Below, in pieces: positions 1 through 64,000 of a stretch of 64,000 bases of DNA. The DNA is from Candidatus Cloacimonadota bacterium (lineage in GTDB: Bacteria > Cloacimonadota > Cloacimonadia > Cloacimonadales > TCS61). The stretch is from positions 9,809-73,808 of the forward strand of contig JAUXIJ010000001.1 in NCBI GenBank assembly GCA_030621085.1, in the 5' to 3' direction. The translations under genes and the position numbers were made by a program. How positions within the stretch are numbered: the first letter of the stretch is position 1; the number at the start of each line of letters is the position of its first letter. Below the pieces are notes generated by a model. The model saw nothing but the letters and a program-made list of their open reading frames with translations, ran no database searches and was not told where the DNA came from.

Positions 1-1
1 A

Positions 2-1954
2 GATCTGAGTGAGGAGGATAAAAAACGTGAAGTTAATAGATCATTGACCTACAATGCCAATATTAATATCAGCCAGGATAAAACTCCCAAAAGTAAGATA
101 CTTGCCTATACTATTAAAAATACAACCCTTTATTCCAGCATAGAAAAAAAGAAAACCCTCTCAGCCACCAGTGCCGATACATCCCTTACCTGGAACTTGA
201 GACACACCTACAAGCTTACCTTCAATAAAGATGATGTTGATATCGGTTTAGGAGGTAATTATAAATTCTTCTTTTTCCCGCAGTCTTTCAATAATAGCAT
301 TACCTATACGGATGCTGACCCCAAACGCTGGTATTGGGAATCTTATACAGATTCCATTCCGCACTGGGTTGTGCGAAGCAATACCACACGAACCCGAACA
401 CTCGACACAGCTACAAATATAAAATATGATATTTTCAGTGATATTTCTTCTTCATACAACCTGACCACAAAACGGGATCTGATGTTGAGAAATTACTGGA
501 AGAAATATAATATTGGAGAAGAAAAAAAACGTATTCAGGATATCGGATTGGAATACAATCCGAAATATCTGGATAATATTTTTGGGTTCGATGTAGATAC
601 AAGTGTGAATTATAATGAAGACCATATTAAAATTGGAACGCAGGATACATTGTATTACAAAGGAAATGTTACACGAAAGATAGGTGGCAGCTTTACCTTG
701 AAAAACCATGACCTTTTACATAGTCTGGCAACCTGGCTAGATAAAAAACTAAGTTTGGAACCACCTAGTACTCAGGAGTTGGAGATGGAAGAAGAAGAGC
801 GGGAAAAATTTGAACAAACTCGTAAAAACATGCTTGAAGATCAAAAGTTTGACGAAGAAGAATTAGGAAGAGAACAGATTGAAGATGAAACAGATTTAGG
901 AGATGATTCTCAGGAAGAATCCCGTGATGAGACCACTCTGAAACCAGCCGAAGGACAAGAACCCGAAACTGTAAAAAAAGAAGATGATATAATTCCCGGA
1001 AAAGACAAGGAAGAGATCGAAGCTCTTAAAAGAAAAAAGAACATACTGGCTTCAATTGCAGGTTATATTAGCAGGATAGAAAATATTACCGTAAATTACG
1101 ATAATACTTATAAAACTACTTATGATGACAGAAAAGAACGACCTGATTTTCTATATCAACTCGGGCTGCCGCATATTCTGAATGAGACCGGTGATAACAA
1201 AGAAATACTATCCAAAAATATTAACGAAAAAATATCTACTTCTGTGGGATTTCCTATTTTGAACAACTTGAGCACGAATTATGGATATTCCATGGAAATA
1301 AAGCGTAGCTTTGGTAACTACAGCAATATGTCTGTTACTACAACTTTTCCCAATATAAGTGTGGTTTTAAGTGAGTTTGAAAAACTGATTAAAAGTGAAA
1401 AAATTCTTACAAGTTCCCGTCTGACCAGCAGCTATGTCTATTCTATTATTGAAGATGGAGACCTGGATTTTACCAGTCCGGATAGAGAGACTATCAGGAC
1501 AAACTTTAATCCGCTGCTTTCCTGGCATGGTAATTGGGTTCATAATATTACCAGCAGTTTGAGTGCTAATTATTCCGATTCAAAAACAATAACCCATTAT
1601 ACCAGTTCAGAGAACCGATCAATAACACAATCGCTGGCTGCACATCTCGAATGGTCTTTTGCGGCAGCTAAAGGATTAAAGATACTTTTCTTTAAAAGAA
1701 CAAAGCTGAAAAATGAACTTACCACACAACTCAATTTTAACCTGGAAAAAACACTCGCTACTATAAAGGGTCGTGAAACATCTGAGGAAACCACTAATAA
1801 GATCAAATATACTATTAGCCCGGGTGCTTCGTATAAATTCAGTAAAAATATTTATGGCGGCTTGACCAGTAATTACGAATGGATTAATGATCGTAAACGT
1901 GAGCAGGAAACAAACACTTTCAGCCTGAGTATCTGGGTCGAAATAATGTTCTAA
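2..1954 (+). CDS. Large outer-membrane beta-barrel protein, C-terminal ~650 aa (5' end lies upstream of the window). A SprA-like T9SS translocon is one possibility.
   Basis: The frame is open from nt 2, with no in-frame stop before the TTG at 44, so the ORF is cut by the window edge. The sequence is S/T/N/Y-rich with an alternating beta-strand-like pattern. It ends ...FSLSIWVEIMF, with the C-terminal Phe typical of BAM-dependent OMPs. The SprA idea rests only on size and on the T9SS cargo genes in the window. Confidence 0.6.
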   Translation, partial: DLSEEDKKREVNRSLTYNANINISQDKTPKSKILAYTIKNTTLYSSIEKKKTLSATSADTSLTWNLRHTYKLTFNKDDVDIGLGGNYKFFFFPQSFNNSITYTDADPKRWYWESYTDSIPHWVVRSNTTRTRTLDTATNIKYDIFSDISSSYNLTTKRDLMLRNYWKKYNIGEEKKRIQDIGLEYNPKYLDNIFGFDVDTSVNYNEDHIKIGTQDTLYYKGNVTRKIGGSFTLKNHDLLHSLATWLDKKLSLEPPSTQELEMEEEEREKFEQTRKNMLEDQKFDEEELGREQIEDETDLGDDSQEESRDETTLKPAEGQEPETVKKEDDIIPGKDKEEIEALKRKKNILASIAGYISRIENITVNYDNTYKTTYDDRKERPDFLYQLGLPHILNETGDNKEILSKNINEKISTSVGFPILNNLSTNYGYSMEIKRSFGNYSNMSVTTTFPNISVVLSEFEKLIKSEKILTSSRLTSSYVYSIIEDGDLDFTSPDRETIRTNFNPLLSWHGNWVHNITSSLSANYSDSKTITHYTSSENRSITQSLAAHLEWSFAAAKGLKILFFKRTKLKNELTTQLNFNLEKTLATIKGRETSEETTNKIKYTISPGASYKFSKNIYGGLTSNYEWINDRKREQETNTFSLSIWVEIMF

Positions 1955-2023
1955 AAAATTATTAATTCTTAATAAATTATATAACATTCTTTTCATATAC
2001 TTAATACTAAATAGCTATTTTAC

Positions 2024-2051
2024 TTGACATTGTTAGAAATCAAAATAAATT
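2024..2051 (+). promoter_or_regulatory. Candidate sigma70-type promoter for the MCE operon
   Basis: TTGACA (2024-2029), a 16-nt spacer, then TAAATT (2046-2051). The AAGGAG RBS at 2064 and the ATG at 2075 follow. Confidence 0.3.
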
Positions 2052-2074
2052 CCGAAAACAATTAAGGAGTTTTT

Positions 2075-2986
2075 ATGGTGAGTAGTGCGCAGAAATTCAG
2101 GTTAGGAATTTTTATTGTTGTGTTTTCTGTTCTGATGATAATCTTTCTGGTTCTGGTGGCAGGCAGCAAGATCATGGAAAAACGTGATGTTTACTATATT
2201 CGTTATGAAAATACTTCAGTTTCCGGTTTGCAGATAGGTGGTCCGGTAAAGTATCGCGGTATTGGCATCGGACGGGTAGACGATATTACAATTGATACTG
2301 AAGATGTAACCAGTATTATTGTAAAGGTAAGTGTAAAATCAGAAACTCCCATCAAAGAGGATATGCGAGCTTCCCTGATTCCCATTGGTATTACCGGTCT
2401 GCTGCAGGTGGAAATAACCGGTGGCAGTACGGAAGCGTCTTTTATGAAAACAAAATCTTTTATCCCGGCTGGTGTTTCCACTTTCGAAAGCATTTCGGGG
2501 AAAGCAGAAATTATAACAAAAAAAATGGAAATTCTTCTACACAATATAGGAGAGATAACAAATAAAGAAAACCAACGGAAGCTGAATAACATTCTCTCAA
2601 ATGTAGATTCTATTATAAGTAAAAATCAACAACCAGTATCAGATATTGTTTCTAATCTGGATAGGGTTACTGTAGAATTGGATGAGATTACCAAAGAATT
2701 GAATGCTATTCTGCAAACAGGAAAAATGCAGAAGGCTATTTCCAATGCAGAAAGAATATCCAGTGATATTGCAGAAGCAGATATCAGTACTCTATTGAAC
2801 GACCTCAATAAAGCAATAAAAAAAATGAATGTAACACTTGCTCATATCGATGCAACTCACTTGGAGAGCAGGCAGGATATTTTAGATACCATCGAAGCTT
2901 TGAAGGAGACCATGGAGTATTTAAATGATTTTTCCCGACAGATAAGTGACGATCCGTCGCTTCTTATCAGGACCAGGAAAAAATAA
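2075..2986 (+). CDS. MCE/MlaD-family protein (N-terminal TM anchor, MCE domain, long helical C-terminal region)
   Basis: An AAGGAG RBS precedes the start. N-terminal TM segment: LGIFIVVFSVLMIIFLVLVAG. MCE-domain signature: SGLQIGGPVKYRGIGIGRVDDI. The gene sits in an operon with MlaE and MlaF homologues. Confidence 0.8.
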   Translation: MVSSAQKFRLGIFIVVFSVLMIIFLVLVAGSKIMEKRDVYYIRYENTSVSGLQIGGPVKYRGIGIGRVDDITIDTEDVTSIIVKVSVKSETPIKEDMRASLIPIGITGLLQVEITGGSTEASFMKTKSFIPAGVSTFESISGKAEIITKKMEILLHNIGEITNKENQRKLNNILSNVDSIISKNQQPVSDIVSNLDRVTVELDEITKELNAILQTGKMQKAISNAERISSDIAEADISTLLNDLNKAIKKMNVTLAHIDATHLESRQDILDTIEALKETMEYLNDFSRQISDDPSLLIRTRKK

Positions 2987-2991
2987 TAGGG

Positions 2992-5133
2992 ATGTGTATT
3001 ATGAGTAAATTTGGAATTCTGTTTTTTGGTATATTATTTATTTTATTATTGGGTTGTTCGGCAGGAGAATTAGTATCTCCTAACTACTATATTCTAGAAT
3101 ATTATCAGCATTCCGAAAAGGAAGAACTGCGTCAGGATACTCCGCTTGACCTTTCGGTTTATGTGTATGACACTAAGATTCCCAAAACCTATAATAAGAA
3201 CCAGATCGTGATCAGGCATTTCGGTCCCCGTATAACCTATTCGGATTATGATCTCTGGGGTGTTAAACTTTCCAAAACTATTCCCGAACTTATCTCTAAA
3301 AGACTGAACAGCTATAATATCTTTAAACGAACTCAAAGAGAAATCCTCACTACTCGGGCCGATTATGAGATCATTACAAATCTTAATAATATTGAACTTT
3401 ACAGATCGGAAACTGTACAACAGGCTCGTTTGAACATAGATTTTATTTTTAGAAAAAGCGAACAGGCAGATATACTTGTCGAGCATTCCGTAAATATAGA
3501 AAAAGTTTTGCTGTCTGATGATGTGGATACTTTTGTACAGACGATAAATAATATGCTTCTAAATGAAACCGATAACTTTATCAGGAAAATAATTATATAT
3601 TCTGCATTGGATGCTGAGGCTGTTCTTCCCCCCATCATAACAAAAGAAGCAGCAGAACCATTGATATTTGAAATTTCTGAAGAAGAAGAAATAAGTGGTG
3701 GAAAAGGATTACTTTTGCTTCCTGCCATAACTCGCACAGATAATGAACCACACTACAAGATAATCGACAAATACGGATATGAACAATCTGGACAAATGGG
3801 AACGGCAATTCCTCTTCTGGAAGGGATCTACAGTATTAAATATGGCTCGGGGAAAGCCAATCAACTGATGGAACAGGATAATATCAAGGTAATACCAAGG
3901 TATAAAACTATCATCGAACCCGATTGGGGATGCCTGATAGTTGATATTATAGATGAAAAACGAAACTTTGCCAAAGTAAGATATGAAGTGTTCGATCTGG
4001 AAGATGGTGAAAGTTTCGGTAGCGAATTTCCGGCTGAAGAAGAGGTGGGAGAGCAGGAAAAGGTATGGGTTTTAAAACCGGGTATTTATAAAGTTACAGT
4101 TAATAATGAACCCTTTAATACTTATCGAGATTTCACAACAATTTATGTGGAAAAAGGTAAAGTACAGAAATTAACGATAGTCATGAAAACCGACGAGGAA
4201 GATAATCCCACAAATATGGCTGGAGCCGGTGTTTTGGAGGAAAGCTTCTTGGAAGCATCACTGGCAAATCTCAAGTTTTCCAGCGCTATTCACTGCAATG
4301 TGAATATTAACAGTAACAACGAAGTAGATAAAGATAATCCGGAAACAACGATCACTATTAACAACCAATTGGAAAACTACCTGATCTACGATAAAGATCC
4401 ACTTCACTACACCATGAAGAACCTGATAGAAGTAGGTATATCTAAAACCACTGATACCGATTTTCGACTAGCCGTAGATGAATTTGACCTGAAAAATACA
4501 TTGATTTATTATTTCATCAAAGATGTCGGCTTTTACAGCCGATTCGATATGCATTCCCATTTCTTTCCTGAAAAATCTTACAATTCAGATAAATTCTATT
4601 ACACAAAGATAAATGAGGATAATATTGCGGCAGATTCTGTTTTTGCAGATGAAATAGAGATAAAATCTTCACTCTTCCCGCTGGTTCTGAAAGAAGGGAT
4701 CGGTATCAACTACAGAATATTGAATTTCTCCAGAGCTAATCTGAGCTTGAGAGCTGGTTTCGGCATCAGGCAGGACATCAATAATGATTTTTATCAACTT
4801 GCAAGTGAAAGTACCTGGTTTGATTCTCAGGAGATTGAGCATAGAACCTATAATGAAATGGAATCTGAAAGTACGACCGGTACAGAAGTCTCCCTGGTAG
4901 GGAGTTTTCAGCTTCCCTTTAACCTGACCTATAGTACGAATGCCGACTTTCTGTTTCCCTTCAGCAAAGATGATGATTATTCCATGGAGTGGGAAAATGT
5001 AATCAATCTGAAACTATTCAAATATATTTCATTGGATTATAAATTGAAACTTGAGAACAAAATTCAGGAAGATGATGAATATATTGTAGAAAAACATAGT
5101 CTTTTCCTGAGAGTAACTTACTTCCTGAGATAA
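2992..5133 (+). CDS. Lipoprotein with an N-terminal PqiC/DUF330-like ABC-transport auxiliary domain, fused to a middle beta-rich domain and a C-terminal putative OM beta-barrel
   Basis: Lipobox LLLGC|SAG. The NYYILEY... start and overall pattern resemble PqiC/YmbA over about 200 aa. The C-terminal ~300 aa has alternating hydrophobic beta-strand periodicity and ends ...LFLRVTYFLR. An alternative start is the ATG at 3001. Confidence 0.6.
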   Translation: MCIMSKFGILFFGILFILLLGCSAGELVSPNYYILEYYQHSEKEELRQDTPLDLSVYVYDTKIPKTYNKNQIVIRHFGPRITYSDYDLWGVKLSKTIPELISKRLNSYNIFKRTQREILTTRADYEIITNLNNIELYRSETVQQARLNIDFIFRKSEQADILVEHSVNIEKVLLSDDVDTFVQTINNMLLNETDNFIRKIIIYSALDAEAVLPPIITKEAAEPLIFEISEEEEISGGKGLLLLPAITRTDNEPHYKIIDKYGYEQSGQMGTAIPLLEGIYSIKYGSGKANQLMEQDNIKVIPRYKTIIEPDWGCLIVDIIDEKRNFAKVRYEVFDLEDGESFGSEFPAEEEVGEQEKVWVLKPGIYKVTVNNEPFNTYRDFTTIYVEKGKVQKLTIVMKTDEEDNPTNMAGAGVLEESFLEASLANLKFSSAIHCNVNINSNNEVDKDNPETTITINNQLENYLIYDKDPLHYTMKNLIEVGISKTTDTDFRLAVDEFDLKNTLIYYFIKDVGFYSRFDMHSHFFPEKSYNSDKFYYTKINEDNIAADSVFADEIEIKSSLFPLVLKEGIGINYRILNFSRANLSLRAGFGIRQDINNDFYQLASESTWFDSQEIEHRTYNEMESESTTGTEVSLVGSFQLPFNLTYSTNADFLFPFSKDDDYSMEWENVINLKLFKYISLDYKLKLENKIQEDDEYIVEKHSLFLRVTYFLR

Positions 5134-5134
5134 G

Positions 5135-6208
5135 ATGAAATACGAAAATCAGATATTGTTCCTGGATGGGAAATTAACCAAATTCACCGTTCCCGATCTT
5201 CTGCATGAGTTGCTTCAGTATAAGGGAAAGAAGATAAATACGATAGATCTTTCAGGAGTAAGTTCCATCGATAGTGCCGGGACGGCATTTCTGGATGAAC
5301 TTGTATTGAATCTGCAGGATTTCAAACCGCAGCTTGTAAATATGAGCAAGATCGTAGAAAGTGCTGTTTCCACCTTTTCTTCACTGTCCATAAAAAAACC
5401 TGTTTCCGGCAGAAAAGAAAATTTCTTTATTTCGATAGGAGAGGGACTATTAAGATGGAGAGATTCAGTCCGGGAGGCAATTTACATGGTCGCAGATATC
5501 TTTTATTGGTCTTTTGTGGGCTTGTTCAATAGAAAGAATCAACGCAAAGGTTCGATCATCCAGCAAAGCCTTATCATTGGTGTGGATGCAGGTGGTATAA
5601 TTGCTCTACTCTCCTTCATACTGGGCTTGATCCTGGCTTTGCAGTCGGCTGCACAATTACGCCAGTTCGGTGCCAATATTTTCGTGGCAGATCTGATAGC
5701 CATTTCCATGGTAACAGAGATGGGTCCTATTTTAACGGCGATTATCCTGGCAGGCAGAAGTGGTTCTTCAATTGCTTCCGAAATTGCTACCATGAAGGTT
5801 ACAGAAGAGATAGATGCTCTTCGAATGATGGCGATAAATCCTATTAGATATGTAGTAGTCCCCAAGTTCCTCGCTATTACTATCTGTATACCGCTGTTGG
5901 TCACCTTGTCTACTCTGGTGGGAATTTTTGGTGGTTTGCTTATTGCTATTACTTATCTCGATCTCAGTGCTGTGGTTTTTTTCGATCGTGTATTCGAGGT
6001 ACTTACGACGAAGGATGTTTTGGTTGGACTTGGAAAAAGTTTTTTCTTTGCCTGGGCGATAGTGATAATTGGCAGCTATTATGGATTTAAAGTGAAAGGT
6101 GGTGCCGAAGGTGTAGGAAAAGTTACTACTCAATCGGTGGTTGCTTCCATTTTCTGGGTAATTATCTTGGATGCCATAAGCAGTTTAATTTTTTATTTTA
6201 AAGTATGA
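5135..6208 (+). CDS. mlaE: MlaE-family ABC permease with an N-terminal STAS (MlaB-like) domain
   Basis: Core MlaE motif: TAIILAGRSGSSIASEIATMKVTEEIDALRMM, plus multiple TM helices. The first ~95 aa (LDGKLT...IDLSGVSSIDSAGTAFLDEL) look like a STAS / anti-sigma-antagonist fold. Confidence 0.85.
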   Translation: MKYENQILFLDGKLTKFTVPDLLHELLQYKGKKINTIDLSGVSSIDSAGTAFLDELVLNLQDFKPQLVNMSKIVESAVSTFSSLSIKKPVSGRKENFFISIGEGLLRWRDSVREAIYMVADIFYWSFVGLFNRKNQRKGSIIQQSLIIGVDAGGIIALLSFILGLILALQSAAQLRQFGANIFVADLIAISMVTEMGPILTAIILAGRSGSSIASEIATMKVTEEIDALRMMAINPIRYVVVPKFLAITICIPLLVTLSTLVGIFGGLLIAITYLDLSAVVFFDRVFEVLTTKDVLVGLGKSFFFAWAIVIIGSYYGFKVKGGAEGVGKVTTQSVVASIFWVIILDAISSLIFYFKV

Positions 6209-6948
6209 AAGAACCAATAATTTCAGTCAGAGATCTGGTTTCAAAATTTGGTGAACAAACCATTCTGCACGATGTCTCTCTGGACATCTATCCCCGGGAA
6301 ATAACTGTTATCCTGGGCAGGAGCGGTTGCGGTAAAACAACACTTGTAAAAAATATCTTACAACTATTTCAACCAAATTCAGGTTCTGTAAAGATTTTTA
6401 ATAAAGAAGTAACCACAATGGACGAATTGGAATTTAATTCAATGCTTAGCAAGATCGGTATGCTTTTCCAAAATGGAGCTTTACTAAATTCGCTCACTAT
6501 TTTCGATAATGTTTCCATTCCCCTGGAGCAGCATACGGAGCTTTCGGTAGATATCATTGCCAGAATGATACGTGTGAAACTGAAGCTGGTTGATCTTACC
6601 CAGGCTGAAAATATGCTACCGGCAGAGCTTTCAGGAGGGATGAAAAAACGCGCCGCACTGGCCAGGGCAATTGCCCTGGATCCTGTTATCCTGATCTGCG
6701 ATGAACCTTCGGCCGGACTCGACCCACTGACAAGTGCCTCGCTTGATGAACTTATTCTAAAATTGAAAAATCTACTTAAAATGACCATTGTAATCGTAAC
6801 ACACGAACTGGCCAGTATTCACAGAATTGCCGACAGGATAATTTTCCTAGATGAGGGAAGAGTGCTTTTCTCGGGGACATTACAAGAAGCCAAAAAAACC
6901 TCTATCCCCGAAGTAGAAACCTTCTTCCGGGTTGGGAAATTTGGATAA
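6205..6948 (+). CDS. mlaF: MlaF-type ABC transporter ATP-binding protein
   Basis: Walker A GRSGCGKTT, ABC signature LSGGMKKRAALARA, Walker B ILICDEP. ATGA start/stop overlap with mlaE. Confidence 0.9.
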   Translation: MKEPIISVRDLVSKFGEQTILHDVSLDIYPREITVILGRSGCGKTTLVKNILQLFQPNSGSVKIFNKEVTTMDELEFNSMLSKIGMLFQNGALLNSLTIFDNVSIPLEQHTELSVDIIARMIRVKLKLVDLTQAENMLPAELSGGMKKRAALARAIALDPVILICDEPSAGLDPLTSASLDELILKLKNLLKMTIVIVTHELASIHRIADRIIFLDEGRVLFSGTLQEAKKTSIPEVETFFRVGKFG

Positions 6949-7415
6949 TGAAGGAACTAAAACCAAAATTCCTGCTCGATGAGAACTTGAACAGATTAGC
7001 CAGGTGGTTGCGCATGCTGGGCTATGATGCAGCCGTCTATGAGAGTGTGAGTATTCACAATAAAGTTCGTCTGGCTAAAAAAGAGAGAAGAATATACCTG
7101 ACCAGAAGCAAAAAAACAGCAAAATTAAAAGAAGAATTTTCACGGTTTTTGATCAGGGCAGATGATCATCAGCACCAATTGGGAGAATTAAGACAATTCC
7201 TAAAGTTTAATGATGATTTTATCTTTACCCGTTGTATTAACTGCAATAGAAAATTAGAGAAAATTTCCAAAGAGAAAATAAAGGAAATTATTCTGCCTAA
7301 TATTTACAAAACATTCAATGAATTCAACATCTGCCGCAAATGCGGTAAGGTCTATTGGAAGGGTTCACATTATGCTTCAATGAAAAGACAACTCAAGAAT
7401 ATGTTGACAATATAA
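6948..7415 (+). CDS. Mut7-C RNase domain protein (PIN-like fold plus C-terminal zinc ribbon)
   Basis: N-terminus KFLLDENLNRLARWLRMLGYDA. C-terminal CINCN...CRKCGKVYWKGSHY. This is the characteristic Mut7-C/DUF82 layout. The start overlaps the mlaF stop (TAATG). Confidence 0.75.
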   Translation: MKELKPKFLLDENLNRLARWLRMLGYDAAVYESVSIHNKVRLAKKERRIYLTRSKKTAKLKEEFSRFLIRADDHQHQLGELRQFLKFNDDFIFTRCINCNRKLEKISKEKIKEIILPNIYKTFNEFNICRKCGKVYWKGSHYASMKRQLKNMLTI

Positions 7416-7505
7416 TTTTATAATCAAAAAAGTTATTAATAAAGAGTAATATCTGTTATTAGTACATAAATAATTGAGAATTGTAGGGATATTGGAGGTT
7501 GGAAA

Positions 7506-10500
7506 TTGAAAAAAACAGTTATTTTATTTATCGGCATTTTTTTCTTATCCTTCTCATGTTTTGCTCAATCTGAAAACGAGAATGTAACCGATCAAACCGG
7601 TGAAGCAGAGGAAATAATCACATTAGAAGCTCCTGCCAATTTTCAAGTTACAGCTCTTGATGATCAATCTGTAACACTTACCTGGAACGACATCTGTAAA
7701 ATTGAAACAGGTTTTATCATTGAACGAAAAGGCGGTGGTGAAAGCTTTAGCAAAATTGCTTCATTGAATATGAACAGCACCTCTTTCAATGATAAAGGGC
7801 TTATCTTTGGTGTGAAATATACATACAGAATCTGCAGTTATGATCATCAGGATAAATCAGATTACTCAAAAAAGGTTTCTGTTAAAACGATCTTTCCTCA
7901 GCCCCTGGATCTTGCTGTGGAAATAATTAACGATCAGTCTGTAAAGCTCACCTGGGTGGAAAACTGTACTTTCGAAGATGGATTCATTGTAGAAAGGAAA
8001 GAAAAGGGAATTGAATTCCAGAAAATTGGGAAAACAGAAAAAGATGAAATTGAATTTACAGACGAAGGCTTGCTGTATAGAAATAAATATACTTACCGCA
8101 TTTGTGGTTTTACGGCTTTAAATAAATCGGAATATTCAGAAAAAATAATAGTGGAAACAATCTTTCCCATACCTGCCAATTTTAAAGTGCGTGCTCTCGA
8201 TGATCAATCTGTGAGAATTTCATGGGAAGATAGATGTGATTTTGAGAAGGGTTTTATCGTCGAAAGAAAAGTTAAAAAAGAAGACTTTTCTAAAATTGCA
8301 GAATTAACCGAAAATACTACTTATTACGATGATAAAGGTCTTACGGATGGTAAGGATTATTACTATAGAATTAAAGCATTTTCCCAATTAAATGAATCTG
8401 ACTACTCCAACGAAATATCCGTTAGCACTTCCTTCCCTGCTCCACAGAATCTTTATGTGGATATTCTGAATGATCATTCCTGCAAACTTTATTGGGAAGA
8501 TAAAAGTTCCTTCGTGAGCGGATTCATTGTGGAACGAAAGGAAAACGAAGGAAAATTTGAACAGATCGCTGAACTTGGAGGAGTAACTAAAAATTATATT
8601 GATAAAACGATGGTTTTGGGAAGTTACTACTCATACAGGATCAAAGCACTTTCCAGAAAAAATACTTCCGACTATTCCAACGAGATCAGTACAAAGACAG
8701 ATTTTCCGGGTCCGGCAAACCTCTATTCCGAGACAATAAACGATCAATCCCTTCGACTATACTGGGAAGATAATAGCACTTTTGAAGAAGGCTTCAAACT
8801 GGAAAGAAAGGATGAAGACAGCGATTATGTAGAAATTGCTCTTCTGGAACCCAATACAACCACTTTCATTGATGAAAACCTAAATTACGGGAAAACCTAC
8901 ATTTACCGCATTGCTGCTTATACCATTACTTCAACTACCGGTTATTCCAATGAACATTCGGCAAAGACCATCTTTCCAAAACCATCTTATCTCTCTGCAC
9001 AGGTCTTGGATGACCAATCGATAAAGCTTTCCTGGCTGGATAACTGCACCTTCGACGAAGGCTTTAAATTAGAACGTAAAGAAGACAGTGGCGAATTTCA
9101 TTCCATTGCTTCTCTTGATGCTGAAACCACCTCTTATCTTGATGAAACCCTGCATTACGGAACCAATTATATATATCGGGTTTTTGCAGTAACTGAACTT
9201 AATAATTCAGATTATTCAAATATAGTTGAAGTAAAGACCTTCTTTCCCGAACCTACCTATCTCTCTTCGGAAGTTATCGATGACCAGACGATTTCTCTTT
9301 ACTGGGAAGATAATTGCAATTTCGAGGCAGGATTTCGTTTAGAACGAAAAATGGAAGGTAAAGCATTCTCCGAAATTGCTGTATTTGGAGAAGACTTCAC
9401 TACCCATATCGATAAAGATCTTAGTTTTGGTAAAACTTATTATTACCGGGTATTAGCATTTACATCTTTTAATGAATCCGATTATTCAAATGTAGAATAT
9501 GCTTCTACTATCTTTGCCAAACCAACCAATCTTACAGCTAAAATTATCGGAGCCGGAGAGATTGACCTCACTTGGTCTGATAACTGCTATTTTGAAAATG
9601 GCTATTCTATAGAGCGCAGTGTAGGTGGTTCGGACTTTAAAGAAATTGGGAGAACTTCTTCAAATATAAATGAATTCAAAGATTTGAATTTAGCTTTCGG
9701 TGCCGATTACACCTACTGCGTAAGGGCTTTTACGGAATTAAATTATTCAGATTATTCAAAAACTGTAACCCGTTCTCTCGGTATTTCTGCACCAGCCAAT
9801 TTAAAAACACATATAATTGGTGATAGACGGGTCAAATTAACTTGGACAGATAATACCAGTATAGAAGATGGCTTCAAAATTGAACGGCGGACAAGCGATC
9901 AAGAGTTCGAAATCTATGCCCAAGTTCCTGCTAATGTTAGTTCATATTTGGATACTGATGCAGAGATCCACGTAAATTACTATTACAGGATATTCAGTTA
10001 TTCCAAAGGGAATAAATCACATTATTCCAACGAAGTACATGCAATTTGCCATTATGGAGAGCTACGGGTACCAGAAGAGTATTCCTCTATACAATCTGCC
10101 ATAGATGCTTCTACCAGTGGTGATATGGTACTTGTTCAACCCGGTACTTACAAAGAAAATCTGAATTTTAACGGGAAGAACATTACTGTGGGATCTTTGT
10201 ATTTAACTACAGACAATGCCAGATATATAGATGATACAATTTTGGATGGCAATAAAGCCAATAGTGTTGTCATTTTTGAAAATGAAGAAAAGGAAAACAC
10301 CCGGCTTATCGGCTTCACAATTATTAACGGAAGCGGTAATGCTTTGCGAGGTGGCGGTATCTTTATTTATAATTCCAACCCCACCTTGAAAAATCTTGTT
10401 ATCACCGGTAATACTGCTGATGAATTCGGCGGGGGTATTTATCTTTATAATTCAAATCCGGTAATTGAAGATCTAACGATCTCTTCCAATACATCGCTGG

Positions 10501-11120
10501 GAACGATCTATGGTTACGGCGGAGGAGTCTATCTGAATAATTCAAATCCGCAAATGACCAGGATTACAATTACCAATAATATTTGTACCGAGTTTGGCGG
10601 AGGTATATATATTTACAATTCCAACCCGGAACTCAGGAATTGTATAATTGCCTTCAATAAAGTAAAGGGAAATAAACACGGATTTGGCGGTGCTGTATAT
10701 ACTCAATATGCCCGTCCTTTACTGTATAATCTTACGATATACGGAAATGAAGCCCGGCAGGGTGGAGCCATCTTCTGCAACAGCTTTTCCAATCCTAAAC
10801 TCCTCAACTCGATTTTGTGGCAGAATAAACCGCAGGAGATATGTTTTCATAAATTTGGAGATATTAAAATAACCATAGGCTACACGGATTTGGAAGGAGC
10901 AGAGGAAGGAATTTTCACCAACAACAACGGTTCTGTCTTCTTCCAGATGGGATTTGTCAACATTGAACCAATGTTTGAAAATCCTGAGTTGTATAATTTA
11001 CATTTGAAAGAGGGTTCTGCCTGTATCGACGCTGGCAATCCGGCTGCTGAATATAACGATGTCGATGGTTCTGTTAATGATCTGGGAGCTTATGGCGGTG
11101 CCCGGGGAGATTGGAAATAA
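7506..11120 (+). CDS. Secreted surface protein: signal peptide, 9 tandem FN3-like repeats, C-terminal right-handed parallel beta-helix
   Basis: GGAGG RBS followed by a TTG start. Signal peptide MKKTVILFIGIFFLSFSCFAQ. Nine 90-aa repeats fit P.NL......DQS..L.W.D...FE.GF..ERK....F..IA.......Y.D..L..G..Y.YR..A......SDYSN. Then NSNP-containing beta-helix coils (GGGIY.YNSNP). There is no T9SS C-terminal domain. Confidence 0.85.
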   Translation: MKKTVILFIGIFFLSFSCFAQSENENVTDQTGEAEEIITLEAPANFQVTALDDQSVTLTWNDICKIETGFIIERKGGGESFSKIASLNMNSTSFNDKGLIFGVKYTYRICSYDHQDKSDYSKKVSVKTIFPQPLDLAVEIINDQSVKLTWVENCTFEDGFIVERKEKGIEFQKIGKTEKDEIEFTDEGLLYRNKYTYRICGFTALNKSEYSEKIIVETIFPIPANFKVRALDDQSVRISWEDRCDFEKGFIVERKVKKEDFSKIAELTENTTYYDDKGLTDGKDYYYRIKAFSQLNESDYSNEISVSTSFPAPQNLYVDILNDHSCKLYWEDKSSFVSGFIVERKENEGKFEQIAELGGVTKNYIDKTMVLGSYYSYRIKALSRKNTSDYSNEISTKTDFPGPANLYSETINDQSLRLYWEDNSTFEEGFKLERKDEDSDYVEIALLEPNTTTFIDENLNYGKTYIYRIAAYTITSTTGYSNEHSAKTIFPKPSYLSAQVLDDQSIKLSWLDNCTFDEGFKLERKEDSGEFHSIASLDAETTSYLDETLHYGTNYIYRVFAVTELNNSDYSNIVEVKTFFPEPTYLSSEVIDDQTISLYWEDNCNFEAGFRLERKMEGKAFSEIAVFGEDFTTHIDKDLSFGKTYYYRVLAFTSFNESDYSNVEYASTIFAKPTNLTAKIIGAGEIDLTWSDNCYFENGYSIERSVGGSDFKEIGRTSSNINEFKDLNLAFGADYTYCVRAFTELNYSDYSKTVTRSLGISAPANLKTHIIGDRRVKLTWTDNTSIEDGFKIERRTSDQEFEIYAQVPANVSSYLDTDAEIHVNYYYRIFSYSKGNKSHYSNEVHAICHYGELRVPEEYSSIQSAIDASTSGDMVLVQPGTYKENLNFNGKNITVGSLYLTTDNARYIDDTILDGNKANSVVIFENEEKENTRLIGFTIINGSGNALRGGGIFIYNSNPTLKNLVITGNTADEFGGGIYLYNSNPVIEDLTISSNTSLGTIYGYGGGVYLNNSNPQMTRITITNNICTEFGGGIYIYNSNPELRNCIIAFNKVKGNKHGFGGAVYTQYARPLLYNLTIYGNEARQGGAIFCNSFSNPKLLNSILWQNKPQEICFHKFGDIKITIGYTDLEGAEEGIFTNNNGSVFFQMGFVNIEPMFENPELYNLHLKEGSACIDAGNPAAEYNDVDGSVNDLGAYGGARGDWK
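7629..10058 (+). repeat. Nine tandem 270-bp (90-aa) coding repeats (FN3-like modules)
   Basis: The period is exactly 90 codons, counted between successive (A/Q/I/G)P.(N/D)(F/L) module starts. Divergence is protein-level, so these are not identical DNA copies. Confidence 0.85.
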
Positions 11121-11153
11121 TAATAATATAATAATATAATCAGGAGGATTTAA

Positions 11154-12683
11154 ATGCACAGATATAAGCGGTGTATTTTTGTTTTAGTAGTAATTGGAAT
11201 TTTCATTTTGGGTTTGAATTCAGAAGCTCAAGCACAGATCTTTCAAAGACAGATCTACACAGGACTACACGGAAGCGGCACAAAACTGATAGGTGGCGAG
11301 GAAGATGACAGTACCGTCAGAATGTTGGGGGAATTCAATTTCGGATATTATTTCACCAGAAAGATCGGAATAGAACTTGATGCGGGTTATGGGTTTGTAA
11401 CGGTTCGAGATAAAGGTCAACTGCTGGAGATAATGAGTCATATTTCTGAAAGACCGGATACACCCTATAAAACAACATTCTTTCCCATTTCGTTAAATTG
11501 CCGGTATAATCTTATTCAAGATCAAAATTGGATACCATATCTAATTGGCGGTTTAGGTGCAATGAAATGGGAATGTATTAATACCGATACAGATATTGAG
11601 ATCGATGCTGGGAATAATTTTATGGGTAATATCGGTGCTGGTATCGAATGGGAAATTTCTCGCACCGTGGGAATGGATTTCGGAGTTCGTTACCAGAGAA
11701 TATTCAACCAGACACGTGACATGTCCGGAATGTCTGCTTCAGATCTGAACAGACCGGATATCCAGTCAGGGAATCTGTCTGCTGGTTTTGGCATCACTAT
11801 CCGCTTCGGCGGTTGGCGTGATACCGATGGTGACGGCATTGAAGACAAACTCGATAAGTGTCCCCTAAAACCGGAAGATTTCGACGGATTCGAAGATGAA
11901 GATGGCTGTCCTGAATTTGATAATGACGGTGATGCCCTGCCAGACTCTGTTGAGACAAACACGGGTGTATTTGTCAGTGCTGACAGCACCGGTACCGATC
12001 CTAATGTGGCCGATACCGATATAGACGGCGTTAACGACTATGACGAGGTTTATACTTATAATACTGATCCGCTGACGGTGGATTCCGATGGCGACAGTCT
12101 GAGCGATGGTGATGAGATCAATAATTACAAAACCGATCCGAATGATGTGGATACTGATAATGATGGCTTGAATGATTATGATGAAATTAATGTTCATCAC
12201 ACAGATCCGATCAATCCTGATACAGATGGTGACGGTGTACTGGATGGAGTGGATAAATGTCCAATTGAACCGGAAACCTACAATGGCTTCCAGGATGAAG
12301 ACGGTTGTCCCGATAAAAAACCGGAAATTATTTTCACGAAAAAAGCTCCCATTATTCTGGATGGAGTGAACTTTAAAGTAGGTAGTGCGGAATTAACATC
12401 GGGAGCCAAACTTGTTCTCGATAAAGTGGTTCGCACATTGAAAGATTATACCGAAATGTGCCTTGAGATCAATGGACATACAGATAGTTCAGGTTCCAGA
12501 TCGTTAAATATGAAACTTTCTCGCAGAAGAGCCGAATCTGTACGAGTTTACCTGATCAATCAGGGCATCGAAGGATTCCGATTAAGAGCTATTGGATTGG
12601 GACCGGACCATCCGATTACTTCCAACAAGACAAAGGCAGGAAGGAAGAAAAATCGTCGTATTGAATTCTTTAGAACGAAATAA
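11154..12683 (+). CDS. OmpA-family outer membrane protein with thrombospondin type-3 (Ca-binding) repeats
   Basis: AGGAGG RBS and a signal peptide. N-terminal beta-barrel region. Repeated D.D.DG..D..D.CP motifs (DTDGDGIEDKLDKCP, DTDGDGVLDGVDKCP). C-terminal OmpA domain: NGHTDSSGSRSLNMKLSRRRAESV. Confidence 0.9.
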   Translation: MHRYKRCIFVLVVIGIFILGLNSEAQAQIFQRQIYTGLHGSGTKLIGGEEDDSTVRMLGEFNFGYYFTRKIGIELDAGYGFVTVRDKGQLLEIMSHISERPDTPYKTTFFPISLNCRYNLIQDQNWIPYLIGGLGAMKWECINTDTDIEIDAGNNFMGNIGAGIEWEISRTVGMDFGVRYQRIFNQTRDMSGMSASDLNRPDIQSGNLSAGFGITIRFGGWRDTDGDGIEDKLDKCPLKPEDFDGFEDEDGCPEFDNDGDALPDSVETNTGVFVSADSTGTDPNVADTDIDGVNDYDEVYTYNTDPLTVDSDGDSLSDGDEINNYKTDPNDVDTDNDGLNDYDEINVHHTDPINPDTDGDGVLDGVDKCPIEPETYNGFQDEDGCPDKKPEIIFTKKAPIILDGVNFKVGSAELTSGAKLVLDKVVRTLKDYTEMCLEINGHTDSSGSRSLNMKLSRRRAESVRVYLINQGIEGFRLRAIGLGPDHPITSNKTKAGRKKNRRIEFFRTK

Positions 12684-12701
12684 AGAAGTATCATAAATAT
12701 G

Positions 12702-12736
12702 AAACGGATTCGGCAAATACCGAATCCGTTTTATTA
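12702..12736 (+). terminator. Rho-independent terminator
   Basis: A 12-bp perfect stem, AAACGGATTCGG / CCGAATCCGTTT, with loop CAAATA, followed by TATT. Confidence 0.7.
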
Positions 12737-12750
12737 TATAGGAGGATTTA

Positions 12751-13557
12751 GTGGAAGATTTTATGAATAAATTAATCGAATGGGGATCTATTTTCGGTAT
12801 AAAACTGATTGCAGCTATTGCTATTTTGATTATAGGTAATATAATTGCGAAAAATATTCGTAAATTGATTTTAAAATTAATGGATAAAAGGAAAGTAGAT
12901 AAAGCTATTTCATCTTTTATCTCTTCTCTGGCTTTTAGTGCATTATGGGTGTTTGTAATTCTGGCAGCTCTTTCTCAGCTTGGCATTCAAACCACTTCTT
13001 TTATGACAATAATTGGCGCAGCTGGTCTGTCAATCGGTTTGGCTCTACAAGGCTCGCTTTCCAACTTTGCTTCCGGCTTTCTGATAATCCTGTTCAGACC
13101 ATTTAAAGTGGGAGATTATGTTGAGGCTGGTGGAGTTGCGGGTAGTATTAGTAAGATCAGCATTTTTACAACTGATTTTACAACGCCCGATAACAAGAAA
13201 ATAATCGTTCCGAATTCCCAGATAATGAATGGAACGATTACAAATTACTCTGCAGAAAAGACCCGTAGAGTAGATTTCACCTTTGGTGTGGGATATGAAA
13301 TGGACATCAGTAGAGTTAAAGATATCATGAACAATATAATCAAAGGGCATAAACTGATTCTGAAAGATCCGGAACCCTTTGTCAGGCTAGGTAATTTAGG
13401 AGATAGTTCCATTGATTTCACAGTGCGCGTTTGGGCGGAAACAGAAGATTATTGGACAGTATATTTTGACCTAGTAGAAAAGGTAAAAGAAGAATTTGAT
13501 AAAGCAGAAATTAATATTCCATATCCACAAATGGATGTTCATTTGATAAAAGAGTAA
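12751..13557 (+). CDS. mscS: Small-conductance mechanosensitive channel (MscS family)
   Basis: Three N-terminal TM helices. Conserved core: FRPFKVGDYVEAGGVAGSISKISIFTTDFTTPDNKKIIVPNSQIMNGTITNYS. GTG start 5 nt after GGAGG; an alternative ATG lies at 12763. Confidence 0.9.
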   Translation: MEDFMNKLIEWGSIFGIKLIAAIAILIIGNIIAKNIRKLILKLMDKRKVDKAISSFISSLAFSALWVFVILAALSQLGIQTTSFMTIIGAAGLSIGLALQGSLSNFASGFLIILFRPFKVGDYVEAGGVAGSISKISIFTTDFTTPDNKKIIVPNSQIMNGTITNYSAEKTRRVDFTFGVGYEMDISRVKDIMNNIIKGHKLILKDPEPFVRLGNLGDSSIDFTVRVWAETEDYWTVYFDLVEKVKEEFDKAEINIPYPQMDVHLIKE

Positions 13558-13558
13558 A

Positions 13559-14005
13559 ATGGAAAAAAAACAAATTCTAATCGTAATAATCGGTTTGATG
13601 ATCATGACCGGTTTGGCAGCTCAGAATACAGGATTGGGAATAATAGTAGGTGAGCCGACCGGGATCAGTCTTAAATATTGGACAGGTGAGCTAACTGCTC
13701 TTGATGGAGCTATAGCCTGGTCTTTTGGAAAAAAGGATGCACTGCATTTGCACGGTGATATGCTGTTTCATAACCCTGATCTTATAAAAGTTTCACAAGG
13801 TTCCTTACCTGTTTATTATGGGATTGGAGCCAGGATAAGATTGGAAGACAAATCAAAGTTGGGAGTTCGTATTCCTGTGGGGATCGCTTATCAATTTGTA
13901 AAAGCACCATTTGATATATTTTTGGAGATCGTACCTCTACTTGACCTTGTACCTGCTACAGATTTTGACTTAAACGGTGCTATAGGTGTAAGATACTATT
14001 TTTAA
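13559..14005 (+). CDS. Small outer-membrane beta-barrel protein (hypothetical)
   Basis: Signal peptide ending LAAQ. Short alternating strands. The C-terminus ...GAIGVRYYF carries the OMP signature. Confidence 0.55.
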   Translation: MEKKQILIVIIGLMIMTGLAAQNTGLGIIVGEPTGISLKYWTGELTALDGAIAWSFGKKDALHLHGDMLFHNPDLIKVSQGSLPVYYGIGARIRLEDKSKLGVRIPVGIAYQFVKAPFDIFLEIVPLLDLVPATDFDLNGAIGVRYYF

Positions 14006-14045
14006 TTTATTAATAAGGAGAATAAATAAAATAAAAAAGATTACT

Positions 14046-15155
14046 GTGATTACAATGGGATTGCTGATTCTGCTACTTACTGGATGTGAGACTAAACAAG
14101 TTAAACAAATCAAAACTATGATGGAAATTGGTGAATACAACAAGGCAATAGTTATACTAAATATTGAATTGAACGAAGATGTAAAAAATGTTAATTTAAG
14201 AGAAATGTTATTGGAATGCTATGAACATCAGAGGTTATGGAATGAAGTTATCGAACAAGTTGATATTCTTAATAAACTTGGTCTTGAAACAGACTATGAT
14301 TTTCTACTTATGAGAGCTTATGCGCTTAGCAATCAATGTGATAAAGTGGAGAAATTACGAAAAAAATATAATGATTATGCCGATAGCCTCAGGACACAGT
14401 ATGATAAAATTACAATTGAAAAAATCAAAAAAATGGATGTCCCATCAGATTCACTAAAAGATATATTTAGTTATATAGAGGCTAATCCTGATACATTAGA
14501 TGAATATGAAAAATATTATTATGAAAGAGAAAAAGAAAGGTTTAATAATAGTTTATTATTAGAAAAAAAGTATAGGTATTATAAAAGTAAAAATTTGAAA
14601 AATATCGAAAAAGAAAAATTCCAGTTTTTTAAAGATCATCATCTTGCAGATATTAAATTAGTTGACTTAATGTGTAGAATAAATAGTGCTTATGTATCTC
14701 TTTATAAGAACAATATAACGGATATTTTAGAAATAGATAGTACTTACATATATTATATCCGTGAGCCATTGATGAAATATTTGTCCTCAATAGAAAAACC
14801 TAATTTTAGTGATGCTAAATATAGATATATATCAAGCAAGTTTTATTATTTCGATCTTTGTAGTTATCATGATACACGAAGTAGGGTTTTTGAAGGTTTG
14901 GGAGATATGAAAGCTGCCATAGATGAGAAATTGAGTGAATTCTACTGGCAGGAGTATGCCTATATTGACAATAAAGACAATTTGAGAAATTTTAAAATTA
15001 CTTGCTACGAGTATTTCATCTTATTAGATAATGCAAATGATGATAGGGGTAAAATATCTTACATTGATAAAATGGTAAAAAACCATCCTGATCTTGCAGA
15101 CGATATGAACTTAATTGAAAGAAAAAGAGAAATTTTAGAAAAAGAAAAAATGTAA
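14046..15155 (+). CDS. Hypothetical helical lipoprotein in a very AT-rich islet
   Basis: Lipobox LLLTGC|ETK. K/E/Y-rich, predicted all-helical. The start is uncertain (GTG at 14046 or ATG at 14055). Confidence 0.5.
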   Translation: MITMGLLILLLTGCETKQVKQIKTMMEIGEYNKAIVILNIELNEDVKNVNLREMLLECYEHQRLWNEVIEQVDILNKLGLETDYDFLLMRAYALSNQCDKVEKLRKKYNDYADSLRTQYDKITIEKIKKMDVPSDSLKDIFSYIEANPDTLDEYEKYYYEREKERFNNSLLLEKKYRYYKSKNLKNIEKEKFQFFKDHHLADIKLVDLMCRINSAYVSLYKNNITDILEIDSTYIYYIREPLMKYLSSIEKPNFSDAKYRYISSKFYYFDLCSYHDTRSRVFEGLGDMKAAIDEKLSEFYWQEYAYIDNKDNLRNFKITCYEYFILLDNANDDRGKISYIDKMVKNHPDLADDMNLIERKREILEKEKM

Positions 15156-15236
15156 AGAAAACTTTGCACAAAAATTTAATACAGGTATTATAATCGAATA
15201 GAAAACATGAAAGCAGTATTGTAAGGAGAATTTAAT

Positions 15237-15821
15237 ATGAATATAACAAAAAAATGGAATTACAAACAAAATTTATACTCAAAAACAGAATGGGTCAGAT
15301 ATTATGGAGAATATATTGAAGCAATTGAAATTATTCTGGAACAATCTGTACAAAGTCAAGTAACTGTGCTTGCTTTACCAACTTTGTTTTTAATACGCCA
15401 CTCTCTTGAACTTGCATTCAAAATGAATATAATTGAATTGGCAGAATTCAGCAAACTTGAGCCAAAAATAGATTTTTCAGGAAAAGAAGCTTATGTTCTA
15501 CATAAATTACATGACGAATTTGATAAACATGTAAGAGAAATTTTTAGTAACAAGAGTTATATTAAAACAATAATTGATGACTTCAATAGTAGAAATGGAA
15601 AACTAAAAAGCTTCCGAGAGATTTTTGATAAACTTGATAATTGGTCTTATAGCTTTAGATATCCTGTAGAAAAAGATGGTTTAACAAAAAGTTTTAAACC
15701 AGATGATGAAATAAATATAGCTGAAATAATACCAATTTATTATGAAACACAAGAAATATTGAAATATACTGCAGATGTTTTTCTCGATAATAATAATTTA
15801 AGAACAAGTCATAAATCATAG
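15237..15821 (+). CDS. Hypothetical cytoplasmic protein with weak HEPN-like features
   Basis: AAGGAG RBS. No signal peptide. The helical layout LFLIRHSLELAFKMNI ... HKLHDEF ... SYSFRYPVE resembles classical HEPN domains (helix with EL.(F/L)K, a later RYP). This is a by-eye resemblance only. The gene ends in TAG. Confidence 0.45.
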   Translation: MNITKKWNYKQNLYSKTEWVRYYGEYIEAIEIILEQSVQSQVTVLALPTLFLIRHSLELAFKMNIIELAEFSKLEPKIDFSGKEAYVLHKLHDEFDKHVREIFSNKSYIKTIIDDFNSRNGKLKSFREIFDKLDNWSYSFRYPVEKDGLTKSFKPDDEINIAEIIPIYYETQEILKYTADVFLDNNNLRTSHKS

Positions 15822-15953
15822 AACTGAAGATAAAAAAAAGGCGATTCGTGAATCAATACTTGGGAAACGGAAAAAAGGGCAGATCAATGTTCTACCCCTA
15901 TGATAATTTTTTGTTCGTTTTTGTTCGTTGCTAAAATTAGGACTAAGGATAAC

Positions 15954-16526
15954 TTATTTAATCAATTTCTTACACTCTTCATACCGGAAGCAGTAGGTTA
16001 AATGATCATTCACCAGTCCAGTTGCCTGCAGATGCGAATAAATTGTGATTGAACCCAGGAACTTGAAACCACGCTTTTTCATATCTTTGCTAATGCGATC
16101 TGATAATTCGGTTTTGGCTGGTATCTGGAACACTTCAGTCAATTGATTAACTACCGGTTTGTTATTCACAAATCCCCAAATGTAATTACAGAAACTGCCG
16201 AATTCCTTTTGGATTTCCAGAAATATTCTGGCATTATTTATGGAAGCTTCTATCTTGCGGCGATTACGAATGATACCTTCATTATGCATCAGTTCCTCTA
16301 TTTTTTTCTCATCATATTTTGCCACTTTCTCTACATCGAATCCATCATAGGCTGCCCGGTAATTTTCTCTCTTTTTTAGAATAGTGTACCAGCTTAATCC
16401 TGCCTGAGCAGATTCCAGCACCAGGAATTCAAATTGCCTTTTATCATCATAAACAGGAACACCCCACTCTTCATCGTGGTAGCGGATATACAACTCATCG
16501 GGTGTTCCCCAGGGACATCGGTTCAT
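15954..16526 (-). CDS. tag: DNA-3-methyladenine glycosylase I
   Basis: N-terminus RCPWGTPDELYIRYHDEEWGVPVYDDKRQFEFLVLESAQAGLSWYTILKKRENYR, matching the Tag family. An AAGGAGAGG RBS precedes the start. Confidence 0.9.
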   Translation of the reverse strand: MNRCPWGTPDELYIRYHDEEWGVPVYDDKRQFEFLVLESAQAGLSWYTILKKRENYRAAYDGFDVEKVAKYDEKKIEELMHNEGIIRNRRKIEASINNARIFLEIQKEFGSFCNYIWGFVNNKPVVNQLTEVFQIPAKTELSDRISKDMKKRGFKFLGSITIYSHLQATGLVNDHLTYCFRYEECKKLIK

Positions 16527-16653
16527 AACCTCTCCTTGTTAGTCAAAGTCTAAAGACCAAAAATAAATTTTACGATTCGCAGGTTTCTGGGAAATGTGTA
16601 AAGAAAAAAGCCGGTGCAATCTTTATACACCGGCAATTATGTATTCTATATGC

Positions 16654-18483
16654 TTATTTCATCAATATCATCTTCTTTGTTTTTTCGAAATTGTCAGTTT
16701 TCAATTTATAGAAATAGATTCCTGAAGAAACAGATTTACCGTTATTATTTTTTCCATTCCAAATTACTGAATGCTGACCGGCTAAAACCTGATCGCAGAC
16801 AAGCTGCTTCACTTTCTGACCTTTCAAATTGTAAATCGCAAGTTCGACTTGTTGGTTTTGTTCGATGCTGAAATTGATCGTTGTCGATGGATTGAATGGA
16901 TTGGGGTAATTACCATATAGTTCTGTTTTTAATGCAACTATTTCTTCCTGAGATGAAACCTGATTTACTGTTATATAATCGGTTTTAACTTCAGTACTTT
17001 GATTAATCCCGTCATCGATAGACAATGAAACTGAATATGTTCCAGCTTCTTCGTAAATCCATTGTGGATTCTGTTCGTAAGAATCGATTGTACCATCATT
17101 ATCAAAATCCCATTGCCAGGAACTCGGATTTCCAATCGAGAGATCTGTGAACTGAACATCTAAAGGTGCTGGTCCACTGGTGGGAGCTGCTTCAAAATCT
17201 GCGATAAAAATGTAATATTCATAAGCACCCATATCGATTCTCCCTCCGAAAACTCGTGGATTTCCAGCAAGATCAAATTCAGGTAAATTCAATCCTGTTG
17301 TATCGGGAATACCGGCATCAATACAAGGAGAATCTTCCAGCAAAGAATAAGGGTCTTCACCTGTTCCTGCAAATAACGGATCTTCATCGATATTGCCATC
17401 ACCTGCCCAACCACCTTGTATATCAGAATATGTTGCTGTAACTGAGCCGGAATAAATACAGATCTCTTGTGGTGAATTATTCCAGAGAATGCCATTTATT
17501 AAATTAACATTACCATTAACATTAACAAAAACACCACCACCATTAGAATCTGCATGATTATCACTTATTGTACAATTGATAACATCTATGTTAGCATTAT
17601 ATACCCAAAGACCACCTCCATTAAAACCAGAAGTATTTCCATAAATAAGACAATTTTCAACAGTAGTGGTACTTGTTCCTGAACCTGCATAAACACCTAA
17701 ACCTGCAGATTCTGTTTCTGATGTATTGTTACATATGATATTGTTCAAGAGTAACGGGCTGGAATCTAATTGAATATAAACTCCACCAGCAGAAGAAGAA
17801 ACTGCCGAATTTTCTCTGATGACATTACTTACTAAGGTTGGAGAACTTTCGCTAATCAGTAACCCGCCACATCCACTATTTGCTGTATTGTTTGAAATAA
17901 TGTTACCTTCAAGATAAGCGTTGCAATTATCCCAAAGAGTAACTCCGCCAACATCAATAGTAGCAGTATTATAGGAAATTACATTGTTTAGCAAAACCGG
18001 TGAACAATCGTAAACAATAACAATTCCACCAGTATAATCAGCACTGTTATTCGTTACAATATTAGAGATTACCTTGGGAGATGAGCTGTCACATAGGATT
18101 CCTCCTCCCCAATATCCTGAAGAATATAAAGTTCCTGTTCCTTCTGTAAGAGTAAATCCGGTTATCACAGATGTAGTATCCTCATTAGATGCAAATGTAA
18201 CTACAGAACCATAATCAGGGTTAATTGGCTGGCTGCCGTTAATTATTGTGTTTGCGATATGAGATTCATCTCCGTTAATTAGGAAATTACTGGCTACAGT
18301 AATTGCCTTTTCTATAAAATCGATATTTTCAAAATAAGTTCCATCTGCCACTAATACAGTGTCTGTGTTAGTTGCAGCTTCGATCCCTTGCTGGATCGTA
18401 GGCTGGTCACCGGGAACGTTGATGATAGTTGAGTACAAACAAGTTGATACAAAAAATACAAAAATCAAGATAAGCGTTTTCAT
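16654..18483 (-). CDS. Secreted T9SS cargo protein: beta-helix repeats, PKD-like domain and a T9SS C-terminal sorting domain
   Basis: I chose the ATG at 18483 (MKTLILIFVFF..., GGAGGAG RBS) rather than the ORF-track start. Beta-helix coils (NN.I..N.A...GGG). PKD-like segment APLDVQFTDLS...WDFDNDG. CTD: YPNPFNPSTTINF...IYNLKGQKV...GIYFYKLKTDNFEKTKKMILMK. Confidence 0.85.
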   Translation of the reverse strand: MKTLILIFVFFVSTCLYSTIINVPGDQPTIQQGIEAATNTDTVLVADGTYFENIDFIEKAITVASNFLINGDESHIANTIINGSQPINPDYGSVVTFASNEDTTSVITGFTLTEGTGTLYSSGYWGGGILCDSSSPKVISNIVTNNSADYTGGIVIVYDCSPVLLNNVISYNTATIDVGGVTLWDNCNAYLEGNIISNNTANSGCGGLLISESSPTLVSNVIRENSAVSSSAGGVYIQLDSSPLLLNNIICNNTSETESAGLGVYAGSGTSTTTVENCLIYGNTSGFNGGGLWVYNANIDVINCTISDNHADSNGGGVFVNVNGNVNLINGILWNNSPQEICIYSGSVTATYSDIQGGWAGDGNIDEDPLFAGTGEDPYSLLEDSPCIDAGIPDTTGLNLPEFDLAGNPRVFGGRIDMGAYEYYIFIADFEAAPTSGPAPLDVQFTDLSIGNPSSWQWDFDNDGTIDSYEQNPQWIYEEAGTYSVSLSIDDGINQSTEVKTDYITVNQVSSQEEIVALKTELYGNYPNPFNPSTTINFSIEQNQQVELAIYNLKGQKVKQLVCDQVLAGQHSVIWNGKNNNGKSVSSGIYFYKLKTDNFEKTKKMILMK

Positions 18484-18519
18484 TTTCTCCTCCTTTTTAC
18501 TTTGATACCAACTTATAGT

Positions 18520-18535
18520 AGCAATACAGGTTCCA
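18520..18535 (-). promoter_or_regulatory. Candidate sigma-54 (-24/-12) promoter
   Basis: The minus strand reads TGGAAC-CTGTA-TTGCT, against the consensus TGGCAC-N5-TTGCW. GG/GC spacing is exact. The element ends 36 nt upstream of the ATG at 18483. Confidence 0.5.
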
Positions 18536-18633
18536 AATGAAAACAATCTAATATTAAGAACTCTAATTAACTATTTGATAAAAGGTTATGCTTCAATAAT
18601 GTGTTGATTTCTATCTTCTGTTCCGGTTTGAAA

Positions 18634-18683
18634 TCTGAAAGAATCTTTCAATTTCTGAAAGTTTTATTCAAGTTTTCTGAAGT
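18634..18683. promoter_or_regulatory. Candidate enhancer/operator: a perfect 15-bp palindrome plus repeated half-sites
   Basis: TGAAAGAATCTTTCA at 18636-18650. Half-sites TCTGAAAG at 18634-18641 and 18654-18661, and TCTGAAG at 18676-18682. The cluster lies about 100-160 bp upstream of the -24 element on the minus strand. Confidence 0.35.
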
Positions 18684-18706
18684 GGACCTATTTTAAAGAA
18701 TTTCAT

Positions 18707-28690: not shown

Positions 28691-29512
28691 CTATTTATTC
28701 TTCTTAATTGATATAAGTTCAATATCATCACAAGTTACTTTCATTTGTACCTTCCAGAACTTGCTTTCTCCCTGGAAGATAACATAGCTATCTTCCATTT
28801 TAACAACGCTATATTTTGTTTTAATATAAGAATTATCAGAAGATAATTGATGTTTAGGAATCCATCCATTTATTAACCCTTTAAAACTTTTGCCTCCACC
28901 TCCATGTGTTTTGGGTGTTTTGTAATATGCTTTGCTAGAAGCAGCAAGATTCATAAGTGTTCCTGTGATTTCAAGCTTATTTGCTTTCTTTGTCGATATT
29001 AATTTATCATCTAATTTTACTAATTCAGAAAATGTTAATGGTTCCGAATTATATAAGAGGATTTTCTGTACATTCAATTCCAGGCTTTTTGCAAGTTTTG
29101 TTTTGGGATAATCTATTAAAATCGTTTTTATTTTCAGCACTGCTTTAGCTGAGATACTATCTTCATTTGTTGAATTACTCAATAAACCGCAGGCTTCATC
29201 AAATAAAATTTGAGCTTTCTTATTTTTTATTAAATCCTTATCTAACTCCAAAATTTCATAATATGTCAGAAATCCATGATCATTAACGAAAAATTTCTTT
29301 TCCCCTGATTCAATACTTTTAGTTAGTTTTGAATCTGGGAATTGTGATAAAATAATATTTAGTTTAGTAATCGCTTCTTTGGATAAGCTATCAATGTTGG
29401 CGTGCTCTTTAAACATTGTTACCGCTTCGTCAAAAAGAATTTCTTCTTCTTTTTGTTTATTGGAACAACTTACAAACAATATCAACGAAACTATAAGAAT
29501 TAAATTTTTCAT
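28691..29512 (-). CDS. Hypothetical lipoprotein with an internal ~80-aa duplication
   Basis: Lipobox LFVSC|SNK and an AGGAGA RBS. Two homologous segments both begin ILFDEA... and end ...L..LD..LI..KKA. Confidence 0.6.
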   Translation of the reverse strand: MKNLILIVSLILFVSCSNKQKEEEILFDEAVTMFKEHANIDSLSKEAITKLNIILSQFPDSKLTKSIESGEKKFFVNDHGFLTYYEILELDKDLIKNKKAQILFDEACGLLSNSTNEDSISAKAVLKIKTILIDYPKTKLAKSLELNVQKILLYNSEPLTFSELVKLDDKLISTKKANKLEITGTLMNLAASSKAYYKTPKTHGGGGKSFKGLINGWIPKHQLSSDNSYIKTKYSVVKMEDSYVIFQGESKFWKVQMKVTCDDIELISIKKNK

Positions 29513-29540
29513 ATTCTCGTCTCCTATGATTCTTTTTATT

Positions 29541-29604
29541 TTCCCGCAGGAAGCAGAATCTTGTTACTATTAACGAAAATTATACTGGAGTTGGTGATTC
29601 ACAT
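29541..29604 (-). pseudogene. Fossil 5' end of a NUDIX hydrolase gene (about 64 nt)
   Basis: The minus strand reads ATG TGA ATC ACC AAC TCC AGT ATA ATT TTC GTT AAT AGT AAC AAG ATT CTG CTT CC. It aligns to the start of the intact NUDIX gene (28614-28679), including a 15-nt exact core ACGAAAATTATACTG (plus strand). Codon 2 is a stop. Confidence 0.6.
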
Positions 29605-29620
29605 TTTCAAAAAAAAGAAG

Positions 29621-29649
29621 AAAGACTCTCCGGTCCGAAGAGTCTTTTT
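29621..29649. terminator. Bidirectional hairpin terminator (copy B of the repeated hairpin)
   Basis: AAAGACTCTCCGGTCCGAAGAGTCTTTTT: a 9-bp stem plus 2 further pairs, flanked by an A-run and a T-run. It lies downstream of the minus-strand Bor-like gene. Confidence 0.6.
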
Positions 29650-29670
29650 ATCAAACCATTCTTTCCGGTT

Positions 29671-29961
29671 TTACTTAGTAACCGTAACGGTTCTTGAATA
29701 AACAGTAATACAGCTGGTAAACATATTCAAGATAATATCCAATGCACCCTGTTCTGTTTTGATCTCGTAATCTGTAGCATTGCCCGATATTGAATTTGTG
29801 TCAACTTCATTCAGAGGTACAAGCCCGAATAGAGCGTACCATTGACGGGTTTCAAAAGTCTGACTGCCTTGCGCACCATTGCCAACGGTGTGGATATGAG
29901 TTGCACATCCCACCAGACCTAAGAGTGTAACAAGCATGATGATAATTGTAATTTTTTTCAT
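29671..29961 (-). CDS. Bor/Iss-family lipoprotein
   Basis: Lipobox LGLVGC|ATH. The size (96 aa) and the pattern Y.LFGL.P....D...G...Y.I.TE......F....V..RTV.V resemble the lambda Bor family. TAATG overlap with the upstream gene. Confidence 0.6.
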   Translation of the reverse strand: MKKITIIIMLVTLLGLVGCATHIHTVGNGAQGSQTFETRQWYALFGLVPLNEVDTNSISGNATDYEIKTEQGALDIILNMFTSCITVYSRTVTVTK

Positions 29962-30566
29962 TAGTTTTCTCTCCTTTTATTTTTTATAAGTGTTCCTATC
30001 GAAGATTCGATCGTTCTTATATTGTGTTCGTAAAACTGTGATGGTACTATATAATCCAGCAGGAAGATATGCTCATCATCAGAAATGCAGATCAACTTGA
30101 TAGTTACCTGGTCGTCCTGCACATGGATAAGCTGACGGATATTGAATCCATTATGCAGATAGGATGCTTCTGTAATAGAACCTTGGATATCACCCGCATA
30201 AAGTTCTGTAAGATAAGTATCTCTGATCTTTACTGCCGGCATTGTTTTTTGAAAAGTAGATAAAAAGCAAATGCAGGAATTCTTCTGATTTAAAAAAACA
30301 TTTTGCAGTATGATGTCTACAGATGAGGTGTCTTCCATTTCCTGCAAAGACTGTTCGATAGATACCATCAGATCAGAGCTTATCTGATTCCACTCTTTAG
30401 GAGGGTAGAAGGAAATACCAATTTCTGTGTTCGTGTATTGCTCTCCGATAAGCAGGCTGTCTACATTGAAAATTAGTGTTTTAAGTTCTTCTTTCTTCTT
30501 ATCTTTTGTGCAGTTAAGCAGAGCCATAGAGATTAAAACAATGAGCAAAATCTTAAATAATTTCAT
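29961..30566 (-). CDS. Hypothetical lipoprotein
   Basis: Signal/lipobox MALLNC|TKD. No family recognised. Confidence 0.5.
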   Translation of the reverse strand: MKLFKILLIVLISMALLNCTKDKKKEELKTLIFNVDSLLIGEQYTNTEIGISFYPPKEWNQISSDLMVSIEQSLQEMEDTSSVDIILQNVFLNQKNSCICFLSTFQKTMPAVKIRDTYLTELYAGDIQGSITEASYLHNGFNIRQLIHVQDDQVTIKLICISDDEHIFLLDYIVPSQFYEHNIRTIESSIGTLIKNKRREN

Positions 30567-30612
30567 TTTCTATTTTTTCCGAACTCTTAAATTAATAAAG
30601 AAAAACACTTTT

Positions 30613-30990
30613 TTAATGCTCGATCTCTGTATATTCGGAAGAATCAAAAGCAAGGATAGGGAAGAAAATAATTGGAATAAAAAGCATTCCAATAGCAAAG
30701 CCACTGCTTTTCCCAAACGCTTTTGCTATATCAAATAATATGATAATAGCAATGACAATGTTCACAACGGGTATCAGCATAAGAAATATCCACCAGATCG
30801 GACGGCAGGCAATCTGCAACTTCAAAATAAAATCATAGATTAGGACAATACAACCCCAACCGGGTTTTCCTGCTTTCACATAGATCTTCCAATAAACGAT
30901 AATAAAAAAAATGATCAGAGCGAAATAAAAAATCCAGAAAACAATACCTAATCCAGCAACAGATTCCGCAGAATATGCATTATCATACAT
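30613..30990 (-). CDS. DUF5684-family small membrane protein
   Basis: KAGKPGWGCIVLIYDFILKLQIACRPIWWIFLMLIPVVNIV...AKAFGKSSGFAIGMLFIPIIFFPILAF matches the characteristic DUF5684 pattern. GGAGGT RBS. Confidence 0.7.
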   Translation of the reverse strand: MYDNAYSAESVAGLGIVFWIFYFALIIFFIIVYWKIYVKAGKPGWGCIVLIYDFILKLQIACRPIWWIFLMLIPVVNIVIAIIILFDIAKAFGKSSGFAIGMLFIPIIFFPILAFDSSEYTEIEH

Positions 30991-31107
30991 AATTTACCTC
31001 CACTTTTCTATTAATTTAAAACAAAGGTTTAATATGTTTCAAGTCAAGAATTTTCTGTTTACAAAGAAATCTGAACCCGGCAGTTGCCAAAGTTTCACCT
31101 GATTTTG

Positions 31108-34100
31108 TTATTTATCCATGACTATCATCTTTGGTCTCGTAACCCCAGCTCTTATCTGGGTATGACCATTAATGTAGATCATATTTCCATCATGTTCTTT
31201 GAAGAATTTATTGTAATCTTTATCCATTTCAAAGTTGCCGAAACCTTCCGTTATTATCAGCGGGAAGGGGATGTTTTCATTGCCGGTGAGAGCCACGCCG
31301 ATATCTTCGCCGATGAATTCTACCAGGTCTTTGTTGTCGATGGAAGCTGCGATCACTCCTTTAACTTTTTTCTTTTCTGCTTTTTTCAGGAAGGGAATAT
31401 CGATTTTGGCAGGGATAATAACGATATCTTCTTTTCCGCATTTCCTGATATTCTTAACGTTTTCCAGATATTTTATTTTTCCCCAGCTTTCCGACCCGAA
31501 TCCGATGATACCCATCAGGGTGGAACCTTCATAGGAAATTATGACAGAAAGTTCAGGTTCGATCTCTGTGATTTTTCCGTTTATTCCTGCAAAACGATAA
31601 TATGGATCTTTATCATATTGAATAGTTACCGTACCGTTTTCCGTATCGATCTTCTTTATGGTTCCCGTGGTGGGAGCAGAAACTATCATAGGGAAGCCGG
31701 AGCCCTGCACATCGATTATTTTGGAAGCCACCGACTCTCCCGCATAGACAAAATCATTCAGGCTTTTTTTCATGTAACGGGTTATCATTTTGGGTTTGAT
31801 GTTCAGTTTTTTAGCAACATTCAACGTTACAGGTTTTGTGGAATAATCCTGGATCTCCCGCATAATAATGGTACCGGAATCGAAATTTATCTTTTCCACT
31901 CTGCCCCGCACCGGTGAATCAAAATAATAATGTTGGAACTGTATCTCCTTCAGGAAAGTTTTATCCCCGATCTCCGCGATGCGCTGTCCGTATTTTACCT
32001 CTTCGCCTTCTTTGATCCTGATCGATTTTTCGATATTATCCGGATTCAGATGCAGGTAGGTTTTATCGAAGAGCGAGATCACATAAACCCGGGGCGGGTC
32101 ATACATGTTTTCACCAATGATAGTATCCGGTGTTACAGTATCTCCTTTTTTTACCAGAATATTTCCTTTATAAGGAAGTTCTACTTTGTGGGTCTGCTTT
32201 CCTTTTTTGATCGGTTTCTTATTGATGAAAGCCATGAAATCCGCTTCGAGTTCCTGGGGAGATGAGTCGAATTTGTAAAGATCCAGTTTTTCATTTTCAG
32301 CTTTGAAGTCTAACTGCACACTGGCATCAATGAAGATGGGAAGTTCGGTAGAAAAATTGAAATTCTGATTATCTTCGTTTATGTAAAATCCTTTTTCGAG
32401 GAAGATAGAAACATTCCTTTCCTTTCCGGTTTCATTGGGAAAATAACGAATGTCGTTTACTTTGATAATTTCCGGGTTTTCATCAATTCTAATTTTCATC
32501 ACAGTAACTTTTTCTTTCCACTTTTTGCCTATGGGACGTATTACCAGTCCGAGTTTTTCAAAGCACTCTTCTCTAAGCAGTCGGGAGGCAAGGTTTTCAT
32601 CGACAGCACTGAGCTTCCCCAAATGAGGAGAGATGAAATGTTTATCTTTCCAGATCTCGGTAATGCCTTCCGGTTTAAACCCATCGTAAATAATAGCCAG
32701 TGCCTGCCGGTTGTTATCGGTGTGTGCCAGAACACCACCGGAACCGATGAGGATGTTAATGTCATACATATGAAATTTCCTGCTTTCCAGAGTCTTTTCA
32801 AAATAGAATGTTTCTGCAATTTTATCCAGATCACGATGTTTTTGTGCTAATTTATCCAGAAATCCGATCTGCTTTGTATTGAAATTCATCTCCATGTGTT
32901 GCTTTTTGGACATTAATATCGCTTCGCGTGCCAGGGCATGTTCGATAACATTCTGGTATTGATCGGTGGGATTATAAGTAGGATAGAGCATTTTATTGGC
33001 AATATAGTTAAGGATATAATTTTCTTCGAAATTATCCGGCAGCCATTTTTTTATATTTTCAAAATCGGCATCTTTGAGAACGTTCGAGATACTGTAGCTC
33101 ATGCCGTAGTTGGCACTCACAGTACGGAAATATTCTCCCAGAATATTGGAAAAAATATCGGTGGTAGCTCCTCCAATATCGACGCTCATCACGTTCTCAT
33201 CGAGTTGCTCGCTTACCAATTGCAATGAGCGGATCACGCCGGTGGGAGTAGGAATAATATCATCGGCTACGCGGGTTTTGAGTCTGGCATAACCGGGAGC
33301 CTGTTCCATCACGTTCTCCATGAAAAGCTTATGGATCTTTTCACGAGCCGGCTGCAGATTCTCATCGGTCAGGGTGGGGCGGAGATTGGGAACGATGTAA
33401 AGATCGAATTTCTTCTGGAACAATCCAGCCACAAACAGTTGAGCATCTTTATTTCCTGCAAAGACGAGTGGTATCTCATCCTTATCACCGAATTTCGGCT
33501 TAGGGTTTGCCAGTTGCAGTATTTCACCCAACCTTAAAATGGAAGCAATTGCACCACCATCCACACCACCGCACATTAGTATAATATCCGGGTGCAGAAT
33601 AGCCATTGCCGTCATCTGTTCAAGGCTGCTGCGTTTATCATCGATGGCAAAAGTATCCAGGATAACTCCGCCGGCACCGTAGGCAGTACGCTTACCGCTG
33701 CTGGCAGAATCGAATAAGGTGAGTCCGATGACCAGTATCTGCAAGCCGCCGCCAGCACTGGATGTGGAAATATAAAGTGTTTCCTCATTAAGCTGGAAAT
33801 TATCGGCAGAAGCATCGGGAGCAAAAAGCGAAACAGCAGCTTCTTTTTCCAATTTTCTTACTGCCTGAAAAACACCTATATTAACGTCTTCTGTTGGTTT
33901 TTCCACAGTTGTGGCAGCATGCTGCAGACCGGCGATTTTGTATTGAGAATCATCTTTTTGCAGCAGCAGTGCTTTGGTGGTCGTGCTGCCTACATCGGTG
34001 ATAATTATCTTCTTTTTGGAAAGCATCATTTTTTCTTTCTGAGCCCAGAAGGGAATTTTTGCCACGTTCTCCACTGCCATTTTTTCTGCTTCTTCTTCGG

Positions 34101-34281
34101 AAAGAGCCATCTGTCTGATCAGTTGTTCCTTGGTCTCTTTGATGATGTGAGAATATCTTTTCCGATAACCGAATTCATCTGTACAATCGCTACAATAATC
34201 ACTTCCGATCTCTCCTCCGGAAAAATCTTCGGCATTTTTCATCACTCTTCCGCAACTTTTACAGACATATACGTTTTTCAT
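31108..34281 (-). CDS. GlmL/MutL-family (ASKHA-fold, glutamate-mutase-L-like) protein with an N-terminal zinc ribbon and a ~430-aa C-terminal extension
   Basis: I chose the ATG at 34281 (GGGGGAGGG RBS). Zinc ribbon: CKSCG...CSDCTDEFG. GlmL-like blocks: IIITDVGSTTTKALL, STSSAGGGLQILV, LMCGGVDGG, SVDIGGATTDIFS, ILIGSGGVLAH. The C-terminal part has barrel-sandwich/lipoyl-like strands (VKKGDTVTPDTIIGEN, SPVRGRVEKI, APTTGTIKKID). Confidence 0.65.
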   Translation of the reverse strand: MKNVYVCKSCGRVMKNAEDFSGGEIGSDYCSDCTDEFGYRKRYSHIIKETKEQLIRQMALSEEEAEKMAVENVAKIPFWAQKEKMMLSKKKIIITDVGSTTTKALLLQKDDSQYKIAGLQHAATTVEKPTEDVNIGVFQAVRKLEKEAAVSLFAPDASADNFQLNEETLYISTSSAGGGLQILVIGLTLFDSASSGKRTAYGAGGVILDTFAIDDKRSSLEQMTAMAILHPDIILMCGGVDGGAIASILRLGEILQLANPKPKFGDKDEIPLVFAGNKDAQLFVAGLFQKKFDLYIVPNLRPTLTDENLQPAREKIHKLFMENVMEQAPGYARLKTRVADDIIPTPTGVIRSLQLVSEQLDENVMSVDIGGATTDIFSNILGEYFRTVSANYGMSYSISNVLKDADFENIKKWLPDNFEENYILNYIANKMLYPTYNPTDQYQNVIEHALAREAILMSKKQHMEMNFNTKQIGFLDKLAQKHRDLDKIAETFYFEKTLESRKFHMYDINILIGSGGVLAHTDNNRQALAIIYDGFKPEGITEIWKDKHFISPHLGKLSAVDENLASRLLREECFEKLGLVIRPIGKKWKEKVTVMKIRIDENPEIIKVNDIRYFPNETGKERNVSIFLEKGFYINEDNQNFNFSTELPIFIDASVQLDFKAENEKLDLYKFDSSPQELEADFMAFINKKPIKKGKQTHKVELPYKGNILVKKGDTVTPDTIIGENMYDPPRVYVISLFDKTYLHLNPDNIEKSIRIKEGEEVKYGQRIAEIGDKTFLKEIQFQHYYFDSPVRGRVEKINFDSGTIIMREIQDYSTKPVTLNVAKKLNIKPKMITRYMKKSLNDFVYAGESVASKIIDVQGSGFPMIVSAPTTGTIKKIDTENGTVTIQYDKDPYYRFAGINGKITEIEPELSVIISYEGSTLMGIIGFGSESWGKIKYLENVKNIRKCGKEDIVIIPAKIDIPFLKKAEKKKVKGVIAASIDNKDLVEFIGEDIGVALTGNENIPFPLIITEGFGNFEMDKDYNKFFKEHDGNMIYINGHTQIRAGVTRPKMIVMDK

Positions 34282-34302
34282 TTTTCCCTCCCCCAAAAAG
34301 GA

Positions 34303-36408
34303 TTATTCTTCAGGAATTTTCATTCCGAGCATATTCATCAAAAAAGCCCAGGTATCTGCAGTTCTTTCAATTTGCATCGAGAGAGTTGTACCGCCGCCAT
34401 GACCGGAATCTTTTTCTAATAAAAGCAGAATCGGTTCTACATTTGGATTTGCGTTCTGCATTCGGGCAACCATCTTACGGGAATGAAACGGATCAACACG
34501 AGCATCATTCTCTCCCGCTGAAATAATGATAGCCGGATAGTTTGTATCATCTACTATATTGTGATACGGTGAATATTTATAGAGATATTTGAATTGTTCA
34601 GGATTATCAGCGCTTCCATATTCATCTATCCAATATCTGGCAGGACCGAACTTATGATAGCGGATCATATCGAGAAGAGGAACTGCACAATTTACTACTT
34701 TGAATAATTCGGGTCTTTGAACCGTTACAGCTCCCACCAGAAGACCTCCGTTACTTCCGCCTGAAATCGCCAGTTTTTCTGGATTTGTATATTCATTTTC
34801 AATCAGCCATTTAGCAGCAGCAATAAAGTCATCAAACACATTTTGCTTATTTTCCTTCATTCCTGCTTCATGCCATTTTTCTCCATATTCCCCGCCTCCG
34901 CGCAGATTGGGAATTGCCAACATGCCTCCAGCTTCTAACCAGACAATACTCGTTGTTGAAAAAAAAGGAGTTTGTGAATAGTTGAATCCCCCATAACCGG
35001 AAAGTTTTACGGGATTGTTCCCATTTTTTTCCAAATCCTTTCTGTGAACAAGAAACATTGAAACCGGTGTTCCATCTTTGGAATGATACCAGACTTGCTC
35101 AGCAGTGAAATCCTCAACATCTATTTCCAATGGGAATTCTTTATAAATATCTAAATTATCATTTTGAAAATCATATTTGTAAGTAACACTTGGATAAGTA
35201 AACGAGGAAAAATTTACCCAGATATCATCTTGCGACCAATAACCACTGACATACCCGGTTCCGAGGGTTGGAAAAGATAGATCCCGGATATAATCACCTT
35301 CCAGAGAATATATTTTGATAACCGTGTAAGCGTTGTGCTGATATACTGCATAAACATGCCCGGCGATCGCATTGACATAATGGAGTTTATCTTTTTGTCC
35401 CAGCAAAAATTCCTGCCAGAATTCTCGCTGCGGATGATCAACATCCGTAATATACACTTTCCCGTTCGGAGCATCTTTATCTGTCTTTATCAGGATCTTA
35501 TCATCCACAATATCTACGAAATAAGAAGCGTCAAACCCGGTTGCGATCGGAATCAGTTCTTCCTCTCCAAAATGTTTGAAATAGATTTCATTCTTACGGA
35601 AAAATCCACGATAAAAAACAGTATATTTTCCACATTCGGAGATCCAGACACCATGATGCATTTCCTTTTTATCTTTACTGTAGTAAATTTTTTCATCTTC
35701 GTCTGCCGAAGTTCCCAGCTTGTGGAAGTAGATCGAACCCCAGTAATTTTCTTCTCCTGGGGGAACTTCTCCTTTTAAGGGACCAGCTGAATAATAGAAG
35801 CCAGAGTTATCCGGCAGCCAGGATGAAACATATTGCTTTCGACCTCTCAAAGTGTCCGGTAAAATTCTTTTTGTTTCAACTTCAATGATCCTGACGACAG
35901 GATTTTCATCTCCACCCACAGATTTTCCAAAAGCATAATACCTGCCATCACGAGAGGAACTTGTTCCATGTAACGATTCTTTCGGATCCCACAGATTTGG
36001 ATCAATTAAAACCTCAAATTCCGCATCTTCATTTTCTTTGGTAAGAATTCTCCATTTTTCATCGTCTTTGCGTTTCTCCCATAAAAAGATTCTCTCTCCA
36101 TTTAATACTTTGCTCGGTTTGCCGATATCGTCATAACGCCAAAGTTCATTGAATCTTTTTACCAGTTTTTTTCTCTGTGGAAGGCTATCCAGGATCGATC
36201 TTGTATATTTCTCCTGTTCTTCTTCCCATTTGATAACTTCGGGATTTTTTCCATGTTCCAGCCAACGGTAATTATCTGTAATAACGGTGCCGTGAAGTGT
36301 ATCTTTAACTGCTATTTTAGGAGTTTCGGGATATTGCATTTGAGCTGAAACCTCCTGGATGGGAAAAGTTAAAGATAATACTACAATAAGTAAGTGAATT
36401 TTTTTCAT
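34303..36408 (-). CDS. Prolyl oligopeptidase (S9A family), secreted/periplasmic
   Basis: I chose the ATG at 36408 (MKKIHLLIVVLSL... signal peptide). Catalytic Ser in ISGGSNGGLLVG, Asp in GENDARVDP, His in DSGHGGG. N-terminus DNYRWLE is typical of PEP. Confidence 0.9.
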   Translation of the reverse strand: MKKIHLLIVVLSLTFPIQEVSAQMQYPETPKIAVKDTLHGTVITDNYRWLEHGKNPEVIKWEEEQEKYTRSILDSLPQRKKLVKRFNELWRYDDIGKPSKVLNGERIFLWEKRKDDEKWRILTKENEDAEFEVLIDPNLWDPKESLHGTSSSRDGRYYAFGKSVGGDENPVVRIIEVETKRILPDTLRGRKQYVSSWLPDNSGFYYSAGPLKGEVPPGEENYWGSIYFHKLGTSADEDEKIYYSKDKKEMHHGVWISECGKYTVFYRGFFRKNEIYFKHFGEEELIPIATGFDASYFVDIVDDKILIKTDKDAPNGKVYITDVDHPQREFWQEFLLGQKDKLHYVNAIAGHVYAVYQHNAYTVIKIYSLEGDYIRDLSFPTLGTGYVSGYWSQDDIWVNFSSFTYPSVTYKYDFQNDNLDIYKEFPLEIDVEDFTAEQVWYHSKDGTPVSMFLVHRKDLEKNGNNPVKLSGYGGFNYSQTPFFSTTSIVWLEAGGMLAIPNLRGGGEYGEKWHEAGMKENKQNVFDDFIAAAKWLIENEYTNPEKLAISGGSNGGLLVGAVTVQRPELFKVVNCAVPLLDMIRYHKFGPARYWIDEYGSADNPEQFKYLYKYSPYHNIVDDTNYPAIIISAGENDARVDPFHSRKMVARMQNANPNVEPILLLLEKDSGHGGGTTLSMQIERTADTWAFLMNMLGMKIPEE

Positions 36409-36425
36409 GATTTTTTCCTTTATAA

Positions 36426-37229
36426 TTATTTTTTCAAACACCATTGTGCTGCTTTTTTCATCAGATCCCAATCCGAACCGTAATCATTAATTTTTTCTAC
36501 AGCCGGTGATCCATCCCGCTCGCTGTCTTCTTCAAATTCCGGATGAGTTCCGATGATAAATACTCTACCCATCCCGTATTCGAATGCCGCAATAGAGGGT
36601 TGATCGCTGATTTCGTATCTGCCTAAGATTTCTATTTCAGCACCTTCGTTTGGCAGGAACATCGGACCATAACAATAACATATCCAAGTTGTATCAGATT
36701 CGGGTTGAGTGATGGGATGAGATGTGTTAACTATATTTATTTTGCACATTTTACAGTTAGGAAAAGGAGCGATCTCATCGATAGGTCCCCGGGTTATTCC
36801 CGGAAATATCGCCAGAGAATTCATGGGCAGTTGATTTCCCTGCCAGAAGATTTTTTCGCCTGTAAAATATGCTCCCCCGCAGATTCCGATATAGCCTCCA
36901 CCGGTACGGATAAAATTCCTGATCTTTTCCAATCCTTCAGTAGAAATATTCTGTGAATATTGATACATATCGCCACCGGGGAAACAGATTATATTGTACT
37001 TTTCAAGAATAGTATTATTAACTGAATCTGCATCTATCAATGTAACGTCATAACCCATCCATTCGAACATTTTAGTTGTTGAAAGAACGCATCTTTTATC
37101 CGCACCTTTTTCGGAATAAAGAGCAATTTTGGGGATGCTGTTTCCGGTCTGTTGAAATTGACAAGCAGGGATAAACAGTAAAATAAACAAACTGATAATA
37201 TAGAATTTAAATAACTTTTGGTTTGGCAT
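36426..37229 (-). CDS. BPL_N / class-I glutamine-amidotransferase-like domain lipoprotein
   Basis: GGAGGA RBS. Lipobox LFIPAC|QF. Motif GGGYIGICGGAYF, typical of BPL_N (GATase1-like) proteins. Confidence 0.6.
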   Translation of the reverse strand: MPNQKLFKFYIISLFILLFIPACQFQQTGNSIPKIALYSEKGADKRCVLSTTKMFEWMGYDVTLIDADSVNNTILEKYNIICFPGGDMYQYSQNISTEGLEKIRNFIRTGGGYIGICGGAYFTGEKIFWQGNQLPMNSLAIFPGITRGPIDEIAPFPNCKMCKINIVNTSHPITQPESDTTWICYCYGPMFLPNEGAEIEILGRYEISDQPSIAAFEYGMGRVFIIGTHPEFEEDSERDGSPAVEKINDYGSDWDLMKKAAQWCLKK

Positions 37230-37245
37230 TTTTCCTCCGATTCTA

Positions 37246-37830
37246 TTAGGCAGGAAGCAAGAGATCTCTCAGTGTTTTTATTATTGAGGATTTAAATTTT
37301 TTGATCACACTTCCTTCTTTGATAAAGATCGGTTTCAAACTCAGGTAGTAGTTAATTGTTCCAAAAAGAAACATAACAACAGAAGTTACATCTACATCCC
37401 GATACCTTTTTTCCTTTATTCCCAGCTCGATCGTTTTGTGAAAATGACTGCGAATGATGGAATCACGGAAAAGAATTTTTCTCCTCAGTTCCTCGTTATA
37501 AAAAGGAAGCTCTCGTGCCAGTACCACAAAGAGTTCTTCCTCTTCCTGCAGGAGGTTCAGGTATTGAAGAAGTAGTTGTTCCAGGTCGACAGCTTTGGCT
37601 ATCATCTGCTGAATGGCTAGGTTGATCTCTTCAAGCTCTCTATCGAGTATAGCAACTATGAGGGCATCTTTGTTCTTAAAATGCAGGAAAAGTGTACCGT
37701 GTGCAATACCGGCTTTTTCGGAGATATCAGAAGTTGTTGTATTCAAAAAGCCTTTTTTCACGAACTCTGATTTGGCGATTTTCAGGATATGTTCCCGTGT
37801 TTTAAGCTTCTGTAACTGCCTTTTATTCAT
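37246..37830 (-). CDS. TetR/AcrR-family transcriptional regulator
   Basis: HTH: ILKIAKSEFVKKGFLNTTTSDISEKAGIAHGTLFLHFKNKDAL. I chose the ATG at 37830, 5 nt after GGGAG. Confidence 0.85.
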   Translation of the reverse strand: MNKRQLQKLKTREHILKIAKSEFVKKGFLNTTTSDISEKAGIAHGTLFLHFKNKDALIVAILDRELEEINLAIQQMIAKAVDLEQLLLQYLNLLQEEEELFVVLARELPFYNEELRRKILFRDSIIRSHFHKTIELGIKEKRYRDVDVTSVVMFLFGTINYYLSLKPIFIKEGSVIKKFKSSIIKTLRDLLLPA

Positions 37831-37939
37831 AGCAACTCCCATGTAAATGAGTACGCAGTCACCGAGTTTAAAGTCAGTGAAATATTGTCAAGGTTTTTTT
37901 GGTTTAGTAATGTTTTAGGCTAAAGGTTGCTTGAAAAAG

Positions 37940-38116
37940 CTATAAATTAAATTCTTTGATCTTTCTGGCCAGGGTATTGCGATGAGTACCCAGTATTTTA
38001 GCAGCTTTCAACTGATTGTCGTCGCAACTATCAAGCACTTTCCTGATATGCTCTTTTTCCTTTCCTGCCAGGATTTATCTTTGATTCTTGTTATCTTCCA
38101 CCAGCAGTAACTGCAT
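37940..38116 (-). pseudogene. Remnant of a sigma-54-dependent response regulator, with the receiver and AAA+ domains deleted
   Basis: The minus-strand ATG at 38116 lies 2 nt after the kinase stop. It encodes MQLLLVEDNKNQR*, a receiver-domain start. In another frame, ...LAGKEKEHIRKVLDSCDDNQLKAAKILGTHRNTLARKIKEFNL* follows immediately; this is a Fis-type HTH C-terminus. About 1.2 kb of a normal NtrC-type gene is missing. Confidence 0.7.
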
Positions 38117-38118
38117 TC

Positions 38119-39771
38119 TTACTCCTGCTTTGCCGGTAATTCGATCCTGAATTCCGTACCTTTCTTATCAGAACTCAGCACCGAGATATGACCTCCGTGT
38201 CCTTCGATTATCTTCTTGCATACTGCCAGCCCGATACCGCTGCCGGATTTTTTCGTAGTGAAATAGATATCCCATATCCGGGACAAGTCATCAGTAGGAA
38301 TCCCGCAGCCGTTATCCTTAATGCTGATCACCAGATTATGTTTTTGCCTGCCAGAGGTGATAACTATTTCCTTCCCGTCTTTGGCAGGGTCGAAAGCTTC
38401 CTGAGCATTCTTGATCAAATTTATCAAAACCTGTTTCAGTAGTTTTTCGTCAAGCGGGAAAATCATTTTCTGCTGAGCTGCAAACTTGATATGAACACCA
38501 GTGGTATTACTATTGAATTGATCAACCACTGCGGAGATGATCCGATTCACATCCACCGGTTGTCGTTGAATATACAGCTGGTGAGAGAGTGATAATAACT
38601 GTTCGACGATCTTGTTAAGCCGCTCCATCTCGGCATAGGAAACTTTAAGCAGACGGTCAAATTCCTCACTCTTTTCTTTCACTTCAAATTCCAGCTTCAT
38701 TCTCTGCAGGATCATATAGATGGAGTTGAGAGGATTTTTGATCTCGTGCGCTACCTCCCCGCCCAGCCGAGCTATATCCACCATTCTCCTGCTGCTGTTC
38801 AGCTCTTCCCGGGAGCGCAGCAGTTTTTTATAATTCCGATAAAAGAGATATTCTAGAAAGAGAGAGAACAGGAATATGAACGAAAAGAGCAGAAGCACTA
38901 CTTTCTTCCTGGTCTGTGCATGTTCAAAACGCTGCAGACTAACCCCCAGTCGGATCACTCCGAAATCGTAGCCTTCCAGTCGGAAAGGGGTGACCGTTTC
39001 TAGGATCTTTCTTTCCTCAAAAATTGTGAAGCGTGAAGCGGTCTGCCGAGAATGAAAGATCTCTTTCAAAAACTCATCATCCCGCAGTCGTCTTAAAGAG
39101 GTTATGTTGGAAGTAGCAGCGATTATACCCAGTGTGTCCTGGATAACTACATAGAGTACCTGCTCAGTCACAGGCATCCGGTCAGAGTTTTCCAGTAGTG
39201 AACCCTCTACAAAATCTATCATACCGGACAGAGATATATCTCTGGTGTGTTCCAAAATAACACTGTCGCTGAGGGCTCCTACAAAATAGTAAGCTGGTTT
39301 TTTCCTGATCATTATCCTGCTGCCGAAAACCTCACCGGAATCAGCCGGCACAGCAACTACTGATGTTTCTCCCACCTGCAGTTCCAGCAGTGAAAGATCG
39401 TGGGGATAAATGTCCTGATAGAGATTGGAATTGATCACACTACCAGCAGGATCGATAAAAGAGAGTTCCTTAAAATCATGTTCCCGGCAGAGCTGCTGAA
39501 GCTGCCGGGTGGTGATCCAGGGCTGATTCTGCAATATTTCAGCAGCCAGTTCCAGTCGTGACATAAGCGTGTTCTCGATCGTTTCGCTGGCGAAAATATT
39601 ATTGATGATCGCTCTTTTCAACATATCCAGATAAAGCTGGTTATGCAGTTTTTCCTCGGTCAGCTGCTGCGAAGTATTCCTGCTCTGGATATAAAGCAGC
39701 GCCAGCCAGCCGCAGATAATGATAGCTGCCAGCAGGATCAGTATTGTTTTCAATCTTTTTTCATTGATCAT
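38119..39771 (-). CDS. Sensor histidine kinase (two TM segments, periplasmic sensor, HisKA and HATPase_c)
   Basis: H-box GEVAHEIKNPLNSI. N-box LINLIKNAQEA. G1 DNGCGI. G2 GSGIGLAVCKKIIEGHGG. Confidence 0.9.
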   Translation of the reverse strand: MINEKRLKTILILLAAIIICGWLALLYIQSRNTSQQLTEEKLHNQLYLDMLKRAIINNIFASETIENTLMSRLELAAEILQNQPWITTRQLQQLCREHDFKELSFIDPAGSVINSNLYQDIYPHDLSLLELQVGETSVVAVPADSGEVFGSRIMIRKKPAYYFVGALSDSVILEHTRDISLSGMIDFVEGSLLENSDRMPVTEQVLYVVIQDTLGIIAATSNITSLRRLRDDEFLKEIFHSRQTASRFTIFEERKILETVTPFRLEGYDFGVIRLGVSLQRFEHAQTRKKVVLLLFSFIFLFSLFLEYLFYRNYKKLLRSREELNSSRRMVDIARLGGEVAHEIKNPLNSIYMILQRMKLEFEVKEKSEEFDRLLKVSYAEMERLNKIVEQLLSLSHQLYIQRQPVDVNRIISAVVDQFNSNTTGVHIKFAAQQKMIFPLDEKLLKQVLINLIKNAQEAFDPAKDGKEIVITSGRQKHNLVISIKDNGCGIPTDDLSRIWDIYFTTKKSGSGIGLAVCKKIIEGHGGHISVLSSDKKGTEFRIELPAKQE

Positions 39772-39782
39772 TATAACTTCCT

Positions 39783-40757
39783 TTAACGCGTCAAGATATC
39801 AAATTGGAATTTTAAACCAGCAATAAATTCAAAGGCGATTTCATCATCTACGTCTGTGGTCTGATAGAATCCCTTGGCATAGGTCATACAGCCATCTGCC
39901 CAGAGCCAGTCCGCATAGAAGCCTGCCAGAAGACTGATCTCAAAGTAGGGCCATTCCACCGCGGTTGACAGATAATCTTTGCTGGTAAGAGCGAGCCAGG
40001 GTTTGCCTAATAGATTACCTTTTTCCATACTATACTCAATACTGAATTTATGCATATTATAAGAAAAGAGATCGTATAATTCTTCGCTGGGATAGAGTAG
40101 TTGGTTTCCCTTATACAGATTATGGTTGAGAAAGTAGGACAGGTTCAATCCGGAATAATCACCGACCGGGAAAGAGAAGGTTATTTGATAATTAACCATC
40201 AGCAGTGGAGAGTTGTCTGCAAAATGTTTGGTGGCAGCATTAAATTCATGATGCACGTTATAGGTTTCCAGGAATTTTTTAGTGAGGAAATAGGCGTTAA
40301 ACTCCAGGTTGGAAAAAGCATCGTTCCCGGGAAAAGAACTGTTTCTGCCCCGAAGGCCATATTCGCTGAAAGCGGTTGAAGATTCATACTGATCAAAAAA
40401 CTGGGCAGTGATATGTCTCACATCCAGGCTGTCTTTTTCATCATCCAGACAGCGTCCGGATATGCTGAAACTAAAGAGTGGTAAAGTGCGCTCATAGATC
40501 ACACCGGTCTGCCATTTGGACAGTGAATCCAGACTTGCAAATAAATAGACCGAACCATCTATTGCAAGTCTGGAAACCGGTGTCTGCAGCTCAGTGGAAA
40601 TTGTGGTAAATAGTTCTCTTTCCGACTTCTCTGCAAACCTTTTTTCCAGGTGCAGCCCGCTGCCTGCTTCCGTAAATATGAGCAATTCCTCGGTTGTCTG
40701 AGCAAATGATGTAATGCAGGCAAACAGGAGCAGTATAAAAAGCTTTCTAACTGCCAT
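39783..40757 (-). CDS. Hypothetical secreted protein, putative OM beta-barrel
   Basis: Signal peptide MAVRKLFILLLFACITSFAQ. Aromatic-rich alternating strands. The start overlaps the upstream stop (TAATG). Confidence 0.5.
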   Translation of the reverse strand: MAVRKLFILLLFACITSFAQTTEELLIFTEAGSGLHLEKRFAEKSERELFTTISTELQTPVSRLAIDGSVYLFASLDSLSKWQTGVIYERTLPLFSFSISGRCLDDEKDSLDVRHITAQFFDQYESSTAFSEYGLRGRNSSFPGNDAFSNLEFNAYFLTKKFLETYNVHHEFNAATKHFADNSPLLMVNYQITFSFPVGDYSGLNLSYFLNHNLYKGNQLLYPSEELYDLFSYNMHKFSIEYSMEKGNLLGKPWLALTSKDYLSTAVEWPYFEISLLAGFYADWLWADGCMTYAKGFYQTTDVDDEIAFEFIAGLKFQFDILTR

Positions 40758-41119
40758 TACCTCCCACCGCTGTCGGAGCCTGGTCCAGGTTGCCTATTTC
40801 GACGATCCCGACCACTTTGACCATTTCGCCATTCACGGCAGGAACCGCTGCGGAAAACCTTTCCGGAAAGCTGGCGGTTGCGATGCCAATGACGATGTCT
40901 CTCTTGGAAATTGCGATCGTCTGCTATACCGTCACCGTCCTTATCTACAAAAACATCTTTCTCTGTTTCTTCCGTATCGTTCTGACGGATCTTTTCACGG
41001 ATTCTGATCCTCTCTCTCTCCTGCAGTTTTATCTGCTCTTTCGTCTTTACCCGCAGTGAATCTTCCGCAAAGAGGGTAAGGGCAAAAAGCATTAAAAGTA
41101 CCATAATTTTGGCTTTCAT
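40757..41119 (-). CDS. Small secreted protein (charged helical N-terminal part, DKDGDG motif, His/Arg-rich tail)
   Basis: GAGGAG RBS. Signal peptide MKAKIMVLLMLFALTLFA. It is the first gene of the operon. The C-terminal R/G-rich third looks unusual. Confidence 0.5.
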   Translation of the reverse strand: MKAKIMVLLMLFALTLFAEDSLRVKTKEQIKLQERERIRIREKIRQNDTEETEKDVFVDKDGDGIADDRNFQERHRHWHRNRQLSGKVFRSGSCREWRNGQSGRDRRNRQPGPGSDSGGR

Positions 41120-41257
41120 ATCTACTCCTCTGACAAATTTCTCTTTGTCGATTTTTTTTAGGCAAGTTTTTTCTTTATAAATTTTAGGGCAGGAAAAAGA
41201 GATGTTCTTCCTGCTTTAATTTACCTTGCACCTCTATTTTTCCTATATTGAAACAGA

Positions 41258-41273
41258 AGCAAGCAGTGTGCCA
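41258..41273 (-). promoter_or_regulatory. Sigma-54 (-24/-12) promoter
   Basis: The minus strand reads T-TGGCAC-ACTGC-TTGCT, a perfect match to the core consensus TGGCAC-N5-TTGCW. It lies about 140 nt upstream of the ATG at 41119. Confidence 0.65.
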
Positions 41274-41359
41274 AACGGGCAACATGTTGACATATAAGAA
41301 ATTAAATAGAATCAGCACCTGAGGTTTTGCCCTCTTCTAGGACAAGAGAACGCTGCCTT

Positions 41360-41376
41360 TGCACCATATTAGTGCA
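41360..41376. promoter_or_regulatory. NtrC-type enhancer-like inverted repeat
   Basis: TGCACCA-TAT-TAGTGCA, against the NtrC-type consensus TGCACCA-N3-TGGTGCA (one mismatch). It is centred about 98 bp upstream of the -24 element on the minus strand. Confidence 0.4.
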
Positions 41377-41569
41377 GCCTGGATGAAGAGAATAAGAAAT
41401 TTTTTTATTTTTTCATCCTGATAAACTTAATCTCTGCCGGTCAGTTGCTTTAGAAAATGCAGGCTGAATTGAGTGAAAAAAAAATGTAGCAGTTTGACTT
41501 GACACAATGAATTTGTCATAAAAAATAACCCGGTTTAATAAGAGAAAAAATTCTGAAAAAGGGATTTTA

Positions 41570-44500
41570 ATGGCTTTTGTTCATTTGCATAACCACACGC
41601 AATACAGTTTATTAGATGGTGCCTGCCGTGTAGATAAAATAATAGCAATGGCTAAGGAGTACGGTATGCCGGCGGTAGCCATGACCGATCACGGCAATAT
41701 GTTCGGAGCCATCGACTTTTATACAAAAGCCAGAAAAGAGGGTATCAAACCGATCATCGGTATGGAAACCTATATCATCAGCGGTGAGCTGGATTCTCAA
41801 GCTTCCAAAAAGGAGATCCGACACCATCTCGTTCTACTGGTCCAGAACCTTCAGGGCTATAAGAACCTGATGAAACTTACTTCCAAAGCTTATCTGAAAG
41901 GTTTTTACTACAAACCCAGGATCAATAAAGAACTTCTTAAGAAATATTCGGAAGGGTTGATATGTCTTTCTGCCTGCCTGAAAGGAGAGATCCCTCATCT
42001 TCTGTATAACAAGAAAATCGAACAGGCCCAGGAAGTTGTAAATTTTTATAGAAAGACTTTCCCTGAGAGATTCTACCTGGAGATCCAGGATCATGGGCTG
42101 GAAGAAGAGAAAATCGTGCAGCCTCTTCTGATCAAACTGGCTCAGGATACAGATACTCCCCTGGTTATTACCAATGACTGCCATTATCTCAAAAAAGAGG
42201 ATGCCGAAGCTCACGATGTGCTGCTCTGTATCCAGACCGGTAAAACCTTTGCCGATACCAATCGGCTCAAATACAATACGAACCAGCTCTTCTTTAAATC
42301 TGAAGAGGAGATGAGAGAACTTTTTCCCGAGTTGGAAGAAGCCTACGAGAACACTATAAAGATCGCAGCTGAAATCGATCTGGAACTGGATTATAAAGAA
42401 TTTCTCTTTCCCAGCATTGAAATTCCGTCGGAGTTTACCAGTGCCAAAGAGTATCTTAAAAAACTTTGCTACAAAGCGGCAGAAGAAAAATATCCTCAAA
42501 TGAACGATGAAAGTAAAGACCGCATCGATTATGAACTGAGTATGATCAACAAGATGGGTTATAATGAATATTTTCTGATCGTGAAGGATTTTTGTGATGC
42601 AGCCAGGCAGATGAATGTACCCGTAGGACCGGGACGAGGTTCGGTAGTGGGTAGCGTGGTTTCCTACCTGCTGGGTATAACTCAGATAGAGCCGCTGCAG
42701 TATGGACTATTCTTTGAACGCTTTCTCAATCCCGATCGGATCGGTATGCCCGACATCGATATTGATTTCTGTGCCGAAGGACGCAGTAAGATCATTGATT
42801 ATGTTATTAAAAAATACGGACGCGAGAGCGTAGCCCAGATCATAACTTTCGGCACCCTGGGTGCCAAATCTGTGATCAAGGATGTGGCACGGGTGATGGA
42901 AGTTCCTGCTACCACTGCCAACGAGATCACTAAACTTATTCCCTCAACTCCCCGGATCACTCTGGAGGAAGCGCTGCGCCAATCCAAGGAATTTGCCCAC
43001 AAGATGGCAGAAGATGATGTAAAAGCTTCCATCCTGACCTATTCCAAAGTTCTGGAAGGTCTGGTGCGTCATATCGGAGTCCATGCAGCCGGAGTTGTTA
43101 TTACTCCCGGTAAAGTCAGTGATTATGTTCCCCTGGCTACCAGCAACCAGAAAAACGGTGAGCTTTCCGTTCTGGTACAGTACGAAGGAAAGTGGCTGGA
43201 AGATCTGAAAATGCTGAAAATGGATTTCCTTGGTTTAAAGACGCTGACGCTGATCAAGAAGACAGTGAAACTGGTAAAACAGTCGCAGGGAAAAGATATA
43301 GATATTGCTCAAGTTGATATTCATGATAAGGAATCATACGAACTTCTCTCCCGGGGTCAAACCGACGGCATCTTCCAGTTTGAATCAGCCGGCATGAAGA
43401 AATATCTGAGCAGTCTGAAGCCGAATGTTTTTGAAGATCTGATCGCTATGGTTGCTCTCTACCGTCCGGGACCGATGCAGTTCATTGACAGTTTTATCAA
43501 CCGCAAACACGGTCGCGAACGAATCTCTTATTCTCATCCTCTCACGGAAAGTGCTCTAAAGGAGACCTACGGGGTTTCGGTTTATCAGGAACAGGTGATG
43601 CAGATAGCCCGGGAGATGGGTGGACTAAGCGGGGCGGAAGCTGACACTCTCAGAAAAGCTATTTCCAAGAAGAAGTTGAGCACCATGGAAGAGCTCAAGG
43701 TCAAATTCGTGGAGGGAGCTTCTCAGAATGGCGTTAAACCACAGATAATCGAGAAGATCTGGACAGACTGGCTGGATTTCGCCAACTATGCCTTTAATAA
43801 AAGTCATGCCACAGCTTATGCTTTCATTGCCTTTCAAACAGCCTACCTGAAAGCACATTTCCCGGTCGAATTCATGGCAGCCCTGCTCTCGCTGGAAGAT
43901 AATCCCAGCAAGATCCCTTATTTCATAGATGCCTGCAAGGCGATGGATATCGAAGTTATGCCGCCCAATATAAATTGCAGCAGGAAAGAGTTCGAGGTAC
44001 ATGGCAAAAAAATACTCTTTGGACTGAAAGCGATCAAGAACGTAGGCAGTGCGGCGATCAGATCCATCATTACAGATCGTGAAAAAGACGGTGCTTATAA
44101 GAACATCTTTGAGTTTGCTATCCGCTCCGATGCGATGTGTGTAAATAAAGCAGTATTGGAAAGCCTGATCATGGCCGGTGCTATGGACGAATTAGAAGGC
44201 AACCGCGCTCAGAACTATGAAGCTGTTCAGATGGCTCTGGACTATGCTTCGGAAGTGCAGACTGAAAAGCGCCGTGGGCAGATGATGTTTTTCGATACGC
44301 TCGGTGCCGATGGTTCGGAAGGTGATTATAAACCGGAACTTCCCGATGAGCATGAATGGGCACTGAACAGAAAGCTGAAATGTGAAAAGCAGATCCTGGG
44401 TTTCTACTGGTCAGGTCACCCGCTCAGCCAATATCAGAAAATGCTAGATCTTTTTATCAATACAAGCACGGAAGATGCTGGATACAATCCGGAAAAAGTA

Positions 44501-45019
44501 CCTGCCAATATCGCTATCGCCGGGGTGGTTTCCGAAGTGCAGAAAAAAGCCGATAAGAGGGGAAATTCATTTGCCATCATTACCATGGAAGATCTTTCCG
44601 GCAAATTTGAAGTAAAGCTGTTCAACAGCGACTACGAGAATTACATGGATTTGATGGAAGAGGGCAAGGAACTCTTTATCCTGGGTAAGAAATCAACTTA
44701 CAACAATGGCAAAGAGGGCATTTTGAACATTATTCCCAAGAAAATCCTCAATTTTGCAGAGATGGCGACCCAGCTCTCCGGAGAGATATTTCTGAAGATC
44801 AAAGAAGCTGATTTCAATAGTGAATTTGCCAAGAAATTAATGAATTACTTTAATGAACATCCCGGTAAGTTCGGGGTTCACATTACGGTTCAAACAGAAA
44901 AATTCAAAACCATGAACCTCCATCCCCGCACTATCAAGATCTTTCCCTGCGCCGATATCGACGAACTCTTTGAAGGTATTGAAGAGTACCAGAAAAGAGT
45001 GAATCTGAATTTCAGTTAG
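41570..45019 (+). CDS. dnaE: DNA polymerase III alpha subunit
   Basis: PHP domain FVHLHNHTQYSLLDGA...MTDHGNMFGA. Polymerase core motifs PDIDIDF and GLLKMDFLGLKTL-like (LKMDFLGLKTLT). Length 1149 aa. Confidence 0.95.
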   Translation: MAFVHLHNHTQYSLLDGACRVDKIIAMAKEYGMPAVAMTDHGNMFGAIDFYTKARKEGIKPIIGMETYIISGELDSQASKKEIRHHLVLLVQNLQGYKNLMKLTSKAYLKGFYYKPRINKELLKKYSEGLICLSACLKGEIPHLLYNKKIEQAQEVVNFYRKTFPERFYLEIQDHGLEEEKIVQPLLIKLAQDTDTPLVITNDCHYLKKEDAEAHDVLLCIQTGKTFADTNRLKYNTNQLFFKSEEEMRELFPELEEAYENTIKIAAEIDLELDYKEFLFPSIEIPSEFTSAKEYLKKLCYKAAEEKYPQMNDESKDRIDYELSMINKMGYNEYFLIVKDFCDAARQMNVPVGPGRGSVVGSVVSYLLGITQIEPLQYGLFFERFLNPDRIGMPDIDIDFCAEGRSKIIDYVIKKYGRESVAQIITFGTLGAKSVIKDVARVMEVPATTANEITKLIPSTPRITLEEALRQSKEFAHKMAEDDVKASILTYSKVLEGLVRHIGVHAAGVVITPGKVSDYVPLATSNQKNGELSVLVQYEGKWLEDLKMLKMDFLGLKTLTLIKKTVKLVKQSQGKDIDIAQVDIHDKESYELLSRGQTDGIFQFESAGMKKYLSSLKPNVFEDLIAMVALYRPGPMQFIDSFINRKHGRERISYSHPLTESALKETYGVSVYQEQVMQIAREMGGLSGAEADTLRKAISKKKLSTMEELKVKFVEGASQNGVKPQIIEKIWTDWLDFANYAFNKSHATAYAFIAFQTAYLKAHFPVEFMAALLSLEDNPSKIPYFIDACKAMDIEVMPPNINCSRKEFEVHGKKILFGLKAIKNVGSAAIRSIITDREKDGAYKNIFEFAIRSDAMCVNKAVLESLIMAGAMDELEGNRAQNYEAVQMALDYASEVQTEKRRGQMMFFDTLGADGSEGDYKPELPDEHEWALNRKLKCEKQILGFYWSGHPLSQYQKMLDLFINTSTEDAGYNPEKVPANIAIAGVVSEVQKKADKRGNSFAIITMEDLSGKFEVKLFNSDYENYMDLMEEGKELFILGKKSTYNNGKEGILNIIPKKILNFAEMATQLSGEIFLKIKEADFNSEFAKKLMNYFNEHPGKFGVHITVQTEKFKTMNLHPRTIKIFPCADIDELFEGIEEYQKRVNLNFS

Positions 45020-45032
45020 AGGAACATTTCTT

Positions 45033-46358
45033 TTGAAACAGATATTCCTGCTCCTTACTTTCCTGGCTATCGGCAGCGGTCTTTTAGCCGGTCAGTTGAA
45101 TATTACCATCGATTCCAACAGGTTCCTGGATGAAAAAGGCAACACCATCTTTGAAATAAATTATCAGATCCCCTATAAAGATTTGAAATTTGCCAGAACT
45201 GAACAGGGATTTGTGGCCAGGCTGAAAGTAGATTTTGCTCTCAGTAAAGGTGAAAAAACAGCTTACCATGATGATTTTGTTAATAAAATTATTATGAAGG
45301 ATGCAGCAACTGCCGGCTCTTCCTGCTTTTTCTCCGATAAGATCATTCTTACTCTGGCCGGATCCGGCTATCTCTTAACGGTTATCTTCAGCGATGAAGA
45401 GGCTGATAAATCTATCGATTATAACCATGAATTGAATATTCTGCCTAAAAATACTTTGCTGAGTGAGATCGAATTTCTCTTTGATGTAGTAGACGATTCC
45501 ACAAAATTGCATGAGAAATTTCACCGTGATGGAAAGCTGTTTTTTTTGAACAGCTCTCATATTTATACACTTCCGGAAAATGACAGACTCTGGCTCTATT
45601 ATGTTTATTATCCGCCCCCTGACTCAACCGGCTTGTTTTTCGAGACGATAAAAATAAAACGTAAAGAGCAAACCATCCTGGAATCAGTTGCAGAAATACA
45701 GATATCCTATTCAGCAATACCGATCACTAAACATCTGGATATCAGCCACCTGGAAGAGGGTTATTATGAACTTGTCATCAGCTCAGGATTTGACAGCCTA
45801 TTGCAGAAAGAGATAGCACACGATTACTTCAGCATCAGAAAGGAGAAGGTCTTTTCGCAACGGCTTTTTATCGATCTGGAAGATGAGTTCATGCTGCTCA
45901 AATATTTTCTTACCAGCAAACAAACCTCAACCTGGAAAACTCTGACCGAGCAAGGTAAAATCAACTTTCTCAACAGATTCTGGTCTGTCAATGATCCCGA
46001 TCCGACTACCGGGAAAAATGAATTTCTGCTCGCAGTAAAAGAGCGTGTCGATTATTGTAACAATAAATTTTCCTACTTTAAAGAGGGCTGGAAAACCGCC
46101 CGGGGCAGGATATATATCAAACATGATGAACCCGATGAGATCATCAAGCTGCAAACAGGTATTACTGCCAAATACGCTCAGAAAGATTACCAGATCTGGA
46201 AATACAGAACTGACACCGAACTGACCTATATCTTTATCGATCTGCACACCAGCGGTAACTATCGGCTGATATATGTGGAAGATGATGATACGGAGAGTAG
46301 TGATCCGAAATGGCGGATCTATCTGGGAGAAGATTTTGATCCGGGATTACTGGAATAA
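45033..46358 (+). CDS. GWxTD domain-containing secreted protein
   Basis: TTG start 13 nt after dnaE. Signal peptide. C-terminal FW...DP...N.......R..Y.N..F....EGWKTARGRIYIKHDEPDEI...YQIWKY matches the GWxTD domain pattern. Confidence 0.7.
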   Translation: MKQIFLLLTFLAIGSGLLAGQLNITIDSNRFLDEKGNTIFEINYQIPYKDLKFARTEQGFVARLKVDFALSKGEKTAYHDDFVNKIIMKDAATAGSSCFFSDKIILTLAGSGYLLTVIFSDEEADKSIDYNHELNILPKNTLLSEIEFLFDVVDDSTKLHEKFHRDGKLFFLNSSHIYTLPENDRLWLYYVYYPPPDSTGLFFETIKIKRKEQTILESVAEIQISYSAIPITKHLDISHLEEGYYELVISSGFDSLLQKEIAHDYFSIRKEKVFSQRLFIDLEDEFMLLKYFLTSKQTSTWKTLTEQGKINFLNRFWSVNDPDPTTGKNEFLLAVKERVDYCNNKFSYFKEGWKTARGRIYIKHDEPDEIIKLQTGITAKYAQKDYQIWKYRTDTELTYIFIDLHTSGNYRLIYVEDDDTESSDPKWRIYLGEDFDPGLLE

Positions 46359-46374
46359 TATTCTACTGTGTCAA

Positions 46375-46388
46375 AATGATACAATCTG
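46375..46388 (+). repeat. 14-bp direct repeat, copy 1 (AATGATACAATCTG)
   Basis: Exact match to 46727-46740. It lies 17 nt after the GWxTD stop. Confidence 0.6.
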
Positions 46389-46726
46389 TTGCCTATAAGG
46401 GACATTTACTTAAGCGAATAAAATCTAATAATAGATAATTATTAAAATATTTCAATTACTCTATTTCGCATAATTATTTGGTTACACTATAGTAAAACAA
46501 TAAATAGTCGAATTAAACTATCATTTTATTAATAATCCATACATTTTATTGAATGAGATTTATTACTTCCTCCTAACCTGTAAGAAAGCAATAAGTTGCG
46601 CATACTCATGCCTTGATTGTTGCATTCAATTTTACAGGAAACTCAATTTTGGTATAAATAATGTTATATTTATCATGAAAAAATATGGGGATTTGTGCTA
46701 TGCAAGATAAGTTTGTTCAGCCGGAT

Positions 46727-46740
46727 AATGATACAATCTG
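46727..46740 (+). repeat. 14-bp direct repeat, copy 2 (AATGATACAATCTG)
   Basis: Exact match to 46375-46388. The copies are 352 bp apart (start to start), separated by a 338-bp very AT-rich non-coding segment. Confidence 0.6.
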
Positions 46741-46939
46741 GATATCTCAAATTATTAAAAATCGGAAAGTTCGTAAATTTTAATAACTCCGTTTTTTTTA
46801 GAGATTAGATAAAAAAAATATTAATAAATTTGACAGATTAGTATATATTATTAATTTCTGTGCTGTTTAGCAGATAAGGCTACGATATCATAAAATTAAT
46901 AGTGACTAAAGAAATGGAACGTAGATTGCGGAGAAAAGT

Positions 46940-47314
46940 TTATTCTAAAACAGATGTAAAGGCATCTTTGAAATGCTGGATCTTGGTTGAGTCTGGTTTT
47001 TTCAGAACAACAATGAGATCGAAGCGGGTAAAGTTGTCTTCATACTGATGATTTTGGGATAGAAAAAAGGAAGCGGTTTTGGAGAGTTTTAGTTGTTTGG
47101 CATAAGATACGCTGCTGAGGGCGGAACTCAGATTCGAAGTACGTGTTTTTACTTCCAGGAAAACCAGCAGATCGTCGTCCAGGGCAATTATATCGATCTC
47201 TCCATATTGGGAATAATAGTTACGATGAATGATTTTATAACCAAAGGAATTAAGGTATTCAGCAGCCATATCCTCTCCCGATTTGCCCATTATAGCCGTA
47301 TTTACATAATCCAT
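46940..47314 (-). CDS. yraN: YraN-family (UPF0102) endonuclease-like protein
   Basis: GEDMAAEYLNSFGYKIIHRNYYSQYGEIDIIALDDDLLVFLEVKTR, the typical YraN motif. Confidence 0.85.
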   Translation of the reverse strand: MDYVNTAIMGKSGEDMAAEYLNSFGYKIIHRNYYSQYGEIDIIALDDDLLVFLEVKTRTSNLSSALSSVSYAKQLKLSKTASFFLSQNHQYEDNFTRFDLIVVLKKPDSTKIQHFKDAFTSVLE

Positions 47315-47329
47315 GATTCGAAAAATGTC

Positions 47330-47359
47330 TTGACTTAATATTTGTCAATAAGATATAAG
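47330..47359 (+). promoter_or_regulatory. Candidate sigma70-type promoter for the envelope cluster
   Basis: TTGACT (47330-47335), an 18-nt spacer, then TATAAG (47354-47359). Confidence 0.3.
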
Positions 47360-47386
47360 AAAAACTGATATGTTTTGGGGGTAATT

Positions 47387-48388
47387 ATGAAAAAAACTAT
47401 TTTGTATTTAATTTGTGTGATGCTGTTTTATTCTATCGCACTTTTATCCATGCCCTATACAGCCATGGGTAACATAAACATTCCTGATGCCTATGTGCTT
47501 CCTCACATGATGGTGGATTTCTCCTACACGAACTATTTCGTGAGCGATGGCAATATTCCATGGGTTACTGATACTACCGGTACCAGTACTAGGTACAATG
47601 AGTACGATTTTGCAGGTGGCCTCAGGATAGGACTGTTCGACATGGCGGAGCTCGGGCTGGTCTACACTAATACTGCGGGTGTATTCGGTAATTTGAAGGT
47701 GCGGATCATCAATGAAACGGAGTCCCTGCCGGCTCTCTCTTTCGGCATATTGAATCTCTTCTCTTCCGTTTCCGACTTTGAAAAGATCGATATACCGGAA
47801 AAATACGATTACACTGATCCGGTTGATTATATCAGTAACTCTCCCTACCTGGTGGTCAGTAAATCCCTGGTCATCATCACCGGTGTGCCGATCATGGACT
47901 ATCTGGAGACATCCTTTCATTTCGGGATGGGACAGAGGAAGTTCCACGGTAAGGGTGAGACCGTCAAAGGTTTTGGCGGTACTTTCGGCGGTATCGATGT
48001 AAAGCCTTCCCGCTACTGGGGCTTCGATCTCGAGTTTGACAGCCAAAACCTCAACTTCGGGCTTAACGGCTTCTACAAGAACTTTACATTACGCGTGGGA
48101 ATGTACGAAGTGGAAGACTTCCTGGGTATCAAGGGAGATGAGGGCAGTAATAAGCTGGCGATCAATCTGAAATACACACTGGATCATTTCTCAGAGATGA
48201 AAGCATCCGAAAAGAGGAAGAAAACCATCAGCCAACGTAGCAGGTCGATGGAAAAAACCACTCCGGAAGAGGTTGAAACTTACGATGAAGATAGTAATCC
48301 GCTTCGGGACGAACTCGAACAGATCAGAAAACGCAGAAAACAAGCTGAAAAGGAACTGGAAGAGATCCGTAAACTTCTGCAAGAATAA
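47387..48388 (+). CDS. Hypothetical outer-membrane protein with a charged C-terminal coiled-coil tail
   Basis: I chose the ATG at 47387 (MKKTILYLICVMLFYSIALLS signal peptide). The body is beta-strand rich. The tail is K/E/R-rich: ...EKRKKTISQRSRSMEKTTPEE...ELEQIRKRRKQAEKELEEIRKLLQE. Confidence 0.55.
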   Translation: MKKTILYLICVMLFYSIALLSMPYTAMGNINIPDAYVLPHMMVDFSYTNYFVSDGNIPWVTDTTGTSTRYNEYDFAGGLRIGLFDMAELGLVYTNTAGVFGNLKVRIINETESLPALSFGILNLFSSVSDFEKIDIPEKYDYTDPVDYISNSPYLVVSKSLVIITGVPIMDYLETSFHFGMGQRKFHGKGETVKGFGGTFGGIDVKPSRYWGFDLEFDSQNLNFGLNGFYKNFTLRVGMYEVEDFLGIKGDEGSNKLAINLKYTLDHFSEMKASEKRKKTISQRSRSMEKTTPEEVETYDEDSNPLRDELEQIRKRRKQAEKELEEIRKLLQE

Positions 48389-48400
48389 TAATTGTAACTT

Positions 48401-50422
48401 ATGAGAAAAATACTTTTTTCGTTAATCTTTACTCTCATTCTTGTGCAACTGGTTGCGCAAGATGATATTATGTCTATCTTGAAACCACAGGAGAAAAAAA
48501 AACCTCTGCTGCAACAATTGAAAGAAGAGCGCAGGGAACTGGCCATCCTGGAAGAAGAGATAACATATTTCTATAACCTGTTGCAGCAAAGAGCGGGTGT
48601 GCGCAAACTCTATAAAAAAGGAAAGGTCAGTGATCTGAAGAAAGTATTTTCCAAGAATGTAAAGGTTATGGACAGGATGTTCGAAGAGAACCGTCTGGAA
48701 GCTCTCAGCTTGAAGATAGGAGAACAGAAGATCATCTACGGCGATGTAGTTGAACTTCAGGATCAGATTCTTTTTTATCGTGCGAAACTGGCTTTTATCA
48801 AGAAAAATAATAAAAAAGCACAGAACCTGCTCGAGGATTTGGTAACGAATTACCCCCGGTCAGAAAGACTGAATCCCGGGCTGCTGATCCTGCAAGAGAT
48901 CTACTTCAGAGATGGTCGTGATGAACAACTGATCACCTGCTTCGACAATTATGCTGGAAAGATCAGCATAAAACAGAACTACTGGCTGGCCCACGCTTAC
49001 TTCAATGTCGGGAAATATGAGGAAGCTTTAAGCATCTTTAAAGTACTGTCTAAAGATAAAGAGTTCGGCTTTCGGGCTAAAGCCATGCAGGCCATGATCG
49101 CTTACTTTACGGATGGTATCGATACAGCAATAGAGAAATTTAAGATTCTCGAAGAACGTTACGGAGCAGGAACGGATTATTATGATTTTGTAATTCTTTC
49201 TCTGGCCCGACTCTATTCCGCCAGTGACGATATTGACAAGGCATTAAATCATTATGAAGATTACAGAAATATACACAATAGGAAAATGAGTGATGAATTA
49301 CTATACGAAATTGCTCTGCAATTCTACACTAGCCAGAATTTTGATATAGCCATTAGTTATTTCAACGAGATCGTAGAGAAAGAGGTTAAGAGTGAATACT
49401 TTGCTTCGGCAAAATTCCTGGTAGCTGTTTCCGAGCAGGGGCGTGGCAACTTTGATCAAGCTGAAAACACCTTGACCGAGATCATAAGCCGCAATAATAT
49501 CCTCCTGGAAACAATGAATACAAAATACAGATTACTGGCAAAATACAATGAAACTCGCCGGGAACTGAGCGGTTTGGATGTTCCTGCGGAAGAGATCGAA
49601 GCTCTGCAAAAAAAGGCAGATAACATTGAAGTGGCACTGCAAAGTACAAATAGTACTATGCAGGAACTCTATACAGGTCTTGATCCTGTATCGCTGGAAC
49701 TCCTGCAGCTGCTGGAAGAAGAATATCTCTCCTACAGCAATACCATTGCCGATATCGAAGCAATAATCCTACTGGCAAACACGATTCCCAACAAGAGGAT
49801 CCCGGCTATTATCGACCGGGAAATTGCCTCCACAGATTCCTCGATCGTAACCTTGCAAATACTGAACTACCTCGGTCACAGACCCAGGTTTACCTATAAG
49901 GACTATGATTTTGCCAGGGCTCTGGCCACAGAAAAAGTTTATCAGGATAACCTGCTGAAAACCTGGCATGAGATCGAACAGATAGCCATAGCCAATAATC
50001 ATGAGGAGATGGTTCAAACAATACGAGAATCCAGGCAACTGGTAGAAGAAAACCTCGAATCTATCGAAGTTATTGCCCAATACATGTTCAAAGGAAAACC
50101 CTCTGATGAATTCCAGCAGATCATCCAGGAGGAGTCTGAAGCTATCGATAAAAACAGGGAAAACCTGATCTCCCTGAAACAGGAAGTAATTGAGAATTTT
50201 AATAAACAGATAGCCCGGAGATTGAGTAAGGAAAAAGAAGTCCTGGTGGCTGAATTCCAGTCGCTTAATCTCTCTTATGATAAAGCTCTTGCTATTATCA
50301 TGACAGAAGTTACGGTAGAGAACGAGAAGTATCAGTTCAGTCTCTTGGGAGTACTTTTCAAGCAGACTCAAATCATAGACGAAGAGTATCAGGAATTTCA
50401 GGAAAAACTTAGAAATGAATAA
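48401..50422 (+). CDS. Secreted TPR-like / coiled-coil protein (673 aa)
   Basis: Signal peptide MRKILFSLIFTLILVQLVAQ. TPR-like helices (LAHAYFNVGKYEEALSIFKVL, IALQFYTSQNFDIAISYFNEI). The C-terminal half is a long coiled coil. Confidence 0.6.
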   Translation: MRKILFSLIFTLILVQLVAQDDIMSILKPQEKKKPLLQQLKEERRELAILEEEITYFYNLLQQRAGVRKLYKKGKVSDLKKVFSKNVKVMDRMFEENRLEALSLKIGEQKIIYGDVVELQDQILFYRAKLAFIKKNNKKAQNLLEDLVTNYPRSERLNPGLLILQEIYFRDGRDEQLITCFDNYAGKISIKQNYWLAHAYFNVGKYEEALSIFKVLSKDKEFGFRAKAMQAMIAYFTDGIDTAIEKFKILEERYGAGTDYYDFVILSLARLYSASDDIDKALNHYEDYRNIHNRKMSDELLYEIALQFYTSQNFDIAISYFNEIVEKEVKSEYFASAKFLVAVSEQGRGNFDQAENTLTEIISRNNILLETMNTKYRLLAKYNETRRELSGLDVPAEEIEALQKKADNIEVALQSTNSTMQELYTGLDPVSLELLQLLEEEYLSYSNTIADIEAIILLANTIPNKRIPAIIDREIASTDSSIVTLQILNYLGHRPRFTYKDYDFARALATEKVYQDNLLKTWHEIEQIAIANNHEEMVQTIRESRQLVEENLESIEVIAQYMFKGKPSDEFQQIIQEESEAIDKNRENLISLKQEVIENFNKQIARRLSKEKEVLVAEFQSLNLSYDKALAIIMTEVTVENEKYQFSLLGVLFKQTQIIDEEYQEFQEKLRNE

Positions 50423-53400
50423 TATCACAGGCAGAAAGTTAACTTTTATTATTATAATATCGTTGCTGGCAGTGGCAGGAATTACAGCCCAGGATGTTGT
50501 TAACGAAGTAAATACCCAGTTGCAGGAAAAGTTTAATAAAAAGATCGCCTACAAAAAGGATGTTTATCAGAAAACCTTAAGATTTATTAATGAAAATCCC
50601 AATTCACCGGGCTTATCCACTCTCTATTTTAATCTTGCTGAAATGAGCACGGAAATCGATATTCATAATCCATCCATAACGGCCGGATTTTATAAAAAAG
50701 TGTTGGAAAAAGATAACAACTTCCTGCAAAAAGATGCTGTTCTTTATAATATCGGTTACTATGGCTTCACTTCGGAAGTTTACCAGCGCGATGAAGCCAG
50801 ACAGAGAAATATCGATCTGGTCATGAACTGGCCCGATTCCCTGCGTTTAACTGAAGAAAGGCTGCAGTATGTACTCGATGTCTACAGGCAGGTCTGGGAA
50901 GATTTCCCGGAATCGAGCTATAATACCGAAGCAGGTTACAGACTGGGAACGGTTTACTTTGAGATCGCTCTCGATACCCGTGTTCCTCAGGAATATTATG
51001 AAAAAGCTATCTACTATTTTAACCTGGTTTCGAAGAAAGAAAACGATGCCCTGGCACATTATGGTCTTTTCCAGAGAGCCTGGACCTATTTTGCCAGTGC
51101 CAACTTCACAAAAGCTATTGAAGATTTTACCCTTATTCTTCAAATCATCCATCTCGATTCCCTGCAAATAGAAAAAACCTTCTTTGAAGCAGATGCTATC
51201 GAAAATATAGCTTATAGTTTGATCGAATATGACGGTACCGATTTTGAACAATTCTCCATGGCTGCTGATAAAGCAAAGGAGATATTTCATAGCTTTGTAA
51301 GCAAGGAATATGGTAAGGAAGTAATCCTGAAATCGATCGAGCTGAAGCATAAATACAACGCACCGATGCAGGCAGTGGATCTTTACAACGCCTATCTTAC
51401 CCTCTATCCCGAAGGACTTAACTGTCCCCTTTTCGCAGATTCCATCATGACCATCTACAAGCGCAATCCAGCCAGAACCAGAGGTGGTGTTGCCGCGGAA
51501 GAGTTGATTATTGATGAGTATATTCGCCTGACAAAAGAGTTCAGAGTCGATTCCCCCTGGTTCCAGGGCAATGCGGAGGTTGATAAAACACCGCAACTGG
51601 CTGTGATTCGAGAAGCATATGAATTCATGGAACCGAAATATTATAACAACTTCGCTCAATCTGCAGATGAAAGTGATTATCTTATATATAAAGATCTTGT
51701 GGAAAATTATTGCCTCTATGATGCTTTCAGGGATGAGGACGGTTCCAAACAGATGGAAAACATGCGTAAGAATGTGATCGACTTCAGTCAGGATATGGCT
51801 GAATCCAGCCAGGATCCCCGTCTCTATTTTGCTGTAATAACCGATATCAATACATTTATCGAAAGCTATCCTGAACATCCAGCCCTGCAGGAGTACAAGG
51901 AAACAGAATTCTACAATCATGAACAGATCTATAATATTCTAGAACCTACCATCGAAGATAGTGCTTATGTGGATACGGTGAATAATATCACCCTCGATAA
52001 AGATGATCTTGATTCTCTTTTTGTGATGGCGGCTCGGAAATATGAAGACTACCTGACCACTGCTGCCACCTCCAGTAAGACTATAGAAACAGAGCTGATC
52101 CGCATCGTTTACCAGCGTGCCGAACTGAATTATGCACGTAATAAATTTGAGGAAGCATACAACGATTTCATCAGACTGCAGAACTATGCTATCAATAATG
52201 AGATAAAAAAGATATCTTTTGCCAGATTGGCCGAGATCAGCCAGTCCCGCAATGATTACAGCGGAGCAGAAAACTATTATCGGGAAGCTAGCAAGTATGC
52301 CTCCGATGAAGAAAAACAGGTCTATAACAATAACATCCTGGCTACCATGCAGACCAAGGCTAATACACTGGCAGATTCAGCGGATTATATCTCTGCTGCC
52401 CAGGAATATTTGCGGCTGGCTGCTGAGATCGAAAATGAAGATCTGGAAAAGAGCATGGGCTTCATAGTTAAGGCTATAGAAAGTTACCAGCAGGCCGGAG
52501 AAAATCAGACAGCTATTGATCTTTTCCTGGATATTGCTGCCAAAAAGGATGATAAAAATGATATCCTGGCAGCTTATATCAGCGCCTGGACCATCTCCGA
52601 CAGCCTGCAGGATTGGGAGCAGAGCGAAAGACTCCGCAAGCAGTTTATTAATAAATTCAAAGATTCCAACGAAGCTTATAAACTTCGTTTGCAGATAATT
52701 GGTTTTTATGAAGGTGAGCAGTTCAACGATAAAGAACGTGCTGCCGATATGTACCTGCAGCTTCATGATGAAGCAGATCAAATGGATATTGGCGAAGATC
52801 AAAAAGAGAGCATTTTCTTAAATGCCTATCGCATTTATAACGAACTGGGCAATGAGAATATGATCGTGGAACTGTGTCTTCGCTTTGAAAAACTCTATCC
52901 CTCTCATCCCAAAGCCAATGACTTCCTGATCAGGATCGCCAAGATCTATAATGACCGGGGAGAAGAGCAGAAATTTGAAGAATTGGCTGCCTACCTTTAT
53001 AAGAAAGATCCCACCATCGATCTCTTTATAACTATTGCCGCTGAGAAATTGAAAGAGATCAAAACCGAAGTTGACAGCCTTTTCGAATCCGAACAATATA
53101 GTAAAATGTTTGCCAGCATAAAAGCTTTCAAAGCGGCTGATGAACATTATAGAGATAAAAATCTACTGCTTCCTACAGAGGCGATTTACGAAGCTTTCGA
53201 TTATTACGATAATTACATCACTTTCCATAATCGCTTTGAGGAAGAGTTGAACAGGATCGAAGTCAGCTTTCTGGCTTCTACACCAGATGAACTGCTGCGT
53301 GTAAACGAACTGACGGAATGGAAGAACCACCTTACGGACGGCAAGCGGCGTATTCCCAAACTTCTGGAGCAATGCGATGCTCTGAAAACAGATGTGATCG

Positions 53401-54857
53401 CGCTCATCCAGGAAGGAAACAATTTTGGACTGAAACCGGAAAATAGAACCCGAGCTTTATATATTGGGGGAAAAATATATGATCATGGAGCCAATGTTGT
53501 TCAAAAGCAGATCCAGAAATATATCGATGTCTCCAAACAGTTGAATAATGAACAGATGCAGGCTAACCCTGTGCAGCAGAAACAGTATAAAATGGCCATC
53601 AACAATAAAGGAAATGAATTCGTGCTGACCTTTCTCAAGAAGGGTGTTCAACTCTACAATACCCTGCTCGCTACCTTCTATGATGGTAAAGATTATTCTG
53701 ATCAGTGGACCGACTTAGCCAATGAAAGATTGGTAGAATTGGGTGTTCGAAAACCGAAAGTGCTCGAACATATTTACACAAATTCTGCCTGGGAAGTAAA
53801 TAAAACAGCCATTAGTGATCTATCTGCAAGTAACGTAAACAGTGCTTCCTGGAATGCAGCGCAGATAGCTCCCCAGTCCACTGTTTTTGATTCTGCCCGG
53901 GTAATTTTGGTACCACCCCGACAGGAGATGTATCTGAAAAGGGAATTTACTGCAGAAATAAAACCGGAACTGATTACTTTCGATTATGCCTATGACAAAC
54001 CGGTCGAAGTGTATTTGAATAATGTGCTGGTAGAAAAAGCAGCAACTCTGCGGGAGGATTTTATTAAAGTGAATAATGTGCTGACTCCGCATTATTCAAT
54101 TATTTCCTCCAAGAATATGAAATCCGGCATGAACAATATTATTATAAAAATAGCGGTGGATTCAACAGCTGTCGATCCAACTCTGTTCAGTTCTTTCATT
54201 ACCCTGCAGTATGATAAGGAAAAACTGGAGATCGCCAAAACTACCGAAAAGAAAATCCTGCTGTCTGATTACAGCTGGCTGACCAGGAAAGATGACTTTG
54301 CGCTGGAAGAGGAAACTTCAAATATTGAAGAAGAAACGGCAATTACCGACACCATGCCGGCAGACACCCTAGCCTCTACCCAGGTGCAGGCGGATAGTAT
54401 GGCAGTAGATCAGGAAGAAGCAGGCTGGAAAATAGCTGGTGCCAGCAACTTCCAGTTCTTCAAGGCTCAGATGTTCGGTCTGGAAAGCAGTGGGGCGCTG
54501 GATATTTGGCATCCGGTGATTGATTCTAATAATGTAGAGACAGTATATTTTAAAAAGGATATCGATCTCGATGGTGATGTAATCCAGGCTCATGCTAAAT
54601 TAATCGGTCAGAATAGTGTAACACTCTGGGTGAATGATGAACTGGTGATAGCTGATCAGGGATTGATCGTGGATGACAGGTTGAAAAAGATACAATCTCA
54701 CGAGGTCAGCATTAGCCAACTGAAACCCGGGAAGAATACCATACTGGCAAAAGTTGTAGGCGGTAGAGAATTCAAGGGCTTTATCTTTGAAATGAATTAT
54801 ACTATCAAGAAAACAATAATAAATTCGGAGATAGATAATCCGGGTATCTCAGAATGA
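50415..54857 (+). CDS. Giant secreted TPR-rich protein (1480 aa) with a beta-rich C-terminal region
   Basis: The start overlaps the previous stop by 8 nt. Signal peptide LTFIIIISLLAVAGITAQ. Many TPR-like hairpins over ~1100 aa (YRLGTVYFEIA, YEKAIYYFNLV, FQRAWTYFASANFTKAIEDF, ...). The last ~350 aa are beta-sandwich-like. Confidence 0.65.
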   Translation: MNNITGRKLTFIIIISLLAVAGITAQDVVNEVNTQLQEKFNKKIAYKKDVYQKTLRFINENPNSPGLSTLYFNLAEMSTEIDIHNPSITAGFYKKVLEKDNNFLQKDAVLYNIGYYGFTSEVYQRDEARQRNIDLVMNWPDSLRLTEERLQYVLDVYRQVWEDFPESSYNTEAGYRLGTVYFEIALDTRVPQEYYEKAIYYFNLVSKKENDALAHYGLFQRAWTYFASANFTKAIEDFTLILQIIHLDSLQIEKTFFEADAIENIAYSLIEYDGTDFEQFSMAADKAKEIFHSFVSKEYGKEVILKSIELKHKYNAPMQAVDLYNAYLTLYPEGLNCPLFADSIMTIYKRNPARTRGGVAAEELIIDEYIRLTKEFRVDSPWFQGNAEVDKTPQLAVIREAYEFMEPKYYNNFAQSADESDYLIYKDLVENYCLYDAFRDEDGSKQMENMRKNVIDFSQDMAESSQDPRLYFAVITDINTFIESYPEHPALQEYKETEFYNHEQIYNILEPTIEDSAYVDTVNNITLDKDDLDSLFVMAARKYEDYLTTAATSSKTIETELIRIVYQRAELNYARNKFEEAYNDFIRLQNYAINNEIKKISFARLAEISQSRNDYSGAENYYREASKYASDEEKQVYNNNILATMQTKANTLADSADYISAAQEYLRLAAEIENEDLEKSMGFIVKAIESYQQAGENQTAIDLFLDIAAKKDDKNDILAAYISAWTISDSLQDWEQSERLRKQFINKFKDSNEAYKLRLQIIGFYEGEQFNDKERAADMYLQLHDEADQMDIGEDQKESIFLNAYRIYNELGNENMIVELCLRFEKLYPSHPKANDFLIRIAKIYNDRGEEQKFEELAAYLYKKDPTIDLFITIAAEKLKEIKTEVDSLFESEQYSKMFASIKAFKAADEHYRDKNLLLPTEAIYEAFDYYDNYITFHNRFEEELNRIEVSFLASTPDELLRVNELTEWKNHLTDGKRRIPKLLEQCDALKTDVIALIQEGNNFGLKPENRTRALYIGGKIYDHGANVVQKQIQKYIDVSKQLNNEQMQANPVQQKQYKMAINNKGNEFVLTFLKKGVQLYNTLLATFYDGKDYSDQWTDLANERLVELGVRKPKVLEHIYTNSAWEVNKTAISDLSASNVNSASWNAAQIAPQSTVFDSARVILVPPRQEMYLKREFTAEIKPELITFDYAYDKPVEVYLNNVLVEKAATLREDFIKVNNVLTPHYSIISSKNMKSGMNNIIIKIAVDSTAVDPTLFSSFITLQYDKEKLEIAKTTEKKILLSDYSWLTRKDDFALEEETSNIEEETAITDTMPADTLASTQVQADSMAVDQEEAGWKIAGASNFQFFKAQMFGLESSGALDIWHPVIDSNNVETVYFKKDIDLDGDVIQAHAKLIGQNSVTLWVNDELVIADQGLIVDDRLKKIQSHEVSISQLKPGKNTILAKVVGGREFKGFIFEMNYTIKKTIINSEIDNPGISE

Positions 54858-54867
54858 GAGGTGAATT

Positions 54868-55128
54868 ATGAAAAGAATAGTGATTTTGTGCATATTAATT
54901 ATATTTATTTCCTCTTTGCTGGCGCAAACCACAAGCAATCAAAGCACCAAATCGGCCAAGTACAAAAATCTCAAAAAACTGAAAAGCGAAGCTGAAGAGG
55001 ATGCAAAAATTGAGATCCGTAAACCGGATAATGCTGCACTGATGCCACGCACTCAGACGGATTACAGTTCCGATATGAAATTGAATGTTATAGATAAATT
55101 TAAAAAATCCAATAAATTACTTTACTAA
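54868..55128 (+). CDS. Small secreted protein (86 aa)
   Basis: GAGAGGTG RBS and signal peptide MKRIVILCILIIFISSLLAQ. The mature part is K/S-rich. Confidence 0.45.
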   Translation: MKRIVILCILIIFISSLLAQTTSNQSTKSAKYKNLKKLKSEAEEDAKIEIRKPDNAALMPRTQTDYSSDMKLNVIDKFKKSNKLLY

Positions 55129-55140
55129 GGGAGGTAAGTA

Positions 55141-55866
55141 ATGAGTAGAAGTCTCAGATTATTATTGCTGGTTATTTTATTATTCAGCGTAAGCAGTCTT
55201 TCTGCTGCTGTCAATGTAGTCGATATGTTCGTACAGGGTGGTGTGTTCATGTACATCATCTCTTTCTTATTGATCGTGATGCTCATTATGTCGATTATCA
55301 AGTACTGGCAACTCACAATTAAAGAGAAACTGGACACCAAGAAATTTTATCTTAAATTGAAAGGTTATATTAAAAATAACCAGACGGAAGAAGCGATCCG
55401 TATCAGCTCTCAATTCAAGAAGACCACAATCGGTTTTATTTTCTGGAACGGTCTGCTGGGCTATAACGACGGCTTGAAATCCGGTAAGAAAGGCATGGAA
55501 CTGCAAAAACATCTGCAGAACTCTTTTGATGAAGCAGGCTTGCAGGCAATTCCACATGTGGAAGCAGGTTTATTCTGGTTCGATATTATCGCCCAGGTTT
55601 CCACATTGCTGGGTCTGCTGGGAACTATCTTTGGTCTGGTAATATCCTTCGACGCTATAGCCCATGCACCCGAAGCCGATAAGAGCCGGATGCTTACAGC
55701 AGGTATTTCCATGGCTATGGGAACCACAGCCTACGGTTTGATGGTTGCTATTCCCACCATGCTTATCAAAGGTGCTCTGCAGGCAAGAGCTCAGAAAATT
55801 ATCAATGACATTGACGAGTATAGTGTAAAAACGATAAACCAGATAACCTACGCTATGAAGGATTAG
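55141..55866 (+). CDS. MotA/TolQ/ExbB-family proton channel
   Basis: GGGAGG RBS. Three TM segments. Conserved motif: VSTLLGLLGTIFGLVISF...MAMGTTAYGLMVAIP. Confidence 0.85.
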   Translation: MSRSLRLLLLVILLFSVSSLSAAVNVVDMFVQGGVFMYIISFLLIVMLIMSIIKYWQLTIKEKLDTKKFYLKLKGYIKNNQTEEAIRISSQFKKTTIGFIFWNGLLGYNDGLKSGKKGMELQKHLQNSFDEAGLQAIPHVEAGLFWFDIIAQVSTLLGLLGTIFGLVISFDAIAHAPEADKSRMLTAGISMAMGTTAYGLMVAIPTMLIKGALQARAQKIINDIDEYSVKTINQITYAMKD

Positions 55867-55870
55867 TATT

Positions 55871-56377
55871 ATGGCATACGGTCCATCCCAAAACAGGACG
55901 GGATCTCAGCAAGAACATCGAGAACCTAATCTCATTCCCATTATGAATCTCTTCATAGTTATCATTCCCATGTTAATGACCATCATGGTCTCTGTACATC
56001 TGGCGATGATAGAGATAACATTGCCTGCTCAGTCTGCTGGTGGTGGTAACGGTGAAGAAGCTGAAGAACAGGTGGAAGATCTACCTAAAATGATAACTTT
56101 AGCCCTTTTTCCTGATCGTTTCGAGATCATGGTAGAAGGTGATAAAGGAGTTACTGAGATTCCACAGTTGAGCCCGGGTCGACATGATTTTGTTACTCTT
56201 GATAAGAATATAGCCGAACTTAAATTAGTACACGAAAAACAGGGCACAATAGAAGTACTACCTGATCCTACAGTAAGGTTCGATACACTGCTGCGTTCGA
56301 TCGATATATGCAAGAGCAACGATTTCCCGAATATAAAATATCTTACAGCCTTAACCAAATACTACCGAGCAAAATAG
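55871..56377 (+). CDS. ExbD/TolR-family protein (copy 1)
   Basis: N-terminal motif EPNLIPIMNLFIVIIPMLM (single TM), followed by a periplasmic domain. Confidence 0.7.
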   Translation: MAYGPSQNRTGSQQEHREPNLIPIMNLFIVIIPMLMTIMVSVHLAMIEITLPAQSAGGGNGEEAEEQVEDLPKMITLALFPDRFEIMVEGDKGVTEIPQLSPGRHDFVTLDKNIAELKLVHEKQGTIEVLPDPTVRFDTLLRSIDICKSNDFPNIKYLTALTKYYRAK

Positions 56378-56386
56378 GAGCGTAAT

Positions 56387-56923
56387 ATGAAACGAGCATC
56401 AGTAAAAGTAGATAGATCAGCCGGGAGTTCCGGATTTACAAGACGCTCGCGCGGTAATAAAACAAGAGACCTTAACATTACTTCACTTATTGATATTCTG
56501 ACAATTCTACTGGTTTTTATGATAAAGAACATCTCCATGGATGCCAGCCAGAAAAATGCTCCCGAAGGCATGCTGCTGCCAACAACCGTTAGCAAGAATG
56601 AGCTGATCGAGAGTGGGAAAGCTGTTTTCGTGAAGATCTACACAGATAAAATCCTCTATGGTGCAGAAAATATTCCGATTGGATCGTTGCAGGATTTTAT
56701 CAGCAGCCAGGAAACCAGACAATCTCTTCTCAGGTTATTACAGATGGAAGCGAAATCGATAATGGCAATGCACAGCCAACCATGTCTATTGATCCAGGCG
56801 GATAAGGATCTACCGTGCAGATATATCACGGAATTCATAAAATTCAGTGCCCAGGCTTCATTTGCCAACATCTATTTTTCTACTATTCATTCCGAGAACA
56901 AAGAAGAAGTATTGGGTATTTAA
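56387..56923 (+). CDS. ExbD/TolR-family protein (copy 2)
   Basis: AGGAG RBS. Motif LNITSLIDILTILLVFMI (single TM), followed by a periplasmic domain. Confidence 0.75.
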   Translation: MKRASVKVDRSAGSSGFTRRSRGNKTRDLNITSLIDILTILLVFMIKNISMDASQKNAPEGMLLPTTVSKNELIESGKAVFVKIYTDKILYGAENIPIGSLQDFISSQETRQSLLRLLQMEAKSIMAMHSQPCLLIQADKDLPCRYITEFIKFSAQASFANIYFSTIHSENKEEVLGI

Positions 56924-56935
56924 AAAGAGGTGGCT

Positions 56936-58360
56936 ATGGCAGAAAAAATATTAAATTTGAAGCTTAAATATAAAGATAAGATCCTCGATATTGCCAGACA
57001 GAAAAGAGATTTTACCGGTTCTTTTATCATCGGAAGTAGTAAATATATCTTCTGGCAGATTCTGGATAAGGCTTTTCCTGATAAGTATTCACTTATCAAC
57101 AAAAGCGGCTCATCCTACAAGCTGAAACTGCGCGAGGGCATGGATATAACGATCAAAAAGAACAATCAGGAACTGACAAAAGATGACCTGCGGAGAGCAA
57201 ACCTGCTGAAGGGGAATACATTAACAATGGATCCATCTACTATTGGGGCAGTAACTTTTGGGGAAGATTGGAAGATAGAGTACAATTTCATAGAACCCTA
57301 TAGATATGTTGCTACCAGGGAAGAATTGACCATTGCCAAGCAGTTTGCCAAAGCCAGTCCTCTTTCACCGCAGGAAAAATTTACCAGGATTTTTGTAATC
57401 CTGGGTGTGCTGGCTACCTGGATAGGTCTTTATATTGCAGAGAGTAACTATGTACCTCCTGTGAAATTAAATTTCACAGAACGTCTGCAAATGATCGAAG
57501 AATATGCTACTCAGGTACAAGCTGAAGTAACCGAAGAGGTGGTCGGCCCTACTGAAACCGGACCAAAAAGCCGGGAAGAGATGGAAGAAGAAGTTACCGA
57601 GCAGGTCGAACAGGCCCAGGCTATGTCGTCTGCCGAATTTGAACAAGAGTTCGGTCTTACCCTGGGTGACGGCATAAGCGGTATGCCCGGCGGAGAGGGA
57701 GTCGGTGATTTCAGCAATGAACTTCTGGAAGTTACGGAAGTAAGTGAAATCGTTGTTGCCGGTACGGGACCCGGAACAGGTAGCGGACCGAAAGCCACTA
57801 GGGGAGCCAGTGATCTGGATGTAGCCGGAGCCGGAGGATTTGATCTGGAAGGAGTTGGAGACGGATTGGGTGATATCGGTGGTCTGGAAGGGCTCGATCT
57901 GGGCGGAACCGGTGGCTTTGAAGAAGTTGACCTGGCCAGTCTGGGCGGTGATGTAGGAAGTTACAACGTTACCAAGGTAGAGAGTAAAGCTCAATTCCAG
58001 GCTGTTAAAAAGCGTTTTGCCGGTATCAAGATGGTGAAAGAGGGAACCATCAAGATCGAAGAGATGACTCCTGAAGCAAAAACAGAACTGGCTAATATCG
58101 ACAACGTGGTGAGTACCTATAAACCGCAGATCACCAAACTGTTCACCGTGGAATCTATGCTAATGGACATGTACGGCACGATTGAATTTTCATTGATCAT
58201 CAGTGCTTCGGGTAGGGTAGAAGCGGTTGATATGGAAGTGGCTGATGGCAGCTATTTCACAGATAATTTCCTGAGGAAATGCCGTCAGATCATTCTCAAC
58301 TGGAAGATTAAAGTGAAAGAACCTATCGGCTACAGTTTCCGTATGAAGTTCTATAAATAA
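56936..58360 (+). CDS. TonB_C / AgmX-like bitopic protein (cytoplasmic N-domain, TM, acidic Gly-rich linker, TonB-C-like domain)
   Basis: I chose the ATG at 56936, 5 nt after AGAGG. TM segment IFVILGVLATWIGLYIA. Linker GGFDLEGVGDGLGDIGGLEGLDLGGTGGFEEVDL. C-terminal ~90 aa: ...MYGTIEFSLIISASGRVEAVDMEV...NFLRKCRQIILNWKIKV..., TonB-C-like. Confidence 0.6.
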   Translation: MAEKILNLKLKYKDKILDIARQKRDFTGSFIIGSSKYIFWQILDKAFPDKYSLINKSGSSYKLKLREGMDITIKKNNQELTKDDLRRANLLKGNTLTMDPSTIGAVTFGEDWKIEYNFIEPYRYVATREELTIAKQFAKASPLSPQEKFTRIFVILGVLATWIGLYIAESNYVPPVKLNFTERLQMIEEYATQVQAEVTEEVVGPTETGPKSREEMEEEVTEQVEQAQAMSSAEFEQEFGLTLGDGISGMPGGEGVGDFSNELLEVTEVSEIVVAGTGPGTGSGPKATRGASDLDVAGAGGFDLEGVGDGLGDIGGLEGLDLGGTGGFEEVDLASLGGDVGSYNVTKVESKAQFQAVKKRFAGIKMVKEGTIKIEEMTPEAKTELANIDNVVSTYKPQITKLFTVESMLMDMYGTIEFSLIISASGRVEAVDMEVADGSYFTDNFLRKCRQIILNWKIKVKEPIGYSFRMKFYK

Positions 58361-58373
58361 TAATATATCAAAT

Positions 58374-58403
58374 AAAAGCCCTCTTTGCCGGAGGGCTTTT
58401 TTT
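58374..58403 (+). terminator. Rho-independent terminator
   Basis: AAAAGCCCTC / GAGGGCTTTT 10-bp stem, loop TTTGCCG, then a T-run. Confidence 0.75.
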
Positions 58404-60800
58404 ATGTGTATGAAGTATTACGAAATCGCCTTGCCCATCAGAGTTGAAAAACTTTACGTATACAAAACTGAAGAAGATATCAAGCAGGGTTGCCGTGTGC
58501 TTGTTTCACTTCAAAGTAGCTTCTATACGGGTATTGTCTGGCAGGAAGCTGCAAAATTGGATGAAAACCTGAAATACAAAGATATCCTGGAGATCATCGA
58601 TGAAAACCCCAAGATCTCTCAGCAGCAGCTGCAGCTGGCCCAGTGGCTGAGCAACTACTATCAATGCGGTCTGGGACAGACCTTGGCTGCTATGCTGCCT
58701 TCCGGTTTCAATGTACATCTTCAGCAGCAGGTAATAAAGATAGCAGATAAATCTGCATTGGATTCTGACGGAATACTCGAACTTATCCTGGCTCAATTAA
58801 GCAGTTCGAACTGGCTCAATATTGCTGATCTAAAAAAGAAACTGAATATAAAAACAACGATCCTTAATTCCTGGCTGGAAAAACTGGAAAATCAACATAT
58901 CATTGAAATAAAGAGAGTTTACGATAGCAGGATAAAAAAGAAGCTGGTTAATTATTTGATCATAAACCGGATTGAAGAGATTCCCAAACTGACGGAAAAA
59001 CAAAATGCAGCCTGGTCATTGATCAAGCAGAAAAAAGCTGAGTTCCCACTCAAGGATATTGTCGATCAAGTCAGCCGCTCTATTCTGAAAGCACTTGAAA
59101 ATAAAGGTATACTGCGCATCGAACCACGAGAGGTGGAAGAAGAGTATTTTATAATTCCCTCTGCACAAAACCCAAAAAAGCTCACATTGACAGATGAACA
59201 AAAAGAGGCTGTGCATAAAATAAACAGCTCTATCCAAAGAAATAATTTCCAGACTTTTCTGCTCTATGGGATCACCGGCAGCGGTAAAACCGAAGTCTAT
59301 ATTCGAATTATCAGAGAGTGTCTGGAAAAAGAGAGAACAGCCCTCATGCTGGTACCCGAGATCTCGCTGACCCCGCAGATGGTGGAACGCTTTTATAATG
59401 CTTTCGGTCAGGATATCGCCATTCTGCATAGTCACCTTAACGAGCGTCAGCGCTGGCAGCAGTGGAATAAGATAAAATCAGGAAAAAGCAAAATTGTGAT
59501 CGGTGCTCGCAGTGCTATTTTTGCTCCACTGGAAAATATAGGCATCATCATCGTCGATGAGGAACACGAAAATACCTATAAACAGGATAAAACTCCCAGG
59601 TACAATGGCCGGGATGTTGCTATTGTCCGTGCCCGTTTGTCGAACGCTGTCGTCATTCTGGGCAGTGCCACTCCTTCTCTGGAGAGCTGGCAGAATGTGG
59701 AAAACGGTAAATCTATTCTTCTGCAATTGACCAAACGTCCTTTGACCTACAAACTTCCCTCTGTGCAGATCATCGATCTGAAAAAAGAAGAAGATCCGAC
59801 TACGCATTTTTCAGCCATACTCAAAGAGAAGATTGAAGAAAAACTGGCTGCTGGTGAGCAGATCATTCTTTTTCATAACAGAAGAGGACATTCATCCTTT
59901 GTGCAGTGTATTTCCTGCGGCAAGCTTTTCCAGTGTCCGCACTGCGAGATCAGTATGAATTTTCACAGCAGTTCACAGGAGCTTATCTGTCACTATTGCG
60001 GTCATAAGATCGATCTGCCCCGTAAATGTCCCGATTGCGGCAGCTTCATGTTCAACTTCGGAGCGCCAGGCACACAACAGATAGAAAAAGAGTTGCAAAT
60101 ACGTTTTCCCTCAGCTAGTGTTCTACGCATGGATTCTGATTCTACCCGCAGGAAAGATAGTTATGATTCTATGTTCGAGCGTATGAAAAAGGGCAATATA
60201 GATATTCTGCTCGGTACCCAGATGATAGCCAAGGGACTGGATTTTGCCAATGTTACCCTGGTCGGTGTTATCTCGGCAGATATCGGCTTGAATATACCGG
60301 ATTTTCGGGCAGCGGAAAGAACCTTTCAACTTCTCACCCAGGTGGCTGGTCGCAGCGGCAGAGGAGAAAAACCGGGTGAGGTTATCATCCAGACTTACAA
60401 CCCTCAGCATTATGCCATCACCTGCGCTACACGTCAGGATTTCGTATCGTTTGCCGAGCAGGAATTAAAACTTCGGAAGCTTTTAAAATACCCGCCGGCT
60501 TATCGTCTGGCACGCTTCTTGTTTGCTCATAAAAATGAGAAATATCTACGCACTCAATTGATTAAAAATGATCATATAATTGAGAGACTGAAAAAACTGT
60601 TCAAACCTGAAAGTCTCTTTGTGCTAGGTCCCGTGCAAGCCCCTTTTATCAAGATGAAGAATAATTATCGTTATCACATTATCTTAAAAGCAGATTCAGT
60701 TCAAACGCTTTCTCAAAGCGTAAACTATTTGAAAGAGAATATAAAACTAGGCAGCACTATCAGGCTCTCTATAGATATCGATCCCTATGGGCTTCTTTAA
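58404..60800 (+). CDS. priA: Primosomal protein N' (replication restart helicase PriA)
   Basis: Walker A GITGSGKTEVY and DEEH box. Cys-rich zinc module: CISCGKLFQCPHCEISMNFH...CHYCG...CPDCGS. An alternative start is the ATG at 58410. Confidence 0.95.
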   Translation: MCMKYYEIALPIRVEKLYVYKTEEDIKQGCRVLVSLQSSFYTGIVWQEAAKLDENLKYKDILEIIDENPKISQQQLQLAQWLSNYYQCGLGQTLAAMLPSGFNVHLQQQVIKIADKSALDSDGILELILAQLSSSNWLNIADLKKKLNIKTTILNSWLEKLENQHIIEIKRVYDSRIKKKLVNYLIINRIEEIPKLTEKQNAAWSLIKQKKAEFPLKDIVDQVSRSILKALENKGILRIEPREVEEEYFIIPSAQNPKKLTLTDEQKEAVHKINSSIQRNNFQTFLLYGITGSGKTEVYIRIIRECLEKERTALMLVPEISLTPQMVERFYNAFGQDIAILHSHLNERQRWQQWNKIKSGKSKIVIGARSAIFAPLENIGIIIVDEEHENTYKQDKTPRYNGRDVAIVRARLSNAVVILGSATPSLESWQNVENGKSILLQLTKRPLTYKLPSVQIIDLKKEEDPTTHFSAILKEKIEEKLAAGEQIILFHNRRGHSSFVQCISCGKLFQCPHCEISMNFHSSSQELICHYCGHKIDLPRKCPDCGSFMFNFGAPGTQQIEKELQIRFPSASVLRMDSDSTRRKDSYDSMFERMKKGNIDILLGTQMIAKGLDFANVTLVGVISADIGLNIPDFRAAERTFQLLTQVAGRSGRGEKPGEVIIQTYNPQHYAITCATRQDFVSFAEQELKLRKLLKYPPAYRLARFLFAHKNEKYLRTQLIKNDHIIERLKKLFKPESLFVLGPVQAPFIKMKNNYRYHIILKADSVQTLSQSVNYLKENIKLGSTIRLSIDIDPYGLL

Positions 60801-60941
60801 ATCGATCTGATATGCAGATTTCTTATAACTCGAAATAATATCCAAAATTGTTACAATTGATCTATATAGAGAAAAATGAAATTAATTTGACATATAGGTG
60901 CTGTCATCATTTTCTCCTTATTTAAAATAGGAAGATAGAAA

Positions 60942-61976
60942 ATGAAAAAGAGTATTCGTTCGTTGAAATTCAAAAACAACAAATTGATCTTGATAGATCA
61001 GAGAGTATTACCGCAAAGATATGAAGAGTTTATCTGCAATAATTACAAAGATGTTGAATTTGCTATTGCCGATATGGTGGTGAGAGGAGCTCCCGTCATT
61101 GGAGTAGCAGCAGCCTACGGGGTCGTGCTGGCTGCACTCGAATTTTTCGATCTCCCCAAAAGAGATTTTTTCAGAGAGATGCATCTGGCCTGTGATATCA
61201 TCAATAAATCCCGACCTACTGCGGTAAATCTGATGTGGGCTGTTACCAGAATGAGGAACCTGCTGGTAGAAAGTAAGACACAAAAAGAGATATTAAGTGA
61301 CCTGAGAAAGGAAGCAGATAAAATAGCGAAAGAAGATGTCCAAACCAATAAAAAAATGGGACAATTTGGAAATTCACTTATTCCACCCAAAGCTACAATT
61401 CTCACTCACTGCAATACCGGTGCTCTGGCAACCGTGGAATACGGCACAGCACTCGGAGTTATCCGCACTGCCGTTTCATCTGGCAAAGATATTTTCGTTT
61501 ATGCAGATGAAACACGCCCTCGTTTGCAGGGCAGCAGACTTACAGCCTGGGAACTGGTTCAGGAAGGCATTCCTGCCAGACTGATAGCAGACAGTGTTGC
61601 TGCCACCCTGATTCGTGATGGCAAGATCGACCTGATCCTGGTAGGGGCGGACAGGATTGCTGCCAATGGTGATACTGCCAATAAGATCGGTACCTTTATG
61701 CTCTCTGTAATGGCAAGAACATATGATGTTCCATTCTATATTGTCGCTCCAACTACAACAATAGATTTTGAAATTGAAACAGGCAGTGAGATAGAGATTG
61801 AAGAGCGTTCCTCCCAAGAAGTAACGCATATCAAAGGTGTTCCGGTTGCACCTAATAACATAGATATCTATAACCCTGCCTTCGATGTAACTCCGGCAGA
61901 AAATATTACCGCTATTATTACAGAAAAAGGTATAATAAATAAACCATTTAATGAAAATATTTTAAATCTAAAATAG
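60942..61976 (+). CDS. mtnA: S-methyl-5-thioribose-1-phosphate isomerase
   Basis: Motifs HCNTGALATVEYGTALGVIR, ETRPRLQGSRLTAWEL, VGADRIAANGDTANKIGT. Confidence 0.9.
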   Translation: MKKSIRSLKFKNNKLILIDQRVLPQRYEEFICNNYKDVEFAIADMVVRGAPVIGVAAAYGVVLAALEFFDLPKRDFFREMHLACDIINKSRPTAVNLMWAVTRMRNLLVESKTQKEILSDLRKEADKIAKEDVQTNKKMGQFGNSLIPPKATILTHCNTGALATVEYGTALGVIRTAVSSGKDIFVYADETRPRLQGSRLTAWELVQEGIPARLIADSVAATLIRDGKIDLILVGADRIAANGDTANKIGTFMLSVMARTYDVPFYIVAPTTTIDFEIETGSEIEIEERSSQEVTHIKGVPVAPNNIDIYNPAFDVTPAENITAIITEKGIINKPFNENILNLK

Positions 61977-61984
61977 AGGAATTC

Positions 61985-62629
61985 ATGTTATTTAAAAAAA
62001 TACGAAATGAAGTCGCAGCTATGGGAAGAGAGATAGCAGACTCCGGTTTTAATCTGGGAACCTGGGGAAATATCTCTGCCAGAGCAGATGCCGATCATAT
62101 TGCCATCACGCCCTCAGGGGTTGCCTACCAAGCGATTAAAGCGGAAGATATAATTATTGCAAATCTGGACGGGCAAACTATCGATGGAGATAAAAAACCA
62201 TCTATTGAACTACAACTGCATATTACTGTTTACAAAGCAAAAAAGAGAGTTAAGGCAATTGTGCATACTCACAGCGTACATTGTACAGCTTTTGCCATAG
62301 CCAGAAAACCAATTCCGGCAGTTTGTGAAGATATGGTTCAGATCGTAGGTGGCAGAGTGGAGGTTGCCAGTTATTTCCTGCCCGGTTCACAGGAACTGGC
62401 GCAGGCGGCAATTGCAGCTCTGCAGGACAATAGCGCCTGTCTGCTGGCCAATCATGGGTTACTTGCAGTTGCAGACAATTTACCCGAAGCATACAAGGTG
62501 GCTCAGATCGTTGAAAAATCTGCTCAGGCGGTAATTTTGGCTAGCTCTCTGGGTGGAGCGGTAGAATTATCTCAAGACGATATCGATTTCATGCGTGATT
62601 TTTATTTGAATAAATACGGACAGAAATGA
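61985..62629 (+). CDS. Class II aldolase/adducin-family protein (MTRu-1-P aldolase Ald2-like or MtnB-like)
   Basis: Motifs GNISAR...ITPSGV, catalytic-Glu region PSIELQLH, and metal His pair VHTHSVHCTAFA. Confidence 0.8.
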   Translation: MLFKKIRNEVAAMGREIADSGFNLGTWGNISARADADHIAITPSGVAYQAIKAEDIIIANLDGQTIDGDKKPSIELQLHITVYKAKKRVKAIVHTHSVHCTAFAIARKPIPAVCEDMVQIVGGRVEVASYFLPGSQELAQAAIAALQDNSACLLANHGLLAVADNLPEAYKVAQIVEKSAQAVILASSLGGAVELSQDDIDFMRDFYLNKYGQK

Positions 62630-63579
62630 AAGCACTCTACTTTGATGAAAAATTAGCATTGAGAAATGATTATCCCATTCCTGTTCCTACCGAAAATGAA
62701 GCCTTGATAAAAGTAACTTTAGCCGGATTATGCAATACCGATAAAGAGATCATGAACGGTTACACTCCTTTCCGGGGAATCCTGGGACATGAATTTGTAG
62801 GTGTTGTGGAAGAGTGCCATCAAAAAAACCTAATTGGCAGAAGAGTGGTCGGAGAAATAAATATCGGCTGCGGAGAGTGTTCTTTCTGCCGGAAGAACAT
62901 GAAAACCCATTGCTTGCAGAGAAAAGTGTTGGGAATCCGTGATAAAGACGGGGTTTTTGCGGAATACACCACCCTTCCGATAGCGAATCTTCATATGGTT
63001 CCTGATGAGATCCGTGATGAAGAAGCTGTTTTCACAGAACCGCTGGCAGCAGCACTGAATATTCTGCAAATGGTAGATATCAGAAAGCAGGATAGAGTTG
63101 TTGTGATCGGAGATGGTAAACTGGGACAATTGATTGTACGAGCTATATCTACCACTTCCTGCGACCTGACCCTGATAGGAAAACAGAAAGAGAAGCTGGC
63201 TCTGGCAGAAGAGTTCTCTCAAACAAGACTTTTTGATAAAAATGCCGACCTGCAGAATCATTTTGATATAGCAGTAGATTGTACCGGAAATAAAGCTGCT
63301 CTCTTGTATGCGGGTGCTATCGTTCGACCCCGGGGTACGATAGTTTTAAAAAGCACCTATGCTGGAAATATTGAATGCAACCCCTCTCTCTGGGTGGTGA
63401 AAGAACTAAAGCTGCTCGGTTCACGTTGTGGTGCATTTGCTCCTGCTCTTCATTTCATGCAAAAGGAAAAAATAGATTTGACAAAATTGATCGAAAAAAC
63501 ATTTTTCATTGCTGATTGGAAAGAAGCATTTGAAACCGCATTTACAAAAGGTGCTTTGAAAGTGCTGTTAAAAATTTAA
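62626..63579 (+). CDS. Zinc-dependent medium-chain alcohol dehydrogenase
   Basis: Catalytic Zn ligands GLCNTD...GHEFVG. Structural Zn cluster GCGECSFCRKNMKTHC. Rossmann motif VVIGDGKLG. ATGA overlap with the aldolase gene. Confidence 0.85.
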   Translation: MKALYFDEKLALRNDYPIPVPTENEALIKVTLAGLCNTDKEIMNGYTPFRGILGHEFVGVVEECHQKNLIGRRVVGEINIGCGECSFCRKNMKTHCLQRKVLGIRDKDGVFAEYTTLPIANLHMVPDEIRDEEAVFTEPLAAALNILQMVDIRKQDRVVVIGDGKLGQLIVRAISTTSCDLTLIGKQKEKLALAEEFSQTRLFDKNADLQNHFDIAVDCTGNKAALLYAGAIVRPRGTIVLKSTYAGNIECNPSLWVVKELKLLGSRCGAFAPALHFMQKEKIDLTKLIEKTFFIADWKEAFETAFTKGALKVLLKI

Positions 63580-63598
63580 CCAAATAAGGGGAGGAAGA

Positions 63599-64000
63599 AT
63601 GAGAAAAGTATTTGTTACACTGTTGATTTTAGTTTTTGCTGTGTGCGTTATTGCCGAGACTAAAGTAGCGATCGTTTTTGCCACAGGTGGTTTAGGAGAC
63701 AAATCATTTAATGATGCCGCCTTGGAAGGTATCAAGAGAGCCAAAAGCGAGCTTGGAATCGAATTTGATTATGCAGAACCTTCAGCAATTACAGAGTATG
63801 AAACCTATATGGCTCAATTTGCTAACAGTAAAAACTATGATCTTATCATCTCTATCGGATTCGATCAGGCTGATGCACTTACCAAGATCTCCGAGAGATT
63901 CCCGGATCAGAAATTTGCCATAGTTGATATGGTGGTTGTAAAGCCCAATGTGGCTTCCTATGTTTACAAAGAGCAGGAACGTGGTTTTATGGTGGGTTAT
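63599..64000 (+). CDS. BMP-family (PnrA/Med-like) ABC substrate-binding protein, 3'-truncated by the window edge
   Basis: GGGGAGGA RBS. Signal peptide MRKVFVTLLILVFAVCV. Motif VAIVFATGGLGDKSFNDAALEGIKRA is typical of BMP nucleoside-binding proteins. The frame is open to nt 64000. Confidence 0.75.
   Translation, partial: MRKVFVTLLILVFAVCVIAETKVAIVFATGGLGDKSFNDAALEGIKRAKSELGIEFDYAEPSAITEYETYMAQFANSKNYDLIISIGFDQADALTKISERFPDQKFAIVDMVVVKPNVASYVYKEQERGFMVGY

What the first reader, a model, noticed from the sequence alone, without database searches (positions are those of the whole stretch)
2992..5133. A PqiC-like lipoprotein fused to a putative OM beta-barrel inside an MCE (Mla/Pqi-type) operon
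In E. coli, PqiC (DUF330) is a ~190-aa OM lipoprotein that caps the PqiB MCE tube. Here a lipoprotein starts with a PqiC-like ~200-aa module (lipobox, NYYILEY, matching hydrophobic pattern). It then continues for another ~500 aa, ending in strand-periodic sequence that resembles an integral OM barrel. This would physically fuse the periplasm-spanning lipid transporter to its OM exit. I am not aware that this architecture has been characterised.
Basis: partly seen in the sequence, partly recalled or inferred. Interest (0 to 1): 0.6.

Follow-up and report, generated by a model that had tools for sequence, protein, structure and literature searches.

The report
PqiC lipoprotein fused to outer-membrane barrel
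This gene joins the outer-membrane "cap" lipoprotein of a lipid-transport machine to a membrane-spanning barrel that most related bacteria encode as the next gene, which points to a so far undescribed outer-membrane partner for this class of transporters.

Summary
ORF 2992-5133 (+) encodes a 713-aa lipoprotein inside the operon MCE / this gene / STAS-MlaE / MlaF.

- **Residues 23-207** are a PqiC/DUF330 domain, by Pfam above threshold, fold match and profile match.
- **Residues 208-235** form a disordered linker.
- **Residues 236-415** are two transthyretin/PEGA-like beta-sandwiches.
- **Residues 425-713** are a predicted outer-membrane (OM) barrel of about 14 strands, related to DUF481 and DUF3078.

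The neighbouring MCE protein's best match among solved structures is PA3213. The operon is therefore a PA3211-PA3214 / Brucella Mpc-type "Mla-Pqi chimeric" system.

The sandwich+barrel module was found only in such operons. It is a separate gene in the same operon, in nearly all cases right beside the PqiC gene, in 69 of 80 loci from Fibrobacterota, Latescibacterota, KSB1, Calditrichota, Myxococcota and others. It is fused in most Cloacimonadota and in many Myxococcota. A tree test rejects a single origin of the fused forms.

I read the module as the dedicated OM partner of the PqiC-like ring, present 1:1. A 2026 structural paper still calls that partner unknown, and I found no paper describing this architecture. 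Databases name these proteins only "PqiC family" or "DUF481". It is a new variant of a known kind. Whether the barrel anchors the ring or conducts lipid is unresolved.

The parts
2024..2051 (+). Sigma-70-like promoter candidate (TTGACA-16-TAAATT) in the 120-nt gap before the operon. AAGGAG lies 5 nt before the ATG at 2075.
   Evidence: This is a consensus match only; the number of such sites in the region is no higher than in shuffled sequence.
2075..2986 (+). MCE protein of 303 aa: N-terminal TM helix, one MCE domain (residues 40-117), a long helical 'needle', and the C-terminal motif DDPSLLIRT.
   Evidence: PF02470 at 50 bits. The NCBIfam PqiB model aligns residues 39-300 to PqiB profile positions 280-529 of 542. 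The best PDB sequence match is PA3213 (13hr_I), E 7e-16, over residues 5-278. The motif [ED]NPSLL[LI]RG is conserved in most of the 73 orthologues listed, across phyla.
2992..3057 (+). Signal peptide and lipobox (LLGC, Cys22). The likely true start is the ATG at 3001.
   Evidence: A lipobox is present in 40 of 45 fused family representatives. A LolA homologue is present in the genome.
3058..3612 (+). PqiC-like (PF03886/DUF330) alpha/beta domain, residues 23-207.
   Evidence: Pfam 32.3 bits against cut-off 26. Foldseek matches 2iqi, 8q2c and 6osx at TMt 0.81-0.86. The profile matches XCC0632 at 1.4e-12 and PA3214 at 3e-10.
3613..3696 (+). Acidic disordered linker, residues 208-235. It takes the place of the signal peptide that the barrel protein carries in split systems.
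   Evidence: pLDDT is below 50 over 208-235. Linker length varies between lineages.
3697..4236 (+). Tandem transthyretin/PEGA-like beta-sandwich module, residues 236-415.
   Evidence: The separate AF2 model has pLDDT 93.8 and pTM 0.87. Foldseek matches pilins, Bacteroides fimbrial proteins, TIE and transthyretin. There is a weak Pfam PEGA hit.
4264..5130 (+). Predicted integral OM beta-barrel, residues 425-713: about 14 membrane strands, plus a hairpin in the long loop 597-625.
   Evidence: One search gives the strands. One search gives matches to OmpG, FapF, EstA and FadL. One search shows the alternating hydrophobicity and short turns. DUF481 scores 23.6 bits against cut-off 21.1 and DUF3078 scores 19.1 bits. 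Of 35 family members, 30 match DUF481 and 29 match DUF3078.
5135..6208 (+). STAS (MlaB-like) domain fused to the MlaE permease, 357 aa.
   Evidence: PF02405 at 251 bits plus weak STAS hits. TIGR00056 is above its cut-off. The STAS extension is found in MlaE of other phyla.
6205..6948 (+). MlaF-like ABC ATPase, 247 aa.
   Evidence: PF00005 at 109 bits. The best NCBIfam model is MlaF, below its own cut-off.

Best explanation
The 713-aa protein is the outer-membrane subunit of a four-gene MCE lipid transporter of the PA3211-PA3214 / Brucella Mpc type.

**Proposed assembly**
- STAS-MlaE and MlaF form the ABC engine in the inner membrane.
- The 303-aa MCE protein forms a hexameric ring with a helical needle across the periplasm.
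- The tip of the needle docks in a ring of PqiC-like domains. These are lipid-anchored through Cys22 to the inner leaflet of the outer membrane.
- Each PqiC-like domain is tied, through a flexible linker of about 28 aa and a rigid pair of beta-sandwich domains, to its own beta-barrel of about 14 strands in the outer membrane.

The sandwich+barrel module is a dedicated partner of PqiC-like lipoproteins in this subfamily. Most lineages encode it as the adjacent gene, and Cloacimonadota and Myxococcota fuse it.

**What is shown:** domain identities, operon membership, and the strict and ancient linkage of the module to PqiC and MCE genes, with repeated fusion or fission.

**What is inferred:** the ring, the docking and the topology, all by homology to PA3213/PA3214.

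**Favoured role of the barrels (about 55%).** A fusion fixes the ratio at one barrel per PqiC protomer, which would mean about eight barrels around one tunnel. I therefore favour barrels that act as integral anchors, or a fence, holding and orienting the ring at the membrane and possibly perturbing the bilayer around the tunnel mouth. I consider a role of the barrel lumen as the lipid path less likely (about 30%).
For: **Domain identities**
- PqiC domain.
- Barrel.
- Sandwich module.

**System type**
- The MCE protein's best PDB match is PA3213, over nearly its full length.
- The PqiB model aligns through the needle region.
- MlaE and MlaF are identified.
- The genome has no MlaA or MlaC hit.

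**Linkage of the module to PqiC and MCE genes**
- Four of four stand-alone sandwich+barrel proteins looked up lie directly downstream of a separate PF03886 gene, and the three loci with enough flank also carry MlaE/MlaF, two of them a called MlaD as well.
- Of 80 loci from about 10 phyla, 69 have the split arrangement, 6 are fused, and 5 show no PqiC domain, four of them cut close to a contig end. Nearly every locus with enough flank carries MCE, MlaE and MlaF.
- Among the best 150 representative clusters, 47 are fused and 86 are split.
- In Cloacimonadota, 137 of 151 genomes carry the gene. By my reading of the match table, about 122 are fused and about 13 split.

**Repeated fusion or fission**
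- The fused state needs at least 3-5 changes on the tree.
- The AU test rejects one fused clade (delta lnL 495, p 5e-43).

**Signal sequences fit the model**
- Fused forms keep a lipobox, while stand-alone barrel proteins carry ordinary signal peptides.
- LolA is present.

**A candidate docking peptide**
- The tail motif [ED]NPSLL[LI]RG is conserved on the MCE partner.
- In PA3213 and PqiB, C-terminal peptides bind a groove on the OM-facing side of the lipoprotein ring (PMC13631591).

**The literature leaves the slot open**
- PMC13631591 states that PqiC-like proteins are not known to bind porins and proposes unknown OM partners.
Against: - There is no experimental datum for any member of this subfamily.
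- The whole-chain pTM is 0.44, so the arrangement of the domains is unknown.
- The chain ends in ...TYFLR and not in a terminal aromatic residue, which is not the textbook barrel-assembly signal.
- The DUF481 match is marginal and covers only part of that profile. The DUF3078 match in the window protein is below its cut-off.
- Octamer formation by the fused PqiC domain is assumed from homologues.
- Lumen-facing charged and glycine residues of the barrel are highly conserved. This could mean the lumen has a function beyond anchoring.
Confidence: 0.75

Rival explanations
1. The barrel is the actual lipid gate. Together with the PqiC ring it extends the MCE tunnel into or through the outer membrane. 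Lipids would enter or leave through the barrel lumen or a lateral opening, as in LptDE, FadL or PelBC.
For: - Foldseek matches include FadL and OmpG, both 14-strand barrels.
- Lumen-facing residues (G513, Y515, R517, D519, K567, G569, G571, N573, R575, R587, G589, G591, E632) are invariant or nearly so in the family.
- PMC13631591 raises a PelC-PelB-like arrangement as a possibility.
- The genome lacks MlaA, so some other way to reach the OM lipids is needed.
Against: - The fusion fixes one barrel per PqiC protomer. Several barrels would then surround a single central tunnel, and none would be coaxial with it.
- The barrel is tethered by a disordered linker plus a sandwich module. It is not packed on the PqiC domain in the model.
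- Lumen residues are more conserved than lipid-facing ones in most barrels, so that signal is weak.
- No lateral gate could be examined.
Confidence: 0.3
2. The system moves a hydrophobic substrate across the outer membrane, to the surface or from outside. In this reading it does not traffic phospholipid between the two membranes, and the barrel serves as an import or export pore.
For: - PMC13631591 says it is unclear whether these systems stop at the OM or cross it.
- Mycobacterial Mce systems import lipids (general knowledge).
- One related locus sits beside a large lipid-synthesis gene (L009).
Against: - Neighbouring genes outside the five core genes differ from one related locus to the next.
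- All extracellular loops of the barrel are short except one, which leaves little surface for substrate capture.
Confidence: 0.15
3. The C-terminal region is not a membrane barrel. It would be a soluble beta-rich periplasmic domain that structure prediction wrongly closes into a barrel.
For: - Closure was not verified geometrically.
- The C-terminus is not a canonical aromatic end.
Against: - The region has long strands of 11-18 residues with alternating hydrophobicity and pLDDT mostly above 80.
- Hundreds of Foldseek hits are OM barrels.
- Two Pfam families, DUF481 and DUF3078, which I recall as OM-barrel families, match most members.
Confidence: 0.04
4. The fusion is an assembly or frameshift artefact, or a chance juxtaposition of an unrelated porin gene.
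For: One same-genus genome has an in-frame TAA in its copy.
Against: - About 195 homologues have the same length.
- About 122 genomes of the phylum carry one open frame.
- The same pairing occurs in about 10 phyla, always inside MCE operons.
Confidence: 0.01

Closest known systems
Pseudomonas aeruginosa PA3211-PA3214 MCE system (Giacometti et al., J Biol Chem 2026, PMC13631591; PDB 13HQ/13HR/13HS)
   Same: - MlaE/MlaF-type ABC engine.
- A single-MCE protein of about 300-310 aa with a helical needle. The window's MCE protein matches PA3213 at E 7e-16 over nearly its full length.
- A PqiC-like lipoprotein. The profile of the N-terminal domain matches PA3214 at E 3e-10.
   Different: - PA3214 is a stand-alone lipoprotein of about 210 aa, and no barrel partner is known for it. 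The authors list an unknown OM partner as an open possibility.
- Here the lipoprotein carries, or is followed by, a sandwich+barrel module of about 480 aa.
- STAS is fused to MlaE here.
Brucella abortus MpcEFDA 'Mla-Pqi chimeric' system (Lannoy et al., EMBO J 2025, PMC12436622)
   Same: The same four kinds of component and the same proposed trans-envelope bridge, with a PqiC-like cap on an MCE needle.
   Different: No barrel component is described. Mpc is reported as conserved in Hyphomicrobiales.
E. coli PqiABC, with the PqiC octameric toroid (PMC10897342; PDB 8Q2C)
   Same: The fold of the N-terminal domain (Foldseek TMt 0.83), the lipoprotein nature, and the cap-on-needle role.
   Different: - The inner-membrane partner there is PqiA, not an ABC transporter.
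- PqiB has three MCE domains.
- Sequence similarity is only weak (E 0.02 with the profile).
- There is no barrel.
Veillonella parvula long MlaD with a C-terminal OM beta-barrel (Grasekamp et al., Nat Commun 2023, PMC10665443)
   Same: An MlaEFD-type system in which a covalently attached small OM barrel anchors the periplasm-spanning assembly. One barrel per protomer implies several barrels around one tunnel.
   Different: - There the barrel has 10 strands and sits on the MCE protein itself, and no lipoprotein is involved.
- That study found no MlaD barrel in the FCB and PVC groups.
- Here, in FCB-group phyla, the barrel is supplied through the PqiC-like partner.
MlaA-OmpC/F, LptD-LptE and PelB-PelC lipoprotein-barrel pairs
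   Same: An OM lipoprotein works together with an OM barrel at the outer end of an envelope transport pathway. LptE, PelC and CsgG share the PqiC-like alpha/beta core, according to PMC13631591.
   Different: - Stoichiometry and geometry differ. LptE plugs one LptD barrel, and twelve PelC protomers sit under one PelB.
- Here the fusion implies a 1:1 ratio with a ring-forming lipoprotein.
- The barrels are not homologous as far as tested.
Pfam DUF481 (PF04338, E. coli YdiY family) and DUF3078 (PF11276) barrels
   Same: The C-terminal half of the barrel matches DUF481 and the N-terminal part matches DUF3078, in most family members.
   Different: - The matches are partial and near threshold.
- Those families are stand-alone proteins of unknown function without the sandwich module. 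As far as I know they have no MCE linkage (not tested).

Membership tests
PqiC-like / ABC_trans_aux lipoproteins (Pfam PF03886, DUF330) | Sequence match to the family model above the curated cut-off | tested here: met
   32.3 bits against cut-off 26, over residues 51-189. All 35 aligned homologues match. The profile of the domain hits XCC0632 at 1.4e-12 and PA3214 at 3e-10.
PqiC-like / ABC_trans_aux lipoproteins (Pfam PF03886, DUF330) | Alpha/beta fold of solved members | tested here: met
   Foldseek matches 2iqi at TMt 0.81-0.85, 8q2c at 0.83 and 6osx at 0.86, all at probability 1.00. pLDDT is about 80-91 over the domain.
PqiC-like / ABC_trans_aux lipoproteins (Pfam PF03886, DUF330) | Lipoprotein signal peptide with a lipobox cysteine | tested here: met
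   LLGC with invariant Cys22. 40 of 45 fused representatives have a lipobox. Lipidation itself is not testable here.
PqiC-like / ABC_trans_aux lipoproteins (Pfam PF03886, DUF330) | Encoded with a needle-forming MCE protein | tested here: met
   The adjacent gene 2075-2986 is the MCE protein, and its best PDB match is PA3213.
PqiC-like / ABC_trans_aux lipoproteins (Pfam PF03886, DUF330) | Homo-octameric ring with an OM-facing groove that binds the MCE C-terminal peptide | not testable with these tools
   Only single chains could be predicted and no coordinates were available. The conserved tail motif [ED]NPSLL[LI]RG on the MCE partner is compatible with this feature but is not a test.
Mla-Pqi chimeric MCE systems (PA3211-14, MpcEFDA) | Operon with an MlaE permease, an MlaF ATPase, a single-MCE needle protein and a PqiC-like lipoprotein, and no MlaA or MlaC | tested here: met
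   Searches identify the domains. One search shows gene spacing of 1-5 nt. Searches find no MlaA or MlaC in the genome, which is 97% complete.
Integral outer-membrane beta-barrel | An even number of long antiparallel strands with alternating lipid-facing hydrophobic residues, short periplasmic turns, and fold similarity to known OM barrels | tested here: met
   There are 16 DSSP strands, which I read as 14 transmembrane strands plus a loop hairpin. Foldseek matches OmpG, FapF, EstA and FadL at probability 1.00, with TMt up to 0.52.
Integral outer-membrane beta-barrel | Closed barrel geometry and a C-terminal aromatic assembly signal | tested here: inconclusive
The chain ends ...LRVTYFLR, with the aromatic residues Y and F at positions -4 and -3 and not at the terminus.
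DUF481 (PF04338) | Match above the curated cut-off | tested here: met
   23.6 bits against cut-off 21.1, but only profile positions 89-186 of 210 are covered. 30 of 35 homologues match at E <= 0.01. I treat it as related, not as an ordinary member.
DUF3078 (PF11276) | Match above the curated cut-off | tested here: not met
   The window protein scores 19.1 bits against cut-off 25. Some distant fused relatives pass, at 28-37 bits.

The most novel reading that the evidence does not exclude
The sandwich+barrel module is the long-sought outer-membrane partner of PqiC-type MCE tunnels. It would form a defined 1:1 complex with the PqiC ring and create the site where lipids are inserted into or extracted from the outer membrane. 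That site could be a lateral gate, or a protein-fenced lipid patch at the tunnel mouth. In this reading, barrel-less systems such as PqiABC and PA3211-14 would recruit an unlinked, still unidentified barrel in the same way.
Probability: 0.3. Interest if true: 0.85.

Novelty: new variant of a known kind. Interest (0 to 1): 0.64.

Why it matters
How MCE tunnels hand lipids to, or take them from, the outer membrane is an open question. The 2026 PA3213-PA3214 structure paper says PqiC-like lipoproteins have no known barrel partner and lists "unknown OM binding partners" as one of two possibilities (PMC13631591).

A gene pair that is fused repeatedly and is otherwise always adjacent is classic Rosetta-stone evidence for a physical partnership. 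It names a concrete candidate partner and fixes a 1:1 stoichiometry. It also offers tractable split-gene systems, for example in Fibrobacter, Caldithrix and myxobacteria, for pull-downs and cryo-EM.

The finding also fills a gap left by the Veillonella study. That study found no MlaD-borne barrels in the FCB group, and here the barrel arrives through the lipoprotein.

Tried and rejected
**Searches that found nothing or failed**
- A phmmer search of the whole protein against PDB sequences found nothing meaningful.
- A profile of the sandwich module against PDB sequences found nothing.
- The search for related loci with two broad alignments of the sandwich+barrel module failed for lack of a conserved 7-10-residue stretch. 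A narrower Fibrobacterota-type alignment worked.
- Model coordinates are not exposed to the Python box. Barrel closure, pore size and lateral gate were therefore not measured.

**Ideas considered and rejected**
- *The middle module is an LptA/AsmA-like lipid-binding beta-jellyroll.* Rejected. Foldseek gives only generic Ig/transthyretin-like sandwiches.
- *Mut7-C (6948-7415) belongs to the system.* Rejected. No homologue is found in the 80 related loci.
- *A paralogue of the barrel module or a second PqiC gene exists in this genome.* None was found.
- *The fused forms have a single origin.* Rejected by the AU test.

The promoter and terminator scans are no better than chance and carry no weight.
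Full report
**1. The observation**

The window holds an uninterrupted ORF at exactly 2992-5133 (+) of 713 codons. It lies in a tight gene row:
- an MCE/MlaD protein (2075-2986);
- this gene;
- a STAS-MlaE permease (5135-6208);
- an MlaF-type ATPase (6205-6948);
- a Mut7-C gene (6948-7415).

The gaps or overlaps between these genes are 1-5 nt. The product starts with a signal peptide and the lipobox LLGC. Met4 is nearly invariant and homologues are about 710 aa long, so the real start is probably the ATG at 3001. This does not change the mature protein.

**2. Domain anatomy**

*N-terminal domain.* Pfam places residues 51-189 in PF03886 (ABC_trans_aux = DUF330/PqiC), at 32.3 bits against a cut-off of 26.

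*Whole-chain model.* An AlphaFold2 model built on 35 homologues has mean pLDDT 81.9. It shows, in order:
- the signal helix;
- an alpha/beta domain (31-205);
- a disordered acidic linker (208-235);
- a beta-sandwich region (238-414);
- a short helix;
- 16 long strands (427-711).

*Fold search of that model against the PDB.* For the N-terminal domain it returns the DUF330 structure XCC0632 (2iqi, TMt 0.81-0.85), E. coli PqiC (8q2c, 0.83) and YmbA (6osx, 0.86). For the C-terminal part it returns OM barrels: OmpG, FapF, EstA, FadL and general porins.

*Profile search.* A profile of the N-terminal domain, built from fused and stand-alone versions, hits XCC0632 at E 1.4e-12 and P. aeruginosa PA3214 (13HQ/13HR) at 3e-10. 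The PDB codes are confirmed. E. coli PqiC is hit only at 0.02.

*Middle region.* Modelled on its own with 43 sequences it reaches pLDDT 93.8 and pTM 0.87. It is a rigid tandem of Ig/transthyretin-like sandwiches (pilins, Bacteroides fimbrial proteins, transthyretin). This fits the weak PEGA hit and the repeated "PG.Y.I..G" motif. It is not an LptA-like lipid-binding fold.

*Barrel.* Most strands alternate hydrophobic and polar positions, and turns alternate between short and slightly longer. The stretch 597-625 looks like one long loop holding a hairpin, so I read about 14 membrane strands. DUF481 matches the second half of the barrel, at 23.6 bits against a cut-off of 21.1. DUF3078 matches the first part, at 19.1 bits, below its cut-off. 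Of the 35 homologues, 30 match DUF481 and 29 match DUF3078.

I could not measure barrel closure, because coordinates are not exposed.

**3. What system this is**

The neighbouring MCE protein's best match among all PDB chains is PA3213, at E 7e-16 over residues 5-278 of 303. The NCBIfam PqiB model aligns it through the helical needle region.

Together with MlaE, MlaF and the PqiC-like domain, this is the PA3211-PA3214 architecture (PMC13631591) and the Brucella "Mla-Pqi chimeric" MpcEFDA architecture (PMC12436622).

The genome is 97% complete and behaves as follows:
- it has no MlaA or MlaC hit;
- it has one PF03886 gene and two MCE genes;
- it has a LolA homologue.

**4. The wider family: fused and split forms**

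*Close homologues.* The word-indexed search found 195 homologues of about 700-715 aa. Almost all the sources that give a name label them Cloacimonadota MAGs and call them "PqiC family" or "DUF481 domain-containing". The organism is therefore a Cloacimonadota bacterium.

*Distant homologues.* The exhaustive representative search gave 546 hits. I classified the best 150 with my own domain HMMs:
- 47 carry PqiC + sandwich + barrel;
- 86 are stand-alone sandwich + barrel proteins of 500-610 aa with ordinary signal peptides;
- the rest are fragments.

*Context of stand-alone proteins.* I looked up four of them. All four lie immediately downstream of a separate PF03886 gene. The three loci with enough flank also carry MlaE and MlaF, and two of them a called MlaD.

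*Genome scan.* A scan of one genome per species returned 80 loci. They come from Fibrobacterota (45), Myxococcota, Cloacimonadota, Latescibacterota, KSB1, Zhuqueibacterota, Eisenbacteria, Calditrichota, Bdellovibrionota and Raymondbacteria. Annotating them with iterated HMMs gave:
- 69 with a separate PqiC gene in the same operon as the barrel gene, in nearly all cases directly beside it;
- 6 fused;
- 5 showing no PqiC domain, four of them cut close to a contig end.

Nearly every locus with enough flank carries MCE, MlaE and MlaF, in the order E-F-D-PqiC-barrel or D-PqiC-barrel-E-F. A second fused lineage is myxobacterial: Kofleriaceae, Myxococcales and Bradymonadia.

*Within Cloacimonadota.* 137 of 151 sampled genomes carry the gene. 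By my reading of the table, about 122 have it as one frame and about 13 have it split.

*Signal sequences.* Fused forms keep the lipobox (40 of 45). Stand-alone barrel proteins lack one (64 of 70).

*Tree of the sandwich+barrel part.* The fused state needs at least 5 changes, and well-supported branches alone force 3. The AU test rejects one fused clade, with delta lnL 495 and p 5e-43. Fusion or fission therefore happened repeatedly.

**5. Mechanism**

*Shown.* The module is a dedicated, co-inherited partner of PqiC-like lipoproteins in MlaFE-MCE needle operons, and it can be covalently joined to them.

*Inferred from PA3213/PA3214.* The MCE hexamer's needle ends inside a ring of PqiC-like domains held at the inner leaflet by their lipid anchors. 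C-terminal MCE peptides bind the OM-facing groove.

The MCE partners in this family share a strongly conserved tail motif, [ED]NPSLL[LI]RG, a few residues from the C-terminus, across phyla. That makes it a good candidate for the docking peptide, but this was not tested.

A fusion forces one barrel per PqiC protomer, so several barrels must surround a single tunnel. This parallels the hexameric Veillonella MlaD, which carries one 10-strand barrel per chain (PMC10665443).

I therefore favour, at about 55%, a role as integral anchors or a fence that fix and orient the ring and perhaps disturb the bilayer at the tunnel mouth. A gate role through the barrel lumen or a lateral seam gets about 30%. 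It remains open because many lumen-facing charged and glycine residues are invariant. Direction and substrate are unknown.

**6. Comparison with what is known, and novelty**

[quoted passage not shown] The Veillonella study found no MlaD-borne barrel in FCB or PVC phyla and did not consider PqiC-like proteins.

Full-text searches for PqiC, DUF481, DUF3078, DUF330 and related terms found no description of this architecture. Databases carry the proteins only under automatic names.

Earlier notes of this scan describe the same architecture in other genomes and reach the same reading. They are not independent evidence, but I re-derived their main claims here.

I rate the finding a new variant of a known kind. 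It is a five-component class of MCE systems, or four-component when fused.

**7. Limits**

- There are no experiments for any member.
- There are no coordinates and no multimer model.
- The DUF481 match is marginal.
- The C-terminus is non-canonical (...TYFLR).
- The promoter and terminator scan is uninformative.

Noticed in passing
L091 (= G000:C104:40000-52000), minus strand 2195-6869: This is the genome's second MCE locus. An MlaF-like ATPase (6147-6869) and a 299-aa MCE protein (5237-6136) are followed by a 1008-aa protein with Peptidase_MA_2, PD40/TolB-like propeller and C-terminal Omp85 barrel domains. No MlaE lies beside it. It may be another MCE-barrel pairing, or it may be coincidence.
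   Followed up: partly
window 6948-7415 (+): The start of the Mut7-C RNase-domain gene overlaps the mlaF stop. No homologue occurs in any of the 80 related loci, so it is a local hitch-hiker and not part of the transporter.
   Followed up: partly
window 5135-5440 (+): The MlaB-like STAS domain is fused to the N-terminus of MlaE. The same extension is detectable in MlaE of Cloacimonadota, KSB1, Latescibacterota, Myxococcota and Calditrichota loci. It is a trait of this operon class.
   Followed up: partly
window 2940-2986 (+), and the MCE genes of L011-L090: MCE proteins of this operon class share a near-C-terminal motif, [ED]NPSLL[LI]RG, across about 10 phyla. It is a candidate for the peptide that docks into the PqiC-like ring.
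   Followed up: partly
window 2992-3003 (+): There are two in-frame ATGs, at 2992 and 3001. Homologues and conservation favour 3001 (MSKFG...), so the annotated protein is probably 710 aa.
   Followed up: partly
G083:C8:8599-10737 (same genus): The 94%-identical orthologue in a genome of the same genus contains one in-frame TAA. It is either a pseudogene or a sequencing error.
   Followed up: no
Cloacimonadota family 'f12' (genomes G002, G005, G008, G017, G023, G065): Six small (1.5-1.6 Mb), single-contig genomes of one genus lack the gene altogether, as do several genomes of genus g21. This suggests lineage-specific loss of the whole module.
   Followed up: no
L068 and L077; L061 and L072: MAG bins labelled 'Bifidobacteriales' and 'Cytophagia' carry this diderm operon. 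Their sequences cluster with Fibrobacteria and with KSB1/Zhuqueibacterota respectively. The bins are probably mislabelled or contaminated.
   Followed up: no
window 2-1954 (+): A large ORF, open at its 5' end, ends in ...VEIMF. It has strand-like sequence, an acidic insert of about 85 aa and no Pfam hit. It is probably another OM barrel protein just upstream of the operon.
   Followed up: no

Follow-up and report, generated by a model that had tools for sequence, protein, structure and literature searches.

The operon and its control region

We analysed a 64,000-nt window (contig C160, positions 9809-73808) of a Cloacimonadota MAG with a genome of 3.19 Mb, 36% G+C and 184 contigs. On the minus strand of this window, three genes stand in a row behind a control region, which lies in the intergenic region that separates them from the divergent dnaE gene (Table 1). 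The dnaE gene has a good sigma-70-type promoter of its own on the plus strand (TTGACA-16-AAAAAT, 41499-41526), a stretch of the same intergenic region that is 100% conserved.

Table 1. Features of the operon, its leader, its control region and the regulator remnant (positions in the window)
Feature	Position	Strand	Details
Distal enhancer dyad TGCACTAATATGGTGCA	41360..41376	.	starts 103 nt upstream of TGGCAC; centre near -121
Proximal degenerate dyad TGTCCTAGAAGAGGGCA	41328..41344	.	start 71 nt upstream of TGGCAC; offset from the distal dyad 32 bp
Conserved mid block TTTAATTTCTTATAT	41292..41306	-	alignment peak in 11 loci; ends 18 nt before TGGCAC
Sigma-54 -24/-12 element TGGCACACTGCTTGCT	41258..41273	-	only exact match in the window; conserved in 13 loci
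Leader hairpin GCAGGAAGA...TTTTTCCTGC	41189..41214	-	leader fold z = -2.9
Conserved leader block CTTGCCT-N20-AATTTGTC	41132..41166	-	adjoins the gene 1 ribosome-binding site on its 5' side
Gene 1, 120-aa secreted protein	40757..41119	-	signal peptide, DKDGDGIADDRN motif, His/Arg-rich tail
Gene 2, 324-aa predicted outer-membrane beta-barrel	39783..40757	-	AlphaFold pLDDT 85, pTM 0.77
Gene 3, 550-aa sensor histidine kinase	38119..39771	-	HisKA and HATPase_c
Regulator remnant	37940..38116	-	in-frame fusion of the first 18 codons to the final 41 (HTH_8)

The product of gene 1 has no match among the Pfam and NCBIfam families. In the window only, the gene carries a 1-nt insertion in a G-run (40757-40800), and its product ends GGR-stop, as against GGGNGG-stop in four orthologues. 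The 45 nt before the insertion are, in this genome only, unusually diverged and Arg-rich. The structural model of the gene 2 product is all-beta, with about 16 strands, and its Foldseek matches to the OmpG, Occ, PorB and TamA barrels are generic (TM about 0.5); according to this model, the protein is an outer-membrane barrel. The barrel family is rare, with 18 homologues among 5.8 billion proteins, and the barrel is present in 9 of the 62 genomes of the taxonomic family. In the kinase, two transmembrane segments flank an external domain of about 260 aa, which is followed by HisKA and HATPase_c. A TetR-led operon begins 277 bp past the kinase; the conserved TTGACAATATTTCACTGACTTTAAACTCGGTGACTG upstream of the TetR gene (37860-37905, minus strand), which is kept in genomes that do not have the sigma-54 operon, is probably the TetR promoter and operator.

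For comparison, we used a set of 13 homologous loci, consisting of the window and 12 further loci that encode a homologue of the barrel. Within the genus, the barrel is 89% identical to that of the window in L050 and 77-85% identical in L024, L025 and L026; in the more distant loci, the identity is 62-65% (L033, L054), 58-60% (L051, L055, L056), 47% (L043) and 23-26% (L027, L028). The gene order of the operon is ORF1, 120-aa secreted protein, barrel, kinase and NtrC-family response regulator. ORF1 has been lost in this genus and is absent from all of its members; in other genera, it has the promoter on one side and a terminator-like hairpin on the other. The ORF1 products are secreted proteins of 95-149 aa that are CarboxypepD_reg-like in several genera. 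Examples (L033 3275-3560; L051 5119-5568; L055, L056 and L028) are either 95-aa Asn/Ser/Tyr-rich proteins or CarboxypepD_reg-like proteins of 140-150 aa. The comparison suggests that, where ORF1 is present, the sigma-54 promoter chiefly boosts ORF1.

The operon as a whole can also be missing. In five species of the same genus (L065 in G004, and L066-L069 in G001, G006, G003 and G002, respectively), dnaE adjoins the TetR operon across a spacer of about 170 bp, and no trace of the sigma-54 operon was found between dnaE and TetR in these species. The absence of ORF1 across the genus and of the whole operon from five species indicates that the module is dispensable and has been lost repeatedly. 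We consider it likely that the control region at 41258-41376 belongs to an accessory envelope operon of the Cloacimonadota.

Transcription is predicted to start near 41247, giving a leader of about 128 nt, in which an Rfam search found no known RNA element. The same hairpin as in the window leader is found in L033 and L054 at the 3' side of a 95-aa ORF, where it is accompanied by a U-tract; the window hairpin has no U-tract. To judge from this comparison, the leader hairpin is a relic of the terminator that lies 3' of ORF1 in other genera. Closer to gene 1, the conserved leader block contains the dyad GACAAA-N6-TTTGTC. In the form CTTGC(C/T)T-N17-20-AATTTGT, the block is kept down to about 60% barrel identity, including in lineages that have ORF1 and its terminator upstream of it, and it could serve as a further promoter, as an operator or as a hairpin that acts on translation.

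The sigma-54 promoter and its enhancer

The minus strand at 41274..41258 reads TTGGCACACTGCTTGCT, and the promoter element within it (41273..41258) matches the consensus at 16 of 16 positions with exact spacing. The pattern TGGCAC-N5-TTGCW occurs once in the 64-kb window, as against 0.04 occurrences expected from shuffled sequences (4 of 100 shuffles gave one match). The original prediction had read a perfect TGGCAC-N5-TTGCT core at this place, about 140 nt 5' of the first gene, and both parts of this description are borne out: the core is perfect, and the -12 GC lies 140 nt from the ATG (41119). The gene for sigma-54 itself, on which the prediction depended, is present and uninterrupted (rpoN on contig C161; Sigma54_DBD, 169.7 bits; open frame of 486 aa), and a sigma-54 interaction domain, the mark of enhancer-binding proteins (EBPs), is encoded by about 13 genes of the genome. 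A scan of the genome with TGGCA[CT]-N5-TTGC[AT] gave 14 sites, several of which adjoin EBP genes, and a relaxed scan gave 62; the site at this locus is among them. In all 13 loci, TGGCA(C/T)-N5-xTGCT stands ahead of the operon, with no variation in GG, GC or the flanking T positions.

The plus-strand sequence of the distal dyad (41360..41376) is TGCACCATATTAGTGCA, and its minus-strand sequence is TGCACTAATATGGTGCA. This inverted repeat is unique in the window (0.02 expected). Its core, TGCAC-N7-GTGCA, occurs at two sites in the genome, where about 1.2 would be expected; the second site falls within a coding sequence. Of the 62 relaxed sigma-54-like sites, the one at this locus alone is preceded by such a dyad within 250 bp. 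For Salmonella, PMC4987338 gives the NtrC enhancer consensus TGCACC(A/T)4TGGTGCA; the distal dyad agrees with it at 16 of 17 positions, the A/T centre among them, just as predicted for a site one position away from the classical one. The dyad had been placed about 98 bp upstream of the promoter; the upstream position is right, but the centre-to-centre distance is about 102 bp.

The enhancer that was predicted as NtrC-like is borne out by its conservation in the 13 loci, but it probably consists of two dyads 32 bp apart, of which only the distal one had been noticed. The window copy of the proximal dyad has three mismatches to TGCAC/GTGCA and one to the form found in the genus, TGCCC...GGGCA; only one of the two dyads in the window is strong, the distal one being perfect and the proximal one degenerate. 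Another candidate for a second dyad, GGCAA-N8-GTGCT (41329..41312), was dropped because its spacing is wrong; the conserved proximal dyad is at 41344..41328.

We scored the positions of the dyads on the 11 loci that align on TGGCAC and treated the two most distant loci (L027 and L028) separately. A dyad with 0-2 core mismatches was found at the distal position (-100 to -103) in 10 of the 11 TGGCAC-anchored loci, and a dyad with at most two core mismatches was found at the proximal position (-69 to -71) in 8 of them. The consensus over the loci is TGC(A/C)C-N7-G(T/G)GCA, and where both dyads are present they are 31-33 bp apart. Each of the two most distant loci has a single perfect dyad, at -73 and -75. 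The spacer that holds the control region is conserved less than any other part of the locus, with 72-80% identity in 200-bp windows even within the genus, and a local alignment of the 11 loci has four conservation peaks, which correspond to the two dyads, the mid block and the -24/-12 element. Two copies of TGC(A/C)C-N7-G(T/G)GCA, 32 bp apart, are likely to be the DNA site of one clade of NtrC-family regulators.

The mid block has the family consensus CTAAC(T/C)CCTTATAT, is kept 18 nt from TGGCAC throughout the homologous loci and may reasonably be regarded as a site for an architectural protein or for bending. An AT-rich tract at this place had been put forward as a possible bending site; the tract contains this specific block, which is more than AT-rich sequence, and the genome has 64% A+T in any case. 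A look-alike of the block, CTAAATCTTTATAT (C45, about 41570-41583), stands at the same offset from an unrelated sigma-54 promoter of this genome (C45:41601). A candidate IHF site in the window, TGTCAACATGTTG, which matches 8 of the 9 specified positions of WATCAANNNNTTR, was rejected as a defining element because, on inspection by eye, it is not conserved in L025, L026, L050 and L033. A perfect match to the IHF consensus is present in L024. The genome has two or three genes of the HU/IHF family, from which HU and IHF cannot be told apart.

Neither the promoter nor the distal dyad of the window shows any visible decay. There is strong phylogenetic-footprint evidence that the element at 41258..41273 is a genuine, evolutionarily conserved sigma-54 promoter with a two-site enhancer of the NtrC type.

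The regulator gene and its remnant

In every relative with enough contig (L024, L025, L026, L033, L043, L027, L028, L051, L053 and L055), a gene begins 2-5 nt past the kinase and encodes a protein of 438-446 aa composed of REC, Sigma54_activat, AAA_lid_14 and HTH_8 domains. This regulator is the best-conserved gene of the operon (61-89% identity), and in L024 its domains score 99 bits (Response_reg), 234 bits (Sigma54_activat) and 52 bits (HTH_8). The relatives' operons thus encode the cognate AAA+ activator, whereas in this genome 59 codons with a stop are all that follows the kinase. A tblastn search of the whole genome with the intact regulator found nothing above 41% identity besides this stub, and the recognition helix HRNTLARKIK was found in no paralogue in the genome. 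The claim that the operon no longer encodes its own EBP is therefore correct for the operon, and it can be extended to the assembled genome, from which about 3% is missing and which has no orthologue elsewhere.

The remnant reads MQLLLVEDNKNQR-stop-ILAGKEKEHIRKVLDSCDDNQLKAAKILGTHRNTLARKIKEFNL-stop in a single frame, which is the frame of the ATG; after the first stop it begins ILAGKEKEH, and it ends KEFNL before the final stop. In the window copy, codon 14 is a TAA (38077..38075). The junction contains a single copy of CTGGCAGGA (38071..38063), a sequence that occurs twice in the intact genes of L026 and L033, at codons 16-18 and again about 41 codons before the end. The presence of two copies in the intact genes and of one at the junction indicates that about 1.14 kb was deleted between 9-bp direct repeats; by this comparison, the event was in frame and cost the regulator its codons 19 to about 397.

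The same deletion is present in L050, where codon 14 is GAA and the frame stays open to the end of the contig (a 59-codon frame, L050 3689-3856). The window and L050 stubs have the derived changes K10, K19 and D32 in common, and each has damage of its own in the HTH, namely I>T together with the stop in the window copy and L>P in that of L050. The scar and a 450-bp promoter region are identical, base for base, in JGI 3300040952, SRR14923480, SRR14923491 and SRR14923484, and the occurrence of the same scar in four independent assemblies indicates that the deletion is real and fixed in the sampled population.

Between the window and L050, the stubs differ at 7 of 168 nt (4.2%), as compared with 27 of 215 4-fold sites in the kinase (12.6%; p = 0.004), and similarity along the locus is mosaic. 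The deletion allele may be younger than the divergence of the kinase and have spread by recombination; alternatively, the stub may have been constrained for a time. The dN/dS values between these two deletion lineages are 0.19 for the kinase and 0.26 for the barrel, which is indistinguishable from the values of 0.18-0.34 in lineages that keep the regulator. We saw no lineage-specific relaxation of selection on the kinase (branch counts of 0.178 for the window and 0.170 for L024).

A second damaged EBP gene lies in the window at 22252-23718 on the plus strand, following an ORF of 1150 aa. It encodes an N-terminal sensory region, an AAA+ domain and an HTH, with one in-frame TAG inside the Walker A motif, and it brings to two the number of damaged EBP genes within 16 kb.

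Present state of the circuit and comparison with known systems

Sigma-54 polymerase in its closed complex depends on an EBP that hydrolyses ATP; when its concentration is low, the EBP works by binding the enhancer and looping the DNA (PMC4987338; PMC2709558). In the ancestral circuit, the kinase would sense a periplasmic or envelope signal and phosphorylate the regulator. The regulator would bind the two dyads, with centres near -121 and -89, oligomerise and loop the DNA, possibly aided by the conserved block near -60, and its use of ATP would open the closed complex at TGGCAC-N5-TTGCT. The induced operon would include the two-component genes, which would amount to positive autoregulation. In this species and its sister lineage, a repeat-mediated deletion removed most of the activator gene, and the window copy later gained its stop codon. 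The window promoter could presumably still bind sigma-54 polymerase, but without the cognate activator, and whatever expression the downstream genes still have would be due to some other source. We put the probability of this reading of the control region as a whole, that is, a conserved sigma-54 promoter and enhancer whose cognate activator has been deleted, at about three in four.

As to what the promoter does now, we lean slightly toward the view that it is silent or nearly so. The original prediction had the promoter driving the operon. For the relatives this can be accepted by inference, but the loss of the activator makes it doubtful in this genome. The intact kinase and barrel, with dN/dS values like those of the lineages that keep the regulator, argue against an operon that has been silent for long. 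This argument from selection is weakened, however, because the stub is less diverged than the 4-fold sites of the kinase and the locus is mosaic, so that the divergence of the kinase may predate the deletion.

A promoter that is independent of sigma-54 could lie in the leader block (41166..41132) and keep the genes alive, in which case the sigma-54 promoter would have been an inducible boost, chiefly for ORF1, and would now be dead. A positively autoregulated two-component operon needs a basal promoter, the block 5' of the 120-aa gene is conserved across lineages and stands, in other genera, downstream of ORF1 and its terminator-like hairpin, and such a promoter would account for genes that are intact and constrained. 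However, the hexamers of the block fit TTGACA/TATAAT poorly, and a scan of the intergenic region for sigma-70-type promoters found no site on the minus strand, only the dnaE promoter on the plus strand. The block, with its GACAAA-N6-TTTGTC dyad, could also be an operator or a translational hairpin, and selection on a kinase that has lost its regulator would be left without explanation. We regard this second promoter as less likely than not. Selection on the kinase and the barrel, which is as strong between the deletion lineages as elsewhere, would instead be expected if the circuit had been rewired, with the promoter and enhancer served by a non-cognate NtrC-family regulator that is phosphorylated by the orphan kinase or acts from solution, and with the operon still inducible. 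Neither the -24/-12 element nor the distal dyad is damaged, and the genome has about 12 other EBPs, several of them at contig ends without a visible partner kinase. Enhancer-independent activation is documented, activators being able to work enhancer-free at high concentration (PMC2709558), so cross-activation by other EBPs is possible. Yet no paralogue is more than 41% identical to the lost regulator or has its recognition helix, the dyad is unique in the genome, so that no other regulator is known to use it, and the low divergence of the stub in a mosaic locus means that much of the kinase divergence may predate the deletion allele. Rewiring of this kind seems to us unlikely. We give still less credence to a broader scheme in which, after loss of the activator, selection kept the kinase, barrel, promoter and enhancer in a module served by a non-cognate EBP or, for a time, by the in-frame stub as a DNA-binding-only regulator; if true, the role of the stub would account for its being about three times less diverged than the neighbouring neutral sites. 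The estimates for a silent promoter, a second promoter and a non-cognate EBP are not mutually exclusive.

It is also conceivable that the motifs arose by chance or that the regulator is missing through an artefact of assembly. Short motifs can arise in 64 kb, as they did in the 4 shuffles that gave a promoter match, and a genome in 184 contigs invites caution. But the promoter and the dyads recur at fixed positions in 13 loci from several genera, four independent assemblies agree on the scar, a diverged sister lineage shares it, and repeats of 9 bp are far shorter than assembly k-mers. We regard chance or artefact as highly improbable.

The preferred reading, a conserved promoter and enhancer with a deleted activator, adds a well-supported sigma-54 promoter and enhancer annotation for the Cloacimonadota; a full-text literature search for Cloacimonadota and sigma-54 together found no paper. 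The locus exists in three states within one genus (complete, activator-deleted and wholly absent), and it offers a natural experiment in the decay of a positively autoregulated two-component operon and in the persistence of an orphan kinase and an orphan enhancer. Genome annotations should mark the operon as one without its activator and should treat the 59-codon stub as a pseudogene.

The control region most resembles that of enteric glnAp2, at which the two strong NtrC sites are centred at -140 and -108, 32 bp apart. Here too, two dyads about three helical turns apart, the distal one matching at 16 of 17 positions, stand upstream of TGGCAC-N5-TTGC, the relatives' activator has the REC-AAA+-HTH_8 layout, and the operon includes its own two-component genes. 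In contrast to glnAp2, the enhancer is nearer to the promoter (-121/-89). As a membrane sensor that has a large external domain, the kinase differs from the cytoplasmic NtrB, and the relatives' regulator scores 400 bits against an equivalog cut-off of 559 for NtrC. The regulon, unlike that of NtrC, would be a single operon of envelope proteins, because the dyad is unique in the genome, and not one of nitrogen assimilation.

The likeness to zraP-zraSR that had been pointed out extends to the layout and is an analogy only. Both systems combine a small periplasmic protein, a membrane kinase and a sigma-54 response regulator with a sigma-54 promoter under that regulator, and the kinase core and the relatives' regulator match the ZraS and ZraR models, the regulator also matching structure 1ojl. 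However, the genes here form one co-directional operon that includes a barrel gene, whereas the promoters of the Zra system are divergent. In the Pfam and NCBIfam scans, the 120-aa protein falls outside the ZraP and CpxP/Spy families, and the scores are far below the cut-offs (172.5 against 479 bits for the kinase as ZraS; 385.2 against 760 for the regulator as ZraR). The best NCBIfam scores are those for AtoSC, with 180 bits for the kinase core as AtoS and 420 bits for the relatives' regulator as AtoC, but the cut-offs are 646 and 714 bits, the AtoS PAS domain was not detected here, and the cargo genes are unrelated. Among solved structures, the nearest full-length homologues of the lost regulator are NtrC4/NtrC1 of Aquifex aeolicus (4l4u, E = 2.5e-90), which have the same three-domain layout, although they come from another phylum, have other targets and are related only as generic members of the family. 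Because the defining features of the NtrBC, ZraPSR and AtoSC systems were looked for and are lacking, the locus is, as far as its sequence can tell, a member of none of them. What it shows is conventional sigma-54 biology from a phylum that has been little studied, together with a natural knockout of the activator.

Follow-up and report, generated by a model that had tools for sequence, protein, structure and literature searches.

In a window of 64,000 nucleotides from a Candidatus Cloacimonadota bacterium—the whole stretch of DNA that we analysed—we identified an operon of eight genes that is probably the Cloacimonadota version of the Agl–Glt core complex and would act as an envelope-spanning machine driven by the proton-motive force. 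That core, as defined by Luciano et al. (2011; PMC3169522), consists of aglR, aglQ, aglS, gltD (a 1191-aa TPR protein), gltE, gltG (FHA plus TonB_C), and gltC (a 673-aa TPR protein), and is the ancestor of the Myxococcus gliding machine. A preliminary description of the window had already proposed that a TolQR-type motor was combined there with a TonB_C protein, TPR proteins, and an outer-membrane protein (OMP) in a manner similar to the Agl–Glt/Nfs machines, which core idea is now borne out by the homology of the transducer to GltG and by a matching gene set.

Operon architecture and conservation in the Cloacimonadota

According to the ORF coordinates, the spacers, and the terminator, the eight plus-strand genes at 47387–58360 form a single operon (Table 1), in which neighbouring genes overlap by up to 8 nt or lie at most 12 nt apart and whose limits are marked by a divergent gene upstream and a strong terminator downstream. 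The preliminary description had listed eight co-directional and tightly spaced genes, and all eight ORFs are present on the plus strand where it had placed them. Most of its assignments also stood: the MotA/TolQ/ExbB channel (PF01618 match), the two ExbD/TolR paralogues (PF02472 matches for both), the 673-aa TPR/coiled-coil protein (several TPR Pfam matches), the 86-aa secreted protein (an ORF with a signal peptide), the OMP with a coiled-coil tail (a barrel plus a helical tail in the AF2 model, and OM-barrel matches in Foldseek), and the bitopic protein with a TonB-C-like C-terminus (a TonB-CTD fold in the model, and TonB CTDs in Foldseek).

Table 1. Features of the operon, with positions in the window and the basis of each assignment.
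Feature	Position	Strand	Basis or remarks
OM beta-barrel protein	47387..48388	+	333 aa from ATG 47387; ORF opens at TTG 47375 (337 aa); signal peptide
Secreted 673-aa TPR protein; long helical/coiled-coil C-terminal half	48401..50422	+	several TPR Pfam families
Secreted 1480-aa helical-repeat/TPR scaffold; C-terminal ~380 aa non-TPR	50415..54857	+	TPR matches of orthologues; hhalign
86-aa secreted protein	54868..55128	+	signal peptide; size and position of GltF
MotA/TolQ/ExbB-family channel, AglR-like, 241 aa	55141..55866	+	PF01618 4.2e-23
ExbD/TolR paralogue 1, 168 aa	55871..56377	+	PF02472 1.1e-7
ExbD/TolR paralogue 2, 178 aa	56387..56923	+	PF02472 9.3e-9; TolR TIGR02801 2.9e-5
GltG-like bitopic transducer	56936..58360	+	474 aa from ATG 56936; 476 aa from 56930
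Intrinsic terminator	58374..58400	+	11-bp stem with 5 G-C pairs, then a T run; 14 nt 3' of the stop codon

The upstream neighbours are dnaE, a gene for a GWxTD protein, and a minus-strand YraN-like gene; downstream lies priA, the Pfam domains of whose product were found in syntenic loci, followed by genes that, upon reading their sequences by eye, appear to be of the methionine-salvage type. Among the window ORFs and the Pfam-annotated syntenic flanks, no TonB-dependent receptor, TolB, Pal, or YbgC was encoded in or beside the locus; and with respect to the receptor in particular, none was present within 10 kb in two Pfam-annotated syntenic loci, nor did any of the ten large ORFs scanned upstream in the window encode one. 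The earlier claim that the locus contained no TonB-dependent receptor, Pal, or TolB gene accordingly agrees with flanks made up of dnaE, the GWxTD and YraN-like genes, and priA; and tolB and pal, whose presence immediately outside the locus that description would have counted against its own reading, were not found there. The scan of the large upstream ORFs also indicated that the host encodes T9SS-type surface proteins.

All the sampled Cloacimonadota genomes contained the operon, most of them in one copy. In a count based on 80 Cloacimonadota species genomes and confined to the loci with enough flank, the gene order was identical in 80 of 80, down to a protein identity of 25%, and because of that constancy the synteny is far beyond chance. 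The two TPR genes are fused in-frame and collinearly in one distant Cloacimonadota clade, and a third TPR gene was absent from all the Cloacimonadota loci compared. The co-occurrence of the TPR proteins and the TonB_C protein with the motor, which had been proposed as a test, was thus observed in the form of 80 syntenic loci out of 80 together with the TPR–TPR gene fusion. The sampled set contained in addition one lone paralogue locus (L041), viewed at the ORF level. A search of the literature on Cloacimonadota in connection with TonB, Tol–Pal, T9SS, or gliding returned nothing relevant.

The presence of the operon in all the sampled genomes, mostly in single copy and among the housekeeping genes dnaE and priA, is what would be expected of envelope maintenance, and this circumstance raises the alternative of a functional Tol–Pal equivalent, where the outer membrane of dividing cells would be tethered or constricted by a TolQR-type motor with its TolA-like transducer and TPR proteins resembling CpoB, and the coiled-coil OMP would take the place of Pal and TolB. 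That the Bacteroidetes, a T9SS-bearing phylum of the FCB group, have no identifiable tol-pal loci (PMC12204202) is consistent with such a replacement; but TolB, Pal, and YbgC are missing from the locus and its surroundings, and Fibrobacter, which possesses an equivalent cluster, has a separate clustered Tol–Pal as well (PMC8871954). Taking also into account the features of the motor and the transducer described below, we regard this alternative as unlikely.

The motor and its GltG-like transducer

The best NCBIfam match of the channel was to tolQ (2.1e-19), above the exbB models and below the cut-off. Its TM2/TM3 motifs—LGLLGT (162), GTT (195–196), and P205—are practically invariant, with T162 and T196 being conserved in 75/75 orthologues and T195 and P205 in 74/75. 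The two ExbD/TolR genes constitute separate orthologue groups, of 77 and 80 sequences, that differ in the transmembrane residue: Asn in paralogue 1 (N26, in 77/77 orthologues) versus Asp in paralogue 2, which retains the latter as D36 in 79 of the 80. Reading the NLIPIMN of paralogue 1 against the segments that we take to be its counterparts in the E. coli proteins, namely NIVPLLD in TolR and NVTPFID in ExbD, N26 appears to replace the canonical protonatable transmembrane Asp, which substitution would be a phylum-specific trait. Zorya and other MotAB-like defence systems were discarded as a reading of these genes, the ZorA match (0.058) being at noise level and ZorC/D-like genes being absent.

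The motor as a whole scored higher on the TolQ/TolR than on the ExbB/ExbD models of NCBIfam, with all matches below cut-off, and this preference bears on two alternatives. It favours the Tol–Pal equivalent, for which TolQ and TolR are the best-matching models of the motor, though every match to a Tol model is far below the curated cut-offs. It argues, on the other hand, against an ordinary FCB-type TonB–ExbB–ExbD system possessing two ExbD genes, which would supply energy to TonB-dependent receptors whose genes lie elsewhere, the TPR proteins and the OMP being accessory to it. The gene order ExbB-ExbD-ExbD-transducer does resemble that of Ton operons, among them the two-ExbD systems of Bacteroidota and Xanthomonas, with which the operon also shares the TonB-like CTD fold; and the Fibrobacter genes FSU_2400–2403 were read as Ton genes by Raut et al. 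In the Cloacimonadota, however, these genes are always linked to—and invariably coupled or fused with—giant TPR scaffolds and a dedicated OMP, which association is not a Ton trait, and no receptor is encoded nearby, within the same 10-kb and upstream-ORF limits given above.

The transducer, for its part, consists of an FHA-like cytoplasmic domain (residues 7–121), a transmembrane helix (~147–172), a disordered linker (193–352), and a TonB-CTD-like domain (381–474), as seen in the AF2 model. Foldseek matched the model to the TonB CTDs 6sly, 9dc4_T, 7zc8, and 2gsk_B and to the FHA domain 5w7x, the structures 6sly and 7zc8 being also among the fold assignments for GltG and GltJ of Cambillau and Mignot. 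The FHA-like domain is degenerate and, from an alignment read by eye, lacks the usual phosphothreonine-binding residues. At the level of sequence families, 23 of the 26 members weakly matched NF033768 (AgmX/PglI C-terminal), 8/26 weakly matched the Pfam TonB_C, and 2/26 weakly matched tolA_full; the window protein itself reached 18.9 bits against NF033768, whose cut-off is 40, and matched neither TonB_C nor FHA of Pfam, and a PDB sequence-profile search with the family gave nothing above noise.

When 1.84e9 proteins were searched with the transducer profile, no more than 157 were hit. Among the weaker of these, the near-full-length ones that we scanned—20 aligned proteins plus P0379 and P0388—all matched NF033760 (gliding_GltG; best E 1e-59), at positions ~190–650 where the range was given, and the 20 aligned proteins also matched NF033768. 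The hhalign comparison of the transducer family with these GltG-like proteins gave a probability of 99.9 and an E-value of 8.3e-33 over residues 6–189; a metagenome scan with the GltG-like P0345 returned no relatives. From these sequence comparisons, we assign the transducer as a remote homologue of GltG, as opposed to a classical TonB, and—because the window protein remains below the curated cut-offs—not as an equivalog. The preliminary description had likened it to GltG/AgmX, of which pair the GltG half (PglI, with FHA and TonB_C) is upheld by the homology; AgmX, in contrast, corresponds to GltJ.

The transducer weighs on both alternatives. For the TonB system speak the TonB-like fold of the CTD, whose top Foldseek matches are TonB CTDs, some of them receptor-bound, and the weak TonB_C matches within the family. 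The window protein, nevertheless, lacks that Pfam match; its linker, acidic and then Gly-rich and predicted to be disordered, contains no Pro-rich rod; the transmembrane helix (FTRIFVILGVLATWIGLYIA), when read by sequence, contains neither His nor the SHLS-type motif whose role has been described (PMC12204202); and an FHA-like domain at the N-terminus is characteristic of GltG. We therefore deem an ordinary TonB system very unlikely. The Tol–Pal equivalent gains from the weak tolA_full matches, but the transducer has an FHA-like N-domain and an AgmX/PglI-type CTD in place of TolA domains II and III.

The secreted TPR proteins and the outer-membrane barrel

The 673-aa protein matched the YbgF/BamD-type TPR models weakly (5.6e-11, below cut-off), and YbgF/CpoB-type TPR units were found in 12 of the 14 members of its family. 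The 1480-aa protein is by itself only weakly recognisable as a TPR protein, so that its earlier description as such holds by virtue of the TPR Pfam matches in most of the listed orthologues, YbgF-type units occurring in 7/17. Neither family gave a Glt-specific match in the NCBIfam scans, both of which produced generic YbgF/BamD-type TPR matches alone; and a PDB sequence-profile search with the last 380 aa of the 1480-aa protein gave nothing beyond one match at E 0.14. The CpoB-like periplasmic repeats in both families, along with a motor that is presumably proton-driven and of the 5:2 type, a TonB/TolA-family CTD on a bitopic transducer, the presence in all the genomes sampled, and the housekeeping-like surroundings, are the points in common with Tol–Pal, from which the operon differs in its two distinct TolR paralogues, its giant TPR proteins, and its dedicated OM barrel.

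The TPR proteins had previously been likened to GltD and GltE, but size and position point to GltC and GltD, respectively. The 673-aa protein has, by published sizes, the same length as GltC (673 aa), GltD being of 1191 aa; on these grounds the former resembles GltC and the 1480-aa protein resembles GltD. The 86-aa protein retains its position in all clades, measures 90–103 aa in the distant clade, and carries a common motif KPD...(K/R)T(D/Q)T; GltF is an 89-aa signal-peptide protein encoded between gltE and gltG (PMC3169522).

In the AF2 model (pLDDT 72, pTM 0.63) the OMP is a 12–14-strand OM barrel with a helical tail, the strands forming 14 segments at 47–269 and the helices lying at 274–289 and 309–336. 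In Foldseek versus the PDB the model retrieved OM barrels: the COG4313 channel (1.7e-5), FapF, KdgM (TMt 0.63), and a 12-strand designed barrel. Its C-terminal coiled-coil tail (residues ~274–337) is highly conserved, and the segment E313–L335 accounts for about a quarter of the invariant columns. The homologues obtained in the homologue search were confined to the Cloacimonadota, some of them having a PF06082 (YjbH) match.

More distant kinship became apparent in a high-GC metagenome lineage outside the Cloacimonadota, where the locus L084 encodes a homologous coiled-coil-tailed OMP and a big TPR protein beside the same motor genes. The hhalign comparison gave a probability of 98.4 (E 5e-15, ~380 N-terminal columns) for the 1480-aa protein versus the 1014-aa TPR protein of that locus, and of 89.9 (E 1.7e-6) for the OMP family versus its 407-aa coiled-coil-tailed OMP; the 673-aa family did not align significantly with its 751-aa TPR protein. 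The near-identical locus L083, whose big TPR proteins are 76% identical to those of L084, also contains a transducer with a GltG-type CTD.

Relation to the Agl–Glt core and proposed mechanism

The operon shares with the core of Luciano et al. a TolQ-like channel gene adjacent to two different TolR-like genes, clustered in one operon, and a GltG-type transducer with an FHA-like domain, one transmembrane helix, a disordered linker, and an AgmX/PglI-type CTD; the proteobacterial core, however, has three TPR genes where the Cloacimonadota operon has two. The core complex is already known in bacteria of the FCB group, and so is not new there: Fisuc_1892–1897 of Fibrobacter succinogenes S85 reads TPR746-TPR1292-ExbB-ExbD-ExbD-TonB308 (Luciano et al., 2011), and is probably the same cluster as FSU_2396/2397–2403, the genes FSU_2396–2403 having the order OmpA-TPR-TPR-...-ExbB-ExbD-ExbD-TonB and being up-regulated on cellulose (Raut et al.). 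In a comparison made through published gene order, sizes, and names, the Fibrobacter cluster and ours coincide in an OM-protein gene at the 5' end and in two big secreted TPR genes just upstream of the motor, of 746 and 1292 aa there and 673 and 1480 aa here. They differ in that the Fibrobacter transducer is only 308 aa long, whereas the Cloacimonadota one keeps one FHA-like domain, and in that the 5' OM protein is of the OmpA family there and a coiled-coil-tailed barrel here. Two further departures from the core complex are the Asn in place of the transmembrane Asp in TolR paralogue 1, and the vertical, phylum-wide conservation in contrast to the patchy or horizontally transferred distribution of the core elsewhere.

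With the Myxococcus Agl–Glt/Agl–Nfs machinery the operon has in common a predicted AglR5-AglQ-AglS-type stator, an OM barrel, and a GltG-like transducer in which an FHA domain next to the transmembrane helix is followed by a disordered periplasmic linker and a TonB-CTD, as well as secreted proteins that match in size: one TPR protein comparable to the GltD pillar, another to GltC, and a short protein to GltF. The Myxococcus transducer has two FHA domains, however, as opposed to the single FHA-like domain in the Cloacimonadota; all the matches to Myxococcus equivalog models were far below cut-off; and the locus has no recognisable GltE, nor do GltI, GltJ, GltK, GltA/B/H, the CglB adhesin, or the MglA/AglZ module occur in it or in its 10-kb flanks. 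Kinship to the Agl–Glt core and the T9SS-type surface proteins of the host might suggest an Agl–Glt-like motility engine that is functional and propels the cell by gliding or surface translocation; but GltI, GltJ, GltK, CglB, and MglA/AglZ-type components are missing from the locus, and we know of no report of gliding in Cloacimonadota. As Luciano et al. (2011; PMC3169522) argue, moreover, that the core is by itself insufficient for motility and is found in non-gliders, we consider such an engine highly improbable.

For the Agl–Glt-type core machine that we favour, we infer the subunit stoichiometry, all the protein contacts, and the cellular output as follows. A TolQ-like pentamer would surround a heterodimer of the two different TolR-like proteins, with a protonatable Asp in one of the two; this stator would contact the transducer at its transmembrane helix and at the FHA-like domain near the membrane; the long disordered linker of the transducer would span the peptidoglycan, and its TonB-CTD-like head would dock, via beta-strand addition, on a periplasmic platform. 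That platform, presumably built from both TPR proteins (1480 and 673 aa) together with the 86-aa protein, would hang below the 12–14-strand OM barrel, probably through the conserved coiled-coil tail of the latter. Motor work might thereby reach the outer membrane and would most likely serve to shift, arrange, or set free material associated with the cell surface or the outer membrane, and not to import nutrients. We may further speculate, as a quite doubtful extension, that the operon represents an ancestral, vertically inherited Glt-type transducer of the FCB lineage and that the Cloacimonadota rely on it as their principal, and perhaps sole, envelope motor of the TolQR class, with an obligately asymmetric TolR heterodimer containing a single protonatable Asp, which motor would replace Tol–Pal or transport along the outer membrane the surface material delivered by the T9SS.

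If identified as we propose, the operon corrects its likely default annotation as a TonB/ExbBD uptake system and offers a compact eight-gene version of the core for structural modelling, and the predicted natural Asn/Asp stator heterodimer bears on the use of two proton sites by 5:2 motors. Since 2011 it has been asked what the Agl–Glt core does in bacteria other than the gliding myxobacteria. Because the operon is strictly conserved throughout an uncultured phylum, and nearly always in single copy, our results argue for a basic envelope role of the core itself; recognisable relatives exist in at least one further lineage outside the Proteobacteria and, as published, in Fibrobacter. The same conservation argues for a core of greater age and wider inheritance than was implied by the patchy distribution, with horizontal transfer, that was originally reported.

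Layout, surroundings and conservation of the operon

The eight co-directional ORFs with tiny gaps or overlaps that had been proposed in the preliminary description were all found at their coordinates and on the + strand, with intergenic spacings from an 8-nt overlap up to a 12-nt gap (see the table). The operon of this Cloacimonadota MAG is cleanly delimited, since the 5' neighbor, which reads as YraN/UPF0102-type (PF02021 was matched in locus L001, which is syntenic), is encoded on the opposite strand, and a strong intrinsic terminator, with a stem of 11 bp and a T run behind it, is located 14 nt past the last stop codon. The flanking genes are dnaE, the gene of a GWxTD protein (TIGR04514, 1.4e-22), and priA; and, as had been stated, no TonB-dependent receptor, Pal, or TolB gene flanks the locus.

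Features of the operon and of other genes in the window
Feature	Position	Strand	Length
OmpA-domain OMP	11154-12683	+	509 aa
T9SS-type cargo protein	16654-18546	-	
Kinase-AAA_16-TPR_12 protein	18707-22159	+	1150 aa
T9SS-type cargo protein	23911-26421	-	
Zinc-ribbon/'MutL'-domain protein	31108-34296	-	1062 aa
Prolyl oligopeptidase	34303-36471		
GWxTD-domain protein	45033-46358		
YraN/UPF0102-like protein	46940-47314	-	
OMP	47375/47387-48388	+	337/333 aa
TPR protein	48401-50422	+	673 aa
Large TPR/scaffold protein	50415-54857	+	1480 aa
Small secreted protein	54868-55128	+	86 aa
ExbB/TolQ-type channel	55141-55866	+	241 aa
ExbD paralogue 1	55871-56377	+	168 aa
ExbD paralogue 2	56387-56923	+	178 aa
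Transducer	56930/56936-58360	+	476/474 aa
Intrinsic terminator	58374-58400		

With the transducer family as the query, GTDB genomes sampled at one per species yielded 80 loci, all from Cloacimonadota; the nearest genome locus, that of NIOZ-UU2, had 94% protein-level identity. In a phmmer survey of the ORFs, the order OMP, TPR, TPR, small protein, ExbB, ExbD, ExbD, transducer was recovered in every locus with enough flank and was kept down to 25% identity, with priA usually next; the co-occurrence of the TPR and transducer genes with those of the motor in related genomes, on which the earlier reading had been made to depend, was thus found throughout. A single ORF of 1930-2130 aa, collinear with the 673-aa plus the 1480-aa protein, replaces the separate TPR genes in the Cloacimonas/Cloacimonadaceae-type clade, a Rosetta-stone fusion which shows that these two proteins act jointly; the clade retains the small secreted protein as well, at 90-103 aa and with the common motif KPD...(K/R)T(D/Q)T. 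Since the GWxTD gene and the minus-strand YraN/UPF0102-like gene upstream, as well as priA downstream, recur in many Cloacimonadota genomes (L001, L021, L042, L047, and others), the synteny reaches beyond the eight genes. A second, lone transducer paralogue (29% identity), flanked by neither motor nor TPR genes, was observed at positions 9833-11341 of locus L041 in the MAG SMBSF05 (JAIOQZ010000058.1), which genome also has the full operon (L031).

The ExbB-ExbD motor and the transducer

Searches against Pfam and NCBIfam identified MotA_ExbB in the 241-aa protein (4e-23) and ExbD in the 168-aa and 178-aa proteins (1e-7 and 9e-9), TolQ and TolR being the top-scoring NCBIfam models for the channel and the second ExbD, respectively. 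Within the TM2/TM3 motifs of 75 channel orthologues, T162 and T196 were invariant, and T195 and P205 were present in 74. At the position of the essential, universally conserved TM Asp, the first ExbD paralogue has an Asn in all 77 Cloacimonadota orthologues (L001-L081), and the second retains the Asp in 79 of 80; from which pairing we predict an obligately heterodimeric stator that has a single protonatable site. Because, outside the Cloacimonadota, the Asp is retained by both paralogues of L083 and L084, two related clusters of high GC, this Asn/Asp asymmetry is, as judged from the sequences, phylum-specific.

The 476-aa transducer had no match in Pfam, and in NCBIfam it reached only 18.9 bits with the AgmX/PglI C-terminal domain model NF033768, against a cut-off of 40; among 26 members of its family, 23 matched NF033768, and 8 matched TonB_C. 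In its AF2 model, residues 7-121 fold into a confidently predicted N-terminal beta domain, a TM helix spans 147-172, residues 193-352 are disordered, and the C-terminus forms an alpha-beta-beta-alpha-beta domain. In Foldseek, TonB C-terminal domains ranked top (6sly, 9dc4_T, 7zc8, 6fip, 1u07, and 2gsk_B; TMt 0.5-0.63), and the FHA domain 5w7x was also matched (probability 0.98). This architecture is the same as that of the Myxococcus GltG—FHA, TM, disordered linker, and TonB-CTD—for which protein, and for GltJ, the fold assignments by Cambillau and Mignot also cite 7zc8 and 6sly with similar E-values (PMC11761067). An exhaustive search of 1.84e9 representative proteins with the transducer profile gave 157 hits only. 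The gliding_GltG model NF033760 was matched (best E 1e-59) by all those weaker, near-full-length hits that were examined, namely 20 aligned GltG-like proteins plus P0379 and P0388; where its range was given, the match extended over model positions ~190-650, a stretch that comprises the FHA next to the membrane, the TM helix, and the CTD. All of the 20 aligned proteins additionally matched NF033768. Since, moreover, hhalign related the transducer family to these 20 GltG-like proteins over residues 6-189 (probability 99.9, E 8.3e-33), the transducer is, by these profile comparisons, a remote homologue of GltG and not an equivalog. The TonB-C-type counterpart had previously been written as GltG/AgmX; GltG is PglI and not AgmX. 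An identity as a classical TonB was ruled out, since the protein lacks both a Pro-rich spacer and a His in the TM helix.

As the canonical phosphopeptide-binding residues of FHA domains were not evident in the transducer-family alignment, we would expect the FHA-like domain to serve in docking rather than in reading pThr, which expectation agrees with the predicted contact of the central FHA of GltG with the AglR pentamer. The window also encodes a STAND-like signaling protein combining a Ser/Thr kinase, AAA_16, and TPR_12, which may be relevant to this FHA-like domain, though the latter is without the usual pThr-binding residues. AgmX/PglI-type CTDs were likewise observed fused to other modules in two matches of the representative-protein search, P0343 (693 aa) and P0337 (660 aa), of which one, a PorE/CHU_0125-like TPR-PD40-OmpA protein, aligns through its C-terminus with the transducer-family profile (E 1.5e-11), and the other, a Ser/Thr kinase, ends in the CTD (NF033768, 1.4e-8).

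Envelope components and related clusters

The 337-aa protein is predicted to form a beta-barrel of 12-14 strands with two helices after it (pLDDT 72, pTM 0.63), and Foldseek matched that model to outer-membrane barrels (the COG4313 channel at 1.7e-5, FapF, and KdgM at TMt 0.63). Approximately one quarter of its invariant columns are concentrated within the last ~25 residues (consensus EELEQIRERRKQAEKELEEIRKLLQE), which suggests that this tail is likely an interaction module. TPR units were found by Pfam and NCBIfam in the 673-aa protein; the 1480-aa protein alone was barely recognizable as TPR, and most of its listed orthologues had TPR matches in Pfam, while YbgF-type TPR was matched by 7 of 17. 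Of the operon's four secreted proteins, three (673, 1480, and 86 aa) have a Gln directly after the likely signal-peptidase site (VA-QDD, TA-QDV, and LA-QTT), a pattern recalling the 'Q-rule' of Bacteroidetes signal peptidase I substrates, which rule the published account presents as not valid across the whole FCB group (PMC5837995).

Outside the Cloacimonadota, the profile of the 1480-aa family reached a small number of TPR proteins ~1000 aa in length, with E from 2e-11 to 8e-7. Their contigs, those of L083 and L084, high in GC and with a SusC/SusD pair nearby, are probably from another FCB-type phylum. In L084 the order is a 407-aa coiled-coil-tailed OMP, a 243-aa coiled-coil protein, a 751-aa and a 1014-aa TPR protein, a small secreted protein, ExbB, two ExbD, and the transducer; which last gene being cut at the contig end, the full-length transducer was taken from L083 (76% identity between the big TPR proteins). 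This 356-aa transducer is without FHA, and its CTD scores 54 bits with NF033768, above the cut-off, and matches the GltG model too. Comparison by hhalign with L084 supported homology for the OMP (probability 89.9, E 1.7e-6) and the 1480-aa protein (98.4, E 5e-15), and did not support it between the 673-aa and 751-aa TPR proteins.

The attribution of a T9SS to the host is confirmed by the presence in the window of two secreted proteins with Por_Secre_tail/CHU_C sorting domains, one with PKD domains and the other with beta-helix and BNR-like domains. A further OM protein, predicted to bind peptidoglycan, combines a beta-barrel, TSP3 repeats, and an OmpA domain and could be a local Pal/OmpA-type tether. 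An unusually long protein, whose N-terminus has a zinc-ribbon domain and which also contains the glutamate-mutase-associated 'MutL' domain PF13941, adjoins a prolyl oligopeptidase, which pair fits amino-acid fermentation.

Relationship to the Agl-Glt core complex and proposed mechanism

The core complex defined by Luciano et al. (2011; PMC3169522) comprises aglR, aglQ, aglS, gltD (a 1191-aa TPR protein with a signal peptide), gltE (471-aa TPR), gltG (FHA plus TonB_C), and gltC (673-aa TPR), with the secreted, 89-aa GltF encoded between gltE and gltG; its genes form one cluster in Gamma- and Betaproteobacteria, Geobacter, and Fibrobacter succinogenes, and the complex, of unknown function, was judged not sufficient for motility. 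In F. succinogenes, Table S3 of that work lists Fisuc_1892 (746-aa TPR, GltC homologue), Fisuc_1893 (1292-aa TPR, GltD homologue), Fisuc_1894 (ExbB), Fisuc_1896 (ExbD), and Fisuc_1897 (308-aa TonB-family, GltG homologue). For the same strain, Raut et al. (2019; PMC6851124) reported FSU_2396 (OmpA family) and FSU_2397/2398 (TPR) in a cellulose-binding multiprotein complex and FSU_2400-2403 as an ExbB/ExbD/ExbD/TonB operon, all the genes listed showing higher abundance in cells grown on cellulose. That the two tag series denote the same genes is our reading of their order, names, and sizes.

Since its layout is the same—Fibrobacter being compared by published order, names, and sizes—the Cloacimonadota operon belongs to the known core-complex kind, and this kind of system is already on record in Fibrobacter. 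That layout and the GltG-like transducer bear out the Agl-Glt-like reading of the preliminary description, except that the TPR pair looks, by size and position, GltC/GltD-like instead of GltD/GltE-like. Fibrobacter has a separate clustered Tol-Pal besides (PMC8871954), which argues against equating the cluster with Tol-Pal; in Bacteroidetes, however, no tol-pal loci are identifiable (PMC12204202).

Taking the AlphaFold model of Agl-Glt and the 5:2 motors as analogues, we propose that a TolQ-like pentamer would rotate around, or be gated by, the heterodimer of the two ExbD paralogues and be bound by the TM helix and the FHA-like domain of the transducer, whose ~160-residue disordered linker would span the periplasm. 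The CTD would then rest on the TPR platform, with the 86-aa protein possibly donating a beta-strand, as GltF does to GltG, and coiled coils would join that platform to the OM barrel. Such a machine would most likely perform mechanical work on material associated with the OM or the cell surface; tethering or constriction of the OM would be the main alternative, and TonB-dependent uptake a minor one.

Compared with the core-complex class, the Asn/Asp stator pair, the single FHA-like domain, the coiled-coil-tailed barrel, the non-TPR C-terminal domains on the big scaffold, and the TPR fusion in one clade are phylum-specific features; and the strict vertical conservation of the operon across a phylum constitutes new information on that class.
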